From the NCBI GenBank assembly GCA_963798085.1, contig CAWCRS010000007.1, positions 704,001 through 768,000 on the forward strand: DNA of 64,000 nucleotides, read 5' to 3'. The stretch is from an uncultured Gemmatimonadales bacterium. GTDB taxonomy: Bacteria; Gemmatimonadota; Gemmatimonadetes; Longimicrobiales; RSA9. Positions 1-64,000 of the stretch are shown one piece after another. Within the stretch, counting starts at the first letter, position 1; each line of letters starts with the position of its first letter. The position numbers and the translations under genes are program-made. Below the pieces are notes generated by a model. The model ran no database searches, was not told where the DNA came from, and was given only the letters and a program-made list of their open reading frames with translations.

Positions 1-1439
1 ACAGGGCGACAACCGCCACACCAACCTGATGTCGCTCGCCATCAACAACGAGACCACGAACAAGCCGGCACCCGTCATCGAGGATGTGCAGGGCTACGAG
101 CTGTCCGCCGATGGCAGGAAGCTGATGCTGCAGAAGTCCGGCGAGATCTACGTGATCGATGCCGGGCCCAAGGCGCCCCAGAACCTGAGCGACAGCCACG
201 TGAACCTGAGCGCGTGGAAGTTCTCGGTGGATCCGACCGAGGAATGGGCGCACAACTTCGTCGATGCCTGGCGCCTCGAGCGCGACTACTTCTACGACCC
301 CGGCATGAACGGCATCGACTGGCCTGCCATGCGCACGAAGTACCAGCCGCTGGCGGACCGCGTGACCGACCGCGAAGAGCTGAACGACGTGTTAGCGCAG
401 ATGGTGGGAGAGCTGTCGGCACTGCACATCTTCGTGCGCGGCGGCGACGTGCGCAGCGCACCGCCCGAAGCCGCCATCACCAGCCTGGGCGCAACGTTCG
501 AGCGCGACGACGCGGGCGGCGGCTGGCGCGTCGCCCACATCTACCGCTCCGATCCCGACATCCCCGATGAGCTGGCGCCACTGGCACAGGCCGGCGTGGA
601 TGTGCACGAAGGCGACGTCATCACCGCGATCGATGGTGTGCCCACGCTCACCGTCCCCGATCCCGCCGTGCTGCTGCGCAACAAGGCGGGCCAGCAGGTG
701 CGGCTCTCGCTCAGGGACCACGACGTGATCGTGACCCCGATCACCCAGGCCCGAGAACGCGACCTGCGCTACGACGAGTGGGAGTACACCCGGCGCCTGG
801 CCATCGACTCGCTGTCGAACGGCAAGGTGGGCTACGTACACCTGCGCGCCATGGGCGGCGGCAACATCGCGGAATGGACGCGCGAGTACTACCCGGTGTT
901 CAACCGCGATGGCCTCATCATCGACGTGCGCCACAACACGGGCGGCAACATCGACTCCTGGCTGCTGGGCAAGCTGCTGCGCCAGAACTGGTTCTGGTGG
1001 AAGCCGCGCGTGGGCGACGCCTACGGCAACATGCCCTGGGCCTTCCGCGGTCCTATCATTGTGTTAGTCGACGAGCACACCGCCAGCGACGGCGAGGCCT
1101 TCGCCGAAGGGTTCAAGCGTCTGGGCCTGGGCAAGGTGCTCGGGCATCCGCACCTGGGGCGGCGAGATCTGGCTGTCGTCGAGCAACTTCCTCGCCGACC
1201 GCGGCATCGCCACCGCCGCCGAACAGGGTGTTTATGCCGATGGGAAGTGGTTGATCGAAGGATGGGGCGTGGAGCCCGACGTGGTGGTCGAGAATCTGCC
1301 GGTCGCCACCTTCGATGGCCGCGACGCGCAACTCGAGGTGGCGGTGAAACTGCTGCTCGACGAAGCTGTAAAGAAACCGCTGGCCACACCGCCGCCGCCG
1401 CCGTACCCGCACAAGGCGATCACGCGGGGAAGTCGCTGA
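1..1439 (+). CDS. Tricorn protease / S41 family peptidase, C-terminal part (runs off the left edge; one +1 frameshift at ~1142-1144)
   Basis: Motifs AWRLERDYFYDP, PDZ region, GKVGYVHL, IIDVRHNTGG and catalytic TASDGEAF. Removing one G from GGG at 1142-1144 gives the expected GIRTWGGEIW...IEGWGVEPDVVVENLP continuing to TGA 1437-1439. Confidence 0.9.
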
Positions 1440-1540
1440 AGGCAGTCATCATGGAAATGACGTACGTGATGCTGGACATCATTGGCGTGCCCACACCGCC
1501 GCTGTAGGGCCTCACGTCCGAGCGTGTCAGGAAGGGCCGG

Positions 1541-4372
1541 CTAGTCCGGTTGCAGCGCGCGTGCAGGGTCGATGCGCGCTGCACGCCGGGCGGGAACCCA
1601 GCTTGCCAGCAACCCCACGAGCCCGAGCAGTGCGGTCACTGCCACGAACGTGCGCCAGTCGTGCGGGCTCGTGTTGTAGAGCAGACTCCCCAGCAGGCGG
1701 GTCAGGCCGAACGAACTCAGCGCGCCCAGCACCAGACCCAGGGCGGACAGGCGGAAGCCCTGCCAGACCACCATGCGCCGCACCGAACGCTGTTCCGCGC
1801 CCAGCGCCATGCGCAGGCCGATCTCCCGCGTGCGCTGCGTCACCACGTAGCTGATCACGCCGTACAGTCCGATGGCGCCGAGGAACAGCGCGAGGCTCGC
1901 AGCAATGACCAGCGCCAGCATGGTGAAGGCGATGGGCACCATGGACTGCGCCACCATCGACTCGAGTGTGCTGATGGATGCGATGGGCAGGTTGGGATCG
2001 AGAGCCCAGACCTCGCGGCGCACGGCAGCAGCCATGGCCTCCGGATCGGGTGCGCGCAGCGCGAACGCCATCATCCTCGCGGCTGGCTGCGGGGCTGCCT
2101 GACCGGCATTGCCGTGTCCGGCGACGGGCGGCGCCGATAGCAACGGATAGTAGACAATCGGGTCCGGATCTTCGCGGAGATTGCGGATGCGCACGGAACC
2201 GACCACACCGACAACCGTGCGCCATTCCTGGCTGCCGTCCGCGGCACGCAGCCGCTTGCCGATCGCGTCCTGACCGGGCCAGAAACGCTGGGCGAGCGCT
2301 TCACTCACCACGACGGCGGAGCGCGTGGCTTCGCGGTCGGCGCTCTCGAACGCACTGCCGTGCAGCAGGGGTATGCGCATCGCCTCGAAATATCCGTCAG
2401 AAGCGTAACCGTACCACAGAATGGGCGGCAGCTCGCCCTGTGCCGGCGGATGATCTTCGATGAGAAAGCCCGTGCCGGTAGCGGAGTTCCCTAACGGTAT
2501 GTCAGTGACGGCGCCGGCGGCGCGCACGCCGGGAAGTGCACGCAGCCGCTCGAGCAGCCGCTCATGAAAACTGGCGGCTGCCGCCGCGTCCGGGTAGCCG
2601 GCAGCCGGCAGCGACAGACGGAATGTCAGGACATCGTGCGCGTCGAAGCCGGGGTTGATGGCGCGCAGCTGCGCGAAGGTGCGCAGCATGAGGCCCGAGC
2701 CCGTGAGCAGCACCAGCGCCAGCGCGGTCTGCAGCACGACCAGCAGCTGACGCGTGCGCTGGCGGTCGCGGCCGGCGGTCGTGCGCGTGCCACTGTTGGA
2801 CACGACCGCCAGGGCGCGCGGCGAGGTGAGCCGTATGGCGGGGATCAGAGCCAGCAGCAGTGCGACGATGACCACGAGCGCAACGGCGTACCCCATGACG
2901 ACGGGGTCAATGCGCACTTCGTCGAGCCGGGGGATGTTGCGCGGCGCCACACGCAGCAGGACGCGCAGTCCCACGGCGCCCAGCAGCAGACCGACCGCCC
3001 CCGCAGCCAGTGACAGCAATGAGCTTTCCAACAGGAAATGACGCGCCAGCCGACCGCGCCCGGCTCCCAGCGCGGCGCGCACCGCAATGTCACGCTGGCG
3101 TGCTTCCGCGCGCACGAGGAACAGGTTGGTGACGTTGGCACAGGCAATGACGAGCACGAAGGCGGCCGTGCCCAGCAGGATCCAGAGCGGACGACGCGCG
3201 TCGCCTGTGATGTCTTCCTTGAGCGGCACGGCGCTGGACGCGAAGCGGCCTGTCTTCAGGAACGCCTTGAACTGACCCTGCGGATCGGCAAACACATCAC
3301 CCAGCCGCCTGATAATGCCGTCCAGCTGGACACGCAGCTGATTCACGGAGATGCGCGGACGCAGGCGGGCGACCGCGTCGTAGGCGAACGAGCCTGGCGG
3401 CGCGTTAGGCATGTCGATCGCCAGTGGTGTGTACACCATGATGTCGGGAGTCACGAAAGCAAAATCCGGCGCCATGACACCCACCACCGTGCGCGCTACG
3501 CCATCCACACGCAGCGTCCTGCCCAGCACCGCACGATCCCCGCCGAAACGCCGCTGCCAGAGCGCGTGGCTCAGGATCACGGCGGGCGCTCCTCCGGGCG
3601 CATCCTCCTCCTCCGTGAAACCCCGGCCCAGCACCGGGGACACACCGAGCGTGGGGAAAAGCGTGCGCGACGCGGTGAGTGAAACCACACGCTCGGGCGA
3701 GGCATCGTCGCCCGTCAGGTTCACGTTGTCCTGGCGGTAGATGGCGCTCTCCTCGATGTCGCTCGCATCCTTGCGGTATTCGCGGTACATGCCCGGCGAG
3801 ATGTCGATGCGCGGGTAGTTGAGGCCGGGCGCGGTGTGCCGCAGAATGACGAGACGGTCGGCGTGCGGGTATGGCAGCGGCTTCAGCAGCACCGCGTTCA
3901 CCACACTGAAAACAATGGTGTTAGCGGCAACCGCGAGCGCCAGCGTCAGCACCGCGGCAACCGTGTACTGCGGGGCGCGGGCCAGACTGCGGATGGCGTG
4001 CTGCGCTTCCTTCCGGATCGTCGTCATGCTCCATGCCTCCCGGCGCCGTGCGCGGTCGCCGCCGCCGTGGTGCGGTGGATGGTAGAAGGGCCCGCTGCGA
4101 AGCAGGCGATCACGAAGCACGCGCAAGGCGATGCCGGGCACCTGCCGGCGATACCACGCGCCGGCCGCGTGCGGGCCGCGCGCGCGCGCCATCTCACCGT
4201 GCTCCTGCCGGAGATCGCCCAGCATGCACGCGCCCGCGTCGCCCAGCGGCTCGAGACAGAGCCTCAGCAGCTGCTCGGCAAGGGCCGGTGGCTGCGTCCG
4301 GGGCACGCGCTCGGCGCCGCTTCCGTCCGCACCGGAGGCGCCGGCGCGCGCAGGACTTTCCACGCCCTTCAT
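1541..4372 (-). CDS. ADOP-type duplicated ABC transporter permease (tandem MacB_PCD/FtsX)
   Basis: Hallmarks IFSVVNAVLLKPLPY, LVIACANVTNL, R-DIAVRAALGA, REIGLRMALGA and PARRAARIDP. ATG 4372 overlaps the PadR stop (ATGA). Confidence 0.92.
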   Translation of the reverse strand: MKGVESPARAGASGADGSGAERVPRTQPPALAEQLLRLCLEPLGDAGACMLGDLRQEHGEMARARGPHAAGAWYRRQVPGIALRVLRDRLLRSGPFYHPPHHGGGDRARRREAWSMTTIRKEAQHAIRSLARAPQYTVAAVLTLALAVAANTIVFSVVNAVLLKPLPYPHADRLVILRHTAPGLNYPRIDISPGMYREYRKDASDIEESAIYRQDNVNLTGDDASPERVVSLTASRTLFPTLGVSPVLGRGFTEEEDAPGGAPAVILSHALWQRRFGGDRAVLGRTLRVDGVARTVVGVMAPDFAFVTPDIMVYTPLAIDMPNAPPGSFAYDAVARLRPRISVNQLRVQLDGIIRRLGDVFADPQGQFKAFLKTGRFASSAVPLKEDITGDARRPLWILLGTAAFVLVIACANVTNLFLVRAEARQRDIAVRAALGAGRGRLARHFLLESSLLSLAAGAVGLLLGAVGLRVLLRVAPRNIPRLDEVRIDPVVMGYAVALVVIVALLLALIPAIRLTSPRALAVVSNSGTRTTAGRDRQRTRQLLVVLQTALALVLLTGSGLMLRTFAQLRAINPGFDAHDVLTFRLSLPAAGYPDAAAAASFHERLLERLRALPGVRAAGAVTDIPLGNSATGTGFLIEDHPPAQGELPPILWYGYASDGYFEAMRIPLLHGSAFESADREATRSAVVVSEALAQRFWPGQDAIGKRLRAADGSQEWRTVVGVVGSVRIRNLREDPDPIVYYPLLSAPPVAGHGNAGQAAPQPAARMMAFALRAPDPEAMAAAVRREVWALDPNLPIASISTLESMVAQSMVPIAFTMLALVIAASLALFLGAIGLYGVISYVVTQRTREIGLRMALGAEQRSVRRMVVWQGFRLSALGLVLGALSSFGLTRLLGSLLYNTSPHDWRTFVAVTALLGLVGLLASWVPARRAARIDPARALQPD

Positions 4373-4707
4373 GCGCGCCCCCGACCCAGCTCGCGTTCCA
4401 GCCCGGACCACAGCTCGAGCAGCGCCGCGCGATGCGTGCGCAATGCCTCCAGGCCGCCGGGCGTCAACTCGAAGCGACGCCGGCGATGCCCGCCACGATC
4501 TTCCTCAGGATCCTCCAGACTCCAGCGCAGAAAGCCCTTCTGCTCGAGTCGGCCCAGCGTGGCGTAGAGCGCGCCACGCGAAACCGGGCGGTCCACGCTG
4601 TCCTCGAGGTAGCGCGCCACGTCCGGTCCGTACGCGCCATCCTTCAGCTGCAGGACGGCCAGCAGCAGCATCTGCTCGAATTCACCGAGCGGGTAGTCGC
4701 GGGGCAT
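4369..4707 (-). CDS. PadR family transcriptional regulator (permease-associated)
   Basis: LGEFEQMLLLAVL, AYG, GALYATLGRLEQKG, RRRFELTPGG; coupled to the permease. Confidence 0.92.
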   Translation of the reverse strand: MPRDYPLGEFEQMLLLAVLQLKDGAYGPDVARYLEDSVDRPVSRGALYATLGRLEQKGFLRWSLEDPEEDRGGHRRRRFELTPGGLEALRTHRAALLELWSGLERELGRGRA

Positions 4708-4732
4708 GGGTCACGTGTGTGAAATGCAGTAT

Positions 4733-4747
4733 GTCTATTTTGTAGAC
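4733..4747. promoter_or_regulatory. Candidate PadR operator palindrome GTCTA-N5-TAGAC
   Basis: AT-rich inverted repeat ~25 bp upstream of the padR start in otherwise GC-rich DNA. Confidence 0.45.
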
Positions 4748-4846
4748 TCACGCAGGATAATACAGCGGCGGACGGCGATCAATTGTGCGAACCCGCCAGC
4801 GGGGCGAGCGGCAGCGCCGGCGGGACAGGCCGCGCCGGGCCGCGGG

Positions 4847-5197
4847 TCAGTGGCCGGGACTCTGCACGATGGCGGCGACGGTGGCACCCATCCAGCTGAA
4901 CACGGACTTGAAGGTGCCCTGGACGTGGGTATCGGCACCGCGAGCGGGCACACCCTGTCCCTGCGCGATGACAACGATTTTGCCGGTGCCGTCGTCGACC
5001 TCGTATGCGCCGGTACCCAGAATGCCGGCGGCGCGCGTCACCTGACCGTGCACGCGGACGGTGTGCCCGTCGAAGCGCTGCGGCTCGTCCAGCAGCGTAC
5101 GAATGTGCACGGTGCTGGAACAGGCTGTTAGGGAAAGGGCGGCCAGCAGCAACAGGGCGCCGGCGAAGGGAGCCTGGCGAAGGCGGCGGGATCGCAT
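4847..5197 (-). CDS. OB-fold-like lipoprotein
   Basis: Lipobox-like LSLTAC, then IRTLLDEPQRFDGHTVRVHGQV and YEVDDGTGKIVV (OB-fold pattern); GGAGAG RBS. Confidence 0.7.
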   Translation of the reverse strand: MRSRRLRQAPFAGALLLLAALSLTACSSTVHIRTLLDEPQRFDGHTVRVHGQVTRAAGILGTGAYEVDDGTGKIVVIAQGQGVPARGADTHVQGTFKSVFSWMGATVAAIVQSPGH

Positions 5198-5289
5198 CAC
5201 GGACTCTCCTGAAAGTCGTCGCCTGCAGACAATGGCAAGCGACGTGCCGGAGGACAAGGACCGCGCAGGGAGCGCGGAGGTTGGTGGCA

Positions 5290-5703
5290 TCAGCGCGAAC
5301 GCTTGCGCAGGAACGCCTGAGGCTCAATGGCGACGGCCGGGAAGCGGCGTGTGATTTCACGGTCGAGCGTCACGAGCGGCACCGCCAGGTCGCGCGCCAC
5401 GGCGACGAACTCGCAGTCGTACGCGGTGCAGCCGGAATCCGCCGCGAGGCGCAGCACGTGCTGCCCGGAGGGTTGGAATTCGCGGTCCGCCATCAGGCTC
5501 TCCGCGGCGTTGGCCGCGGCAAACGCGGCGGACAGCGGGGACGTGCTCTCGCGGATGCGGCGGGCGAGGACATTGCGGAATTCGCTGCGCCAGAGCACAG
5601 GCACGCACCAGTCGGAATCGCGCTCGAGCACGCGTTCCGCGAGCGGCGTATGAGGGCCGGCAATGACCAGGTAGACCACCATGTTGGTGTCCACCACGAT
5701 CAT
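5290..5703 (-). CDS. vapC: PIN domain toxin (VapC/FitB-like)
   Basis: MIVVDTN, SEFRNVL, TAYDCEFVAVA, LVTLD acidic PIN residues; overlaps the antitoxin stop. Confidence 0.92.
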   Translation of the reverse strand: MIVVDTNMVVYLVIAGPHTPLAERVLERDSDWCVPVLWRSEFRNVLARRIRESTSPLSAAFAAANAAESLMADREFQPSGQHVLRLAADSGCTAYDCEFVAVARDLAVPLVTLDREITRRFPAVAIEPQAFLRKRSR

Positions 5704-5939
5704 GGCCTGCCTTCCGTGCGGGCGGCCTCCAGCCACGCGGCGGTGATGGGTGCACCCATCCGTTCGCGTACGGCGCGTACGACCGCCAGCTGTTCCCCGG
5801 CGTCGAGCCGCGCGCTCCCCAGAGCGCGCTCCAGGCGCGCGATGACTTCGCTGTTGATGCTCCGGTGGTTCATCGCCGCACTCTCCCTGAGTCGCTCGTA
5901 GAGCGGGTCGGGCAGGGCCTTGATCGTGAGCGTTGCCAT
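5700..5939 (-). CDS. Ribbon-helix-helix (Arc/FitA-like) antitoxin
   Basis: MATLTIKALPDPLYERLRESAAMNHRSINSEVI, a typical FitA/Arc RHH; upstream of the PIN gene. Confidence 0.88.
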   Translation of the reverse strand: MATLTIKALPDPLYERLRESAAMNHRSINSEVIARLERALGSARLDAGEQLAVVRAVRERMGAPITAAWLEAARTEGRP

Positions 5940-5949
5940 GGGCTCCTGT

Positions 5950-5977
5950 GGTTCCATTATGATTGCATTATGGAACC
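5950..5977. promoter_or_regulatory. TA operator GGTTCCAT-N12-ATGGAACC
   Basis: Perfect 8-bp inverted repeat with a 12-bp spacer, 10 bp upstream of the antitoxin start. Confidence 0.75.
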
Positions 5978-6223
5978 TAACCCCGGGAGGCACGGGCTGT
6001 CAATCCTTGCGGTGTCATGGTGACTCCTGAGCGGTTTCCGGTGCGGTTGTACGCAGAATGGCGGGACGGGTGGGGCAGCTCCATGGGGATTCCGGACGCG
6101 GGGCGGGACACGCCAGCCATTCCCCTCGCCGGGAGCGGTGATTGCCTGACAGACGTGAAGGGGAATCCGTGCAACCGTGGCCTGATGCGACACGAGGGCG
6201 AGGCGAAGGAGGGACTGGCCGGC

Positions 6224-7864
6224 ATGTCGGAACGAAGAGATGAGCTCACGCAGCCGCCGGATCTGACGCAGAAGCGGGGAACGGGGCCGGCACGGACGCG
6301 GCGACCGGTCTACGAGGATCTGCTGCCGCCGTGCAATCATGCGTGCCCGGCGGGCGAGAACATCCAGGCGTGGTTGTCGCTGGCGCAGGCGAAGCGCTTC
6401 CGGGAGGCGTGGCAGACGCTGACGCGGGACAATCCGCTGCCGGCGATTCATGGAAGGGTGTGTTATCACCCGTGCGAGTCGTCGTGCAATCGGGAGTCGC
6501 TGGATGGCGCGGTTACGATCCATGCGGTGGAGCGGTTCCTGGGCGATCTTGCGTTGCGCGAGGGGTGGGACGCGGAGAGCGAGGGGGTGGCGACGGGCAA
6601 GCGTGTGCTGGTCGTGGGCGCAGGGCCGAGCGGGCTGTCGGCGGCATACCACCTGGCGCGCATGGGTCACACGGTCGAGGTCCGCGACGCCATGGACGAA
6701 GCCGGCGGGATGATGCGTTCGGGAATTCCCGCGTACCGGCTGCCGCGCGACGTGCTGGACAGTGAGATCGCGCGGGTGGCTCGCATGGGTGTAACGTTCA
6801 CGCTGGGTCATCGCGTCGAGGATCTGGTGCGCGAGTGGCGCGAGGGTGGTTTCGAGGCGGTGTTCGTGGCGGTGGGCGCGCATCTGTCGAAGCGCACGGC
6901 GATCCCGGCGCGCGATGCGGTTCACATGCTGGATGCGGTGAGCTTTCTGCGCGATGTAGCGGCGGGCGAAGCGCCGCGACTGGGTCGGCGCGTGGCGGTC
7001 TATGGCGGCGGCAACACGGCGATGGATGCGGCGCGGAGCGCCGTGCGGCTGGGGCACGAGCCGCTGATCATCTACCGGCGCGATCGCGAACACATGCCGG
7101 CGCATCCTGCGGAAGCGGATGAGGCGCTGGAAGAGGGCGTGCGCATACACTGGCTGCGCAGCATCCGTTCGCTGGAGCCGGGTCGCGTCACTGTAGAGCG
7201 CATGGAGCTGGATGAGAAAGGGCGACCGCGCGGCACGGGAGAAGTGGAGACCATCGAAGCAGACGATCTGATTCTGGCGCTGGGTCAGGACACGGACGCC
7301 GGTTTCCTGCGTGCGGTGCCGGGTGTGGAGGTGCAGGCGGACGGAACGGTGATCGTCGACGCGCAGATGATGACGGGCCGCGCCGGCCTTTTCGCGGGCG
7401 GGGACATGGTACCGGCCGAGCGCACCGTGACAGTGGCGGTGGGCCACGGCAAGAAGGCGGCGCGCAACATCAATGCGTACCTGCGCGGTGAAATTGTGGA
7501 AGCGAAGCGCGGCCGCCGCGTGCTCGCCACGCTCGACAAGCTGCACCTGTGGTTCTACACGGAGGCGGCGCATCGGCCGCAGGAGCGGGCGGCGCTCGAG
7601 CGGCGGCGTGACAGCTTCGAGGAGGTGGTGAAGGGGCTGACAGAAGACGAGGTGGTGTTCGAGGCGAAGCGCTGTTTCTCGTGCGGCAATTGTTTCGAAT
7701 GCGACGGCTGCTACGCCGCGTGTCCGGAAGATGCGGTCATCAAGCTGGGTGTGGGCCTGCGTTACCGCTACGACTACGACCGCTGTACGGGGTGCGCGGT
7801 GTGCTTCGAGCAGTGCCCCTGTCACGCAATCGAGATGTTACCCGAGCCGGGAGCGCCGGCATGA
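6224..7864 (+). CDS. GltD/PreT-like FAD/NAD(P)H-dependent Fe-S oxidoreductase with C-terminal 2x[4Fe-4S]
   Basis: PPCNHACP, GRVCYHPCE, VGAGPSG, GGGNTAMD, CFSCGNCFECDGC, CTGCAVCFEQCP; AAGGAGG RBS before ATG 6224. Confidence 0.9.
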   Translation: MSERRDELTQPPDLTQKRGTGPARTRRPVYEDLLPPCNHACPAGENIQAWLSLAQAKRFREAWQTLTRDNPLPAIHGRVCYHPCESSCNRESLDGAVTIHAVERFLGDLALREGWDAESEGVATGKRVLVVGAGPSGLSAAYHLARMGHTVEVRDAMDEAGGMMRSGIPAYRLPRDVLDSEIARVARMGVTFTLGHRVEDLVREWREGGFEAVFVAVGAHLSKRTAIPARDAVHMLDAVSFLRDVAAGEAPRLGRRVAVYGGGNTAMDAARSAVRLGHEPLIIYRRDREHMPAHPAEADEALEEGVRIHWLRSIRSLEPGRVTVERMELDEKGRPRGTGEVETIEADDLILALGQDTDAGFLRAVPGVEVQADGTVIVDAQMMTGRAGLFAGGDMVPAERTVTVAVGHGKKAARNINAYLRGEIVEAKRGRRVLATLDKLHLWFYTEAAHRPQERAALERRRDSFEEVVKGLTEDEVVFEAKRCFSCGNCFECDGCYAACPEDAVIKLGVGLRYRYDYDRCTGCAVCFEQCPCHAIEMLPEPGAPA

Positions 7865-10800
7865 GCGCGACGCAGGTGCCGGAATCTGCCCGGCGTCATG
7901 AGCCGGCGCCGGCGGCGCCGGCCTCGCCGCGGCCGGCAGCGAAGCGCGCGACCGTGGACGGCAACGAAGCGTGCGCCGACGTGGCGTACCGTGTGAACGA
8001 GGTCTGCGCGATCTACCCGATCACGCCTTCCTCGCCCATGGCCGAGCTGGCGGACCAGTGGTCCAGCGAGGGGCGGAGCAATCTGTGGGGCGCGGTGCCG
8101 CAGGTGGTGGAGATGCAGAGCGAGGCGGGGGCGGCGGGTGCGCTGCACGGCGCTCTGCAGGCGGGCGCGCTGACCACGACCTTCACGGCGTCGCAGGGCC
8201 TGCTGCTGATGATTCCCAACATGTACCGCATCGCGGGCGAGCTGACGTCCTGCGTGTTCCACGTGGCGGCGCGCTCGCTGGCCACACACGCGCTGTCGAT
8301 CTTCGGCGACCATCAGGACGTGATGGCGGTGCGCGCCACGGGATTCGCGCAGCTCGCGGCGGCATCGGTGCAGGAGGCGCACGATCTGGCGGCCATCGCG
8401 CAGATGGCGACGCTGGAATCGCGGCTGCCGTTCGTGCACTTCTTCGATGGTTTCCGCACCTCGCACGAAATTCAGAAGATCACGCTGCTGTCGGATGACG
8501 ATCTGCGCGTACTGCTGTCCGATGACCAAGTGTTAGCGCATTGGCGGCGCGCGCTCAATCCGGACTCGCCCTTCATACGCGGCACGGCGCAGAATCCCGA
8601 TGTCTATTTCCAGGGCCGGGAGGCGGCGAATCCGCACTACCGTCGGGGCAGCGCCATTGTGGAGTCGGCCATGGAGCGCTTTGCGGCGCTGACGGGGCGC
8701 CGCTACCACCTGTTCGATTACTACGGCGCACCGGAGCCGGAGCGTGTGCTGGTGCTCATGGGCTCGGGCGCGGAGACGGCGCGCGAGACGGTGGAGTACC
8801 TGGCGGCGCGCGGTGAGCCGGTGGGTGTGGTGTGCGTGCACCTCTTCCGTCCATTCTCCGCCGAGCACCTGCTGGCTGCGATACCGCCCAGCACGCGCAG
8901 CCTGGCGGTGCTGGACCGCACCAAGGAGCCGGGCGCGCCGGCGGAGCCGCTGCACCTCGACGTAACACTGGCGTTCGCAGAAGCGGCGGCTGCGGGGCGC
9001 AACGGTGAGGAGCGTCGTCGCCCGATCCGCATCGTGGGTGGACGCTACGGACTGTCGTCGAAGGAATTCACGCCCGCCATGATCAAGGGCGTGCTGGACG
9101 AGCTGCGCGCCGGTGCGCCGCGCAATCACTTCACGGTGGGCATACACGACGACGTGAGCGGCACCAGCCTGCCCTGGGATGCCGATTTCACGACGGAATC
9201 GGACGACGTGTACCGCGCCGTCTTCTACGGCCTGGGCTCGGACGGCACGGTGGGCGCGAACAAGAACACGATCAAGATCCTGGGCGAGGATGCGGCAATA
9301 CAGCCGCAGGGCTACTTCGTCTACGATTCCAAGAAAGCCGGCTCGCAGACCGTGTCGCACGTGCGCTTTGCCCGCTCGCCCATCCGATCGGCGTACCTGA
9401 TCGGGGCGGCGCAGTTCGTGGCCTGCCATCAGTTCTCGTTCCTGGAGCGACGGGATGTGCTGTCGGCGGCGGCGCCGGGAGCGACCTTCCTTCTTAACAC
9501 CGTGTTCGGGCCGGACGAAGTGTGGGAACAGCTGCCGCGACCGGTGCAGGAGCAGATCCTGGCGCGGCGGCTGCGCTGCTTCGTGATCGATGCCAGCGGC
9601 GTGGCACAGGACACGGGCATGGGCGAACGCACGGGCACGATCCTGCAGACCTGCTTCTTCGCGCTGTCCGGTGTGCTGCCGCGCGAGCAGGCGCTGGAGC
9701 GCATCAAGGCCGCCATCCGGAAGACGTACGGCAGGAAGGGCGAGGAGGTGGTGCGCAGGAACTTCGCAGCGGTGGATGCGACGCTGGAGCGGCTGCACGA
9801 AGTGCGCGTGCCGCAGTCGGCAAGCAGCCGGCGCGCCCGCCTGCCGGTGGTGCCGGCGCAGGCGCCCGAGTTCGTGCGTCGCGTGACGGCTGCCATGCTG
9901 GAAGGCGTCGGCGACGCGCTGCCTGTCAGCGCGCTGCCCGTGGACGGCACCTATCCGAGCGGCACGGCCCGATGGGAGAAGCGCAACCTGGCCACGCACG
10001 TGCCCATTTGGGATCCGGCGGTGTGCATCCAGTGCGGCAACTGCGCGCTGGTCTGCCCGCACGGCGTGATCCGCGCGCGGCTCTATCCGCAGGCGAGGCT
10101 GGCGGAGGCGCCGGTCGACTTCCCCTCGGCGCCCATCGATGCGCGCGGCTTCCCGGACACGCGCTACACGCTGCAGGTCTATGCGGAAGACTGCACGGGC
10201 TGCGCTCTGTGCGTGGAAGCATGCCCGGCGAAGAACAAGCAGGCGGTGGGTCGCAAGGCCATCAACATGGAGCCGAAGCCGGACACCATGGATGCGGTGC
10301 GCGAGCACATCGCGTTCTTCGAGGCGCTGCCGCTTACACCGCGCGGCGCCGTGGATTTTTCGACGGTGCGCGGCACGCAGTTCCTGGAGCCGCTGTTCGA
10401 GTTCTCGGGCGCGTGCGCGGGTTGCGGCGAGACACCCTACATCAAGCTGATCTCGCAGCTTTTCGGCGATCGCATGCTGGTGGCGAATGCCACGGGCTGC
10501 TCGTCGATCTATGGCGGCAATCTGCCAACCACACCATGGACCGTGAACGCGGAGGGCCGCGGCCCGGCGTGGTCGAACTCACTGTTCGAGGATAACGCGG
10601 AGTTCGGGCTGGGCATGCGCCTGGCGGCGGACCGGCACATGGGCGAGGCGGTGCAACGGCTGCAGGCCATGCGCGCCGAGCTGGGCGATGCGCTGGTCGA
10701 GGGTCTCTGCGAAGCACCGCAGCGCACGGAGCTGGAGATCCGGCTGCAGCGCGAGCGGCTGGCGGAGCTGCGTGCCCGACTGGCCGGCCGCGAGTCGGAG

Positions 10801-11490
10801 CTGGAAGTGCGGCATCTGCTGGCGGTGGCCGACCACCTGGTGCGACGCAGTGTCTGGCTGGTGGGCGGTGATGGCTGGGCGTATGACATTGGCTCCGCCG
10901 GCGTAGACCACGTGCTGGCCAGCGGTCGCGATGTCAACGTGCTGGTGCTGGACACGGAGGTCTACTCGAATACGGGTGGCCAGGCATCGAAGTCCACGCC
11001 CATGGCGGCGGTCGCGAAGTTTGCCAATGGCGGGAAGCTCACGGACAAGAAGGACATCGCGCTGCAGGCCATCGCCTATGGCAACGTGTACGTGGCGCGC
11101 GTGGCAATGGGCGCCAATCCGCAGCATACGCTGCTGGCGCTGCGCGAGGCGGAAGCCTATCCCGGTCCATCGCTGGTGCTGGCCTACAGTCACTGCATCG
11201 CGCACGGCATCAACATGCAGCACGGGCTGGAGCAGCAGAGTCGCGCGGTGCACTGCGGCTACTGGCCGCTGCTGCGTTACAACCCGGAGCTGCGCGCGGT
11301 GGGCGAGAATCCGTTCACGCTGGACTCGGCGCGCGCGGGACTGCGCTTCCGCGAGTACGCGGACAACGAGCTGCGCTACCGCATGCTGGCGCGCACCAAC
11401 CCCACACACGCAGAGTCATTGCTGCGGCAGGCAGAGGAAGCGATCGCGCGCCGCTGGCATCTCTACGAACAGATGGCGGGGCTGCAATGA
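7861..11490 (+). CDS. nifJ: Pyruvate:ferredoxin (flavodoxin) oxidoreductase
   Basis: IYPITPSS, EMQSEAGA, GLGSDGTVGANK, two ferredoxin motifs, FEFSGACAGCGETPY, GGDGWAYDIG, YSNTGGQ. Confidence 0.97.
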   Translation: MSATQVPESARRHEPAPAAPASPRPAAKRATVDGNEACADVAYRVNEVCAIYPITPSSPMAELADQWSSEGRSNLWGAVPQVVEMQSEAGAAGALHGALQAGALTTTFTASQGLLLMIPNMYRIAGELTSCVFHVAARSLATHALSIFGDHQDVMAVRATGFAQLAAASVQEAHDLAAIAQMATLESRLPFVHFFDGFRTSHEIQKITLLSDDDLRVLLSDDQVLAHWRRALNPDSPFIRGTAQNPDVYFQGREAANPHYRRGSAIVESAMERFAALTGRRYHLFDYYGAPEPERVLVLMGSGAETARETVEYLAARGEPVGVVCVHLFRPFSAEHLLAAIPPSTRSLAVLDRTKEPGAPAEPLHLDVTLAFAEAAAAGRNGEERRRPIRIVGGRYGLSSKEFTPAMIKGVLDELRAGAPRNHFTVGIHDDVSGTSLPWDADFTTESDDVYRAVFYGLGSDGTVGANKNTIKILGEDAAIQPQGYFVYDSKKAGSQTVSHVRFARSPIRSAYLIGAAQFVACHQFSFLERRDVLSAAAPGATFLLNTVFGPDEVWEQLPRPVQEQILARRLRCFVIDASGVAQDTGMGERTGTILQTCFFALSGVLPREQALERIKAAIRKTYGRKGEEVVRRNFAAVDATLERLHEVRVPQSASSRRARLPVVPAQAPEFVRRVTAAMLEGVGDALPVSALPVDGTYPSGTARWEKRNLATHVPIWDPAVCIQCGNCALVCPHGVIRARLYPQARLAEAPVDFPSAPIDARGFPDTRYTLQVYAEDCTGCALCVEACPAKNKQAVGRKAINMEPKPDTMDAVREHIAFFEALPLTPRGAVDFSTVRGTQFLEPLFEFSGACAGCGETPYIKLISQLFGDRMLVANATGCSSIYGGNLPTTPWTVNAEGRGPAWSNSLFEDNAEFGLGMRLAADRHMGEAVQRLQAMRAELGDALVEGLCEAPQRTELEIRLQRERLAELRARLAGRESELEVRHLLAVADHLVRRSVWLVGGDGWAYDIGSAGVDHVLASGRDVNVLVLDTEVYSNTGGQASKSTPMAAVAKFANGGKLTDKKDIALQAIAYGNVYVARVAMGANPQHTLLALREAEAYPGPSLVLAYSHCIAHGINMQHGLEQQSRAVHCGYWPLLRYNPELRAVGENPFTLDSARAGLRFREYADNELRYRMLARTNPTHAESLLRQAEEAIARRWHLYEQMAGLQ

Positions 11491-12494
11491 CGGACCTGCG
11501 GACGCAATACCTCGGGCTCACGCTCGAGCATCCGGTGGTGGCATTGGCGTCACCGCTCTCGCACACGCTGGATGGCATTCGCCGCCTGGAGGATGGCGGT
11601 GCCTCGGCCATCGTGCTGTTCTCGCTGTTCGAAGAGCAGATCCGGCGGGAGAACGAAGCGTACGACTACCTGCTGAACGCGGGCGTGGAGAGTTTCGCCG
11701 AATCGCTCAGCTATTTCCCCAGCGCGAACGGCCACGAGGCCGGGCCGGACGCGTATCTCGAGCTGATTCGTCGGGCCAAGGAGAGCGTGGGCGTGCCGGT
11801 GATCGCCAGCCTGAACGGCGTGACGCCCGCGGGCTGGACGTCATGGGCGCACGACATGCAGGAAGCGGGCGCTGACGCCATCGAGCTGAACATCTTCCAC
11901 ATCGCTTCCAGCATGGACGTGAGCAGCCGCAATGTGGAGCAGCAATACGTGGACGTGGTGCGCGCGGTACGCGGGCATGTGCACATCCCGCTGGCGGTGA
12001 AGCTGGGGCCCTACTTCAGCGCATTCGGCGAAATGGCGAAGCGCCTGGTGATGATGGGCGCGGACGGACTGGTTCTGTTCAATCGCTTCTATCAGCCCGA
12101 TTTCGACCTGGAACGCATGGACGTGATCGCGGACGCGCGTCTCAGCTCGCCGCTGGAGATTCGCCTGCCGCTGTTGTGGCTGGCGGTGCTGCACGGTCGC
12201 GTGCGCGCTTCACTGGCGGCCACGACCGGCGTGTGGAGCGAGCGCGAAGTCGTGAAGTACCTGCTGGCGGGGGCGGACGTGGCCATGACCACGTCGTCGC
12301 TGCTGCGCAATGGTCCCGAGCACACACGCACGATGGTGGATGGACTGCGCGCATGGATGGAGGAGCGCGGATACGAGTCGGTGCTGCAGATGAAGGGCGC
12401 GATGAGCCAGCGCAACGTGGCGGATCCCGAAGCCTTCGAGCGGGCGCATTACATCCAGATTCTGCAGAGCTGGAGGAATCCCTGGGTCCCCTGA
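11487..12494 (+). CDS. Dihydroorotate dehydrogenase-like FMN protein (NifJ-associated)
   Basis: YLGLTLEHPVVA, SLFEEQI, VIASLNG, AVKLGPYFS, LFNRFYQPDFD; overlaps the nifJ stop. Confidence 0.9.
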   Translation: MTDLRTQYLGLTLEHPVVALASPLSHTLDGIRRLEDGGASAIVLFSLFEEQIRRENEAYDYLLNAGVESFAESLSYFPSANGHEAGPDAYLELIRRAKESVGVPVIASLNGVTPAGWTSWAHDMQEAGADAIELNIFHIASSMDVSSRNVEQQYVDVVRAVRGHVHIPLAVKLGPYFSAFGEMAKRLVMMGADGLVLFNRFYQPDFDLERMDVIADARLSSPLEIRLPLLWLAVLHGRVRASLAATTGVWSEREVVKYLLAGADVAMTTSSLLRNGPEHTRTMVDGLRAWMEERGYESVLQMKGAMSQRNVADPEAFERAHYIQILQSWRNPWVP

Positions 12495-12506
12495 AGGAGG
12501 GCCGGG

Positions 12507-12893
12507 ATGAAGACGCAACAGACATTCTGTGAAGCGTGCCAGCGGCGGGTGCGGCTGGTCGTGCCGCCGGCGAGTGCGTACAGCGGGCAGGCCGTGGTGG
12601 CGGATCAGGCCGAGGTCGTTTGCCTGGACTTCGGCGACGCGTGCCCCAGCTCCGGTTGTCCGGTCACCGGTCTGCCGCGACTGCTGATGGGCGTCCGTCT
12701 GGCGCAGAGCGGCTGGCGGCCCGAAGCATTGCAGCGCATTCGCGTCCCCTGTCGGAGCTGCGGTCTGGTGACGGAATTCGAGTTGCTGGACGCCGCGCAC
12801 GCGCGCTGCTGTGCATGCGGAGCGCGTCACCGTCTGGTGCACGTGCAGACGGGCAGCGCCGGCTATCTCGCGCTTACGGTGGCGCCCGACTGA
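12507..12893 (+). CDS. Small Cys-rich (zinc-ribbon-like) hypothetical protein
   Basis: AAGGAGG RBS; CxxC pairs CEAC, CRSC, CCAC plus C-x5-C-x4-C. Confidence 0.65.
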   Translation: MKTQQTFCEACQRRVRLVVPPASAYSGQAVVADQAEVVCLDFGDACPSSGCPVTGLPRLLMGVRLAQSGWRPEALQRIRVPCRSCGLVTEFELLDAAHARCCACGARHRLVHVQTGSAGYLALTVAPD

Positions 12894-12965
12894 GTCAGCT
12901 GCGCTGCTGTATGGGGATCCGGGTGTGCATTCGGCGCGCGCAGGTCCCGCAACGTGCAGGCGATT

Positions 12966-13931
12966 TCAGTGCCCAGGCACCGCCGCGGAGTCCGCGGAGC
13001 GCAGGAAATCGCGCACCACCTTCACATTCTCGTCCCGCGCGTCCCACATCGTGATGTGCGCGGCGCCGGGCAATACGGTGACTCGCGCCCCGGGGACGAG
13101 CTGCGAAAAGCCCCGCACCAGCTCGGGCCCCACCTCATCGAATTCGCCAACCGTGAACAGCGTGGGCACGGCGATCTGCGGCAGGAACGACTTCACGTCA
13201 TACTGCTTGAGTGTGCCTGTAATGGTGAACTCGCTGGGTCCCTGCATGTAGTTGTAGATCGATTCATTGGCCGTGGAGAACAGGCTGTCGAGGTCGGCCT
13301 GCACCGGGTGACGGTACAGGTAGAGCGCATAGAACTGATTGATGGCGTTCTGGTAGTCGGGCGCATCGAAGCGATGCGCTGCCTCGGCGCGGCGCACGGC
13401 GCGCTGCGAGGAGTCCGGCAGTGTGGCAAGCAGCTGTGCCGCGCGCGTCTCGTAGGCAGGAATGTCGAATACCGCACTGCCGAAAGTCAGGGAAGCGACG
13501 TGCTCGGGATGGGCGCGATAGTACTCGAGGGCGAGGATCGTGCCCCACGAGTGGCCGAACACGTGCCAGCGCGCCACGCCCAGGTGGGAACGCAGCGAGT
13601 CCAGCTCATTAACGAAGTGTTCGATGGTGAACATCGTCGTGTCAGAAATCCGGTCTGATTTGCCGCCGCCCAGCTGATCGTAGCGAATGACGCTGCGGTC
13701 GTCGCCGAGGTCCTCGAATGCCTTGAGGTAATAGCTGGAGAAGCCGGGTCCGCCGTGCAGCAACACGACGGGAACCCCGGTACCGGTGCCGGTGACGCGG
13801 TACCAGATGCTGCCGCCGGGTACGGCGAGGCGGTTCTCACCGGTGGGCAGCGGCGTGGCCGGCGCGTGCGAAGCGGGCTCGGCGCAGGCGACGGCGAGCA
13901 GGGCCACGGGCAGCAGCGTGCAGGTGCGCAT
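12966..13931 (-). CDS. Proline iminopeptidase family (S33) alpha/beta hydrolase, probable lipoprotein
   Basis: LLHGGPG, YDQLGGGKS, GHSWG nucleophile elbow, YMQGPSEF, GEFDEV; signal ending LAVAC. Confidence 0.9.
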   Translation of the reverse strand: MRTCTLLPVALLAVACAEPASHAPATPLPTGENRLAVPGGSIWYRVTGTGTGVPVVLLHGGPGFSSYYLKAFEDLGDDRSVIRYDQLGGGKSDRISDTTMFTIEHFVNELDSLRSHLGVARWHVFGHSWGTILALEYYRAHPEHVASLTFGSAVFDIPAYETRAAQLLATLPDSSQRAVRRAEAAHRFDAPDYQNAINQFYALYLYRHPVQADLDSLFSTANESIYNYMQGPSEFTITGTLKQYDVKSFLPQIAVPTLFTVGEFDEVGPELVRGFSQLVPGARVTVLPGAAHITMWDARDENVKVVRDFLRSADSAAVPGH

Positions 13932-14004
13932 ATGCGGCTTTCGGAGAGGGAGGCGCACAGTCTACGCGCAGCGGTGTGCGCCGGCAAGCCGCCTCGCCTG
14001 CGCT

Positions 14005-14200
14005 TCAACCAGACTGCAGCGTGCGCGCGGGATCGATGCGCGCGGCGCGCCGTGCGGGCAGGGCACTGGCGAGGCGTGCGAGCAGGCCCAGGCACAGGGC
14101 GACAGCCCCGCAGGTCAGCGGGTCGGTGCTGCCCACGCCGAACAGGAAGTTAGCCACGCTGCGGCGTCCGGCTGCTGCCGCGACCAGGCCCGCCGCGAAG
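14005..14200 (-). pseudogene. Orphan C-terminal remnant of an ADOP-type permease
   Basis: FLFGVGSTDPLT...LPARRAARIDPARTLQSG matches the C-termini of the intact permeases in this window; the rest of the gene is absent. Confidence 0.75.
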
Positions 14201-14292
14201 CGCAGACAGGCGGCGGGCCCGAGCCTGCTGGCTCCGGCGATGGAGGTTTGCTCCATCGGCCTGCGCCGGAGCCAGCAGCAGTTCCATCGCGC

Positions 14293-17200
14293 TCAGCTTG
14301 CCACGTTGATCTGCGGCGCCAGGAGCTTGTACATGACCGGCGTCACCAGCCGTGCCAGCAGTGTGGAGGAGATCAGACCGCCGATGATCACCCACGCGAG
14401 CGGGGCGTAGAGTCCCGCGCCCTGCAGTGCCAGCGGCAGCAGGCCGCCAATAGCGGTCATGCTGGTGAGCACAATGGGCAGGAAACGCACTTCGCCGGCC
14501 TTGCGAATGGCGTGTTCCAGGTCGGCGCCCTGCGCGCGCAACTGGTTGGTCAGATCGACGAGCAGGATCGACGTCTTGATCTCGATGCCGATCAGCGCGA
14601 CGAAGCCGATGGTCGCCGTGAACGACAGCGTGTTACCGGTGAGGAAGAGCGCCAGAATGCCGCCCATGATGCCCAGTGGAATGACGGACGCGACGATGAG
14701 TGTGCCGCGGAATGTGCGGAACTCGAGCACCAGGATGGCAAGGATGGCGAAGGTCGCGACGAGAATGGCGCTGCCCACGCCGCCGAAGCTCTGCTGCCGG
14801 CTCTCGATCTCGCCCGCCGGCATGATGCGATAGCCGGTGGGCAGCTGGACCTGCTGCAGCGAAGCGAGCACCTGACGCGTGAGCCGGTCGGTGTTGTAAC
14901 CGGTGCGCACAAAGCTCGTGACCGTCACGGTACGCTCGCGGTTGTAGCGACCGATTTCCGGCAGTGCGGTTTCGAAGCGGACATCGGCGAGCTGACGCAG
15001 CGGGGTGAGCTGGCCGGCGGGCGATGCGACGTACACACGATCGAGGTCAGCGGGCGTCGGACGCGTGTAACCCGCCAGACGCACCACGACGGGGCGCTCG
15101 TCGCCTGAAGACTCGCGCAGAATGCCGGCGTTGAGTCCGGCCAGGCCCAGGCGCACGGTACGATCGATCTCGAGCGTGGGAATGCCGAGCAGCCCCGCCT
15201 TGTCCCGGTCGATCACCACACGCAGATCGGTGCGCTCCAGGCGCACGGGATTGTCGACATACTGCGTCCCGGGCGTCGCAGCCAACACGGCTTCCACCTG
15301 CGCCGCGAGCGTGCGCAGCGTGTCCAGGTCCGGGCCCTGCACGCGCAGCGCGATGGGCGCATCAATGAGCGGACCGTTTTCGAACTCGCGCAGCTCGAGC
15401 TTCGCTGCCGGATACTGCGCCAGCTCCGTGCGCATGCTGTCGAGCAGCGCGGGCGTCCGTTGCTGGTTGTACTCGTCGAGCACCACGAAGAGCTGCCCGA
15501 CGCGCGAATTCTCACGGCGGGGCACCACGTTGTAATACATCTGCGGATTGTCGCGGCCCACGGAGGTGAACACCGCACGCACTTCGGGCCGGCGCAGCAT
15601 GATGCCTTCGGCGAAACGCGCGGCGTGGTCCGTGGCTTCAATGCTGGCGCCCTCGGGCGCGGTGATGCGCACGTAGAACTGCGGCGTTTCCGCCTTGGGG
15701 AAGAGCGAAAAGCCCACTGCCGGAATCAGTGCGGCGCTGCCCGCCACGAAGATGCCGGCAGCCAGGAGCGCGAGCACCGGACGGCGCAGAGCGCGATCCA
15801 GCAGGGGCGCGTAGGTCGCGTGCACGACGCGATCGAAGGCGCGCAGAAAACGGTTACCCGTCCCCGCCTCGTGCCGCGGCAACACCAGGCTGGCGAGCCA
15901 GGGAATGATGGTGAGCGATACAAAGAGCGATGCAACGACCGTGTAGATGACGGCGATGGGGAGCGAGCGGATGTAGCGTCCGGGCCCGCCCGGCAGGAAG
16001 AGCAGCGGCACGAAGGCGAAGACGAGCGTCGCGGTGGCGCCCACGACGGCGACGGCGATCTGCTTCGTCGCTTCAATGGCGGCTTCCGTGCGGGTTCGCC
16101 CTTCGCGCAGGAAGCGCGTGATGTTCTCGACCACGACAATGGAGTCATCGACCAGCAGGCCCAGCGCGATCACCGCGCCCACGATGGAGAGCTGGTTGAT
16201 GGTGAAGCCGGTCCAGCGCAGCAGGGTGAGGCCAATGGCGAGGGACAGGGGAATGGAGACCATGACGATGCCGGCCGCGCGGATGCCGAGCGGCAGCAGC
16301 GTCAGCATTACCAGCAGAATGGCGATGAGCAGGTCCTCGCCCAGGCGGGACAGACGGTGGGTGACGTTGGTGGCCTGATCGAAGCCGCGCTCGAGGCGGA
16401 CGCCGGCGGGCAGTCCGCTTTCGAACTCGTCGAGCACACGCCACACGCTGTCGCGCACGCGGTTGATGACCTGGCCATCCTGCTGCGTAACGGTCACGAA
16501 CACAGCGCGCTGGCCGTTGTAGCGCGCGCGGTAGGTCGAGTCGGCGTAGCTCCAGCGGACGTCGGCGACGTCGCCTACGCGCAGCAGCTGGCCGCCGGAG
16601 GACCGTAACACCGTGTTACGGATCTGATCGAGCGACTCGTAGCTGCCGCTGGCGTGCACGTTGAAGCGGCGCAGCCCGGCTTCCACGGCGCCGCCGGGAA
16701 TGTCCGCACTCTCGCCGCCGATGGCCTGGAGCACGATGCCGGGCGGCAGGTTGAGCCGGCTGAGCCGGCCCAGGTCGAGCGCCACATCGACCCTCCGCTC
16801 GGGCGCGCCCCAGCGTTTGGCCGCGCGCACACCGGGCAGCGCGCCAATGCGATCCGTGAGCCGCTCGGCCAGCCGGTCCAGCTCGACGTACGGCGTGCCA
16901 GCGCTCACCAGCGCGAGCTGCGCGATGGAGACGTTGAGCGTACTGGCCCGGTCCACATAGAACTGCGCGAGATCGGCGGGCAGCTCGGGGCGCAGCGCAT
17001 TCACCTCGCGCAGTACTTCATCGTAGCGCTCGTCCGGATCCTCGCTGGCCTCGAACTGAATGAACGTGGTGGAGAGACCATCGACGATCTGACTCTGCAT
17101 GTGATCGATCTTGTCCAGCGCGTCCAGCCGCTCCTCCACCTTCTTCACGACCAGACGTTCCATGTCCGCGGCGGAGGCGCCGGGATAGGCGGCCACAATG

Positions 17201-17337
17201 GTGTACGCGGCAAAGTCGAGCGGCGGGTCTTCGCCCCGCGGAATGCTGAACCACGCGCTGACGCCGAGCACGACCAGCATCACGGAAATGATGACCGTGA
17301 ACTGGTAGTTGCGAACGGAAAACTCGAGCGGTTTCAC
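14293..17337 (-). CDS. RND efflux transporter, AcrB/AcrD/AcrF family
   Basis: 1014 aa; YPGASAADME, GLLVDDSIVVVENI, RFLPIVLTSMTAIGGLLPL. Confidence 0.96.
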   Translation of the reverse strand: MKPLEFSVRNYQFTVIISVMLVVLGVSAWFSIPRGEDPPLDFAAYTIVAAYPGASAADMERLVVKKVEERLDALDKIDHMQSQIVDGLSTTFIQFEASEDPDERYDEVLREVNALRPELPADLAQFYVDRASTLNVSIAQLALVSAGTPYVELDRLAERLTDRIGALPGVRAAKRWGAPERRVDVALDLGRLSRLNLPPGIVLQAIGGESADIPGGAVEAGLRRFNVHASGSYESLDQIRNTVLRSSGGQLLRVGDVADVRWSYADSTYRARYNGQRAVFVTVTQQDGQVINRVRDSVWRVLDEFESGLPAGVRLERGFDQATNVTHRLSRLGEDLLIAILLVMLTLLPLGIRAAGIVMVSIPLSLAIGLTLLRWTGFTINQLSIVGAVIALGLLVDDSIVVVENITRFLREGRTRTEAAIEATKQIAVAVVGATATLVFAFVPLLFLPGGPGRYIRSLPIAVIYTVVASLFVSLTIIPWLASLVLPRHEAGTGNRFLRAFDRVVHATYAPLLDRALRRPVLALLAAGIFVAGSAALIPAVGFSLFPKAETPQFYVRITAPEGASIEATDHAARFAEGIMLRRPEVRAVFTSVGRDNPQMYYNVVPRRENSRVGQLFVVLDEYNQQRTPALLDSMRTELAQYPAAKLELREFENGPLIDAPIALRVQGPDLDTLRTLAAQVEAVLAATPGTQYVDNPVRLERTDLRVVIDRDKAGLLGIPTLEIDRTVRLGLAGLNAGILRESSGDERPVVVRLAGYTRPTPADLDRVYVASPAGQLTPLRQLADVRFETALPEIGRYNRERTVTVTSFVRTGYNTDRLTRQVLASLQQVQLPTGYRIMPAGEIESRQQSFGGVGSAILVATFAILAILVLEFRTFRGTLIVASVIPLGIMGGILALFLTGNTLSFTATIGFVALIGIEIKTSILLVDLTNQLRAQGADLEHAIRKAGEVRFLPIVLTSMTAIGGLLPLALQGAGLYAPLAWVIIGGLISSTLLARLVTPVMYKLLAPQINVAS

Positions 17338-18383
17338 CGGACCACCTTGACGGCCATGCCGTCGTCGAGGTAGGCGGCGCCATCCGTGAGTACGCGGGTG
17401 ACGTTCTCGAGACCGCTGGCAATGGCCACACGATCACCATCGAGGAAAGCGACAGTCACGCGCTTGCGCAGCGCGTGGCGGCCGTCGGCGGAAAGTGCGA
17501 ACACGGTTGCCGATGAGCCGTCCGCCTCGAGCACGGCCTCGACCGGCACAATGGCGGCGAGCCGGCGCTCGCGCGGCCGGATCTCGACCTGACCCACGAG
17601 ACCGGCGGTGAGCAACGCCGCACCGGGCAGCGTGACTTCGACGATGTACGTGCCGGTACCGGGCTCGGCCGCACCACCGATTTCCGTCACGGTGCCGCGC
17701 AACACGCGGTCAGGCAGGGCAGCGAAGCGCACAGTCGCGGAATCGCCGCGCTGCACGCGCAGCGCATCACGGTCGGCGAGGCCGGTACGCACGACTGCGC
17801 CACGCGCGCGGCTTCCCAGCACGAGGACCTGGGCGCCGGGCGCCACCAGCTCGCCGGGCTCCGCCTTGCGCCGCAGAATCACACCCTCCGCGGGCGCCAC
17901 GATCTCCGCGTAGCGACGATTGAAGCGCGCCGCCTCGAGGTCGGCGCGCGCCACCTGCGCCACGGTCTCCGCATCCTGCACCTGCACGCGCGTCACGACA
18001 CTGTCGACGAAGAGCCGCTGCGCGCGCGCCAGGTCGCGCTCCGCCTTCTCCGCCGCGCTCGCGGCGCGGGTCACGGCCGCGTCGATCTCGTGCACATCGA
18101 GCTGCGCCAGCGTCTGGCCCGCGCGCACGCTCTGGCCGGCATCCACCTCAATGCGCGCGATCACGCCGCCCACCTTGAAACCCAGCGCCACCTCCTCCTT
18201 GGGACCCAGCGTGCCCGTGGCAACAATGGGCAGCGCCAGTGGTTCGGTGGTCACGGGTACGGCACGCACCGTGGCGGGCTCATCCTTCGGCAGCTGCTGC
18301 GCGTTGCCGCGATGACAGGCGGACAACAGCGGCAGCAGCAGCAGCAGCCCGCGCGAGGCGTGGAACTTCAGACGCAATGACAT
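17334..18383 (-). CDS. RND membrane fusion protein (lipoprotein)
   Basis: LLSAC lipobox; GGVIARIEVDAGQSVRAGQ and IVAPAEGVI biotinyl-lipoyl halves. Confidence 0.93.
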   Translation of the reverse strand: MSLRLKFHASRGLLLLLPLLSACHRGNAQQLPKDEPATVRAVPVTTEPLALPIVATGTLGPKEEVALGFKVGGVIARIEVDAGQSVRAGQTLAQLDVHEIDAAVTRAASAAEKAERDLARAQRLFVDSVVTRVQVQDAETVAQVARADLEAARFNRRYAEIVAPAEGVILRRKAEPGELVAPGAQVLVLGSRARGAVVRTGLADRDALRVQRGDSATVRFAALPDRVLRGTVTEIGGAAEPGTGTYIVEVTLPGAALLTAGLVGQVEIRPRERRLAAIVPVEAVLEADGSSATVFALSADGRHALRKRVTVAFLDGDRVAIASGLENVTRVLTDGAAYLDDGMAVKVVR

Positions 18384-18444
18384 AGGATCCTCTCTTCTCC
18401 AATCGGCAGGGCATCATTCCAGGAAAGCGCGACCCGTGGCACGG

Positions 18445-19821
18445 TCATTCCAGCTCGCGCAAGGCGGCCGCGCGCTCGAAATCGACATAGCGAACGGCAT
18501 AGCGATAAAACGTGAGAGTGCGGTTCAACTGCGCGTTAGTCAGCGACGTGCGGGCGTCCACGAACTCGATCTGGCTGGCTTCGCCTTCAGCGTACTTGCG
18601 GCGCACCAGATCGAAGGTGCGCTGCGCCGCGCTCTCCCTCGCCTGTGCGGCGGCCATGGCGGAGCGGGCGACGACCGCGGCCTCGAACGCGGTGCGCACA
18701 TCCTGCGCAACGGCATCGGCCGCGTCCCGCCGGGCCAGCCGCGCGCGCTCCGCTTCCGCCTTCGCCTCCTGGCGCGCGGCCAGGTTGCGGCCGCCATCGA
18801 ACAGATTCCACGACACCACGACCGAGCCCACAATGAAGTCCTGCTTGCGGCCGAAGCTCAGGTCGCTTCCCTGAAAGCCGTAGTCGACCGCCACGGCCAG
18901 GCTGGGCAGCAGCGCGGCACTCGCCACGCCGACGCCGGCCTGCGCCGCGCGGACGCCGGCACCCGCCTGACGCAGTTCCTCGCGCTGCGCCAGCGCGTGC
19001 GTCACGGCACTGTCGGCACTCGCGGGAAGCTCGAAGCAGAAGGCCGATTCGGGAATGGAATCGACGGGCGTCTCCAGGGTGCGCCCCAACAGTCTGTCAA
19101 GCTGGCGCCCGGCCGCGTCCACGCGCTCCTGCGCCTCGGCCAGCTTCTGCTCGACATCGCTTTCTTCGGCGCGCGCGCGGAACACCACTTCGGGCGTGGC
19201 CTGACTGGCGGCCACCAGACGGCCCGCCACACGCGTGTTCTCGCGCACCAGCAACAGAGAGGACTGGTCAATGCCGACGACGCTGCGGGCCGCGGCCACG
19301 TCGAAGTACGCGGCCTGCACCTGCGCCGCCAGCGTGCGCGCGGCCGCAATGCGCTGGTAGCGCTGCGCGCTGCTGCGCTCGCGCGCCACCGTGTAGCTTT
19401 GGCGGATCACCTCGTTGAACACCGGCTGCGTGAGACGCAGCCGCGACTCGTGACGCATGGGCAGCGTGATGTCGAGATTCGTGGGGAAGCTGTTGCTGCC
19501 CGTCAGCTGATTGAGTGCGGCGTACGCCGGATTCACGAAATCGCCGAGGTTCAGCGTGCCGCTCTGCTCGCTGTAGCGCGCCTCCAGCGTCAGGCCCGGC
19601 AGGAACAGACCGCGGGCCTCGTGCTGCTGGGCCAGGGCGCGCTGCTCCAGCGAGCGCTGTTGTGCGAGGCCGAGGTTGGCGCGCAGCGCTTCCTGCACCA
19701 GTCCTGCGAGCGGATCGCCCTGCTGCGCCCGGGCCGGGGCCGTGCACGCGAGCAGGGCGGCCGTGAGCGCGGCGGTGCGGGTGTTTCTGCATTGTATTAA
19801 CCGTGTCACCTTGTGTAACAT
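18445..19821 (-). CDS. TolC family outer membrane protein
   Basis: Signal peptide, duplicated OEP helical repeats, VSWNLFDGG; in operon with MFP and RND. Confidence 0.92.
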   Translation of the reverse strand: MLHKVTRLIQCRNTRTAALTAALLACTAPARAQQGDPLAGLVQEALRANLGLAQQRSLEQRALAQQHEARGLFLPGLTLEARYSEQSGTLNLGDFVNPAYAALNQLTGSNSFPTNLDITLPMRHESRLRLTQPVFNEVIRQSYTVARERSSAQRYQRIAAARTLAAQVQAAYFDVAAARSVVGIDQSSLLLVRENTRVAGRLVAASQATPEVVFRARAEESDVEQKLAEAQERVDAAGRQLDRLLGRTLETPVDSIPESAFCFELPASADSAVTHALAQREELRQAGAGVRAAQAGVGVASAALLPSLAVAVDYGFQGSDLSFGRKQDFIVGSVVVSWNLFDGGRNLAARQEAKAEAERARLARRDAADAVAQDVRTAFEAAVVARSAMAAAQARESAAQRTFDLVRRKYAEGEASQIEFVDARTSLTNAQLNRTLTFYRYAVRYVDFERAAALRELE

Positions 19822-19845
19822 TGTTAGGTCTCCTCGCCAAAAAAA

Positions 19846-20469
19846 TCAGGTCGGGTCGCGCAGCAAGCCGCGCAGCAGGGTTTCGCAGAGATGGGCGGCC
19901 GTGCGACGGATGTCGCGCCACTCGATCCAGTCGTCTTCGGCCTTGACAATGTGCAGCGATACGAGGCCATGCGAGCTGGCCCAGAGCATCTGCGCGACTT
20001 CGTCGGGGTCCTTGAATTCGGGGCGGAAGCGGCCGCTGGCGATGGCCTCGGCGCACGCATCGCGCAGGAAGTTGTAGGCGCCCTCGCCCGGATTGGGGAC
20101 GGCCGGCGCGCGCGTGAGCAGGGGCCGGTTGGCCATGAACAGCAGCTGGTACTGCATGCGGTGCGTAAGCGCGAACTCGACGTACGCGGCGCCGATGCGT
20201 TCCAGCCGCTGCACGGGATCGGCCACCTTGTCGATGCGCAGCAGGGCGGCGCTGAGCGTGCGGAAATCGGCTGCGCACAGCTCGACGAGCAGGGCTTCCT
20301 TGTTCTGGAAGTGGTGGTAGATGGCGGTGGGTGTGTACTCAATGCGATCCGCAATGGCGCGCATGGTGGTGGCCTCGTAGCCCTTGCGGACGAACATGTC
20401 GCGGGCTGCGTCGAGGATTTTCTGACGGGTATCGGCGCGTTCGCGCTGTCTGCGTTCTCTGGTCCCCAT
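19846..20469 (-). CDS. TetR/AcrR family regulator
   Basis: ILDAARDMFVRKGYEATTMRAIA...AIYHHFQNKEAL; C-terminal LWASSHGL. Confidence 0.95.
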   Translation of the reverse strand: MGTRERRQRERADTRQKILDAARDMFVRKGYEATTMRAIADRIEYTPTAIYHHFQNKEALLVELCAADFRTLSAALLRIDKVADPVQRLERIGAAYVEFALTHRMQYQLLFMANRPLLTRAPAVPNPGEGAYNFLRDACAEAIASGRFRPEFKDPDEVAQMLWASSHGLVSLHIVKAEDDWIEWRDIRRTAAHLCETLLRGLLRDPT

Positions 20470-20493
20470 GGATTCTCCTGAACCTCGGTCGGC

Positions 20494-20522
20494 AACCTAA
20501 CGCCGTTAAGTCACCGGGTCAA
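20494..20522 (-). promoter_or_regulatory. sigma70-like promoter TTGACC-N17-TAGGTT with overlapping TAACG-C-CGTTA operator
   Basis: Read on the minus strand upstream of tetR; palindrome at 20498-20508. Confidence 0.65.
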
Positions 20523-20694
20523 GCCTCTTCCCAACGGACAGGCCACCGGACGGGCCGGGCCGGCGGGCGGGGGGATGCCGCGCGGCGACGCCAGCGCCCC
20601 TGCGCCCAAAGATGTCGGGATGCTGTCCCGGTGCCCGGGCCGGGGGCTGCGCCGGCACCGGTGCTCGCTGGGAGCAGAAACAGCGGTCAGCGTG

Positions 20695-22311
20695 CTACTG
20701 CAGCACCAGGATGCGGAAGTCCTGGGTGGCCAGCACGCCGTCGTGGCTGAAGCAGTAGACGCTGGCCAACAGGGTGTTATTGGCGATGGTCTGCGAGTCC
20801 AGCAGCTTGCAGAAGGCGCCGCTGTTCGACTGCGGCTCGATCATCACGGTTTCGTTGCCGTTGGAGCCGGTGCGGCCGAGTCCGGCGAAGGTGACGTCGG
20901 TGCGGCCCACGGAGATGGGCGTGGCGGTGATGGCGCCGCCGCTGGAGCTGTAGGCGTCGATGATGGCGAAGGCGCCGCCTGCGGGGACGGTGGCGATGGC
21001 GAAGCGGCGGCCGGGCACACCCTTCTCCACGAGCACGGTCATGAAGGGCGCATCGTCGTCGACGAACACGCCGGCGGGGCCCGTGCAGCGGACCTGCAGC
21101 GCGCTGCCCGTGAGCAGGCTGGCGGGCGTGCAGCGCGCGGCGGTGGTGCCGGTGGCCATGACGAAGGTGGCCTCGGGAGTGCCGCCCTGGGGCCGGGCAT
21201 TGCCCGTGAAATTCACCGTATATGTGCCGTTAGCGGTGCGCGTGACGTTCACGGACTGGCTGGTGGCGTTCCAGGTCTGCGCCGGTGTGTAGGTGGTGGC
21301 GAGCGCAGGCTGGTCGGCCCAGGCGAAGGCGAAGCGGCCGGGCAGCGCACCGGAGCCGAGCACGAGGATCAGGAACGTCTGGTCCGTGGGCACGTCCTGC
21401 GCGTTGAAGCAATACACGAGGGCCGTGAGCCCGGCCACGCTCGAACTGACGCCGCCGGGCTTGCAGGTCACGGGATCGGTTCCGTGGGCGGTGATCTGGA
21501 TGATCTGGGATTCACCGAGGGGCGGCTGCAGGCCCGGGAAGAACACGCTGTAGCGGCCCACGTCCAGGCGCTGGATGGTGATGGCGGCGCCCGAGAAGTT
21601 GTAGGAGCTGCCCGCGCCGGCGGTATAGATCCCTAACAGTGGATTATCGGCGTAGGCGTAGGCGTAGCGGCCGGGCGCTGGTGGCGCGGTGACGGTGACG
21701 CCGGCCAGGCCGGTGCGGCCGTCCACCGTGGCCGTGATGGAGGTGGTGCCGGCCGCAATGCCGCGCACCAGGCCACTCGTCACGGAGGCGACGCCCGCAT
21801 TGAGGCTGGCCCAGGCGACGGTCTTGCCGCCGATGGTGTTGCCGGCCACGTCTCTGGCCGTGGCCGCGAGGCGCAGCGTATCGCCCACCGCCAGCGTGAT
21901 GTTCGGCGGCAGCACATCCACGTGGTCCACGGTGGCGGGTGTGGTCGAGACCTGGATCGTGGCGCTCGCGCTCTTGCCGCTGGCCGCATGCGTTGCGGTA
22001 ACGGTGGCAGTCCCCGGCGCCACGCCGAGCACGGACACTACGTTGCCGTTCGGGGTCAGGGTGACGAGGCCGGAGGGCGTCGCGGTCCACTGCACGTTGC
22101 GATCGGTATTGGCGTCGCCGCCCGTGACCTGGGCGGCAACGGGGGTGGTCTGGCCCACGGCGAGCTGGGTGTTCGCAGGCGTGACCGTCACGACGACGGT
22201 TTCGTCCGGCGGCGGGACGGTCACCTTGTCGGACTTGCAGGCAACCGGAAACGCGGTCGCGATCAGGAGTACAGCAACGGCGAAGCGTGAGCCGACCCTG
22301 GAGTTCGGCAT
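20695..22311 (-). CDS. Ig-like (Big_2) domain lipoprotein with C-terminal repeated beta domains
   Basis: FPVAC signal; two Big_2-like units (VTVTP..LAVGQT, W.SLNAGVASV..GLVRG); repeats starting RYAYAYADNP, RFAFAWADQP, RRFAIA. Confidence 0.8.
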   Translation of the reverse strand: MPNSRVGSRFAVAVLLIATAFPVACKSDKVTVPPPDETVVVTVTPANTQLAVGQTTPVAAQVTGGDANTDRNVQWTATPSGLVTLTPNGNVVSVLGVAPGTATVTATHAASGKSASATIQVSTTPATVDHVDVLPPNITLAVGDTLRLAATARDVAGNTIGGKTVAWASLNAGVASVTSGLVRGIAAGTTSITATVDGRTGLAGVTVTAPPAPGRYAYAYADNPLLGIYTAGAGSSYNFSGAAITIQRLDVGRYSVFFPGLQPPLGESQIIQITAHGTDPVTCKPGGVSSSVAGLTALVYCFNAQDVPTDQTFLILVLGSGALPGRFAFAWADQPALATTYTPAQTWNATSQSVNVTRTANGTYTVNFTGNARPQGGTPEATFVMATGTTAARCTPASLLTGSALQVRCTGPAGVFVDDDAPFMTVLVEKGVPGRRFAIATVPAGGAFAIIDAYSSSGGAITATPISVGRTDVTFAGLGRTGSNGNETVMIEPQSNSGAFCKLLDSQTIANNTLLASVYCFSHDGVLATQDFRILVLQ

Positions 22312-22446
22312 CAATACCTCCGGGAGCGTCCATCGAAAAAAAAGGCAGCGTCAGCGCATTTGTCTGCGGATGAGTATCGACCGCTGTGGCTTCCGGCCAA
22401 TGTTCACCCGCGGTTGGCGAAGGGGCCCGGTGCCCCTGCGAGCGCT

Positions 22447-22836
22447 TCAGTGTTTCGGTGCTCTGATCACGTGGATCGAGCCGGCGCAGGTCTTTTCCAT
22501 TTCGCCGGCAAGACTGACGGACCAATCGCCTTCCGCGGCGCCACTCGTGCTCACGTCGAAGGTCCTGTTCTCCTGATTCACCTTGTCGACGCGGAGTCCA
22601 CTGTTCTGATCGGCTGTCACGCTCGCGACCCTGCCAATGTCCTCGGACAGGTTGAACTTCACGGTGGCGAGCGTGGAACCGATCGCGACGGTATCCGGAT
22701 CGAGGGTCGCCGTGCAGGCCGCGACATGGTCGGCCCGAACCATCCGCGGCTGTCGCGGCACGGCGGCCAGCGCCAGAGCGACCACGGGAACCACAACGGC
22801 AAAAGGTCTCAGATACTTCCCTGTATCCTGCTTCAT
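22447..22836 (-). CDS. Hypothetical exported protein
   Basis: AGGAG RBS, hydrophobic N-terminal segment, beta-rich domain with two Cys. Confidence 0.6.
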   Translation of the reverse strand: MKQDTGKYLRPFAVVVPVVALALAAVPRQPRMVRADHVAACTATLDPDTVAIGSTLATVKFNLSEDIGRVASVTADQNSGLRVDKVNQENRTFDVSTSGAAEGDWSVSLAGEMEKTCAGSIHVIRAPKH

Positions 22837-23091
22837 GATTGCCACTCCTGCGAAGAGAATCCCTGCTCCTGCTCGCGAGGGGGCACCGGGCGAAGCCGCG
22901 GAGCGCAAGGCCTGTACCAGAGGCGCAATCACGCCACACTCCACGCGGGTTGGCTATCGCTGCGCGAGGGCCGCTCCGATACTGGAAGCGATGGTCAGGA
23001 GGGGGACCGGGAGCTTCCCGCTGCCGGGCAGTGTAGGAGTGCCGTTCCCGCCGTCCGCAGTACCCGCTGAAAGTCAGGTGTGGGGGGTTGC

Positions 23092-23961
23092 ATGCGCCGA
23101 AGCTGGCCCGCTGAGATCGGTCTGTGCGCAGTGCTGGGGAGTCTTGCGCCGGGTGCGGCCCGCGCGCAGGTGGCTCCGGTACGCATCCAATCGAACTGGC
23201 TGACGAATGGTGTCCAGCTGGCGCCGGGATTCCGCATGGAATCGCGGCGCGGTCCGATCATCGGGTCGGGCGATCTGTGGCGACTCGTGGGTCTGGCCGG
23301 CGCCACGCTGGCGATCATGCCGCTGGACCAGGCGATCACCGAGGAATTCCGCGATCCGCCGGCACAGCGCAGCGCGCTGCTGCACAACAGCGCGCGCACG
23401 TTCAACCTCATGGGCAGTCCGGGCGCCGCCGTTGCGGGCGTGACGCTGCTGGGCGCGGGTCTGTTGTCGCGCTCGCATGGTCTGACGGAAATCGGGTTGC
23501 ATGCCACGGTCGCCATCGCCATCAGTGGCGTCGCGACGGGCGCACTGAAGCTGGTGTCGGGTCGACAGCGGCCCTATCTCGACGAACACGATTCCGACCA
23601 GTTCGCACTGGGTGGTGGGCTGCGCTCGGGAATGTCGTCGTTTCCCTCGGGACACACCACGGCGGCTTTCGCCTTCGCATCCACGGTCACGTCCGAGCTG
23701 GCGCGCCTGAAGCCGGGTTCACAGTGGATCGCGGGACCGCTGCTCTACGGTGGCGCGGGCATGGTGGGCATGGCGCGCATCTACGACAGCCGCCACTGGG
23801 CGAGCGATGTGCTGCTGGGCGCCGGCATCGGCACCCTGGTCGGGCTCAAGGTGGAGAAGCTGATGCACGGCGCGACACGCTCCGGCAGCTCTGCGATGGG
23901 TCTGCACGTCACGCCGGTTGGCGGTGGTCTGCGCATGAGCGTTTCCCTGCCTGTGCACTGA
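23092..23961 (+). CDS. PAP2 family phosphatase
   Basis: KxxxxRxRP, SFPSGH and ARIYDSRHWASDV motifs. Confidence 0.92.
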   Translation: MRRSWPAEIGLCAVLGSLAPGAARAQVAPVRIQSNWLTNGVQLAPGFRMESRRGPIIGSGDLWRLVGLAGATLAIMPLDQAITEEFRDPPAQRSALLHNSARTFNLMGSPGAAVAGVTLLGAGLLSRSHGLTEIGLHATVAIAISGVATGALKLVSGRQRPYLDEHDSDQFALGGGLRSGMSSFPSGHTTAAFAFASTVTSELARLKPGSQWIAGPLLYGGAGMVGMARIYDSRHWASDVLLGAGIGTLVGLKVEKLMHGATRSGSSAMGLHVTPVGGGLRMSVSLPVH

Positions 23962-24129
23962 CGGCTTGACGCCAGGCAGCTCCACGATGCAGTCCAGCAC
24001 GCGACCGGTAACCGGGCGCAGCGCGCACACGGGCGAACTGTGGGCAGGCGAGGGTGGCGCTGAACCGAACGCGTCCTTATCGTGCCGCCTTCGGAATTCC
24101 ATCGCAAACAGGGCAGGGGGCAGGAGGCC

Positions 24130-25011
24130 ATGCGGTACACGGGCGCATTCATCCTGTCTGTTCCGTTTCTGCTCGGCTGCACCAATGTGCAGCACCATCC
24201 GACCGAGCCGGTGGGTGGCAGGGAGCCGGTGCGGGCCGCGGACGTGGTGGGTGGCTCGAACTACGAGTGCGCGCTGGTGGGCAACGGCTCGGCGCGCTGC
24301 ACGGGCGCGCTGAGTCCGGGCACGAGCTGGGGCGACATGGTGTTCATCAGCGGTGGCGCCGAGCACGCCTGCGGCGTGACCAGCGAAGGCCTGATCCGCT
24401 GCTGGGGCACGAACGTCTATAACAAGCTGTTTCCGCCGCCCGGCACCAATCGCAATTTCCGTGAAGTGGCGGCGGGCACGCAGCACACCTGCGGCCTGCA
24501 CGCGGACGGCTCCATTCTGTGCTGGGGCCTGAACGACAACGGTCAGACGGACGCGCCGGCCGGCACGGGCTACCACGGCATCAACGCTTCCCGGGGCGGG
24601 CACCACACCTGCGCGCTGACGGTGGACGATGCCATCATCTGCTGGGGTCTGAACAACCAGGGCCAGACGGCGGGGCTGCCGGGCACGGGCTACCGTTCGG
24701 TGATCGTCACGGAGACCGGAGGTTGTGGCCTCACGCCGGATCGGATCCGCTGCTGGGGCGAGCTCATTCCGGGGCTGCCCGCCGATGACGGTGTCACGTC
24801 GCTTTCCGCGGGCCGCGATTTCGTGTGCGCCGTGCGCGGCGGCAGTGTGACCTGCTGGGGCGCCAGCAACCACAACGGCGCGCTGAATCCGCCGGTGGAC
24901 ACGGACTTTGTGCGCGTCGGCGCCGGCTTCACGCACGTGTGCGGCCTGCAGGCCACGGGGCTGGTGAAGTGCTGGGGTTCCATCACAGGATTTCCCGAGC
25001 TGAGCTTCTAA
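24130..25011 (+). CDS. RCC1/BLIP-II repeat beta-propeller lipoprotein
   Basis: FLLGC lipobox; repeated G..HTC.L...G.I.CWG.N..GQ units; AGGAGG RBS. Confidence 0.87.
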   Translation: MRYTGAFILSVPFLLGCTNVQHHPTEPVGGREPVRAADVVGGSNYECALVGNGSARCTGALSPGTSWGDMVFISGGAEHACGVTSEGLIRCWGTNVYNKLFPPPGTNRNFREVAAGTQHTCGLHADGSILCWGLNDNGQTDAPAGTGYHGINASRGGHHTCALTVDDAIICWGLNNQGQTAGLPGTGYRSVIVTETGGCGLTPDRIRCWGELIPGLPADDGVTSLSAGRDFVCAVRGGSVTCWGASNHNGALNPPVDTDFVRVGAGFTHVCGLQATGLVKCWGSITGFPELSF

Positions 25012-25108
25012 CGGACGGTTATGCCGCGACAGGCGGGGAGCGCGTGGCTGCCGGCGGGCGGCGGCCACGCGCTTTGCGTTGACGCGGGAGTCAGGGAGAA
25101 GACGCGAC

Positions 25109-26113
25109 ATGGTGCCGGATCTGCTGGTGATCTCCGGGGAGGACGTGCGTACGCTGCTGCCCATGGATCGCTGCATCGGGCTGATGGCCGATGCGCTGAC
25201 CGCGCTGGCGCGGGGTGAGGCGGCTGTGCCGCTGCGCACGGCGATGTGGCTGCCGGAACGAACCGGCCTGCTGGGCATGATGCCGGCCTGGTACGGACCG
25301 GCGTCGGTCATGGGCATCAAGGTGGTGAGCGTAATGCCGCACAATCACGGCACCGCATACGATTCGCACCAGGGCGGCGTGCTGCTGTTCGAGACGGGCC
25401 ACGGCATCCCGCTGGCGCTGGTGGATGCCAGCGCCATCACGGCCATCCGCACGGCCGCGGTGAGCGGTGTGGCGACGCGGCTGCTGGCGCGGCCTGATGC
25501 GCACGATCTGGCGATTCTGGGCAGTGGTGTGCAGGCGACGACGCACCTCGAAGCCATGCTTCTCGCCCGTTCGATCCGGCGCGTCCGCGTCTGGAGTCGC
25601 GACCCGGAGCACGCGCAGCAATTCGGCCGGCGCGAAGGCGAGCGGCACGGCATTACCCTCGAGGTTGCCGCCGACGTGGAGTCCGCGGTGCGCGGCGCCG
25701 ACATCGTGTGCACGACCACGTCCGCCCGCGAGCCCGTACTGGCGGGCCGCTGGCTGACGCCGGGCGCGCACATCAATGCGGCCGGTTCGAGCGTGCGTTT
25801 CGCGCGCGAACTGGACGGCGAAGCGGTGGCGCGCAGCCGTCTGTTCGTGGATCGCAGTGAGTCCACACGCAACGAAGCGGGCGACTTTCTGCTGGCAAAG
25901 GCGGAAGGCATGGTCAGCGACGATCACATTGCCGGCGAGCTGGGCGACGTGCTGCGCGGCGTCCTCGGCGGGCGCCAGCAGGCTGAGGAGATCACGCTCT
26001 TCAAGTCACTGGGCCTGGGCGTGGAGGATGTGGTGGCGAGTCAGTACGTGTACGAGCAGGCGAAGGCGCAGGGCCGGGGACGCGCCGTGCCGCTCGGTGA
26101 GGCGCGGGCATGA
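25109..26113 (+). CDS. Ornithine cyclodeaminase / mu-crystallin family protein
   Basis: ITAIRTAAVS, ILGSGVQA, ADIVCTTT, HINAAG, FKSLGLGVED. Confidence 0.93.
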   Translation: MVPDLLVISGEDVRTLLPMDRCIGLMADALTALARGEAAVPLRTAMWLPERTGLLGMMPAWYGPASVMGIKVVSVMPHNHGTAYDSHQGGVLLFETGHGIPLALVDASAITAIRTAAVSGVATRLLARPDAHDLAILGSGVQATTHLEAMLLARSIRRVRVWSRDPEHAQQFGRREGERHGITLEVAADVESAVRGADIVCTTTSAREPVLAGRWLTPGAHINAAGSSVRFARELDGEAVARSRLFVDRSESTRNEAGDFLLAKAEGMVSDDHIAGELGDVLRGVLGGRQQAEEITLFKSLGLGVEDVVASQYVYEQAKAQGRGRAVPLGEARA

Positions 26114-27069
26114 CGCTGGCGCCGCCGTCCCTGGCCGACATCGAGGCTGCGGCCCTGCGGGTGCGCGGTCACGCGCTGCGCACGCCGCTGCTGCGGCTGC
26201 AGGCGGAGGACGCGCCCGCCGAGATCTGGCTCAAGCTGGAGAACCTGCAGCCCATCGGCTCGTTCAAGATCCGGGGCGCCTCTAACGCGCTGTTACAGGC
26301 GCCCGCGGAGCGGCTGGCGCGCGGCGTGTACACGGCCAGCGCCGGGAACATGGCGCAGGGTGTGGGCTGGATGGCGCGGGCGCTGGGCGTTCCCTTCAGC
26401 GTGGTGGTGCCGGATCACGCGCCGGAGACCAAGCTGGCGGCCATCCGGCGGCTGGGCGGTCGCATCATCCCGCTGCCCTTCGCGGACTGGTGGCGCGTCA
26501 TCGAGGAGCACCAGCTTGCGGGGCAGGACGGTTTCTTCGTGCACCCGGTCAGTGATGCCGCCGTCATGGCGGGCAACGGCACCATCGGGCTGGAACTGCA
26601 CAATGCGCTGGCCGACATTGATGCCGTGGTGGTGCCCTACGGCGGCGGCGGTCTCAGCTGCGGTATCGCGGCCGCGCTGCGCGTGCTGTCGCCGCGAACA
26701 CGCGTGTACGCGGCGGAAGTGGACACGGCCGCGGCGCTGCGCGGAGCCCTGCACGCAGGTGGACCCTCGCCGGTCGCCTACACCCCGAGCTTCGTGGATG
26801 GCATTGGCAGCCGCAGTGTGCTGCCCGAGATGTGGCCGCTGGCGAAGGAGCTGCTGTCCGGCTCGGTGGTGGTTTCGCTGGAGCAGATCGCGGCTGCGAT
26901 TCGACTGCTGGCCGAGCGCCACCGCGTGATTGCGGAAGGCGCGGGCGCCGCGGCCGTGGCGGCAGTGCTCAGCGGTCAGGCGGGCAGCGGGCGCATCGTC
27001 TGCATTGTGTCCGGCGGCAACATCGACAGTGCGCGGCTGAGCGCCATACTCGCGGGCTCGATGCCGTGA
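26110..27069 (+). CDS. PLP-dependent threonine/serine dehydratase family
   Basis: LKLENLQPIGSFKIRG, SAGN, PYGGGGL, SGGNID. Confidence 0.93.
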   Translation: MTLAPPSLADIEAAALRVRGHALRTPLLRLQAEDAPAEIWLKLENLQPIGSFKIRGASNALLQAPAERLARGVYTASAGNMAQGVGWMARALGVPFSVVVPDHAPETKLAAIRRLGGRIIPLPFADWWRVIEEHQLAGQDGFFVHPVSDAAVMAGNGTIGLELHNALADIDAVVVPYGGGGLSCGIAAALRVLSPRTRVYAAEVDTAAALRGALHAGGPSPVAYTPSFVDGIGSRSVLPEMWPLAKELLSGSVVVSLEQIAAAIRLLAERHRVIAEGAGAAAVAAVLSGQAGSGRIVCIVSGGNIDSARLSAILAGSMP

Positions 27070-27145
27070 GCAGGGGCGCAGTCCGGGGCCGCCGCACGCC
27101 CGCATTGCGCACGCACGGGCGGTCTCCCACGTTGCTGCACTGACC

Positions 27146-28897
27146 ATGAGTACTGAAGCTGCGGCTCCAACCATCCTGGTGGTCGAAGACGACCCGCTGA
27201 CTCGCCTGCTGGTGCGGGACGTTCTGCGAGGCATCACCGACAGCGAAGTCCTGGAGGCCGCGGACGGCTTTGCGGCGCGCGTGCTGCTCGAGGAGCGGGA
27301 CGTCGACCTCGTGGTGACGGACCTGCTGATGCCGGGACTCGATGGCCTGGGACTGATGCGCTGGGCGCAGGAGCACCGCCGTGGCCCGCGCTGGATCGTG
27401 CTCTCTGCCGTGGAGAGGTTCGACGCGGCCGTGGAAGCGCATCAGCTGGGCGTGCTGGATTTCCTCACCAAGCCGGTGCAGCCGGAATCCCTGCGGGTGG
27501 CCGCGCGCAATGCGCTGGAGCGCATCCGCCTGGAGCGGGCGCACGAGCGGCTGCTGGTGGAGCTGCAGGACGCGAACGAACAGCTCTCGCACAAGATCGG
27601 TCAGCTGGAGCGCAGCTCGGAGATCATCCGGCGTGATCTCGAGCGAGCGGAAGTCATTCAGCGCGCGCTGCTGCCGGCCGAGCCGCCGCTGCTGCCGGGC
27701 TACAGCGTGAACGCCGTGTACCGGCCCGGACGTCACGTGGGCGGCGATCTCTACAACGTGATGAAGATCGGGGAGCGACACGTCGCGCTCTGGGTGGCGG
27801 ACGCCACGGGTCACGGTGTCGCTTCCGCCATGCTTTCGGTGCTGTTCTCCCGCCGCCTCGCGCTCACGGGTGAGGATGGTCTGCCGCTGCCGCCGGCGCG
27901 CGCGCTCGAGGCTGTGAACAATGCGTTAACGCGGGATCACGTAGGACCGGGCCTGTTCCTGACCGCGGCGCTGGGGCTGCTCGACCTGGAGAGCCACGAG
28001 CTGCGCATTGCGGGCGCGGGTCATCCGCCGGTGGTGATACGACGCGGTGCGGGCGGCATGGAGCGCGTGCTGCGTACGGGACCGGCACTGGGTCTGGTGG
28101 CCGGTGCCAGCTATGCCGAAGTGTCGCTCACGCTCGATGCCGGCGACCGCGCGCTGTTCTTCACCGATGGCCTGCACGGCGCGACTGATGGCGATACGCT
28201 GAAGCGCGTGGAGCTTGCGTTCCGGGCATCGCCCACGGATGGGCACGCGCTGCTGATGGATCTGCTGACACGCACGTTCGCGGAGGACCCGGGCGCGGAG
28301 GACCGCGATGACATCACGCTGATCCTGCTGGATGCGCGATCCGGGCCCAGTCGTTTCGACAATGGAGACAGTCGCTCGCCGCGCGCCGCGGGCATGGCGC
28401 GCAAGGGTGCCTCCACGACGAACGGCCTATGGTACGGCGAGCTGGAGAAGCAGTGCTGGCTGGCGGTGCGCGGGCGAGGCACGTGGACGGAGTGTGACAC
28501 GTTCCATGAGACGATCACGAGCCTGCTGGGCGACGGTGTGCCGGTGGTGCTCGACCTCTCGAGCTGCGACTATCTGGACAGCACCTTCCTCGGCACCATC
28601 CACGAGCTGGTGAGTTACGCGCAGCAGCACGATGGCGCCCGCTTCGTGCTGCACGGCGTGCGCGAGCCGGTGCGCAATGCCTTCGGCGAGTTGAGCATGG
28701 AGCGCGTGCTGGCCGCGGCGGGCGAGGTGGACGGCACAGCGCCGGCGATGCAGCCGCTGGCGTCGCAGGCGCTGGATGCCGGCCGCAGCCGGGAGCGGCT
28801 GCGGCACGCCCATGAGGCACTCTCCTCTCTCAGTCCCGGCAACCGCGAACGCTTCGGCAACGTCACCGAGGCGCTGCGCTCCGATTCCGGCGGCTGA
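27146..28897 (+). CDS. REC + PP2C/SpoIIE phosphatase + STAS fusion
   Basis: ILVVEDD, TDLLMPGLDG, FLTKP; VADATGHG, FTDGL, DDITL; LDLSSCDYLDSTFLG. Confidence 0.9.
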   Translation: MSTEAAAPTILVVEDDPLTRLLVRDVLRGITDSEVLEAADGFAARVLLEERDVDLVVTDLLMPGLDGLGLMRWAQEHRRGPRWIVLSAVERFDAAVEAHQLGVLDFLTKPVQPESLRVAARNALERIRLERAHERLLVELQDANEQLSHKIGQLERSSEIIRRDLERAEVIQRALLPAEPPLLPGYSVNAVYRPGRHVGGDLYNVMKIGERHVALWVADATGHGVASAMLSVLFSRRLALTGEDGLPLPPARALEAVNNALTRDHVGPGLFLTAALGLLDLESHELRIAGAGHPPVVIRRGAGGMERVLRTGPALGLVAGASYAEVSLTLDAGDRALFFTDGLHGATDGDTLKRVELAFRASPTDGHALLMDLLTRTFAEDPGAEDRDDITLILLDARSGPSRFDNGDSRSPRAAGMARKGASTTNGLWYGELEKQCWLAVRGRGTWTECDTFHETITSLLGDGVPVVLDLSSCDYLDSTFLGTIHELVSYAQQHDGARFVLHGVREPVRNAFGELSMERVLAAAGEVDGTAPAMQPLASQALDAGRSRERLRHAHEALSSLSPGNRERFGNVTEALRSDSGG

Positions 28898-29174
28898 ACC
28901 TGCCCCTGCCGTCCTGCGCCACTGCGGAGAATCTGTAACAGCGCGTCAGGAAGCAGCCCTCGCGCCGTCCGGCAAACGGCGGCGCATCGCGGACATGCTT
29001 TCGGCCTTTTGCCTGTCACAATCTTTGCTCGCCCCATTCCGACACTGATGTACAGGTGCCGGACGCCGCGGTACCGGGCGTGTGGAGTCAGCGGCGGATC
29101 AGAGTTCGGGCCAGCCGACACAAGCGGAGCGCAAGCCGCCGGGAGGCAGGGGGCCGAGGAGAGAGAAGGAACTC

Positions 29175-29579
29175 ATGTCTTCGTTGCAGAACAGGGGCCG
29201 CCGGCGGGCCATGGGCCTGGTGTTCGCCTGCAGTGCGCTGGCCGCGTGCGCCAGCGTGCCGACCAGCGGGAGCAGCGCGCTGCTCCCGGACAACGCAATC
29301 CGGCTGGTGGTGGAGAATGACAGCTGGATGGATATGGACATTTATCTGCTGAACGAATCCGGCGCGCGCTGGCGGGTGGGCGATGTGGTGGCCACGCGCG
29401 AGCGCTCGTTCCGCATTTCACCGACCATGCTGGGGGGTGGTGGCAGCTTCCGCCTGGTGGCGGATCCGGTGGGCAGCCAGCAGCTGAGCGTGTCCGACGT
29501 GCTGGTGGTGCCGCAGGGAACCGTAGCGCACTTCAAGATCGGCAACGCGGCGGCTAACACGTTCGCATACGTGCGCTGA
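29175..29579 (+). CDS. Hypothetical lipoprotein
   Basis: AAGGA RBS; ALAAC lipobox; LVVENDSWMDMDIY beta-rich domain. Confidence 0.7.
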   Translation: MSSLQNRGRRRAMGLVFACSALAACASVPTSGSSALLPDNAIRLVVENDSWMDMDIYLLNESGARWRVGDVVATRERSFRISPTMLGGGGSFRLVADPVGSQQLSVSDVLVVPQGTVAHFKIGNAAANTFAYVR

Positions 29580-29598
29580 AGCAGACGGACTGGAGAAG

Positions 29599-29636
29599 CG
29601 AAGCGGGGCGGGCCGGGAAGGCTCGCCCCGCTTTCG
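29599..29636. terminator. Hairpin terminator between convergent genes
   Basis: Stem AAGCGGGGCGGGCC / GGCTCGCCCCGCTT with a 5-nt loop. Confidence 0.7.
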
Positions 29637-29640
29637 TTGG

Positions 29641-31953
29641 TCAGTGAACGAAGGCGCGCTGTCCCACGCGCCGGCCCTGCGCGTCCACGACGATCGGGAT
29701 GATCTGCAGCGGACTCTCCACGATCTCGATGGGCGGGCGGCGTCCGAGCATGTCCTGCGCCGCATCCGCGCCCCCCACAGTGTAGCCCTCGGCGTTGTTC
29801 ATGTTGACGACGTAGCCCAGATCCTGAAGTGACCCGACTGTGATCGCACTGAGCGGATTGGACGACATGTCCAGCCAGCCGGTCATCAGCTCGTTGCGCA
29901 ACACCGATTCACGCCAGTGACCGTCGCGCGTGCCGGCGCCACCCATGTTCTCCACGGGCACCGGTGTGCCGCCGTACGCGGAACCGCCCGCGCCCTGAAA
30001 TTCGGCCACGGCCTCGGCGCCCTGGAAGTAGGGATCGGACGAACCGGCGCCTACGAGCAGACTGCCCCAGTACGTGCCGATGCCCAGGATGTGACCCATT
30101 CCGTGCGTGATGACATTGACCAGTTTGCCGTTCGCCTCGAGCATGGCGACATCCGCGGCATCGAGCCGCATGGCGCCCACCACCGGCAGGCCGCCCGCAG
30201 ATCGCAGATAGCACGGGCCCGCCGAGCCGAGCACGTTCCCCGGCCCATCGATGTTCACCACGTTGATGAGGATGAGGATATCGTCGACGTTCTGGTTCAC
30301 CGCCGCGTGCGTAATGCCGCACGCGTTGGCCGGGATGTCCACGTGCACGTCGGGCAGGTCGCCGGCAATCACGCCCGCCCAGCGGCCGGCCGCCGCGTAG
30401 AACGCGCTCTGCTGCGACGCTGTCAGGCTGCCCGAGAACTGCACCGCAATGTCGTAACTGCCATTGCCGGGCGTGCCGCTGCCACCGCCGGTACCGCCAC
30501 CTGTGCCACCACCCGTGCCGCCGGTACCGCCGCCCGTGCCGCCCGTGCCGCCGCTGCCGCCGGTACCGCCCGTGCTGGTGGCGGTGGCGGCGAAGTAGAC
30601 GCTGGGCGCGCCCGTGGTGCTTGCTGACAGCGTGTTAGACCCGGGCTGGCCCAGCGTCCAGCTGCTCAGCGATGCGATGCCGCTGCCGTCGCTGGTGGCG
30701 GGCGAGCCGGCGATGGCGCCGCCGCCGGCGGTGATCGCGAAGGTCACGGCAGCGCCGGGCACCGGGTTGCCCAGTGCGTCGATCAGACGAACGGCGGGCG
30801 GGAGTGTCACCGCGGAGCCGGCCGGCGCGGACTGGCCATCACCCTGCACCAGTGCGAGGCTGGCGGGCGCACCCGGCTTGCCGGTCGCCGTGAAGGTGAC
30901 TGTGAGGGCGCCCAGCGTGGCGCGCAGCGTGTTGACGCCGGCGTGCGGTCCGAGCACCCACTTCGCCAGTTTCGCCTGACCGACGGTATCGGTGCTGATC
31001 CCCGTGGCGACGGTCGAGCTTTGCGAGCCATCCACGGCACCTTCGCCGGCCACGACCTGGAACAGCACTTCCGCAGCGGATACGGCATTGCCCCACGCAT
31101 TGGCCACGCGCACGGCGGGCGATATCGCGACCGCCGTAGCCACAGTGGCGCTCTGGCTGTTGCCGCTCACGATAATGAGGGAATCAGGCGCGCCTGCCAT
31201 GGTCATGGCGTGGAACGTGACTTCGCCGGCGCCCGGAACAGAAACGAGGAGCGCCTGCGGCCCGCTGCGTGTGCCCAGTGTCCAGTCCACGACCGCGACA
31301 CCGCTCGTGCTCGTCCGTGCATTCGCATCCGCCACGCTGCCGCTGCCCGGAGCGGGCGTGAAATGAACGGCGACGTCGCCGGCGGCGTTGCCGTTGGCAT
31401 CGGTGACCTGCACGGCCAGCTGCGCCGCCACGCTGGCCACGCGCGCGGTCTGCCCGTCACCGGAGACGATGCTCACGCGGGCGGGCGCTCCCGCCGTGCC
31501 CTGCGCGGTCACTAACACGGGTGTCAGGCCCGGCGCTGCGGCCTGCAGCGCATTGCGACCAGCGCGCGCGCCCAGCGTCCAGGCACCGGGACTGGCCACG
31601 CCACGCGTGTCCGTGGACACACTGGCGCGCGCCACGCTGCCCTGGCCTTCGAGGATCGTGAAGTTCACGGTTACGCCCGCCATGGGCGAGCCGTGCTGAT
31701 CGAGCAGGCGAAACGCGGGCGCGTCCGCCAGTACACTGCCGGCGACGGCAGTCTGCGCATCACCGCTCGATACTTCGAGCGTGGTGGGCAGAGAGGGCTC
31801 GACAGCGTTCTCGCACGCGGCCAGCAGCAGAGCGGCAACAATGCCACTCAGCAGCCGGCTCGCGGCAGAGCTTCGGCGTTCAGCCAAACCGTGCGTTATC
31901 GGTCGCTGGCAGTTCGAGTTGTTCAAGCTGGTAGCGCGACAGCGTGCGATCAT
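29641..31953 (-). CDS. Ig-like (Big_1) repeats + leishmanolysin-like (M8) metallopeptidase lipoprotein; HExxH reads HGMGH
   Basis: LLAAC; repeated SGDxQT.. Ig units; Gly/Thr linker; IDGPGNVLGSAGPC, THGMGHILGIG, HWRE...NELMTG, LSAITVGSLQDLGY. Confidence 0.88.
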   Translation of the reverse strand: MIARCRATSLNNSNCQRPITHGLAERRSSAASRLLSGIVAALLLAACENAVEPSLPTTLEVSSGDAQTAVAGSVLADAPAFRLLDQHGSPMAGVTVNFTILEGQGSVARASVSTDTRGVASPGAWTLGARAGRNALQAAAPGLTPVLVTAQGTAGAPARVSIVSGDGQTARVASVAAQLAVQVTDANGNAAGDVAVHFTPAPGSGSVADANARTSTSGVAVVDWTLGTRSGPQALLVSVPGAGEVTFHAMTMAGAPDSLIIVSGNSQSATVATAVAISPAVRVANAWGNAVSAAEVLFQVVAGEGAVDGSQSSTVATGISTDTVGQAKLAKWVLGPHAGVNTLRATLGALTVTFTATGKPGAPASLALVQGDGQSAPAGSAVTLPPAVRLIDALGNPVPGAAVTFAITAGGGAIAGSPATSDGSGIASLSSWTLGQPGSNTLSASTTGAPSVYFAATATSTGGTGGSGGTGGTGGGTGGTGGGTGGGTGGGSGTPGNGSYDIAVQFSGSLTASQQSAFYAAAGRWAGVIAGDLPDVHVDIPANACGITHAAVNQNVDDILILINVVNIDGPGNVLGSAGPCYLRSAGGLPVVGAMRLDAADVAMLEANGKLVNVITHGMGHILGIGTYWGSLLVGAGSSDPYFQGAEAVAEFQGAGGSAYGGTPVPVENMGGAGTRDGHWRESVLRNELMTGWLDMSSNPLSAITVGSLQDLGYVVNMNNAEGYTVGGADAAQDMLGRRPPIEIVESPLQIIPIVVDAQGRRVGQRAFVH
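30470..30575 (-). repeat. Gly/Thr low-complexity linker (GGTGG repeats)
   Basis: GGTGGSGGTGGTGGGTGGTGGGTGGGTGGGSG within the CDS. Confidence 0.8.
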
Positions 31954-32231
31954 GATTCATCCTTCGTGACGCGGATCTTCCCGCGTGTCGCGCGCGAGAA
32001 AGTGCAAGGTAGGAGCCCTCTGCGGAAGGCCTAGCGCGAAGCTCGACGGGCGGCCGCTGCCGAACCCGGATCGCGCTACGTCACAAGGAGTTGAAGGGCA
32101 GGCGACGACCGTGCTCCGGTGCGGCGGGTGCGCAGCCGGCGGCGGCCCGGGGGCGCGGGCTGACTACGAAGTGACGTGGATCGGGAAAAGCTTCGCCGGC
32201 CGGCAGCACCGTGCCGGCGAAGCGGGCGGGC

Positions 32232-33206
32232 TCAGATTTCGTCGGCGAGTACGTCGAGGTCGTCGCCGGCCAGAGCGCGGTCCCAGGCGAGGGCGCGGGC
32301 GGGCAGGACCAGTACGGGCGCTTCCGCGGCGCGGATCACCTTGTCGGCAACGCTGCCGATGACGGCGCGGCGCACCGGTCCGCGGCCGTGCGTGCCGACC
32401 ACGATCAGGTCCGCGTTCTGCTCCTGCGCCTGCTGCATGATGGTCTCGGCCGGGCGGTTGGCGCCGATCACGCAGCGGTTCACGTGCGGCCACACGAGAG
32501 CGGCGCGGCGCGCCATGCCGTCGAGATAATCGCTGGCCTCATTCATCGAGCGATCCAGCTCCCCGGCCGCGTCCACCATGGCGTCCGGCACATACGCCGA
32601 CAGCATGGGCACGGGCGGGAACGCGATGCGCAGCAGCGTGCACGTCGCTTCGGGCGCGCGCGGCATGGCGGCGAGCGCATCGATGGCCGCTTCCAATGTC
32701 GCGGACCCGTCGAGTGCTACCAGCACGTTAGCAAAGGCATGAAAGTCGGGCACGGGCGTGGTCGAGCTGCGCGGCCGCACCACCAGCATGGGCATGTGCA
32801 GGCGGCGCAGCAGACGGTCTGCGACACTGCCGATCCAGGCCCGCCTGATGCCGCCGTGGCCATGGGTGCTCATGACCACCAGCTCAATGTCGCTTTCATG
32901 CGCATACGTGGCGAGCAGGGGCGCGACCCCGCCCTGCAGCAGCGTCGTCACCGTGTGCAGTCCCTGATCCGCTTCCAGCGTTCTTGCCAGGGCCTCCAGG
33001 TAGGTACGTTCACGCGCCACAATGAGCGAATCGAAGCCGGTCTCGAATACGGCTGGCGCCGGCCGCACCGCTTCCGGCCGAATCGCGTTGTGCACGGAAA
33101 CCAGGTGCAGTGTGGCGCCTGTGTGCCGTGCGATGGCCATGGCGAACGGCAGGGCCTGTTCGCTGAAGGGCGAGCCATCGAGTGGCAGCATGATCCTGTT
33201 GAACAT
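32232..33206 (-). CDS. Universal stress protein, tandem USP domains
   Basis: IMLPLDGS...VVMSTHGHGG..IGSVAD twice; GAGGAGG RBS. Confidence 0.94.
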   Translation of the reverse strand: MFNRIMLPLDGSPFSEQALPFAMAIARHTGATLHLVSVHNAIRPEAVRPAPAVFETGFDSLIVARERTYLEALARTLEADQGLHTVTTLLQGGVAPLLATYAHESDIELVVMSTHGHGGIRRAWIGSVADRLLRRLHMPMLVVRPRSSTTPVPDFHAFANVLVALDGSATLEAAIDALAAMPRAPEATCTLLRIAFPPVPMLSAYVPDAMVDAAGELDRSMNEASDYLDGMARRAALVWPHVNRCVIGANRPAETIMQQAQEQNADLIVVGTHGRGPVRRAVIGSVADKVIRAAEAPVLVLPARALAWDRALAGDDLDVLADEI

Positions 33207-33438
33207 TGCGCACCTCCTCGCACGGGCATCCGATCCTCGCTCCATCATGGCCGGATGCTGCGCGTGCGTCTGCCGGAGCAATACCTCAGGAGTGTCGGGC
33301 GGAAGTGGATGTTCTGTAGGGAAAGTGTCCAGGCAGGAGAGCGCGGCTCTTGACCCGGGCCGGCACGGCCTGATCCATTACCGCCGTTCCCCCGGGTCCG
33401 AGCGACTCGGGCGACTCCCTTGCCAGGAGGCAGGCTCA

Positions 33439-35049
33439 ATGCGCACACGCGCAGGCATCCCGCAGCGCGGTCCACGATACTTCGTCGCCTGCAGCATGAT
33501 GCTGGGCCTGCTGTGCGGCGCGCAGGCCGCGCGCGCGCAGGGACGTGGTGTGGCTCCGCCGTTCCACGTCGTGGAAGCGACCATCGCGCAGATCCACGCC
33601 GCCATGCGTGCGCACCAGCTGACGGCGCACCAGCTGGTACAGCTCTACCTTGACCGTATCGCCGCGTACGACAAGCGCGGTCCCTCGATCAACGCCATCA
33701 CCCGCGTGCATCCGCGCGCGCTCGCCATTGCCGATTCACTCGATGCCATCTTTGCGAAGACAGGTCAGTTCGCAGGCGCGCTGCATGGCATTCCCGTGAT
33801 CGTGAAGGAGAATTACGACGCGTACGACCTGCCCACGACCGCGGGTGCGCGGGCACTGGCTAACAGTGTGCCACCGGATGACGCCTTCATGATTCGCAGG
33901 ATCCGCGAGGCGGGCGCCATCATCATTGCCCGGTCGAACATGGCCGAGTGGGCGTTCAGCCCGGTGGAAACGATCGGCTCGCTGCTGCCCGGCTACACGT
34001 TCAATCCGTACGCATTGAATCGCGTGACCGCCGGCTCGAGCGGTGGCACCGCGGCCGCGGTGGCCGCCAGTTTCGGCACGGTGGGCCTGGGCACGGACAC
34101 GGGCAATTCCATCCGCGGTCCGTCCTCGCATCAGGCGCTGGTCGGCATTCGCCCGACCATCGGTCTGACCAGCCGCAATGGCATCATCCCGCTCTATCTG
34201 GAGCGTGATGTGGGCGGGCCCATGACGCGCACGGTCGAGGATGTGGCGCGCATGCTGGATGTACTGGCGGGTCAGGACGCGGCGGACTCCGCCACGGCCG
34301 CGAGCCAGGGCAGGATCCCGCCCACCTACACCGCGTTCCTCGACCGCAACGCGCTGCGCGGTGCCCGGCTGGGCGTGGTGCGCCGCCTCTCCAACCGCGC
34401 GGATGGTGACAGCGAAGTCATCGCGCGCTTCGATCAGGACATTGCCCAGCTGCGCCGGCTGGGCGCCACGGTGGTGGATTCCGTGGATGTCTGGGTGCTG
34501 GATTCCGTGCGTGTAACACTGTGTTCGAGCTTCCGCCGCGACCTCGAGGCCTACCTGGCCACACTGGGCCCGGCCGCGCCGTATCACACGCTCGAGGCGA
34601 TCATCGCATCGCGTGAATACCATCCGTCAGTGGAGACGCGGCTGCGCAATGCCATGCGCGACAGCACGGCGGGCGATCCCGAGCGCTGCCGCCAGGCGGC
34701 GGAGAGCAAGGCGAGATTCCAGGAGGGACTGCACCGCATCCTCAGCGGGAATCATTTCAATGCGCTGATCTATCCCACGTGGGACAACCCGCCGCGGCTG
34801 GTGGGTGACCTCACGACACCGGCCGGCGACAACAGCCAGAATCTCGCGCCGCCTTCCGGCTTCCCGGCCATCACGGTGCCCGCGGGCTGGGTGCGCGAGG
34901 GCACACTGCCCATCGGGCTGCAGCTGCTGGGTGATGCCTGGACCGAAGGCCGTCTGATCGCACTGGCGTACGCCTGGGAGCAGGCGACGCACTACCGCAA
35001 GCCGCCGCCGTCCACGCCACCACTTCCGCAGGTTCCTCGCCGTCGCTGA
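33439..35049 (+). CDS. Amidase signature family protein, exported
   Basis: LHGIPVIVKEN, GSSGGTAAAVA, GTDTGNSIRGP; signal ending AARA; AGGAGG RBS. Confidence 0.93.
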   Translation: MRTRAGIPQRGPRYFVACSMMLGLLCGAQAARAQGRGVAPPFHVVEATIAQIHAAMRAHQLTAHQLVQLYLDRIAAYDKRGPSINAITRVHPRALAIADSLDAIFAKTGQFAGALHGIPVIVKENYDAYDLPTTAGARALANSVPPDDAFMIRRIREAGAIIIARSNMAEWAFSPVETIGSLLPGYTFNPYALNRVTAGSSGGTAAAVAASFGTVGLGTDTGNSIRGPSSHQALVGIRPTIGLTSRNGIIPLYLERDVGGPMTRTVEDVARMLDVLAGQDAADSATAASQGRIPPTYTAFLDRNALRGARLGVVRRLSNRADGDSEVIARFDQDIAQLRRLGATVVDSVDVWVLDSVRVTLCSSFRRDLEAYLATLGPAAPYHTLEAIIASREYHPSVETRLRNAMRDSTAGDPERCRQAAESKARFQEGLHRILSGNHFNALIYPTWDNPPRLVGDLTTPAGDNSQNLAPPSGFPAITVPAGWVREGTLPIGLQLLGDAWTEGRLIALAYAWEQATHYRKPPPSTPPLPQVPRRR

Positions 35050-35197
35050 TCGCGGACCCTCGCCACTGCACATGAGCGGCGGCTCGCGCCGGCGGGTCGC
35101 CCTTCTGGGTAGTACCACGCCTGCCGCCGCTCCACGCATGTTTGTCGAGAGCCCGTGTGAAGAAACGGGCGCGACATCCCGCGATGAAGGAGAGCGC

Positions 35198-36139
35198 ATG
35201 AGTACGAACCCTGTGGCCGGGGTACTGGCCGCCGCGTCGGATGAGCTGGCGGCGGCCGTCGAGAAGGCGGCGCGATCACTGGTGGCGATCCACGCGCGTC
35301 GTCGCATACCCTCGAGTGGTGTGCACTGGACGCCGGGCGTCATTGTCACCGCGCACCACACGCTGGAACGGGATCGCGACATCGAAGTTGCGCTGCCCGA
35401 CGGGACGCATGCGGCCGCGCAGATCGCGGGCCGCGACCCGGGCACCGACCTGGCGGTGCTGCGCGTGGATAACACCGAGTTCGAGACGGCGCCGCCGGCC
35501 GACGCGAACCGCCTGCGGCCGGGCAGCCTCGTGCTCGCGGTGGGCAAGCCGTCCGATGAAGGCGTGAGCGCGAGCCTGGGCATCATCAGTGCGGTGGGCG
35601 GCGAGTTCCGCACGTGGCACGGCGGCCGCATCGACCGGCTCGTGCGCCTCGACATCAGCATCCACGATGGCTTCTCCGGCGGTCCGCTGATCGACGCGAC
35701 GGGCGCCGTGCTCGGCATCAACACATCCGCGCTGGCCCGGCGGGGCGGCGGACTGACGCTGCCCGTGACGACGGTCGAGCGCGTGGTGGCGCAGCTGCTG
35801 GCGAAAGGACGCATTGCGCGCGGCTACCTGGGCGCCGGGCTGCAGCCGGTCCGCCTGCCGCCTGCGCTGCAGCAGGCGGGCGGTCGCGGTGCCAGCACGG
35901 GATTGCTGGTGACGCTCGTGAGTCCGGGCGGGCCGGCCGAGCGGGCGGGCCTCATGCTGGGCGACATCATCGTCGGATTCAATGGCTGGCCCATCCGCGA
36001 TCTGCGTGACCTGGCCGCACTGCTGGGTCCCGAGACCGTGGGCAAGCGCACGAAGCTGGAGCTGATCCGCGCAGGCCAGGCGCTGACCCTGGAGGTCGAA
36101 GTGGTCGAGCGCTCCGCGCGGGAGGACGAATGGTCATGA
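35198..36139 (+). CDS. S1C (HtrA-like) serine protease with PDZ domain
   Basis: VTAHH, TDLAVL, GFSGGPL triad; GYLG and GPAERAGL..GDII PDZ. Confidence 0.9.
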   Translation: MSTNPVAGVLAAASDELAAAVEKAARSLVAIHARRRIPSSGVHWTPGVIVTAHHTLERDRDIEVALPDGTHAAAQIAGRDPGTDLAVLRVDNTEFETAPPADANRLRPGSLVLAVGKPSDEGVSASLGIISAVGGEFRTWHGGRIDRLVRLDISIHDGFSGGPLIDATGAVLGINTSALARRGGGLTLPVTTVERVVAQLLAKGRIARGYLGAGLQPVRLPPALQQAGGRGASTGLLVTLVSPGGPAERAGLMLGDIIVGFNGWPIRDLRDLAALLGPETVGKRTKLELIRAGQALTLEVEVVERSAREDEWS

Positions 36140-36861
36140 ACCCGCCTAACGGGAAGTTTGGCGCGCATCCCGGCAGTACCGGCGACGACGGGTGGCGCAG
36201 AGTGACCGGCGCGACGCCGGCACTGGGCGAGGCGCTGGATCACGTGGCCCGGCTGCTGCGCGCCAGCACCGTGCAGATCACGGTTGCCGGTGGCTCCGGC
36301 GGTGCGGGTGTGGTATGGAGCGCCAATGGCGGCATCATCACGAATGCGCACGTCGCCAGACGAGATACCGTGACGGTCACGACGCCCGACGGGCGGGCGC
36401 TGCACGGGCGTGTCGAGCGACGCGACGCGCGGCGTGACCTGGCCCTGCTGCGCGTCAATGCGCAGGACCTGGTGCCCGCAGCACCGGGCGATGACAGCGC
36501 CCTGCGACCGGGTCAGCTGGTGCTCGCGTGCGGGCATCCGCTGGGCTGGACCAATGCGCTCGCGGTGGGCGTCGTGCACCGCGTCGAAGCGGGCGAACCG
36601 CCGGGCCATGCGCGCTGGATCCACGCGGATGTGCGACTGGCGCCGGGCAACTCGGGCGGCCCGCTGGCCAATGCGGCGGGACGCGTCGTCGGCATTAACA
36701 CCATGGTAGCATGGGGGCTCGGCCTGGCCATCCCGGTGTCCGCCGTGCAGCGCTTCCTGCAGGGCGCGCCCCCGCTTCGACGGAGCGCGCTCGTTCCCGC
36801 GGGCATGCGGCTGAGCCGCAACGCGCGTACGCCGCGGACGGGAGGCGAGAGAGCCAGGTGA
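36136..36861 (+). CDS. Trypsin-like S1C serine protease without PDZ
   Basis: ITNAHV, DLALL, GNSGGPL; ATGA overlap with the upstream gene. Confidence 0.88.
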   Translation: MNPPNGKFGAHPGSTGDDGWRRVTGATPALGEALDHVARLLRASTVQITVAGGSGGAGVVWSANGGIITNAHVARRDTVTVTTPDGRALHGRVERRDARRDLALLRVNAQDLVPAAPGDDSALRPGQLVLACGHPLGWTNALAVGVVHRVEAGEPPGHARWIHADVRLAPGNSGGPLANAAGRVVGINTMVAWGLGLAIPVSAVQRFLQGAPPLRRSALVPAGMRLSRNARTPRTGGERAR

Positions 36862-37451
36862 TCCGTGTGCTCGTCGCGACAGCGCTCGAGCTGCGCTCCG
36901 CCATCGAGGCGCTGCTCGAACGGGCGCCGGACATCTTGCTCGTGCGCCAGCGGTCTGATGTGCGCCACGTGACCAGCAATGGTGGCGCGGATGTGGTGAT
37001 CGTCGACGCTGATGGGAATGCGCCGTGGCCGGGTGCGGCTGCCGTCGTCCTGCTCGCGGACCGTCCGGGCAATGTGTGGGTGGATGCGCTGCGTGCGGGC
37101 GCACGCGCCGTGGTGTCCACGCGGGCCAATGCGGAGCAGCTGCTGGCTGCCGTGCGCGCGGCCAATGCCGGGCTGGCCGTGCTGCCGGCCAGCCTTGCGC
37201 GCGGACTGACAGACGGCACACCGCACCGGGCAGGGATGACAGGTGAACCCGCGGAGCCGCTGTCACCGCGCGAAGAACAGATCCTGCGCATGCTGGCGGA
37301 GGGTCTGGGCAACAAGAGCATTGCCGGGCGCCTGGGCATTTCGCGGAACACCGTGAAGGCGCACGTTTCCTCGATCTTCGCCAAGCTGGGTGCGGGCTCG
37401 CGTGCGGAAGCAGTCGCCATCGGTGCGCGCACCGGCCTCATCATACTCTGA
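36858..37451 (+). CDS. NarL/LuxR-type regulator with degenerate receiver
   Basis: LSPREEQIL..LAEGLGNKSIA..LGIS.NTVKAHV HTH; GTG start overlapping the upstream stop. Confidence 0.88.
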   Translation: MIRVLVATALELRSAIEALLERAPDILLVRQRSDVRHVTSNGGADVVIVDADGNAPWPGAAAVVLLADRPGNVWVDALRAGARAVVSTRANAEQLLAAVRAANAGLAVLPASLARGLTDGTPHRAGMTGEPAEPLSPREEQILRMLAEGLGNKSIAGRLGISRNTVKAHVSSIFAKLGAGSRAEAVAIGARTGLIIL

Positions 37452-37471
37452 CAACAGGCAGTCGATAACAC

Positions 37472-39361
37472 ATGGCTTCACGCGGCCCGATGCGCACGGC
37501 CCACGGCCCGCCGTCGTTTGCGCGCGGCGAGCGCGTGCCCTGGAAGCAGCGCTTCCGGGCGCTGCGCAACCTGCCGCCGTTCCTGCGCATGATCTGGCAG
37601 ACGCACCGCGGCCTTGCCGTCGCGATCGTGGTGCTGCGCCTGGTGCGCTCGTTCGTGCCTCTGGCGGTGCTCTGGATCGGCAAGCTGATCATCGATGGCG
37701 TAGTGGGTGCGATGGCCGACCATGCGGCGAGCCGGCCCGTGCCCTGGCTGCACCTGGGCGAGCTGGTGCTGCTGGAGCTGGGCATCGCGCTCCTCGGCAA
37801 TGCCATCGCACGCACCAACAGCCTGTTCGAGGGGCTGCTGGGCGATCTGTTCAGCAACCGTGTAAGCGTACGCCTGATGGAGCATGCCGCCACACTGGAC
37901 CTGGCGCAATTCGAAGACCCCGAGTTCTACAATCACCTGGAGCGGGCCCGCCGGCAGACGGTCGGGCGCATCGGTCTGCTGAGCAGCGTGCTGGGCATGG
38001 TGCAGAGCATCATCACGCTGGCATCGCTCACGGCCGCGCTCGTGCTGTACGTGCCCTGGCTGCTCGTGCTGCTGGTCATTGCCGTGCTGCCATCGTTCAT
38101 TGGCGAGACCCACTTCGCGGCGCGCACGTACTCGCTGCTGTTCAAGTGGACGCCCGAGCGCCGCATGCTGGACTACCTGCGCTACACGGGCGCCAGCGAT
38201 GAGACGGCGAAGGAAGTCAAGCTGTTCGGCATCTCGAACTGGCTGATCCGCCGCTACGAGAAGCTGGCCAACGAGTATTTCCTCGCCAACGCGAAGCTCA
38301 CCATCCGGCACTCCCTTGTGGCGTGGCTGCTGGGTGCGGTGGGCGTGCTGGGTTACTACGGCGCCTACGCGTGGATCATCAGGCTCACGGTGCAGGGCTA
38401 CCGTTCACCGGCAGGCCTGTTCACGCTGGGCGTGCTCACGTTCCTGGCGGCATCGTTCCGGCAGAGCCGCGACCTCATTCAGGGCGTGCTGCTGGGCACA
38501 TCGCAGTTGTACGAGCAGGCGCTCTACCTGAGCGACCTGTTTACCTTCTTCGAGATGCGCCCGCGCATCGCATCGCTGCCCGGTGCGCCACCAGTGCCGC
38601 AGGTGATCCGGCGCGGGTTCGAGTTCCGCAATGTGGGCTTCCGTTATCCGGGCAGTGAGCGCTGGGCCGTGCGCCATCTCTCCTTCGTGCTGCGGCCCGG
38701 CGAGCGCCTCGCGCTGGTGGGTGAGAACGGCGCGGGCAAGACGACGCTCGCCAAGCTGCTGGCGCGTCTCTACGATCCCGACGAAGGCGAGATCCTGCTC
38801 GATGGCCAGGACCTGCGCAGCTACGACCTGGCCAGCGTGCACGCCGCGATCGGCGTGATCTTCCAGGATTTCGTGCACTACGACTTCCTGTTCCGCGAGA
38901 ACATCGGTGTCGGCGAGATCAATGCCATGGAGGATCACCCGCGCGTCCAGGAAGCAGCGCGCCGCAGCCTGGCCGCTGACGTGGTCAGTCGACTGCAGGC
39001 AGGCTACGAGCAGATGCTGGGACGGCGCTTCAATGGCGGCGTGGAGCTGTCGGGCGGCGAGTGGCAGAAGGTGGCGCTGGCCCGTGCCTACCTGCGCGAC
39101 GCACAGGTGCTGATCCTGGATGAACCCACTGCGTCGCTCGACGCACGCGCCGAGTTCGAGGTGTTCCAGCGCTTCTCCGAGCTGACACGCGGCAAGATGT
39201 CCGTCCTCATATCGCACCGCTTCTCCACCGTGCGCATGGCGGACCGCATCCTGGTGCTCGAGGGCGGGCAGATCATCGAGCAGGGCACGCACGAGGCGCT
39301 GGTCGCCCGGCGAGGCACGTACTCGGAGCTGTTCGAGCTGCAGGCCGCAGCCTACAAGTAG
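37472..39361 (+). CDS. ABC exporter, fused permease/ATPase
   Basis: TM region; GENGAGKT, LSGGEWQK, ILDEPT, ISHRFST. Confidence 0.94.
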   Translation: MASRGPMRTAHGPPSFARGERVPWKQRFRALRNLPPFLRMIWQTHRGLAVAIVVLRLVRSFVPLAVLWIGKLIIDGVVGAMADHAASRPVPWLHLGELVLLELGIALLGNAIARTNSLFEGLLGDLFSNRVSVRLMEHAATLDLAQFEDPEFYNHLERARRQTVGRIGLLSSVLGMVQSIITLASLTAALVLYVPWLLVLLVIAVLPSFIGETHFAARTYSLLFKWTPERRMLDYLRYTGASDETAKEVKLFGISNWLIRRYEKLANEYFLANAKLTIRHSLVAWLLGAVGVLGYYGAYAWIIRLTVQGYRSPAGLFTLGVLTFLAASFRQSRDLIQGVLLGTSQLYEQALYLSDLFTFFEMRPRIASLPGAPPVPQVIRRGFEFRNVGFRYPGSERWAVRHLSFVLRPGERLALVGENGAGKTTLAKLLARLYDPDEGEILLDGQDLRSYDLASVHAAIGVIFQDFVHYDFLFRENIGVGEINAMEDHPRVQEAARRSLAADVVSRLQAGYEQMLGRRFNGGVELSGGEWQKVALARAYLRDAQVLILDEPTASLDARAEFEVFQRFSELTRGKMSVLISHRFSTVRMADRILVLEGGQIIEQGTHEALVARRGTYSELFELQAAAYK

Positions 39362-39369
39362 CCGCCGCC

Positions 39370-41898
39370 TCAGTGCGTGCGGAAGAAGACGCGCTTGGCC
39401 GCCTCCGAAGCGAGCACGTACAACGCCACAATGAGCAGGAGCAGGCCCAGCAGCCGGGGCGAGAGTCCGGTGAGGCCAAACAGCGTGTTCGAGGGCAGGT
39501 AGATCAGCGCCAGTGTGACCGCAGTGACCACCGCCGTGGCCAGCAGCAGCGGGCGGCCGGGCCGGCTGCGGAAGAACGGGCGGCGGGTGCGGATCACCAG
39601 CAGAATGAGCAGCTCGGAGAGCACGGACTCGAGGAACCAGCCGGTTCGGAACTGCGCCACCGCCAGCGGCAGCCAGAGCAGGACGCCGAAGGTGATGTAG
39701 TCGAAGGTCGAGCTGACCAGCCCGAACGTCAGCATGAAGTTGCGGATGAAGCGCATGTCCCAGCGCCGCGGCTGCTCCACCATCTCCGGATCCAGGCTGT
39801 CCGTGGCAATGGCCATGGCCGGCAGGTCCGTGAGCACGTTGATCAGCAGGATCTGTTTGGGCAGCAGCGGCAGGAACGTCGCGAAGAGTGAGGCGCCCGC
39901 CATGCTGAACATGTTGCCGAAGCTGGCGCTGGTGGTGATGAAGATGTACTTGAGGGTGTTGGCGAAGGCGCGGCGTCCCTCGCGCACGCCGTCCGCGAGC
40001 ACGCCCAGGTCCTTCTCGAGCAGCACGATGTCCGCCGCCAGACGGGTCACGTCGACCGCGCTCTCCACGGATATGCCGACATCGGCCGCGTGCAGCGCGG
40101 GCGCGTCATTGATGCCGTCGCCGAGAAACCCCACCGCGTGGCCGTTCTTCTTGAGCGCCAGAATGATGCGCTCCTTCTGGTTGGGCTCGACCTCGGCGAA
40201 CACATCGGCCACATCGACCAGATGGCGCAGCGCCGCGTCCGTGGCCTCGCGCAGATCCTCACCGGTGACCACCGTGTCCGTGGGAATGCCGGCCTGCGCC
40301 GCCACGCGCGTCGCTACCAGCCTGTTATCACCGGTCACGACCTTGAGGCGGATGCCCAGCCGGGCGATCTCCTGGAGGTCTTCGCGGACACCTTCCTTCA
40401 GCGGATCCACCAGCGTGAGCATGCCCAGGAACGTCATGCCCTGCTCGTCCTGCTGCTGAATCGCAGCACCGGCCGGCAGCGCACGCGAAGCGACGCCCAG
40501 GCAGCGCAGGCCCGCGGAGGAGGCCTCGCGGGCACGCTGCTCGATCGCTGCGCGCAGCTCGGCGAGCGGCCGTGTGGCGCCGCCCGCCGTCACGTGATCA
40601 CAGACGTCGAGCACGTTAGCCAGAGCGCCCTTCGTCACCATGAGGGTTTCCGTCGCGGGCAAGGCGGCGCGCTCGACCAGCACGCTCAGGCGCTTGCGCA
40701 CGAAGTCGTACGGCACCTCGTCCAGCTTGCGCCAGCCTGCCGCGTCTTCGCCTGCGAGCGCGCGAATCGTGCGGTCTACCGGATTCGCGTAGCCGGACTG
40801 GAAGCTCGCGTTGAGGAACGCGGCCTGCCGGGCCTGCGCGCAGGGCGCACCCAGCGCATCGACCACGGCATCGACGCGGCTCACGCCCAGCGTGAGTGTG
40901 CCGGTCTTGTCCGTGCACAGCACGTTCATGCTGCCGAAGCTCTCGATCGAGGCCAGTCGCCGCACGATCACGCGCAGCTTCGCCAGCCGGCGCGCGCCGC
41001 TGGCCAGCGTGATGCTCACGATGGCGGGCAGCAGCTGCGGCGTGAGCCCCACGGCGAGGGCGAGTGAGAAGAGCAGGGAATCGAGCGGCGGGCGGTGCAG
41101 CCAGACGTTCACCGTGAAGATGAACAGGACGAGCACCAGCGTGATCTCGAGCAGCATGAAGCCGAAGCGTCGTATACCGTGCTCGAAATCCGTTTCCGGC
41201 GGGCGTTGCTGCAGGTGCTGGGCGATGCCGCCGTAAACCGTGCCATGCCCGGTCGCCACCACCAGGGCCCGTCCTGTGCCGCTCACCACCTGCGTGCCCA
41301 TGAACAGTGCGTTAGTACGGTCCGCGAGGGGCGCGCTCGCGGAAACCTGGCCCGGTGCCTTGTCGGCAGGGAAGGACTCGCCCGTGAGCGCCGCCTGGTC
41401 GACGAACAGATCCTTGGCTTCGAGCAGCCTGCAATCCGCGGGTACGCTGTCCCCCGCCGCCAGCTGCACGACATCGCCGGGCACCACCTCATCCGCCGGC
41501 AGCTCGTTCGCCTGCGCATCACGCAGCACCGTGGCGTGCAGGCGCACCAGCGCCAGCAGGCGCTGCAGGGCGCCCGCTGCGCCACGCTCCTGCCAGAAGC
41601 CGAGCAGGCCGCTGATGATGAGGATCGCGAGGATGATGAGGCCGTCGGTGGTCTCGCCGACGATCAATGACAGGATGGCGGCGGCGAGCAGGAGCAGCGT
41701 GATGGGGCTGCGGAACTGCGCGAGCAGCAGCGACCAGGTCGTCGATACGGCGCGTTCGCGCAGCCGGTTCGGTCCATACTGTTCGAGGCGTTGCGCGGCC
41801 GCCGCCGCGGTCAGCCCGTCCGCGGTCGCCTGCAGGCGGGCGAAGAGCTGGTCGGTCGATTCACTCCAGAACGTGGCGCTGGAAGCGTCGCCTGTCAC
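39370..41898 (-). CDS. mgtA: Magnesium-translocating P-type ATPase
   Basis: LTGES, AVGLTPQLLP, DKTGTLT, PYDFVRKR, TGDN, GDGINDAP, FGNMFS. Confidence 0.92.
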   Translation of the reverse strand: MTGDASSATFWSESTDQLFARLQATADGLTAAAAAQRLEQYGPNRLRERAVSTTWSLLLAQFRSPITLLLLAAAILSLIVGETTDGLIILAILIISGLLGFWQERGAAGALQRLLALVRLHATVLRDAQANELPADEVVPGDVVQLAAGDSVPADCRLLEAKDLFVDQAALTGESFPADKAPGQVSASAPLADRTNALFMGTQVVSGTGRALVVATGHGTVYGGIAQHLQQRPPETDFEHGIRRFGFMLLEITLVLVLFIFTVNVWLHRPPLDSLLFSLALAVGLTPQLLPAIVSITLASGARRLAKLRVIVRRLASIESFGSMNVLCTDKTGTLTLGVSRVDAVVDALGAPCAQARQAAFLNASFQSGYANPVDRTIRALAGEDAAGWRKLDEVPYDFVRKRLSVLVERAALPATETLMVTKGALANVLDVCDHVTAGGATRPLAELRAAIEQRAREASSAGLRCLGVASRALPAGAAIQQQDEQGMTFLGMLTLVDPLKEGVREDLQEIARLGIRLKVVTGDNRLVATRVAAQAGIPTDTVVTGEDLREATDAALRHLVDVADVFAEVEPNQKERIILALKKNGHAVGFLGDGINDAPALHAADVGISVESAVDVTRLAADIVLLEKDLGVLADGVREGRRAFANTLKYIFITTSASFGNMFSMAGASLFATFLPLLPKQILLINVLTDLPAMAIATDSLDPEMVEQPRRWDMRFIRNFMLTFGLVSSTFDYITFGVLLWLPLAVAQFRTGWFLESVLSELLILLVIRTRRPFFRSRPGRPLLLATAVVTAVTLALIYLPSNTLFGLTGLSPRLLGLLLLIVALYVLASEAAKRVFFRTH

Positions 41899-41904
41899 CC
41901 CGCC

Positions 41905-44736
41905 TCAGTTCTCCATGCGCAATGCCCGCACCGGGTCCACGCGCGTGGCACGCCTCGCCGTCAGCACGGCCGCGAACAGCACGGTCAGCGCGAGCAGCAG
42001 CACGGCGGCAGCCAGCAAGGGGACATTCGTCGGACTCACCTCGAAAAGCAGGCGACGCAGCGCCCGCGTGGCCAGCAGCGCACCCGCCAGCCCCGCGGCC
42101 AGGCCGGCGAGGGCGACGCGCATCCCGCCGCCCACCACTTCGCGCGCCACGACCAGCGGCGAAGCACCCAGTGACACGCGCACGCCGATCTCGCGCGTGC
42201 GCTGCGCCACACTCCAGGACATGAGTCCCCACGCGCCCGCGCTGCTGAGCACGAGCGCGAGCAGCGCAAAGAAGCCTACTAACAGCGTGTTGACGCGCGC
42301 CGGCGCCAGTGCCGCAGCCTTGAGCTGGTCCATGATCGCGACGCGGCCGATCACCAGTTCCGGGCGGAACGCGTGAATCGCGGCACGCACGGCCTCCACC
42401 TGCGCCCGCGCGTTGCCCTGCGTGCGCACCACGACCTGCGGGACCTCCAGCGGCGATTGCAGCGTGTGCAGGTACACCTCCGGATCAGGCGCATCCTTGA
42501 GGCTGGCGTAGCGCGTGCCACCCACAACGCCAGTGATGGTAATCCAGGTGTCGCCGCCCAGGCGGATGCGCTGGCCCACTGGATTCTGGCCGGGGAAGAA
42601 GCGATCCGCCAGCGGCCCGTTGATCAGGACCACCGGATCCGCGCCCGCCCGGTCATCCGGAGTGAACATGCGGCCGCTCAGCAAAGGGATGCGCATGGCC
42701 GCGAAATAGCCCGCACTCGCCCTGCGCAGGTTGATCTCGGGCAGCTCGGCCGGCGCGTGCGGTTGCCCCTCGATCTCGAGCTTCGTTGTGATGTTGCTGG
42801 CACCACCGAGCGGCAGGCGTGAAATCTCGCCCGCCGCGATCACGCCGGGCAACGCGGTCAGCCGCGCATGGAGCTGCGGCATGAGGGCAATGCGCTCGGC
42901 CGGATCGCGCGGCAGGCCCGAGATATCGAACGCCAGCGCCTGCGAAGTATCGAACCCCGGATTCACGGCTTGCAGGTTGGCGAAGCTCTTCGCCAGCAGC
43001 AGCGCGCCCGCGGCCACCATGACGGCCAGTGCCACCTCGAACGCGACCAGCGCATTGCGCAGCGACGCCCGCCCCGCGCTCGTCCGACCGGCCGCGCGCA
43101 GCACGGCGGCCGGCGCCGTCCGCAGGGACTGCAGCAGGGGCGCCAGCCCCGCGAACAGGCCTGTCAGCAGCGCGAGCAGCAGTGCGAAGCCGAACACCAC
43201 GGTATCCACGCGGATCTCGTTCCGGCGAGGCAGGTCGGCGGGGAGGAGTGCGACGAGCGCCCGCACGCCCCACCACGCCAGCAGCGCGCCCAGCGCGCCG
43301 CCCAGCAGCGCGAGCAGCAGGCTCTCCGCCAGCGAGGCGCGCGCCAGCCGCGTGCGCGAAGCGCCCAGCGCCGCGCACACCGCCATGTCGCCGCGGCGGG
43401 CGTCGCCGCGCAGCAACAGCAGGTTAGCGACATTGGCGCAGGCAATGAGCAGCACCAGCCCGACCGCGCCGAAGAGCACGCTCAGTGCGGGCCGCACCGG
43501 GCCGACCCTGTCGTCGCGCAGTGGCACGACACGCACGCCGATCCCTTTCATCCGATCAGGATACGCCTGCGCCAGCCTTGCCGCGATCGCGCTCGCCTGC
43601 GCCCTCGCCTCGGTCAGCGTGCGGCCGGGCGCGATGTGCGCGACCAGCTCGAACAGCCGCACCTGCCTGTGCCCCGTCAGGTAGTAGCTGTTCCGCGCCA
43701 GCGGCAACCACACTTCCGCGTCCTCCTCCCAGCGGAACCCCGCGGGCAATACGCCGATCACCGTGACCGCACCTTCTTCGTCCAGCTGCATGGTGCTGCC
43801 GATGACGGCCGGCGAAGCACCGAACCGCCGCTGCCAGAGCGCCGTGCTGATCAGCACGACCGGCGGTGCGTCGGGTTTGTCATCGGCTGCCGTGAAGCTC
43901 CGGCCGATGACAGGCTTCGCGCCCAGCATGGGCAGGAACCCCGCAGAGGCGTAATTGCCGTGCACACGCTCCGGCTCCTGGTCGCCGCGGATCGTCAGGT
44001 TCCAGCGCGGAGTGACGCCGCCCGCCGCGTCCATGGTGGTGAGGTCGTGCACGTAGTCGGCGTACGTGTCGGGCGAGTGCGGGTCGCGCGGGCTGCCGCT
44101 CATCGTGTTGTCGCCCCACACCACCACCAGCCGGTCCGCATCCGCGTAGGGCAGCGAGCGCAGTAACACGGAGTTCACCACACTGAAGATCGCCGTGCTG
44201 GCGCCCAGCCCCAGCATCAGTGTGAGCAGTGCCAGCAGAGTGAAGCCGGGCCGCCTGCGCAGGCCCCGCCATGCGAACCGGAAATCACGGGCCACGTCGT
44301 TCACGCGCCACACTCCTTTCACGAAGGCCATCGACCCCCACAGCGCGCCGCGCAGGGCGGCGGCCGCATGGCGAACACGCGGCGCGAAACGGATGCGGGC
44401 ACACTCAATGACGAGCCCCATGGCACGAAGGGAAAAGCCCGCGGCCGCCAGCAGGCGAGCGGGCCATGCCGGGCGCGCCGCGCGCTGGGCGAGATGGGCC
44501 GCCAGCGCATCCTGGAACGCGGGCTCGAACCACGCTTCGCGCTGCTCCGCGGGCAGCAGTCGGGCCAGCCGTCGCGCCAGTGCGCCCGGCGCGCGTCCGC
44601 TCACCACGTACCCGCCCCAGCGCCAGAATGCGCTTCGCCATGGACCGGTTGACGAGCACGACAGGCGTGCGTAAAACACGAGTCCGCACGGGCACGGTTG
44701 CGGGCGGCAACAGCTCACGACACGACAGCCGTTCAT
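41905..44736 (-). CDS. ADOP-type duplicated ABC permease (start may be GTG at 44604/44607)
   Basis: IFSVVNSVLLRSLPY, LLIACANVANLLL, REIGVRVSLGA, RRATRVDP; ATG 44736 overlaps the PadR stop. Confidence 0.9.
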   Translation of the reverse strand: MNGCRVVSCCRPQPCPCGLVFYARLSCSSTGPWRSAFWRWGGYVVSGRAPGALARRLARLLPAEQREAWFEPAFQDALAAHLAQRAARPAWPARLLAAAGFSLRAMGLVIECARIRFAPRVRHAAAALRGALWGSMAFVKGVWRVNDVARDFRFAWRGLRRRPGFTLLALLTLMLGLGASTAIFSVVNSVLLRSLPYADADRLVVVWGDNTMSGSPRDPHSPDTYADYVHDLTTMDAAGGVTPRWNLTIRGDQEPERVHGNYASAGFLPMLGAKPVIGRSFTAADDKPDAPPVVLISTALWQRRFGASPAVIGSTMQLDEEGAVTVIGVLPAGFRWEEDAEVWLPLARNSYYLTGHRQVRLFELVAHIAPGRTLTEARAQASAIAARLAQAYPDRMKGIGVRVVPLRDDRVGPVRPALSVLFGAVGLVLLIACANVANLLLLRGDARRGDMAVCAALGASRTRLARASLAESLLLALLGGALGALLAWWGVRALVALLPADLPRRNEIRVDTVVFGFALLLALLTGLFAGLAPLLQSLRTAPAAVLRAAGRTSAGRASLRNALVAFEVALAVMVAAGALLLAKSFANLQAVNPGFDTSQALAFDISGLPRDPAERIALMPQLHARLTALPGVIAAGEISRLPLGGASNITTKLEIEGQPHAPAELPEINLRRASAGYFAAMRIPLLSGRMFTPDDRAGADPVVLINGPLADRFFPGQNPVGQRIRLGGDTWITITGVVGGTRYASLKDAPDPEVYLHTLQSPLEVPQVVVRTQGNARAQVEAVRAAIHAFRPELVIGRVAIMDQLKAAALAPARVNTLLVGFFALLALVLSSAGAWGLMSWSVAQRTREIGVRVSLGASPLVVAREVVGGGMRVALAGLAAGLAGALLATRALRRLLFEVSPTNVPLLAAAVLLLALTVLFAAVLTARRATRVDPVRALRMEN

Positions 44737-45059
44737 GCGGGCGCCAGCCCTTCATCGCCTTCCGCGGCGGTGATGGCGCTCACATAGAACTCGCGGCACG
44801 CCCGCCATGCGCGGCCGCCGTCCGCCGTGAGATGGTAGTTGCGCTCCTTGATGATCTGGCCGTCCACCACGTCCTGTGTGTACCAGCCTTTCACCAGGCC
44901 GGCACTCTCCAGTCGCGACATCATCTGGTAGAACGCCGGCCCCGACTGGCGCACGCGGTAGCGTTTCAGCCCGGCGCGCAGTTCTCTGCCGGCGCGGTCG
45001 CCCGCCAGCAGCGCGCCCAGCACCACGAACTGCAGATGACTCAGTTCCGGCAGCTTCAT
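44733..45059 (-). CDS. PadR family transcriptional regulator
   Basis: LSHLQFVVLGAL, FYQMMSRLESAGLV, YHLTADG; GACGT-T-ACGTC palindrome upstream at 45114-45124. Confidence 0.85.
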   Translation of the reverse strand: MKLPELSHLQFVVLGALLAGDRAGRELRAGLKRYRVRQSGPAFYQMMSRLESAGLVKGWYTQDVVDGQIIKERNYHLTADGGRAWRACREFYVSAITAAEGDEGLAPA

Positions 45060-45207
45060 GTCCGGCTCCAGGAAAGCGGCAGCGTGGGGCATGCGGCCCG
45101 ACACACATAATGCGACGTTACGTCACTGCGCGCTATGCTAGTCGGCCGGTGCGCGACCCGCACACAGCCGCGGGATGGAAGCGGACGGACGCGGGCCGGA
45201 GGGAACG

Positions 45208-45236
45208 AAAACGGGGACGGCAGCACCGCCCCCGTT
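45208..45236 (-). terminator. Rho-independent terminator candidate downstream of the third permease
   Basis: Minus strand reads AACGGGGGCGG-TGCTG-CCGTCCCCGTT ending in a short T run. Confidence 0.55.
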
Positions 45237-45370
45237 GCACCGCCGGAGTCTGCGTGGGCCGGTGAAGGGTGACCCAGCTACCGGGTGTAATCGGCCGCAG
45301 CGGCAGCCGCCCAATGGCGTTGCACTGCCTCGAAAGAGCGCTGCGGTTCTGCGTCGGCGCGCTTGCCGGA

Positions 45371-48176
45371 TCACTCCTGGCGCAGCGCGAGGACCGGGTC
45401 CAGTCGTGCGGCGCGCAGGGCCGGGAGCAGCGAGGCCAGACCCGCGACCAGCAGGAAGAGGATCGTGATCGCGCTGTACGTGAGCGGGTCGGTGGCGCTC
45501 ACACCCACCAGCAGGCTGCGCATGACACGCGTGAGTGCCACGGCCCCCAGCAGACCCACGCCGGTGCCCAGCAGACTCAGCGTCAGGCCCTGTCCGACAA
45601 TGAGCCGCAGGATGCTCGACTCGGGCGCGCCGAAGGCCATGCGCACGCCGATCTCCGAGGTGCGCTGCTTCACCACGTAGGCCAGCACGCCATACAGGCC
45701 AATGGCGGCCAGCACCAGCGCCAGCACGGCGAACGTGGCAATGAGCGTGAGCGCGAAGCGCGTGGGCGCCATGGCGAGATTCACCAGGTCCGTGAGCGGC
45801 GCGACATCGGCGATAGGCAGCAGCGGGTCGACTTCCCTGACCTGCTGTTTGGCCGCCTGCACGAGACGCAGCGGATCGCCTGTGGTGCGCACGATCCAGC
45901 GCAGGGCGCCGAAGCTGCCCGCGTAGCCCGGGGTGAAGTAGATGGCCTCCGGCCCTTCGCTGGTGAGCGAGCGCTGCAGCTGGTGCCGCACCACGCCAAT
46001 GATCTGTACGGGCACAGCCTCCGGCGTAGTGACGCGGATGAGGATCTGCTGGCCCACGGCGGATTGTCCGTGAAACGCGATCTTTGCCAGCTTCTCATCC
46101 ACCACCACGACCGCCGCCGCCGTCTGCTCATCCGCTTCCGTGAAGGTGCGTCCTTCCACCAGCGGCGTGCGCAGCGCCTCGAAATAGCCCGGCTTCACGG
46201 CGCGGTAGTCCGCCTGGTGGAAGGCCTGCGGATCGGTGGCTGCCTCGAGCGTGCCCCAGCGGCCATTGAAGTACTGGCCATCGAGCGGCAGCGGGTTGGC
46301 GGCGGTGACTGCCGTGACGCCGGGCAGGCCGGCCAGCCGGTCGTGCACCCGGGTGAAGAAGGCGGCGCGTACAGCGGGATCGCGATACCGCGGGCCCGCC
46401 GGCGCGGCGTTCAACGTGAGTACGCCCTGCGCATCGAAACCCGGGTCGACCCGCTGCAACGCCACGAACGTGCGCATCATGAGACCGGCGCCAATCAGCA
46501 GCACGAGCGAGAGCGCGACCTCAGCCACGATCACGCTGCTGCGCAGCAGGCGGTTGGCGGAGAGGCCGGGCGTGCGCCCGCCTTCGCGCAGCACACCCGC
46601 CACATCCGCCCGGGAAGCGCGCAGCGCGGGCGCCGCGCCGAACAGTGCTGCGCAGGCGAGCGCCGCTAACCCGGTGTATGCAAGTACCCAGCCGTCCAGG
46701 CCGATCGCGCCCACGCGCGGCAGCTGCTCCGGCTGCAGCACGCGCAGCAGCTTCACGCCGGCCAGCGCCAGCCCGATGCCCAGCAGGGAACCCGCAGCGC
46801 TGAGCAGCACGCTTTCCACGAGCATCTGCCGGATCAGGCGCCAGCGGCGCCCGCCCACCGCCGCGCGCACCGCCAGCTCGCGCTCCCGCGCGCTGGAACG
46901 CACCAGCAGGAGATTGGCCACGTTGGCGCACGCAATGAGCAGCACGAACACCACCGAGCCCATGAGCGCCCAGAGGATGGGCCGGACGGGGGCCACCAGG
47001 TCCTCGTGCATGGGAATCACATCCAGCGCCAGCCCCGCCGTTTCCTTGATGGTGAAACGCTGGCGCAGGTCGGCGGCAATGCGATCCATGTCCTGCTGCG
47101 CACGCGGCACGGTGGCGCCGGGCCGGAGCCGCCCGATCACGCGCAAGAACACGTTGTTACGGTTGGCGTTCACGTAGTCGATGCGAGCCGCCGTCCACAT
47201 GTCGACGTGCGACTGCATCCCGGCGGCTGCGGGCATGAGCAGCTCGAAGTCGGGCGGCGCCACGCCCACTACCTCGGCAGGACCGCTGCCCAGGTCGACG
47301 ATCCTGCCGATCACGTCGCTGCGCCCGCCAAAGCGCGAGCGCCAGAACCCATTGTCCAGGATCACCGCCGTGTTGAGCCGCGCCGGCGCAGACGCTGGGG
47401 CAGCGGCAGCGCCCTGGGTCGGCCGCGGCGGCACCACGCCGTCCGCGTCGTTGAAGGCGCGGCCCAGCACCGGGCGCACGCCCAGCACCGAGAAGAAGTT
47501 GGTGGTGACACCACCTGCGCGGATCTGTGCCGGCTCGCCGTCACTCGTCAGCGCGTCCGCGTACGTCCACGCACCCGCGAAATCCTGGAACTGCGTGGAC
47601 ATTTGCCGATAGTCCAGGAAGTCGGGGGGCGACGTGGGGAAGTACTTCACGCCCCGTCGAGTCAGCTCGGCCCACACCAGGGTCAGCTGCTGCGGATCCG
47701 CGTACGGCAGCGGCCGCAGCAGCACGGCGCGCACCACACTGAAGATGGCCGCGTTGGCGCCAATGCCCAGGCCGATGGTGAGCACGGCCGCAATCGTGAA
47801 ACCCGGCGCGCGCAGCAGCGAGCGCAGACCGTGTCGCACATCTCTCGCCAGCCCATTCATGATCATCATTCCGCGAAACGAGGATCCGCTTGCATCGTCC
47901 GCAAAGCGCGGGTGATGCCCCGATCTGCCCTGCCATCGCTCCACCACGACGCCGCGCAGCAGGTCCAGCAGCGTGCCCGCCCAGAGGACCGTCAGCGCAC
48001 GCACGCCGTTGCGCTCCATGGCATCCTGTGCGCGCTGCCCGAACACGTGCGTCATTCTCGCGGCCGTAGCGCTCGCGCAGCGCGGCCGGATACACGCGGA
48101 GCAGCATTGCGTACACGCGCTCCGAAAACCGCACCGCGCGCGTGCGACTGGGCATGCGACCCGGCCGTCCGCTCAT
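45371..48176 (-). CDS. ADOP-type duplicated ABC permease with +1 frameshift at ~48056
   Basis: N-terminal LLRVYPAALRERYGRE joins MTHVFGQRA when one A is removed (GAG A ATG); the body has all ADOP hallmarks. Confidence 0.88.
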
Positions 48177-48180
48177 TGCC

Positions 48181-48582
48181 TCACACCGCCCGCGCCCGGC
48201 CCGCGAGCAGCTTGCGCGACCTCGCCGTCGCCACTCTCGCCGCCAGCCGCGACGCCTCCGCTTCCGCTACCGTGCGACCGAGCGGCGTCAGCGCGTAGTA
48301 ACGCCGGCGCGCATCGTCGGCTTCATCCGGCCGCTCGTCCCGCTCCTCGATGAGTCCCTGGTCCACCATGCGGAAAATTGCGCGATACAACGTGCCCGCG
48401 TGCAGCGTGACCGCGCCATCCGTGCGCTCTTCAATGTCGCGCAGGATCGCGTAGCCATGGCGAGGCCCATCGGCCAGGCTGAGCAGCAGCTCGAACCCGG
48501 CTTCCGTCAGCGGCAGGAACGAATCAATGGGCGGCGTCGTCGCCTTCTTCGTAGCAGTGCGTGCGTTCTTTCTCGGTGTCAT
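48181..48582 (-). CDS. PadR family transcriptional regulator
   Basis: LPLTEAGFELLLSL..GPRHGYAI, GTLYRAI, RRRYYALTPLG; imperfect CTATGT...ACATAG inverted repeat at 48600-48635. Confidence 0.93.
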   Translation of the reverse strand: MTPRKNARTATKKATTPPIDSFLPLTEAGFELLLSLADGPRHGYAILRDIEERTDGAVTLHAGTLYRAIFRMVDQGLIEERDERPDEADDARRRYYALTPLGRTVAEAEASRLAARVATARSRKLLAGRARAV

Positions 48583-48711
48583 GGGCGCGTCTCCCGGGTC
48601 TATGTTCCCGGTACCTATACGCCCTGGGCACATAGTGGACAAGCGTGCGGGGACGAGTGCGAGGGGCAGTGTGATGACCGGCGCGCGACTGCGCGCCGGC
48701 GTTGGCGAGGA

Positions 48712-49143
48712 TCAGGCTGCGGCGGGTTCCCGGTAGAGCCAGGCGCCCAGCATGCCGGCGACGATCAGCTCACCCAGCGCCCAGAAAAGCCCCACAGTGA
48801 GCGCGTGGATGGGGAACGCGCCCATGGCCAGGAAGTTGAGTGCGCCAAGCCCGCTCCAGAGCAGCCACGTGACGAGGGCCGCTGTGAAAGCGGTCTTGGG
48901 TCCCGGTCCGAAGCGCGGGCGGAAGGCGGCGTACAGCCAGACCACGAGGATGCCGATGGCGAAGCCCATGAGGAGATACAACGTCAAGGCGACGGTCATG
49001 TCGGGGTGCAGGTTGAGACGCTGCATGGCGGCGTCGAAGTCGGCATCGATGACGTAGCCGTTGAGGATGAACTCGCTGACGTTGATAAGCACGCCGGCCG
49101 CGATACCACCGAGCAGGACTCTCCCGACGTTCACGCGCGACAT
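48712..49143 (-). CDS. Small membrane protein (about four TM helices)
   Basis: GGAGGG RBS; hydrophobic segments; RPRFGPGPKTA loop. Confidence 0.75.
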   Translation of the reverse strand: MSRVNVGRVLLGGIAAGVLINVSEFILNGYVIDADFDAAMQRLNLHPDMTVALTLYLLMGFAIGILVVWLYAAFRPRFGPGPKTAFTAALVTWLLWSGLGALNFLAMGAFPIHALTVGLFWALGELIVAGMLGAWLYREPAAA

Positions 49144-49250
49144 GTACACCCTCCGTCAGGTGGGGCGGCGCGGCCAGGGGGCGCACGTCGCCTTGGCTTG
49201 CCGACCGCGAAATTGGTGGGGTGCGCAAAGAAAGCGCGTAGCGGCGCCAC

Positions 49251-49342
49251 TGTCAACAACGGCGTCTATTGGCGGGTGCCTGCCAGTGCTCCAGCTGGTG
49301 TCTACAACGGCGTTAGAGGCGGGTGCCTGCCAGCGCTCCGGC
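49251..49342. repeat. Imperfect tandem direct repeat, two copies of ~45 bp (period 48)
   Basis: TGTCAACAACGGCGTCTATTGGCGGGTGCCTGCCAGTGCTCCAGC vs TGTCTACAACGGCGT-TAGAGGCGGGTGCCTGCCAGCGCTCCGGC. Confidence 0.85.
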
Positions 49343-49526
49343 GGTTCCGTGTCTGTGCGGCGAGCGGTGAAATCGGGCAGAATGCCCGATCGCGGTTGCG
49401 ATAGCGGACCGGGCGTGCGACTGTCACAGCCGGCCGGCATCATTACTCCCGGATCACGCATGTGGACCGTACGCGCCACTCCGGTCAGGGTCCACAGGCC
49501 GGCATCGGCAACCGCCCTCAAATGGC

Positions 49527-52500
49527 ATGGCTCGACTTCGTCTGGTTCTGGCAACGGACCCGTGGCTCCTTCTGGAAGACGCGGCGGATGCATTCCTTTC
49601 GCCTGCGCCCGCCTCGCCTGCAGTTCCCTTTCCTTCGCCACCCTTTCTGCTGGCGCTGCGTCAGGGCGGTCTGCGTGACGACCTGATCGCAATGGCGGCT
49701 GCACGCGGGGTGCGCGGCTGGTTCGATCCGCCTCTCTGTCTTTTTTCGCAGCTGCCTGAACTCCTGGGTGTGACGCGCGCCGCGTGCGGCGATTACGAGC
49801 GCCTGGTGCTGCTGGCGAGCGTGCTGCGCAGCGCTGCGCCGCGCGTGTTCTCGCGTCTGTCCCGACCGGACGCGTTCGTGGACGCGCTGGACCGTCTGTT
49901 TGGCGAGCTGGCAGGCGAGGGCGTGACGGCGGACGCGTTGCCGGGCGCACTCGCGCGCGCCGGGCGCGATGCGTTCGAGATCAACCGTGATGCCGACCTC
50001 GCCGCCGCGTACGACGCCTACCTTGCCGCGCTCGCTGCACAGGGTCTCCGTGATGATCGTGCGCGCTGGATCGACGCCGCTGCCGCGGTGCGCAACGATG
50101 CGCCGGGGCTGGCGCGACGACTCGGCCAGCGGCGCGAGCTGCGGCTCTTCGGACTGCAGGATCTGCGCGCCGGCTGGCGCACGCTGCTCGAGGCATTGCG
50201 CGCTTCGCCCGCGCTCGATGCCATCACCGTGCACACGTCCGCGCCGCTGCACACCGACGAAGCGCTGGATGCGGACGTGGTGACGGTGCTGGACGACACG
50301 TCGTCGCTTGCCCGCCGCTTGTTCACTGTTCGTGATGCACCATTTCAGGCGACGACGCCGCGTCTGGAAATCTTCTCCTCGCCGGATGCGGAGCGTGAGG
50401 CGGAGCAGGTGGCCGTGCGCGTGCGCGCGCTGCTCGATGGCGGCGCGCCGCCCGAGCGCATTGCCGTGGTGGCGCGCAGCGCGCGGCCCTGGGTGGACCT
50501 GGTGCTGGACGCGCTGGCCCACTGCGGTGTGTCTGCCACGGCCAGGCGAAGGCACAGCTTCGCCAGCATTCCGGTGGTGCGCTCGGTGCTCTCGCTGTTT
50601 GCCGTGGCCAGAGACGGCTGGCCTCGGCATGGCCTGGTCGAGCTGGCCGAGCAGCCCTACCTCGGCATCGATCTCGACGCGACCGTGCTCAACTACATCG
50701 GCTACCGGCGCCGCGTCGAAGGGCTGGATGACTGGATGGCCGCGCACGAGCGGCTGCTCGCGGAGGTGGAAGCGCGGGAGCGCAAGCATGCAGACGACGA
50801 TGCGGAGCCGGATCGCCGTCGCATGTCACTGCCTCCCGGGTGGCGCGTGCGCCGCGCGGTGGAAGCGTTCCGCCGCTTCGCCGGTTTCGCGCGGCCACTC
50901 GATTCGGCGCGGCCGCTGCACGCGTGGCTGGACTGGCTGCTCGCATTGCTCGGTGCCGATACGCGCGTGGAAGACGATGCGTCGTTGCCCGCGCAGGCGT
51001 GGGATGTGGCGCGCCACGTGTACGACGCGCCCGATGGTTGCGAGGATGTGGTGCGTCTGGACGCTGCCGGATTGCGTGGCGCACAGAGCGTCATTGCCGA
51101 GTGGCGTCGCGCGCTGGAGCGCTGGCGTGACGTGGCCCCACTGAGCGTCGCCGGGTTCGCGGGGCGGCTGCAGTCGATGCTCTCCGGTGATGCGGCGCTG
51201 TGGACGCGGGCGCGGCGCAGCGTGCAGGTGCTGGAGGGACTGGCCGCGGCGCACCGCGCCTTCGATCACGTCTTCCTTGTGGGCATGGCGGGCGGTCGCT
51301 TCCCGCTGCCCATGCCGCGCTCACCGATTCTCGGCGAGATCGAGCGAGCGCGGCTGGCGTCGGTCCTGCCGCTGGACACGAGCGAGCGGTGGGACACGCG
51401 CGAGCGCGAGCTGTTCCGTGTGCTCGTCGCGGGTGCGCGCGCCTCGCTGACCGTGAGCTGGCCACGCCTGGACGAGCGCGGCGGCGAGACCGTGCCATCC
51501 GCATTCCTGGAAGAGCTGCTCGATGTGGCCGGCGCCCTGCCGCTCGATCTTCCCACGCACGAGGTGCGCACGATGGGCGTGCCGCTGATCGCGGACGCGG
51601 CCGCGGTGCCGCTGGCGCTGCACGCGGCGACCATCGAGGGCGAGCGCGCGACCGGGCGGCTCTCGCCCTGGAACGGCCTGATCACAAACACGGCATTACG
51701 GGCGGCGCTGGGCGAGCGGCTGGGACCGGAATACGTGTGGAGTCCCACGCAGCTGGAGAGCTACGCGAAATGTCCGTGGGCCTGGTTTTCCGCCCGCCTG
51801 CTGCACCTGGAGAAGCTGTCGGATCCCGATGTCGACATCGATCCACGCGCCCGCGGCAGCCTTCTGCACGACGCGCTGCGGCGCTTCTTCGACAGCGCCC
51901 GCGAACGCTTCGGCCGGCCGGTGTTCCTGCTGCCCGGGGACCTCGATGCCTGGGCGCGCACACTGCTGCACGAATCGCTGGAAACGGCGCTCGCCGCTGT
52001 GGCCGATGAGGTGTGGCTCGGCCAGCCCGCGCTGCGCCTGACCAAGCGCGCCGAGCTGCGGCGCATGCTCGACCGCTTCCTCGAAGGTGAAGCCGAGTAC
52101 AACGAAAAGCTGCTCGATCGCCCGCACTGGACGTACACGCGCACGTTGCGCATGGCCGCGGCGGCGCACGAGCTGGCCTTCGATGAACTGCGCATCCGGG
52201 CAGGCGGCGAGATGCTCCGTCTGCGCGGCACCATCGATCGCGTGGATGTCAGCTGCGACGACCGGGTCGCGGCGGCCGACTGCGTGGCAGCGATCGACTA
52301 CAAGACGACGAAGTGGTCCACGCCCGGGTCAGGCGAGGGCCTGGCGTGGAGCGACGGTGTCGTGCTCCAGGTGCCACTCTATGCGGAAGCGCTGCTGCAG
52401 CTGCGTCCCGGCTCGCGCGTGGCGAGGGTCGCCTATCGCGCGATCCGCTCGCGCGACCTCGTGCACAAGCTCGATCTGCTCGAAGTCAAAGGCAGCAGGG

Positions 52501-52694
52501 GGCACCTCGAGCTGACGCGGAACACGGAGGGCGAGCAGAAGCTGGAGCGCGCGCTGGACGCGGTGGCGCAGCACGTACGGGCCGCGCGTGCCGGTGAGTT
52601 CCCCGCTGATCCGGCGCCCTCGTGCAAGTGTCCGACGTTCTGTCATGCGTGGGAGATCTGTCGCGTGCGCGGTGGGCCGCAGGCGAAATGGTGA
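49527..52694 (+). CDS. AddB/RexB/AdnA-like subunit: helicase-like body without Walker A + PD-(D/E)XK nuclease with 4-Cys staple
   Basis: REAEQVA, ERIAVV, FDHVFLVGM..GRFP, SPTQLESYAKCP, HELAF, LRGTIDRVD, IDYKT, LQVPLY, C-terminal CPTFCHAWEIC. Confidence 0.85.
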   Translation: MARLRLVLATDPWLLLEDAADAFLSPAPASPAVPFPSPPFLLALRQGGLRDDLIAMAAARGVRGWFDPPLCLFSQLPELLGVTRAACGDYERLVLLASVLRSAAPRVFSRLSRPDAFVDALDRLFGELAGEGVTADALPGALARAGRDAFEINRDADLAAAYDAYLAALAAQGLRDDRARWIDAAAAVRNDAPGLARRLGQRRELRLFGLQDLRAGWRTLLEALRASPALDAITVHTSAPLHTDEALDADVVTVLDDTSSLARRLFTVRDAPFQATTPRLEIFSSPDAEREAEQVAVRVRALLDGGAPPERIAVVARSARPWVDLVLDALAHCGVSATARRRHSFASIPVVRSVLSLFAVARDGWPRHGLVELAEQPYLGIDLDATVLNYIGYRRRVEGLDDWMAAHERLLAEVEARERKHADDDAEPDRRRMSLPPGWRVRRAVEAFRRFAGFARPLDSARPLHAWLDWLLALLGADTRVEDDASLPAQAWDVARHVYDAPDGCEDVVRLDAAGLRGAQSVIAEWRRALERWRDVAPLSVAGFAGRLQSMLSGDAALWTRARRSVQVLEGLAAAHRAFDHVFLVGMAGGRFPLPMPRSPILGEIERARLASVLPLDTSERWDTRERELFRVLVAGARASLTVSWPRLDERGGETVPSAFLEELLDVAGALPLDLPTHEVRTMGVPLIADAAAVPLALHAATIEGERATGRLSPWNGLITNTALRAALGERLGPEYVWSPTQLESYAKCPWAWFSARLLHLEKLSDPDVDIDPRARGSLLHDALRRFFDSARERFGRPVFLLPGDLDAWARTLLHESLETALAAVADEVWLGQPALRLTKRAELRRMLDRFLEGEAEYNEKLLDRPHWTYTRTLRMAAAAHELAFDELRIRAGGEMLRLRGTIDRVDVSCDDRVAAADCVAAIDYKTTKWSTPGSGEGLAWSDGVVLQVPLYAEALLQLRPGSRVARVAYRAIRSRDLVHKLDLLEVKGSRGHLELTRNTEGEQKLERALDAVAQHVRAARAGEFPADPAPSCKCPTFCHAWEICRVRGGPQAKW

Positions 52695-55600
52695 GCGGAA
52701 CGTCCGCGCGCACCGGTGCGGCTGGCGGGTTCCGGCCGCCCACGCCATCGCAATGGGAGGCGATCGCGGCGACCGACGACCACCTGCTGGTCGTCGCCGG
52801 CGCGGGCACTGGCAAGACGCACACGGTCGTCGGTCGCGTGCTCTATCTGCTGGGCGTACCGATCAACGAGCAGACGTACGCGCGGCCTGTCGGCCTGCCG
52901 CAGATCGCGGCCATCACCTACACGAAGGAAGCGGCACGCGACCTGAAGCAGCAGCTGCGCGACGATCTGCGCGCCGCGGGCCGGCGCGAGCTGGCCTGGC
53001 AGGTGGACCTCGCCCGTATCGGCACCATCCATTCGTTCTGCGCCGAGCTGCTGCGCGAGCATGCGCTGCGCGCGGGCGTGGCGCCGGCTGACACCGTACT
53101 GGAAGAGGGCGAAGCACTGGAGCTGGCCACACAAGCAGCGCGCGACGCGCTGGTCGCTGCGCTCGGGCAGGGCGGCATTGCCGGACTGGACGCACTGCTG
53201 GGCGACCGGCGTACCAGTGATATCGACCGCTGGGTGGTCGACCTGATGCGGAAGCGCGATCTGCTGCGCGCGCTGCACGACCGCTGGCGCGACGCCGACG
53301 TCGGCAGTGAAGCCGACGCGCCCACCACCGAGGAGCGCGCGCTGATTCTGCTGGCGAGCGCCGCAGCCGAGCGCTACGACCGCGTGCTGGCCGACAGCGG
53401 CCGCATCGACTACGACCACATGATCCACTGGACCCGCGACCTGCTGCACCGCGACGCGCACGTGCGGGCCGCTCTGCGGCAGCGGCTGCACACGCTGATC
53501 GTGGACGAATTCCAGGACGTGGACCCGATGCAGAAGGAGATCGCCTACGCCATCGGCGCCGTGGGCGAGGCCCGCGCGGACACGCCTCGCCTGATGCTCG
53601 TCGGCGATCCCAAACAGAGCATTTACAGATTCCGCGGCGCGGACGTCAGCTCGTGGAACAGCGTGCAGCGCGATTTCGAGGAGCAGGGCCTGGGCCGGGT
53701 GCTGCCGCTGCGCGAGAATTTCCGCAGCCTGCCACCCATTCTTGCCATGGTGGAAGCGTCGGTAGGCGCCGCCCTCGATCAGCCGATCGATGGCCAGGCA
53801 CTGCGTGACTACGAGGTGCCATTCCTGCCGGTTGCTGCACAGCGTGCGTCAGCGGAAGCGACCGCGGTCGAGTTCCTGCTGGTCCCGGCCAATGCGGCCG
53901 GCAAGAGCCGCCGGGCGGACGACGTACGCGTGGTCGAAGCCCAAGCGATCGCGGAGCGCATGCGGCAGCTGCACGCGGATCGCGTTCGTTTTTCCGACAT
54001 GGCGCTGCTCTTCGCCACGTGGACATCGGTGCAGATCTATCAGGATGCGCTGCGGCGCGTGGGCATTCCCTTCTACACGCTGCGTCGCGACGGCTTCCTC
54101 GACACCCGCGAAGTCCACGATCTGGTGCTGGCCCTGGAAGTCGTGCGCGACCCGACCGACGAGCGCGCGTTGTTCGGCTTCCTGCGCAGCCCGTTCATCG
54201 GTGTCAGCGACGAGACACTGCTGCGCGTGGCCGATCGCAAGCGCCGGCCTTCGTGGCGACACCTGTGCGACGTTGATGCCGACGCCGCCGGCGAGAGCGG
54301 CGCGATGGAAAGCGCGGAAATGGAGCGGCTTGCCTTCGCGCAGCAGCTGCTGGACCGCTACACGCGGTTGCGCGACCGGCTGTCCAGCGCGGAACTGCTC
54401 GACGCGCTGCTGCGCGAGACGGGCTTCCTTGCGCATCTCCAGCTGCGAGGCGAGGCGGGCAGTCAGGCGCTGGCCAACGTGCGGCAATTCATCGGACTGG
54501 CGAGGGCCACGCCCGACGTGAGTGTGGGCGATTTCATCCGCATCCTGCGCGAGCAGCGGGAGCGCGGCGATCGCGTGCCGGAAGCCATACTGTACGCCCG
54601 CGACGACGAGGTCGTCACAATCACGTCGATCCACGTGGCGAAGGGTCTGGAATGGCCGGTCGTGTTCTGGGCGGATCTGTCGCGCGGGCCAGTCACATTC
54701 TCCAGCAAACTCGTGGTTGGTCGCAGCGAAATACGACTGGGCGAGCCCGACATCGACGCGGATGACCAGCCGGATCCGCGCTGGGGCGCGCTGCGCATGA
54801 GCGTGATCGACGAGGAGTACGCAGAACACAAACGCCTGGCTTACGTGGCGGCTACGCGGGCGCGCGACCGCCTCATCCTGTGTGGCATACCGATGGGAGG
54901 CACCGGTAGCGGCAGGGACAAGCCGCCGAGCGACAGACGGCGCGAACCGATCGCGAAGCTGTTCCTGTCGCGTTTCCCGCAGCTGGCGAACGCGCGGTCC
55001 GGTGACCTGGTGGAATTCGCGGGCCGCGATACGGAAGGCGAAGCGCGTGCCCGGAGGCACGCGGCCCTCGTGCACGTGGCGACGCCATCCGAGCCGGCGC
55101 CGGCGTACCGGCCACCCAACCGCCTGTTTGGCCAGACCACGGAGGAAGCGCCGCAGCCCTGGCCCACGCTCGATCCGGCAGCCATCGAATTGCCGCTCGA
55201 ACCCGTCGCGGCCGCTGCGGGTCCGCCCCGCCATTCGGCCACCGAGTTCCTCACCTACACGCGCTGCCCTCGGCGGCACTGGTTCAAGTACGTGGTCGGC
55301 ATTCGTGAGCCGCCGCTGGCCGCTGCCGAGCGAGATGCGCTGATCTCGGCCGTGCAGCGCGGGCAGATCGTGCACGATGTGCTGGAGCGTTTGCGCGAGG
55401 AGGCGGACCTCGACAGCCTGCTCGAGGATGCCATCGGCCGCTGGGACGAGAACGCGCCAGCGCCCGAGTCGGACCGCGGGTCCGCGTATCGGGCGCACCT
55501 GCGGGACGAAGTCAGCCGGGTGGTCGAGCACCCTGACTACATTGAGTTAGCCAGCCGCCCGGGGGCGCGCCACGAGCTGCCCTTTCTGTACGTCGCCGCG

Positions 55601-56446
55601 GATGGCGTGGCGGGGCAGGGCAGCATCGACCTGGCGGTCCCGGACACGGACGCCGCCGGGGCGCCGGGCATGACGCTCCTCGATGTGAAGACCACGCAAT
55701 GCGACGCGGCGGGCGCGCGCCTGAAGGCAGAGCAGTACGCGCCGCAGCGCGACGTGTACGTGACTGCCGCGACGGCAATCGCGGGTCTGCCCGTGCACCG
55801 CTTTGCGTTCCAGTTCACGCGCGCCGCCGTGCAGCTCACGCAGGACATCGACGCGTCGGGCCGCGCCGCCGCCGCAGGGCGCTTCGCGGAAAGCGCGCGT
55901 CAGATTGCAGAAGAGCACGCGCCCTTGACGCGCTTTCCGCAGGAATGCCGCTTCTGCGGTTATCGCAAAGTGCGCCTGTGTCCCGGCGCGCGCTTCGATC
56001 CACCCGGCCTGGATGATCTGTTCGCACGCCTGGCGCGCGATCGCTTCCGTTCCGGCTTCAGCCTGCAGGCCAGGGAGCGCGCGTATCTGCAGACGCATGG
56101 CATCGACAGCGTGCTGGAGCAGGCGAGGCGTTTCGTGCAGCAGCGGCTGGCGCCCGCGTCGCCGGCGCGCGATGGCCGGCAGACGCCCTGGCGAGGGCAC
56201 CCCGTGTTCGTGGCGCAGCACGGAACCGCGACCTGCTGCCGCTCGTGCGTGGAGCGCTGGCACGGGATCAGTCGCGGCGTGGCGCTCACCACGGAACAGC
56301 AGGAGTACGTGCTGCGCGTCATCGAACGCTGGCTGCGCGCGCAGGCGGAGACATCGGCGGGGACTGCCGACGACTCCGCCACGGCAGGCGATGATGCCAC
56401 GCGCGGCAGACGAGCACGCGACGGCTCACAGCTCGAGCTGCTCTAG
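52688..56446 (+). CDS. AddA/AdnB-like UvrD helicase + PD-(D/E)XK nuclease fused to a C-terminal DUF4186-like domain
   Basis: AGAGTGKT, TIHSFC, DEFQD, VGDPKQSIYRFRGAD, NFRS, IHVAKGLE, YVAATRARD; nuclease RCP..ELPF..IDL..DVKT..CRFC; from 56009 LFARLARDRFRS...DGRQTPWRGHPVFVAQHGTATCCRSCVERWHG. Confidence 0.9.
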   Translation: MVSGTSARTGAAGGFRPPTPSQWEAIAATDDHLLVVAGAGTGKTHTVVGRVLYLLGVPINEQTYARPVGLPQIAAITYTKEAARDLKQQLRDDLRAAGRRELAWQVDLARIGTIHSFCAELLREHALRAGVAPADTVLEEGEALELATQAARDALVAALGQGGIAGLDALLGDRRTSDIDRWVVDLMRKRDLLRALHDRWRDADVGSEADAPTTEERALILLASAAAERYDRVLADSGRIDYDHMIHWTRDLLHRDAHVRAALRQRLHTLIVDEFQDVDPMQKEIAYAIGAVGEARADTPRLMLVGDPKQSIYRFRGADVSSWNSVQRDFEEQGLGRVLPLRENFRSLPPILAMVEASVGAALDQPIDGQALRDYEVPFLPVAAQRASAEATAVEFLLVPANAAGKSRRADDVRVVEAQAIAERMRQLHADRVRFSDMALLFATWTSVQIYQDALRRVGIPFYTLRRDGFLDTREVHDLVLALEVVRDPTDERALFGFLRSPFIGVSDETLLRVADRKRRPSWRHLCDVDADAAGESGAMESAEMERLAFAQQLLDRYTRLRDRLSSAELLDALLRETGFLAHLQLRGEAGSQALANVRQFIGLARATPDVSVGDFIRILREQRERGDRVPEAILYARDDEVVTITSIHVAKGLEWPVVFWADLSRGPVTFSSKLVVGRSEIRLGEPDIDADDQPDPRWGALRMSVIDEEYAEHKRLAYVAATRARDRLILCGIPMGGTGSGRDKPPSDRRREPIAKLFLSRFPQLANARSGDLVEFAGRDTEGEARARRHAALVHVATPSEPAPAYRPPNRLFGQTTEEAPQPWPTLDPAAIELPLEPVAAAAGPPRHSATEFLTYTRCPRRHWFKYVVGIREPPLAAAERDALISAVQRGQIVHDVLERLREEADLDSLLEDAIGRWDENAPAPESDRGSAYRAHLRDEVSRVVEHPDYIELASRPGARHELPFLYVAADGVAGQGSIDLAVPDTDAAGAPGMTLLDVKTTQCDAAGARLKAEQYAPQRDVYVTAATAIAGLPVHRFAFQFTRAAVQLTQDIDASGRAAAAGRFAESARQIAEEHAPLTRFPQECRFCGYRKVRLCPGARFDPPGLDDLFARLARDRFRSGFSLQARERAYLQTHGIDSVLEQARRFVQQRLAPASPARDGRQTPWRGHPVFVAQHGTATCCRSCVERWHGISRGVALTTEQQEYVLRVIERWLRAQAETSAGTADDSATAGDDATRGRRARDGSQLELL

Positions 56447-56459
56447 TCCGGAGGCAGAC

Positions 56460-57572
56460 ATGGCAATCACGAAACTGCAGCGCTGGCTCGATCTGGTCGC
56501 ATTTCTCGTGAGCCGGCGCATGCCCGCCACATTCGAGGAGATCATTGAGCACGTGCCGGCGTACAGCGGCGCAGGCTCCGGCGACATGCGCGCCGGCGAG
56601 TCGGTGCGGCGCATGTTCGAGCGTGATAAGGACGAGTTGCGCGCAATGGGCATACCGCTGCAGACAGTGCCGTTCAGCATCGGCTTCGGCAGTGAGGCGA
56701 TCGAAGGCTACGCCATCGACAATCGCGACTTCTACCTGCCGTGGCTGCGTCTGGTCGAGCAGCTCTCGCCCGGAGGTCAGTACGCGGATCGCAACCGTAC
56801 AGGCGAGGTCGAGATCACACCGGCGGAGGCGCCGCTCGTCCTGGAAGCGCTGCGCCGCGTGTCGCAGCTGCCGGCGTCACCGCTGGCCAGAGAGGCGAGG
56901 TCGGCGTTCCGCAAGCTGGCTTTCGATCTCGATCCGGATGCGTTCGCCGCCGACTCGCCGGTGCTGTTCGTCGAGCGACCGGAAGCAGAGGAGCTGGTCG
57001 AACGCCTGCGCATGCTTTCCGATGCGCTGCTCACGCGCAAGCGTGTGGCCTTCACCTATCACGGCATTTACAGAGGCGAAGACACCGATCGCAGCGTGCA
57101 GCCGTACGGCCTGCTGTTCCAGGAAGGCCACTGGTACCTGGTGGCGCACGACGCCGAGCGCGAGGCGGTGCGCGTGTTCCGCGTCGGCCGCATGGACGCA
57201 CTGCGCGTGAATCCGCGCGCTCCACACACGCCCGACTACGAGATACCGGCCGGGTTCAAGCTGGATCCATGGGTGGGCCGCAAGGCATGGGAGCTGGGCG
57301 ATCTCGAGGAGAAGCCGATCGAAGCCGATGTGCGCTTCCGCTTCCCGCGCTCGCTCTGGGCGGAGCGCAACGGACACGGCGCGCTGGTACGCGAGCTGGA
57401 GGGCGGCGACACGGTGCGACGATTCCGTGTCTATCAGGTAGGCGCGTTCCTGCGCTGGCTGCTGGGACTCGGTGGTGAAGCCGATGTGCTCGAGCCGGCC
57501 GAACTGGCGCAGCAGTTCCGCGAGCTGGCTGCGGATGTGGCCCGCATTCACGGTGGAGGCGATGATGCCTGA
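56460..57572 (+). CDS. WYL domain regulator, PafB-like (wHTH-WYL-WCX)
   Basis: RRMFERDKDELRAMGIP (PafB signature), RSVQPYGL..GHWYLVAHD..RVFRVGRM, WCX-like tail; GGAGG RBS. Confidence 0.9.
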   Translation: MAITKLQRWLDLVAFLVSRRMPATFEEIIEHVPAYSGAGSGDMRAGESVRRMFERDKDELRAMGIPLQTVPFSIGFGSEAIEGYAIDNRDFYLPWLRLVEQLSPGGQYADRNRTGEVEITPAEAPLVLEALRRVSQLPASPLAREARSAFRKLAFDLDPDAFAADSPVLFVERPEAEELVERLRMLSDALLTRKRVAFTYHGIYRGEDTDRSVQPYGLLFQEGHWYLVAHDAEREAVRVFRVGRMDALRVNPRAPHTPDYEIPAGFKLDPWVGRKAWELGDLEEKPIEADVRFRFPRSLWAERNGHGALVRELEGGDTVRRFRVYQVGAFLRWLLGLGGEADVLEPAELAQQFRELAADVARIHGGGDDA

Positions 57573-58728
57573 GCCGGCACAGGTTCGCCTCGAACGCCTG
57601 CTGTATCTGCTGCCCGCCGCGGCGCGCGACGGCGGCGCCCGCCTCGATGAGCTGGCGCGCGCGCTGGACGCATCCCCAGCCGATCTGCTGCGCGACATCC
57701 AGGAAGCCACGGCCCGCGCTTTCTACTTGCCGCCCGGCCAGGCCGATTCCATCCAGATCACCATCGAAAAGGATCGCGTGCAGGTCTTTGCCGGGCGCCA
57801 GTTCCAGCGGCCTGTCCGGCTCTCGCAGCGGGAAGCGCTCGCGCTCGGCCTCGGCCTGCGCATCATGGCCGCCGAGCGCGAAGACGCGGCCGGTCGCAAC
57901 ACACTGTTGGCGCTGGCCTCGCGCATGGAGCAGTCGCTGGCCGTGCCCATGGTGCGCGAGGCGCCACGCGCCATGCCCGGCGCCCCCGTCCCGGCCGAAG
58001 AAGCCGCGCCGTACGGCGCAGCCGAAGATCTGGCACCGCCGCCGTCTTTGCAGGCGCCGCGCTTTCCATTTTTCGCCCGTCCCTCGCCGCCGGCCCGCGA
58101 GCGCCAGTCCGCAGCGGCAGGTGGCATCGGCACGCCGCCGCCCATTGTGCTGCACATCGAGCAGGAGCGCGGTCCGGTCAAGGTGGAGCTGGGTGAGGAC
58201 GCGTTCCGCGGCATCATGGCCGACGGCGTGCGCGAGCACCGCCGGGTAACACTGAGTTATCTGAGGCCCGGCGCCCGTGCGCCGGAACCGCGTACGGTCG
58301 AACCGCTGCGCCTGGTCTACGCCAACGGTCGCTGGTACCTTGCGGCGCAACCGGTACCGGGAGACGAGCCGCGCATCTACCGCCTCGACCGCGTGCTCGG
58401 CGCGCGTCTCGAGGCCGAACATTTCGAGCCCGGCCCGATCGACATCAGCAGCTTCATTGATGAGGCCGGCCGCGCGTACAGCGCGCGCGACGCGGTGGTC
58501 GCACAGGTTCGCTACTCGCCTCGCGTCGCCCGCTGGGTCAGCGAGCGCACGCGCCAGGCGGCCTCGCCCGACGGCAGCATCACCGTCGAGCACAGCGTGG
58601 CTGACCCGGACTGGCTGGCGCGCCACGTGCTGCAGTACGGCGCCGACGCCGAAGTTGTCGGGCCGCCGTCACTCCGCGAACACGTCGCATCCATTGCACG
58701 GTCACTCGCATCTCACCGCGGAGATTGA
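57565..58728 (+). CDS. WYL domain regulator, PafC-like (wHTH-WYL-WCX)
   Basis: RLERLLYLLP, RPVRLSQREALAL, RTVEPLRL..GRWYL..RIYRLDRV, WLARHVLQYGADAEVVGPPSLR; overlaps the pafB-like stop. Confidence 0.88.
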   Translation: MPEPAQVRLERLLYLLPAAARDGGARLDELARALDASPADLLRDIQEATARAFYLPPGQADSIQITIEKDRVQVFAGRQFQRPVRLSQREALALGLGLRIMAAEREDAAGRNTLLALASRMEQSLAVPMVREAPRAMPGAPVPAEEAAPYGAAEDLAPPPSLQAPRFPFFARPSPPARERQSAAAGGIGTPPPIVLHIEQERGPVKVELGEDAFRGIMADGVREHRRVTLSYLRPGARAPEPRTVEPLRLVYANGRWYLAAQPVPGDEPRIYRLDRVLGARLEAEHFEPGPIDISSFIDEAGRAYSARDAVVAQVRYSPRVARWVSERTRQAASPDGSITVEHSVADPDWLARHVLQYGADAEVVGPPSLREHVASIARSLASHRGD

Positions 58729-58795
58729 GAAGGGCTCGGAGAACGGAGTTCTTGTTTTGTTGCTTACCGCGGAGAACGGGGAGTTGAAATGCGAA

Positions 58796-64000: not shown

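What the first reader, a model, noticed from the sequence alone, without database searches (positions are those of the whole stretch)
49527..58728. Self-contained DNA-end processing and sensing operon: AddAB/AdnAB-like helicase-nuclease coupled to a PafBC-like WYL pair, without pafA
Seen: four co-oriented genes with overlapping or ~13-bp junctions (nuclease subunit, helicase-nuclease, PafB-like, PafC-like). Known: actinobacterial PafBC is a LexA-independent, ssDNA-activated DNA-damage activator normally encoded beside pafA in the Pup-proteasome locus, and AdnAB is in its regulon. Inference: here the resection enzyme that makes ssDNA and the WYL sensor that reads it share one operon in an apparently non-actinobacterial genome. 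That could form a feedback loop for damage response or anti-phage DNA-end surveillance.
Basis: partly seen in the sequence, partly recalled or inferred. Interest (0 to 1): 0.85.

Follow-up and report, generated by a model that had tools for sequence, protein, structure and literature searches.

The report
Mycobacterial-type DNA alarm in Gemmatimonadota
A little-studied soil-type bacterium carries the two-protein single-stranded-DNA sensor PafBC, described so far in mycobacteria and their kin, in one operon with an enzyme that chews back DNA ends, behind the special promoter that PafBC reads, and the same promoter sits before its CRISPR genes, so the sensor probably switches on itself, the enzyme and part of the immune arsenal.

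Summary
The four co-oriented genes are real: addB-like, addA-like (with an unnoticed C-terminal DUF4186), pafB, pafC. The genome is Gemmatimonadota. The WYL pair are PafB and PafC orthologues (best PDB hits, tree, DNA- and ssDNA-binding residues kept; heterodimer model passes). No pafA was found; pafB (67 of 251 phylum genomes) never met the Pup ligase (7 of 251). New here: the mycobacterial PafBC promoter layout (TGTCR-N11-YAnnnT) lies 84 nt before addB, and at that exact spacing before pafB in 23 of 68 related loci, before addB in 7 of 10 pafB-positive versus 0 of 3 pafB-negative relatives, and before type I-G cas7 in 5 of 5 versus 2 of 23 loci. recA mostly lacks it and carries a probable LexA repeat. 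addAB lies near pafBC in 20 of 68 loci, in four arrangements. The unit is not self-contained: the genome has lexA, a second addAB, and further boxed genes. Best reading: an ssDNA-activated, self-inducing PafBC regulon aimed at end-processing and defence genes. Nothing is shown in cells. This scan saw the operon and the cas promoter before, on other DNA. No paper found.

The parts
49422..49443 (+). PafBC-type hybrid promoter: -26 element TGTCA (49422-49426), 11-nt spacer, -10 hexamer CATCAT (49438-49443)
   Evidence: Layout equals the M. smegmatis consensus tGTCgg(N10)tA(N3)T; matrix score 19.7 against 1.4-8.2 at shifted spacers; sixth-best intergenic site of the genome
49251..49272 (+). Second, imperfect copy of the box (last T of the -10 missing); doubtful
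49527..52694 (+). addB-like subunit, 1055 aa: no P-loop, C-terminal PD-(D/E)XK nuclease with candidate Fe-S cysteines (C749, C1035 or C1033, C1039, C1045)
   Evidence: PF12705 E 6.5e-31; addB TIGR models below cut-off; no PDB sequence hit; motifs
52691..56446 (+). addA-like subunit, 1251 aa: SF1A motor (Walker A at 36, Walker B at 271), PD-(D/E)XK nuclease with four cysteines (C859, C1086, C1089, C1097)
   Evidence: best PDB hit B. subtilis AddA E 1.2e-45, AdnB entries 1e-22 or weaker
56012..56335 (+). DUF4186 domain fused in frame to the C-terminus of the addA-like protein
   Evidence: PF13811 E 9.5e-45; same fusion in the same-genus genome G001; no second copy in G000; Atlas gives only DUF4186 clusters
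56460..57572 (+). pafB orthologue, 370 aa (winged HTH, WYL, WCX)
   Evidence: Best PDB hits M. smegmatis PafB 7p5x/9fnd; recognition-helix R51/R55 and WYL R211, Y226, R234, R238, R241, R244 align with Msm R46/R50 and R181, Y196, R204, R208, R211, R214
57565..58728 (+). pafC orthologue, 387 aa (HTH_PafC, WYL, WCX; a proline-rich insertion in the linker)
   Evidence: PF19187 above cut-off; best PDB hits 6sj9 and 7p5x PafC; PafC clade of the tree
58730..58763 (+). Terminator-like hairpin and T run directly after the pafC stop
   Evidence: 6 such sites in the region against 3.6 +/- 2.1 in shuffles, so only its position is telling

Best explanation
A Gemmatimonadota PafBC regulon, uncoupled from the Pup-proteasome. 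One transcript runs from the boxed promoter at 49422-49443 through addB, addA, pafB and pafC (inferred). PafB and PafC form a heterodimer (modelled). Single-stranded DNA binds the WYL domains (inferred from conserved residues); PafB's HTH then reads the TGTC element and PafC's HTH bridges to sigma region 4, so the housekeeping polymerase starts at promoters with a -10 but no -35 (inferred from the mycobacterial mechanism). Output: more of an accessory AddAB-type helicase-nuclease, more PafBC (positive autoregulation, unlike mycobacteria), and scattered boxed genes, chiefly nucleases, a vWA protein and type I-G CRISPR-Cas. recA, lexA and dnaE2 stay under a separate LexA-type control. That the AddAB product feeds the sensor is plausible and untested.
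For: Orthology. Heterodimer: ipSAE 0.63, best of 3 controls 0.00; the mark was reached by 116 of 157 solved complexes and 2 of 215 mismatched pairs; runs share at least 60% of contacts, partner pLDDT at least 63; a like complex is solved, so this shows likeness only. Box: 23 of 68 pafB upstream regions at spacer 11, 0-3 at the nine other spacers, shuffle mean 0.32. With a matrix trained on pafB sites only, 48 other genes in these loci score 13 or more against 3-5 at shifted spacers (669 genes). Where pafB directly follows addA it has no box of its own (0 of 8; also in the window). addB has the box in 7 of 10 pafB-positive and 0 of 3 pafB-negative relatives, also when unlinked; in G001 addB, pafB and a relocated addA each have one. 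Phylum sample: strict pattern 47 matches in 67 pafB-positive genomes (control 11) against 37 in 184 others (control 40). cas7: score 12 or more in 5 of 5 against 2 of 23 loci, boxed copies scattered over the cas7 tree. recA: box in 1 of 29, CCGAA-N6-CCGAA repeat in 11 of 29.
Against: No expression, binding or genetic data. G026, G286, G114 and G125 carry boxes before typical target genes but no WYL gene was found in them. addB has no box in 3 of 10 pafB-positive relatives. DUF4011 helicases have the box in only 1 of 4 pafB-positive loci. In G000 the genome-wide excess is modest (19 intergenic sites of 17 or more against 4-7) and several are copies of a dispersed repeat. The PafC D62 to SigA S446 contact is not kept (Q in PafC; E in the sigma factor). 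The window's -10 starts with C, not T. Kin are not independent and the cas and addB sets are small.
Confidence: 0.74

Rival explanations
1. The pair binds the same box but represses (its own operon, addBA, cas) until ssDNA releases it, as CapW or BrxR do.
For: A box before the regulator's own genes is common for repressors; targets include defence genes; PADLOC matches CRISPR-associated WYL models.
Against: The site is non-palindromic with a fixed 11-nt distance to a -10 hexamer, the layout of sigma adaptation; the proteins are PafB and PafC orthologues; no canonical -35/-10 promoter was found in the region (a weak test at 70% GC).
Confidence: 0.1
2. PafBC here is an ordinary repair regulator; the operon is just a regulator beside one of its targets, with no feedback, and the cas boxes are incidental.
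For: AdnAB and RecBCD are known PafBC targets; linkage is variable and absent from 13 long loci; pafB occurs in 25 of 36 family genomes, this addB clade in 14 of 36.
Against: Core repair genes (recA, uvrA, uvrB, ruvB, ruvC, recN, lexA) have no box in G000; pafB itself is boxed, whereas mycobacterial PafBC levels do not change; cas boxes follow the host's pafB, not cas ancestry.
Confidence: 0.12
3. Chance neighbours; the box is a general promoter element unrelated to PafBC.
For: Boxes exist in a few genomes where no WYL gene was found.
Against: addAB genes of several clades lie near pafBC in 20 of 68 loci; the excess of the pattern over its control is confined to pafB-positive genomes.
Confidence: 0.04

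Closest known systems
Actinobacterial PafBC (M. smegmatis PafB-PafC, PDB 7p5x/9fnd; A. aurescens fusion, 6sj9)
   Same: Tandem pafB-pafC, HTH-WYL-WCX, recognition-helix and ssDNA-binding residues, promoter layout TGTC-N12-TAnnnT, an end-resection enzyme among the targets, LexA in the same cell.
   Different: Other phylum; no pafA or proteasome link; box before pafB itself (23 of 68 loci) whereas mycobacterial levels stay constant; recA and uvr genes mostly unboxed; regulon looks small and includes type I-G cas; D62-S446 contact not kept.
AddAB (B. subtilis, PDB 3u44) and AdnAB (M. smegmatis, 6ppj)
   Same: Two-gene pair, one SF1A motor plus two PD-(D/E)XK nucleases, Fe-S-type cysteines in the motor-less subunit.
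   Different: Below all addA/addB equivalog cut-offs; four cysteines also in the motor subunit's nuclease (9 of 18 aligned rows); DUF4186 fusion; a second, unboxed addAB pair in the same genome.
DdaA of Moraxellaceae (PMC12392091) and DriD of Caulobacter
   Same: WYL activator tying DNA-damage sensing to CRISPR-Cas or restriction genes (DdaA).
   Different: Homodimers on palindromes about 50 bp upstream; that paper says DdaA may not use sigma adaptation. Here a heterodimer and a -26/-10 hybrid site.
CapW / BrxR
   Same: WYL-WCX ssDNA sensors beside defence genes.
   Different: Single-gene repressors; the pair here are PafB and PafC orthologues.

Membership tests
PafBC | Tandem PafB and PafC, each HTH-WYL-WCX, grouping with the respective actinobacterial subunit | tested here: met
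   tree of 141 rows splits B from C at 100 support with actinobacterial rows on both sides (no DriD or CapW outgroup in it)
PafBC | PafB recognition-helix arginines R46/R50 | tested here: met
   R51/R55, invariant in 20 aligned rows
PafBC | WYL ssDNA-binding residues | tested here: met
   PafB R211, Y226, R234, R238, R241, R244; PafC R273/R276
PafBC | Hybrid -26/-10 promoter before target genes | tested here: met
PafBC | Heterodimer | tested here: inconclusive
   Model passes (0.63 against 0.00) but a like complex is solved, so it may be from memory
PafBC | PafC HTH to sigma region 4 contacts (D62; SigA R416, R442, S446) | tested here: inconclusive
   R442 kept, S446 is E, D62 is Q; R416 not checked; the sigma gene is frameshifted in this assembly
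PafBC | Linked to pafA / Pup-proteasome locus | tested here: not met
   none of the 7 Pup-ligase genomes is among the 67 pafB genomes
PafBC | recA and core repair genes in the regulon | tested here: not met
   recA boxed in 1 of 29 relatives (one more, G029); none of the repair genes found by motif in G000 except ku
PafBC | ssDNA-dependent transcription activation | not testable with these tools
   needs biochemistry
AddAB | Motor subunit with Walker A/B and RecB-type nuclease; partner without motor, with Fe-S nuclease | tested here: met
   (Fe-S inferred from cysteine spacing)
AddAB | Score above the addA/addB equivalog cut-offs | tested here: not met
   228 of 708 and 35 of 904 bits
AddAB | Chi-regulated resection of double-strand ends | not testable with these tools
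   needs biochemistry
AdnAB | Nucleotide-binding motor-like domain in both subunits, closest likeness to AdnA/AdnB | tested here: not met
   No P-loop in the first subunit, no PDB hit for it, AddA scores far above AdnB for the second; AdnA binds AMPPNP

The most novel reading that the evidence does not exclude
In Gemmatimonadota, PafBC has become an immune-priming alarm rather than a repair master switch: DNA ends of an invader or of the chromosome are opened by the accessory AddAB, the ssDNA activates PafBC, and sigma adaptation turns up PafBC itself, AddAB and type I-G CRISPR-Cas together, a positive loop in which newly acquired cas operons gain the box in hosts that have PafBC.
Probability: 0.35. 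Interest if true: 0.8.

Novelty: new variant of a known kind. Interest (0 to 1): 0.62.

Why it matters
Sigma adaptation has been shown only in mycobacteria. The same proteins and the same promoter geometry across a second phylum, without the proteasome that shuts the mycobacterial response down, would make the mechanism portable and old, and would give simple tests: which enzyme supplies PafBC's ssDNA, how a self-inducing WYL switch turns off, and whether an ssDNA activator raises CRISPR immunity. The box also lets one read the regulon off any Gemmatimonadota genome and names uncharacterised genes (vWA, Pua-like, ARPP-1, DUF2779) as candidates for DNA-stress or defence roles.

Tried and rejected
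RNA evidence: no RNA holder listed; no bearing either way. A broad mycobacteria-like regulon: rejected, recA and most repair genes unboxed. DUF4011 helicase as a general target: not supported, 1 of 4 pafB-positive loci, 1 of 18 others. AdnAB membership: rejected. recBCD: recC not found. A known PADLOC system: only generic UvrD and WYL hits. DUF4186 function: Atlas returned only DUF4186 clusters; four papers hold the term, listing only, none about it by title. Simple regular-expression counts over all G000 upstream regions showed no spacer peak; the signal needed the matrix and the relatives. Canonical sigma-70 promoter scan: none found. Earlier-finding look-ups by sequence and by place returned nothing.
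Full report
Observation. The four genes are as described: addB-like 49527-52694, addA-like 52691-56446, then 56460-57572 and 57565-58728, with junctions of -4, +13 and -8 bp and a terminator-like hairpin right after the last stop. GC is about 70%, like the rest of the window up to 58 kb. Pfam gives PDDEXK_1; UvrD-helicase, UvrD_C, PDDEXK_1 and an unnoticed C-terminal DUF4186; WYL+WCX; HTH_PafC+WYL+WCX. The closest relatives of the third protein come from Gemmatimonadota (Longimicrobiales nearest), the next from Actinomycetota. The genome (90% complete) has lexA, a second addAB pair on another contig, no other WYL gene, and neither Pup ligase nor recC was found.

The WYL pair. The best solved relatives are M. 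smegmatis PafB for the first and PafC for the second, ahead of other WYL structures. PafB's DNA-reading arginines and all six WYL residues shown to matter for ssDNA binding align with identical residues. In a quick tree of 141 proteins from the 80 loci, B and C separate at 100, and the Gemmatimonadota B and C copies each form their own clade (97, 96; one row is labelled Planctomycetota) beside the actinobacterial ones, which fits an old presence in the phylum; the tree has no outgroup and names no donor. A heterodimer model scored 0.63 against 0.00 for the best of 3 controls; that mark was reached by 116 of 157 solved complexes and 2 of 215 mismatched pairs, runs agreed in at least 60% of contacts, partner pLDDT at least 63; PafBC is solved, so the pass shows likeness, not binding. 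One contact is not kept: PafC D62 is Q, and SigA S446 is E in the housekeeping sigma factor, while R442 is kept. pafB was found in 25 of 36 family genomes and 67 of 251 phylum genomes; Pup ligase in 7 of 251, none of them pafB-positive.

The helicase-nuclease. The second gene has Walker A and B and a RecB-type nuclease and is nearest to B. subtilis AddA (E 1e-45; AdnB 1e-22). The first has no P-loop and no PDB sequence hit. Both fall below the addA/addB cut-offs. Both nuclease domains carry four suitably spaced cysteines; in the motor subunit these are kept in 9 of 18 aligned rows. This addB clade was found in 14 of 36 family genomes, so it is accessory. The DUF4186 fusion was seen only here and in same-genus G001.

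Synteny. Of 68 Gemmatimonadota loci around pafB (80 fetched; 11 actinobacterial and 1 labelled Planctomycetota set aside), 20 hold addAB genes: 8 upstream co-oriented as in the window, 8 downstream co-oriented, 2 upstream and 2 downstream on the other strand; 13 long loci have none and 35 are too short to tell. Several addAB clades take part. Among the handle genomes 7 of 27 pafB-positive relatives show the link within 10 kb; the two sets overlap and must not be added.

The promoter. 84 nt before addB lies TGTCA-N11-CATCAT (49422-49443), the layout of the mycobacterial consensus tGTCgg(N10)tA(N3)T (PMC8635444). The pattern TGTCR-Nx-YAnnnT occurs before pafB in 23 of 68 loci at x=11 and 0-3 at the nine other spacers; shuffles give 0.32 (I allowed C at the first -10 position after seeing the window's site). 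It is missing where pafB directly follows addA (0 of 8, and in the window), as one operon predicts, and also where addBA follows pafBC (0 of 8), where addB mostly has its own. A matrix trained on the 34 pafB sites finds 48 other genes among 669 (3-5 at shifted spacers): addB, vWA, Pua-like, ARPP-1, RmuC, RNase_H_2 nuclease-helicase, DUF2779, metallophosphoesterase and exonuclease genes. addB is boxed in 7 of 10 pafB-positive and 0 of 3 pafB-negative relatives; in G001, where addA has moved away, addB, addA and pafB each have a box. The second addAB of G000 has none. Across 251 genomes a strict pattern gave 47 matches in 67 pafB-positive genomes (control 11) and 37 in 184 others (control 40) (kin are not independent). 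Over 61 relatives a looser pattern matched 46 genomes at spacer 11 and 23 at spacer 12.

The regulon. In G000 the best intergenic sites precede a vWA gene 10 kb downstream, a DUF4011 helicase, this operon and the type I-G cas7 gene; weaker ones precede ku-ligD and a Fic/methylase pair. The genome-wide excess is modest (19 against 4-7 at score 17 or more) and a dispersed repeat mimics the box. cas7 scored 12 or more in 5 of 5 pafB-positive and 2 of 23 pafB-negative loci, and also beside the fused pafBC of G032; about five of the negatives are not first in their operon. Boxed cas7 copies are scattered over the cas7 tree next to unboxed ones from pafB-negative hosts (FastTree, two short rows). 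DUF4011 did not generalise (1 of 4). recA was boxed in 1 of 29 relatives but had a CCGAA-N6-CCGAA repeat in 11; in G000 that repeat precedes lexA, recA and genes that I read by eye as gyrA, dnaE2 and a UvrC-like nuclease, and is absent from the window's promoter. Against: G026, G286, G114 and G125 have boxes but no WYL gene found.

Mechanism. Shown by sequence: gene order, orthology, conserved residues, the box and its distribution. Inferred from mycobacterial work: ssDNA activation and sigma adaptation (PMC8635444, PMC11804915). Inferred here: one transcript, positive autoregulation (mycobacterial PafBC levels do not change; PMC8682763, PMC8223512), a split of labour with LexA, and a lean towards end-processing and defence genes. 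Speculative: that AddAB supplies the signal, and how the loop shuts off without the proteasome.

Known and new. AdnAB and RecBCD are PafBC targets, and DdaA is a WYL activator of CRISPR-Cas and restriction genes by another promoter layout (PMC12392091). Reviews treat PafBC as actinobacterial and only note WYL-WCX proteins elsewhere. No held paper has both PafBC and Gemmatimonad*; searches listed none on this arrangement by title or abstract start. The library lacks most subscription papers. I read passages, not whole texts, of PMC6789036, PMC8635444, PMC11804915, PMC8682763, PMC8789073, PMC8223512, PMC12392091 and PMC7617703, and no supplements; the phylum survey in the supplement of PMC6789036 may list such proteins. 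The scan has noted the operon with its promoter (e1-4753033) and boxed cas operons (e1-7863413, e1-7863406, e1-2379479) on other DNA; I saw these after my own tests, and they are not independent proof. Counts include unpublished genomes G015, G016 and G019, and include G114; the addB and cas7 comparisons do not rest on them.

Verdict. Real, conserved, and a new variant of a known system: PafBC with its own promoter type in a second phylum, without pafA, self-boxed, and pointed at an accessory AddAB and CRISPR-Cas. Interest 0.62.

Noticed in passing
G000 C7:1216959 (recA), C7:1102854 (lexA), C3:531045, C7:1887966, C7:1201902; loci L155-L184: Direct repeat CCGAA-N6-CCGAA before lexA, recA and apparent gyrA, dnaE2 and UvrC-like genes, and before recA in 11 of 29 relatives: a candidate LexA box of this lineage. 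One paper search listed nothing on it.
   Followed up: partly
G000 C2:228761-228900 and about 20 further near-full copies on C1, C3, C12: Dispersed repeat of about 135 bp with inverted ends, some copies in tandem; its ends mimic the PafBC box.
   Followed up: partly
window 56012-56335: DUF4186 (Cys/His-rich) fused to the AddA-like protein here and in G001: a hint that this unknown family acts on DNA or with repair enzymes.
   Followed up: partly
window 58885-64000: Lower-GC stretch after the operon: a remnant that looks like an IS110 transposase (by eye; no Pfam hit), a 227-aa orphan, a 557-aa protein with a weak GapS1 match, and a DDE_3 transposase.
   Followed up: partly
L257:9104-10376 (G000 C7:771103-772375): vWA gene with the best box of the genome, split by a frameshift; the housekeeping sigma gene and cas7 are also split, so the assembly has indel errors.
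   Followed up: partly
L061:8215-19656 (G032): Naturally fused PafBC (790 aa) divergent from a cas operon with GSU0053, GSU0054 and RAMP genes, box facing the cas genes.
   Followed up: partly
L077, L079, L083, L084, L041, L045: ARPP-1 and Pua-like genes, often boxed, run in line with pafBC in several relatives: possibly an undescribed module.
   Followed up: no
window 1541-4707, 41905-48582: Repeated PadR plus long ABC-permease-like gene pairs, judged from the translations only.
   Followed up: no

Follow-up and report, generated by a model that had tools for sequence, protein, structure and literature searches.

A DUF4186 domain fused to an AddA-like helicase-nuclease that ends in a beta-clamp-binding-like peptide

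The locus and the fused gene

The window, as the whole stretch of 64,000 nucleotides analysed here is called, carries a gene pair resembling addB and addA, followed by two regulator genes (Table 1). The second gene of the pair is one open frame with a single stop codon at 56444–56446. Its product matches the Pfam families UvrD-helicase (residues 19–330), UvrD_C (341–731) and PDDEXK_1 (850–1095, 71.8 bits), and then DUF4186 (1109–1216, E 9.3e-45, 151.6 bits, cut-off 25), the last match covering positions 1–108 of the 109 in PF13811. An earlier sequence-only reading of this DNA had recognised DUF4186 in the C-terminal part and had proposed such a Pfam scan, which bears the assignment out. The domain starts where that reading placed it, but it does not reach the stop codon; it ends at 56335, and the remaining 36 residues are a tail whose terminal QLELL the reading did not mention.

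Table 1. Features of the addAB-like locus, in window coordinates
Feature	Position	Strand	Remarks
AddB-like subunit, 1055 aa	49527..52694	+	no Walker A; C-terminal PD-(D/E)XK nuclease; stop overlaps AddA start
AddA-like helicase-nuclease with DUF4186, 1252 aa	52688..56446	+	start ATG 52688 or GTG 52691
SF1A helicase motor	52742..54880	+	AGAGTGKT, DEFQD, GDPKQSIYRFR, TSIHVAKGLEW and YVAATRARD all found
RecB-family nuclease	55235..55981	+	D981, D999-V-K1001, Q1020..Y1024; four Cys: C860, C1087, C1090, C1098
Linker PGARFDPPG, nine residues	55982..56008	+	
DUF4186 domain (PF13811; YneG family)	56009..56335	+	all-helical, basic; H1178, C1183, C1184, C1187, H1192
Tail, variable, probably disordered	56336..56428	+	
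C-terminal QLELL, beta-clamp-binding-like pentapeptide	56429..56443	+	
WYL-WCX regulator 1 (PafB-like)	56460..57572	+	13 nt past AddA stop, behind GGAGG
HTH_PafC-WYL-WCX regulator 2 (PafC-like)	57562..58728	+	overlaps end of regulator 1

The junction sequence is CRFCGYRKVRLC-PGARFDPPG-LDDLFARL, with the linker directly behind the nuclease Cys cluster, as had been read earlier; other fused proteins have longer, variable linkers. The earlier statement that no stop, ribosome-binding site or in-frame ATG separates the two parts also holds. Codons 1096–1116 include no ATG, GTG or TTG, and there is no stop at the junction. Contigs from three soil sequencing runs do not extend over 55912–56118 and bear no information on the junction. 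The closest in-frame GTG is that of V1095, within the Cys cluster; neither this GTG nor the CTG at 56009 has a purine-rich, Shine-Dalgarno-like stretch ahead of it. The ATG at 56013 is out of frame with the fused protein. GC3 is 0.87 in the DUF4186 part, compared with 0.82–0.87 in the helicase and nuclease parts. The fused gene is the sole copy of DUF4186 in the genome. The five motor motifs of Table 1, which we take to be the named helicase motifs of SF1A enzymes, are intact together with the nuclease motifs, and both sets are near-invariant among 10 aligned proteins. In a predicted structure of the nuclease with DUF4186 (15 sequences, pTM 0.53) the Cys loop and the linker have pLDDT values below 50, and the model gives no verdict on the packing of the domains.

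The AddB-like protein has a PDDEXK_1 match in Pfam at residues 738–1046 and no UvrD match, and AddB models match it weakly, below the cut-off. Its cysteines (C749 and C1033/1035/1039/1045) resemble an iron staple, with a spacing unlike that of C801/1121/1124/1130 (C..CxxCx5C) in B. subtilis. An AddA-type gene is likewise paired with an AddB-like gene in the genomes labelled G010, G011, G018 and G025. The two regulators are tandem WYL-WCX genes, one with an HTH_PafC match in Pfam, and thus form a PafB/PafC-like pair. In G001, another genome with the fusion, such a pair adjoins addB; G010, the third, has one WYL gene at a distance of about 5 kb. The portion of PMC8682763 that deals with mycobacterial adnAB describes it as dependent on PafBC; by analogy, the WYL pair may confer damage inducibility on the fused addA genes. 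No sigma-70-like promoter was found within 49100–59300.

Upstream of the gene pair, the window contains at 41905–48642 what are presumably two ABC-permease-like genes, each with a PadR-like regulator ahead of it. Downstream, transposase-like frames at 58885–59322 and 62954–64000, which we take to be an IS110-like remnant and IS630-like, respectively, lie on both sides of a stretch of lower GC content (0.50–0.65). The ORFs of 227 and 557 residues within that stretch (59843–60526 and 60968–62641) have no match in Pfam or PADLOC.

The helicase-nuclease and the inheritance of its fusion

The features expected of AddA are present. The SF1A helicase motifs are intact, the C-terminal nuclease is of the RecB family (PDDEXK_1 in Pfam; in Foldseek, the best matches of the nuclease model are the AddA chains 4ceh_A and 3u44_A, E about 2e-5), and the neighbouring gene at 49527–52694 encodes an AddB-like protein with a nuclease and no Walker A. 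The protein misses the NCBIfam equivalog cut-offs for TIGR02785 (228.6 of 707.65 bits) and TIGR02784 (167.6 of 860.75 bits), with scores far under both thresholds; it works like AddA but stands outside the curated equivalogs.

B. subtilis AddAB (PDB 3U44, 4CEH; TIGR02785/TIGR02773), as presented in the sections of PMC3321194 on its architecture, similarly combines an SF1A motor and a RecB-family nuclease in one subunit, and its coupled genes likewise encode a partner with a second nuclease and no Walker A. In contrast to that enzyme, the motor subunit in the window has four staple-like cysteines besides those of the partner, it adds DUF4186 and a clamp-like tail, and it is a second copy in its genome. 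Mycobacterial AdnAB shares the two nuclease domains and the association with a PafB/PafC-like WYL pair, but both of its subunits, AdnA included, possess ATPase domains according to the portion of PMC5314763 that treats them. The partner in the window lacks both a Walker A and a UvrD match, and because a single subunit thus carries an ATPase domain, the fused enzyme is not AdnAB. Assignment to the Gabija defence system was also rejected: GajB matches are limited to the UvrD part, and the six other proteins scanned have no GajA match.

A second AddAB-like pair is encoded on contig C9 of the same genome (L140, G000:C9:86922-91294) and belongs to a type that is common in the order. Close orthologues (E <1e-60) of the AddA of this common type occur in 37 of 61 genomes, compared with 7 of 61 for the type in the window, and most genomes tested carry just one of the two types. 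The common AddAB is also present in all three genomes with the fusion and in 1 of 10 unfused genomes tested, these genomes being related and incomplete. As the fused genomes also hold the common enzyme, the fused AddAB would fit a specialised second copy.

The fusion is almost certainly real and inherited. When residues 1090–1252 were compared with long proteins, 19 matches were obtained: eight AddA-DUF4186 proteins, the query among them, and 11 RecD2-DUF4186 proteins. One more full-length AddA-DUF4186 protein and four fragments spanning the junction bring the number of fused sequences to 13. Identity to the query is 51–62% (seven proteins aligned with it; nine full or near-full clusters overall). 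Further proteins with UvrD, PDDEXK and DUF4186, which the sequence-only reading had suggested looking for, exist in 12 other clusters (eight full or near-full, four fragments) and in two other genomes. The in-frame junction is the same in all of these, and the clusters come from several public sources.

DUF4186 occurs in 53 of the 301 genomes of the order, in frames longer than 1000 residues in three of them (G000, G001 and G010). This AddA subtype is found in 14 of the 301 and is fused in three of the 14; the unpublished genomes G015, G016, G019 and G038 enter solely as rows in such tallies. The remaining 11 genomes with the subtype have no DUF4186 match: in G002 the contig stops within the gene, and in the other 10 the protein terminates with no such domain. 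DUF4186 is thus missing from most orthologues and would be an accessory that resection does not need. In the tree of DUF4186 domains, the fused ones form two groups which mirror groups of the AddA tree. The best tree implies two changes for the AddA fusion, and a single origin (p-AU 0.51) is neither shown nor rejected. Close to its 5' end the G010 gene is interrupted by a frame break; in G001 the AddA-DUF4186 gene and addB are on separate contigs. The architecture is already in databases, named after its DUF4186 part alone: NCBI nr holds a close relative of 1203 residues (P0291), 'DUF4186 family protein [Longimicrobiales bacterium]'. No publication on an AddA-DUF4186 fusion was found in the mostly open-access literature searched, and the fusion is apparently an undescribed, real and inherited variant of AddAB.

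The DUF4186 family and its C-terminal tails

The model of the DUF4186 domain (111 sequences, pLDDT 95.9) consists of six helices. All 111 domains share T59, F67, H71, C76, R78 and C80; C77 is kept in 109 and H64 is nearly invariant. The fused domain has all of the family-invariant residues (T1166, F1174, H1178, C1183, R1185 and C1187). Net charge is positive in every one of the 111 domains, with a median pI of 9.7. The His/Cys motif suggests that DUF4186 probably binds a metal, and the basic charge and the conservation fit a metal-stabilised nucleic-acid-binding domain. No sequence relative of DUF4186 was found among solved structures. A Foldseek search of the PDB with the 112-residue domain model gave no match at E 0.001 or better, and the best of 48161 chains in VIA-align reached Z 4.0 (rmsd 3.0, 67 residues aligned; none at Z 5), which proves neither a new fold nor a lack of relatives. 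The ESM Atlas returned DUF4186 clusters or nothing, and no PHROG was found for the domain. The same fold is predicted for an uncharacterised protein of Pithovirus LCPAC001 (A0A481Z275 in BFVD; 241 residues, TM 0.87, 26% identity).

E. coli YneG (PMC2672614, PMC9283627) matches the fused domain over its full length with 56% identity and the same His/Cys motif; it differs in being a stand-alone protein of 119 residues, encoded in the sad-glsB operon, and in having no clamp-like motif at its tail. The parts of Hu et al. 2009 (PMC2672614) that concern yneG place it in a gene neighbourhood with dnaN, dnaB, dnaE, hda and priA, and report lower viability of the deletion on a replication inhibitor. 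The replication link there is a single genomic-context edge, to dnaE (0.82). The gene is additionally in a translation set, and the physical partners given for YneG are RplS, RplQ, RpsJ, YeiT and YciU, with DnaN not among them. The literature searched, some of it in excerpt, mentions DUF4186 in passing; no mechanism for it and no mention of PF13811 was found there.

DUF4186 had been described by the earlier reading as a stand-alone protein. Such forms exist, but they are not exclusive, as several other fusion partners occur. Of 204 longer DUF4186 proteins, the best 120 comprise 87 RecD2 fusions, a large share of them near-identical, 10 AddA fusions and 23 others. Further partners in 48 selected longer proteins are DUF5131 (seven), GNAT (four), DnaJ (two) and RrnaAD (two), with single cases of DinB (P0021), NudC, PIN and ABM. 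Since the domain is also joined to GNAT, DnaJ, NudC, RrnaAD, PIN and ABM, fusion by itself is weak evidence of function. The RecD2-DUF4186 proteins of Lachnospiraceae and Oscillospiraceae (PNH17933.1, MCR5825938.1) resemble the AddA fusion in their C-terminal DUF4186, superfamily 1 helicase and variable linker, whereas their motor is of the SF1B type without a nuclease and a clamp-like motif is present in 1 of 79. Their domains stand apart from the AddA-fused ones in the DUF4186 tree, with weak support. Such proteins are common (P0007, P0011, P0028, P0049, P0088 and others; loci L063, L064, L079, L107, L116 and L118), one of them occurring on 326 contigs, and no publication on them was found. 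The DUF5131-DUF4186 fusion recurs as well (P0117, P0143, P0147, P0173, P0194, P0197 and P0211); in the part of PMC9477430 covering it, DUF5131 is a radical-SAM subgroup whose megacluster includes spore photoproduct lyase.

Twenty loci come from viral collections, and the ORFs of at least 16 of these were examined. At L155:3992-6186 (and the near-identical L157–L159), DUF4186 overlaps recQ at its start, and an exonuclease III-like gene lies close by. At L152:1273-4342, uvsX, a DnaB-like helicase gene and DUF4186 are consecutive, and a stop-start overlap joins the helicase gene to DUF4186; the order and the overlap are the same at L163:2319-5342 in a 735-kb phage (LR756501). The recQ and phage DnaB cases count as one event each, and the RecD2, RecQ and phage cases each come down to few independent events. 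In two other phage loci (L153:3131-5680 and L160:3516-5926) DUF4186 directly follows a DNA methyltransferase gene, and DUF1848 is found slightly downstream.

The neighbourhoods of stand-alone DUF4186 genes, to which the sequence-only reading had pointed as a check on a repair role, show no enrichment of repair genes. After 31 of 80 genome loci had been dropped as redundant in taxon, the remaining 49 yielded 172 heuristic neighbour ORFs. The clear repair genes among these are an AlkD-like gene (16 nt upstream of DUF4186 in L104), an AlkZ-like gene (1.5 kb away in L074), RadC and no others, and there is no separate helicase.

The C-terminal tail of the fused protein is left unstructured by AlphaFold (residues 1225–1252, pLDDT below 50). 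QxxL[LF] closes every one of the 13 fused sequences, in the form QLxL[LF] in 12 and QFELF in one, and the tails before it vary in both length and sequence; versions in orthologues include QLDLF, QLKLF and QLSLF. In the motif section of PMC3919608, the beta-clamp consensus is QL[S/D]LF, with most weight on positions 1, 4 and 5. QLELL agrees with it in Q1, L2, L4, a hydrophobic position 5 and a flexible terminus, and differs in E3 and L5. It is likely that the tail binds the beta clamp; the DnaN of this genome is encoded on contig C3 (G000:C3). Listings of the literature searched showed no clamp motif in AddA and no 'clamp-binding motif' for AddAB, AdnAB or RecBCD.

Similar ends are found on stand-alone DUF4186 proteins. 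DUF4186 representatives at 50% identity were surveyed through the best 150 of 1311: tails of 8–95 residues are present in 101, 42 have shorter ones (almost none) and seven have longer ones. Four of the 101 belong to or are nested in AddA groups and were dropped. QxxLF occurs within the final 25 residues in 21 of the resulting 97, compared with a mean of 0.23 and a maximum of 3 after shuffling and with six hits among 2891 ORFs called heuristically in this genome. Q[LM]xL[FL] is present in 9 of the 97 tails, and the strict QL[SD]LF in three, compared with none of the 2891 control ORFs. For stand-alone tails from the same order, the figure with Q[LIM]x[LMF]x[LFIMV] or Q[LIM]xL[LF] is 21 of 31, compared with 14 of the 2891 controls; the 31 were parsed out of 33 loci, mostly of one genus, the looser patterns were set after the tails had been seen, and the control ORFs are not size-matched small proteins. 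Some of these motifs are hexapeptides such as QIGLDL, a form like that of the clamp-binding QLSLPL of Hda (PMC5397184, in the part on this motif). N-terminal clamp-like motifs are not enriched (3 of 102, compared with a shuffle maximum of 4).

Among nine published unfused orthologues of the AddA, the terminal motif is present in G011 (QLSLF), G073 (QLGLF) and G074 (QLYLL), G144 has QPELPL, and the motif is absent from G018, G025, G075, G077 and G096. The unpublished, unfused G085 protein likewise ends in a clamp-like motif, and this genome supports no other statement here. As QLxL[LF] is carried by unfused proteins of G011, G073 and G074, the tail of the fused protein may be a property of AddA and not of DUF4186, and the survey of both suggests that this AddA subfamily and DUF4186 proteins each tend towards clamp-like tags independently. 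A more distant AddA without DUF4186 (L141:6215-9352 in G012) ends in the clamp-like QTDLF.

A proposed role and the alternatives

On balance, the fused protein and its partner are best regarded as a second-copy AddAB-like resection motor, probably tethered to the clamp, with a basic, probably metal-binding accessory domain. AddAB unwinds DNA from an end, which its two nucleases resect (family knowledge, and the mechanistic part of PMC3321194). By family resemblance, AddA would track 3'-5' along one strand while both nucleases resect the end. The tail peptide would insert into the clamp's hydrophobic cleft, bringing the complex to beta clamps left at stalled or broken forks. DUF4186 would fold round a metal, probably Zn, held by the Cys and His residues of its H..CCRxC..H motif. 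With moderate confidence, the basic domain can be pictured as gripping DNA beside the nuclease exit, where it would bind DNA or a lesion through a metal-stabilised surface. Stand-alone DUF4186 proteins, many with a clamp tag of their own, might do the same job in trans.

A role of DUF4186 in repairing DNA or maintaining forks seems rather probable. The link to repair is drawn from helicase ties of four kinds, namely the AddA and RecD2 fusions and the overlaps with recQ and the phage DnaB gene. The part in DNA repair or processing which the sequence-only reading had deduced from the fusion is supported by the RecD2 fusions, the RecQ and phage DnaB coupling, the enrichment of clamp motifs and the yneG phenotype, a body of support that falls short of proof. 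A bolder proposal can be put forward tentatively: DUF4186/YneG might be a widespread and unrecognised repair module of the replication fork, metal-containing, recognising or processing lesions or forks, and delivered by a clamp tag or by fusion to a helicase (AddA, RecD2) with RecQ and phage DnaB as coupled cases, and in this lineage a second AddAB might have become a clamp-recruited fork-resection machine under WYL control.

The domain could instead be a passenger, a small mobile gene that landed in the linker of a clamp-tagged AddA and was tolerated there, its function unrelated to the helicase. The numerous unrelated partners, the lack of a conserved neighbourhood, the 11 of 14 genomes of the AddA subtype without a DUF4186 match (in one of which the gene runs off its contig) and the tail already present on unfused orthologues would all agree with this. 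All fused copies, however, keep the family motif across AddA identities of 51–62%, stand-alone copies bear clamp-like motifs of their own and the links to other helicases recur, so that such a passenger is unlikely. Far smaller in weight is the idea that an artefact of assembly or frame has joined two genes. The sequence is an assembly and the G010 copy has its frame break, but the identical in-frame junction in two other genomes and 12 other protein clusters means that independent assemblies share it, and an artefact is therefore already refuted, its residual chance being negligible.

Two further accounts concern the biochemistry of the domain, and both are improbable. DUF4186 might be a module for binding nucleic acids in general, chiefly RNA or the ribosome, which many enzymes reuse as a sticky add-on. 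It is basic in 111 of 111 domains and is fused to RrnaAD and PIN, and the yneG passages of PMC2672614 record co-purification of YneG with three ribosomal proteins and its place in the translation set. Its commonest fusions, however, are with DNA helicases and DUF5131. Ribosomal proteins are a frequent background in pull-downs, and we know of no use of clamp-like motifs on the ribosome. A shade less credible is a small lesion-processing enzyme that helicases and the clamp would deliver to damage, such as a metal-thiolate acceptor of alkyl groups by analogy with the N-terminal domain of Ada, which is one. The 30-residue stretch DGxQTPxxGHPxFxAQHxTxxCCRxC is near-invariant, beyond the usual needs of a scaffold, and an AlkD-like gene lies beside the L104 copy and AlkZ near the L074 copy; yet such alkylation neighbours are found in just 2 of 49 loci, and solved structures include no sequence relative.

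The chief value of this AddAB variant is the converging case it makes for DUF4186/YneG as an accessory domain of DNA maintenance, often clamp-tagged, which gives a testable function to a domain whose range spans E. coli and jumbo phages. On the prevailing view AddAB and RecBCD locate DNA ends unaided, and a clamp-tagged AddAB subfamily, if true, would link end resection to the replisome.

Among the unfused relatives, a uracil-DNA glycosylase gene adjoins addA tail to tail in G025 (L136:9576-10247), and in G018 a C-terminus similar to that glycosylase lies beside addA.
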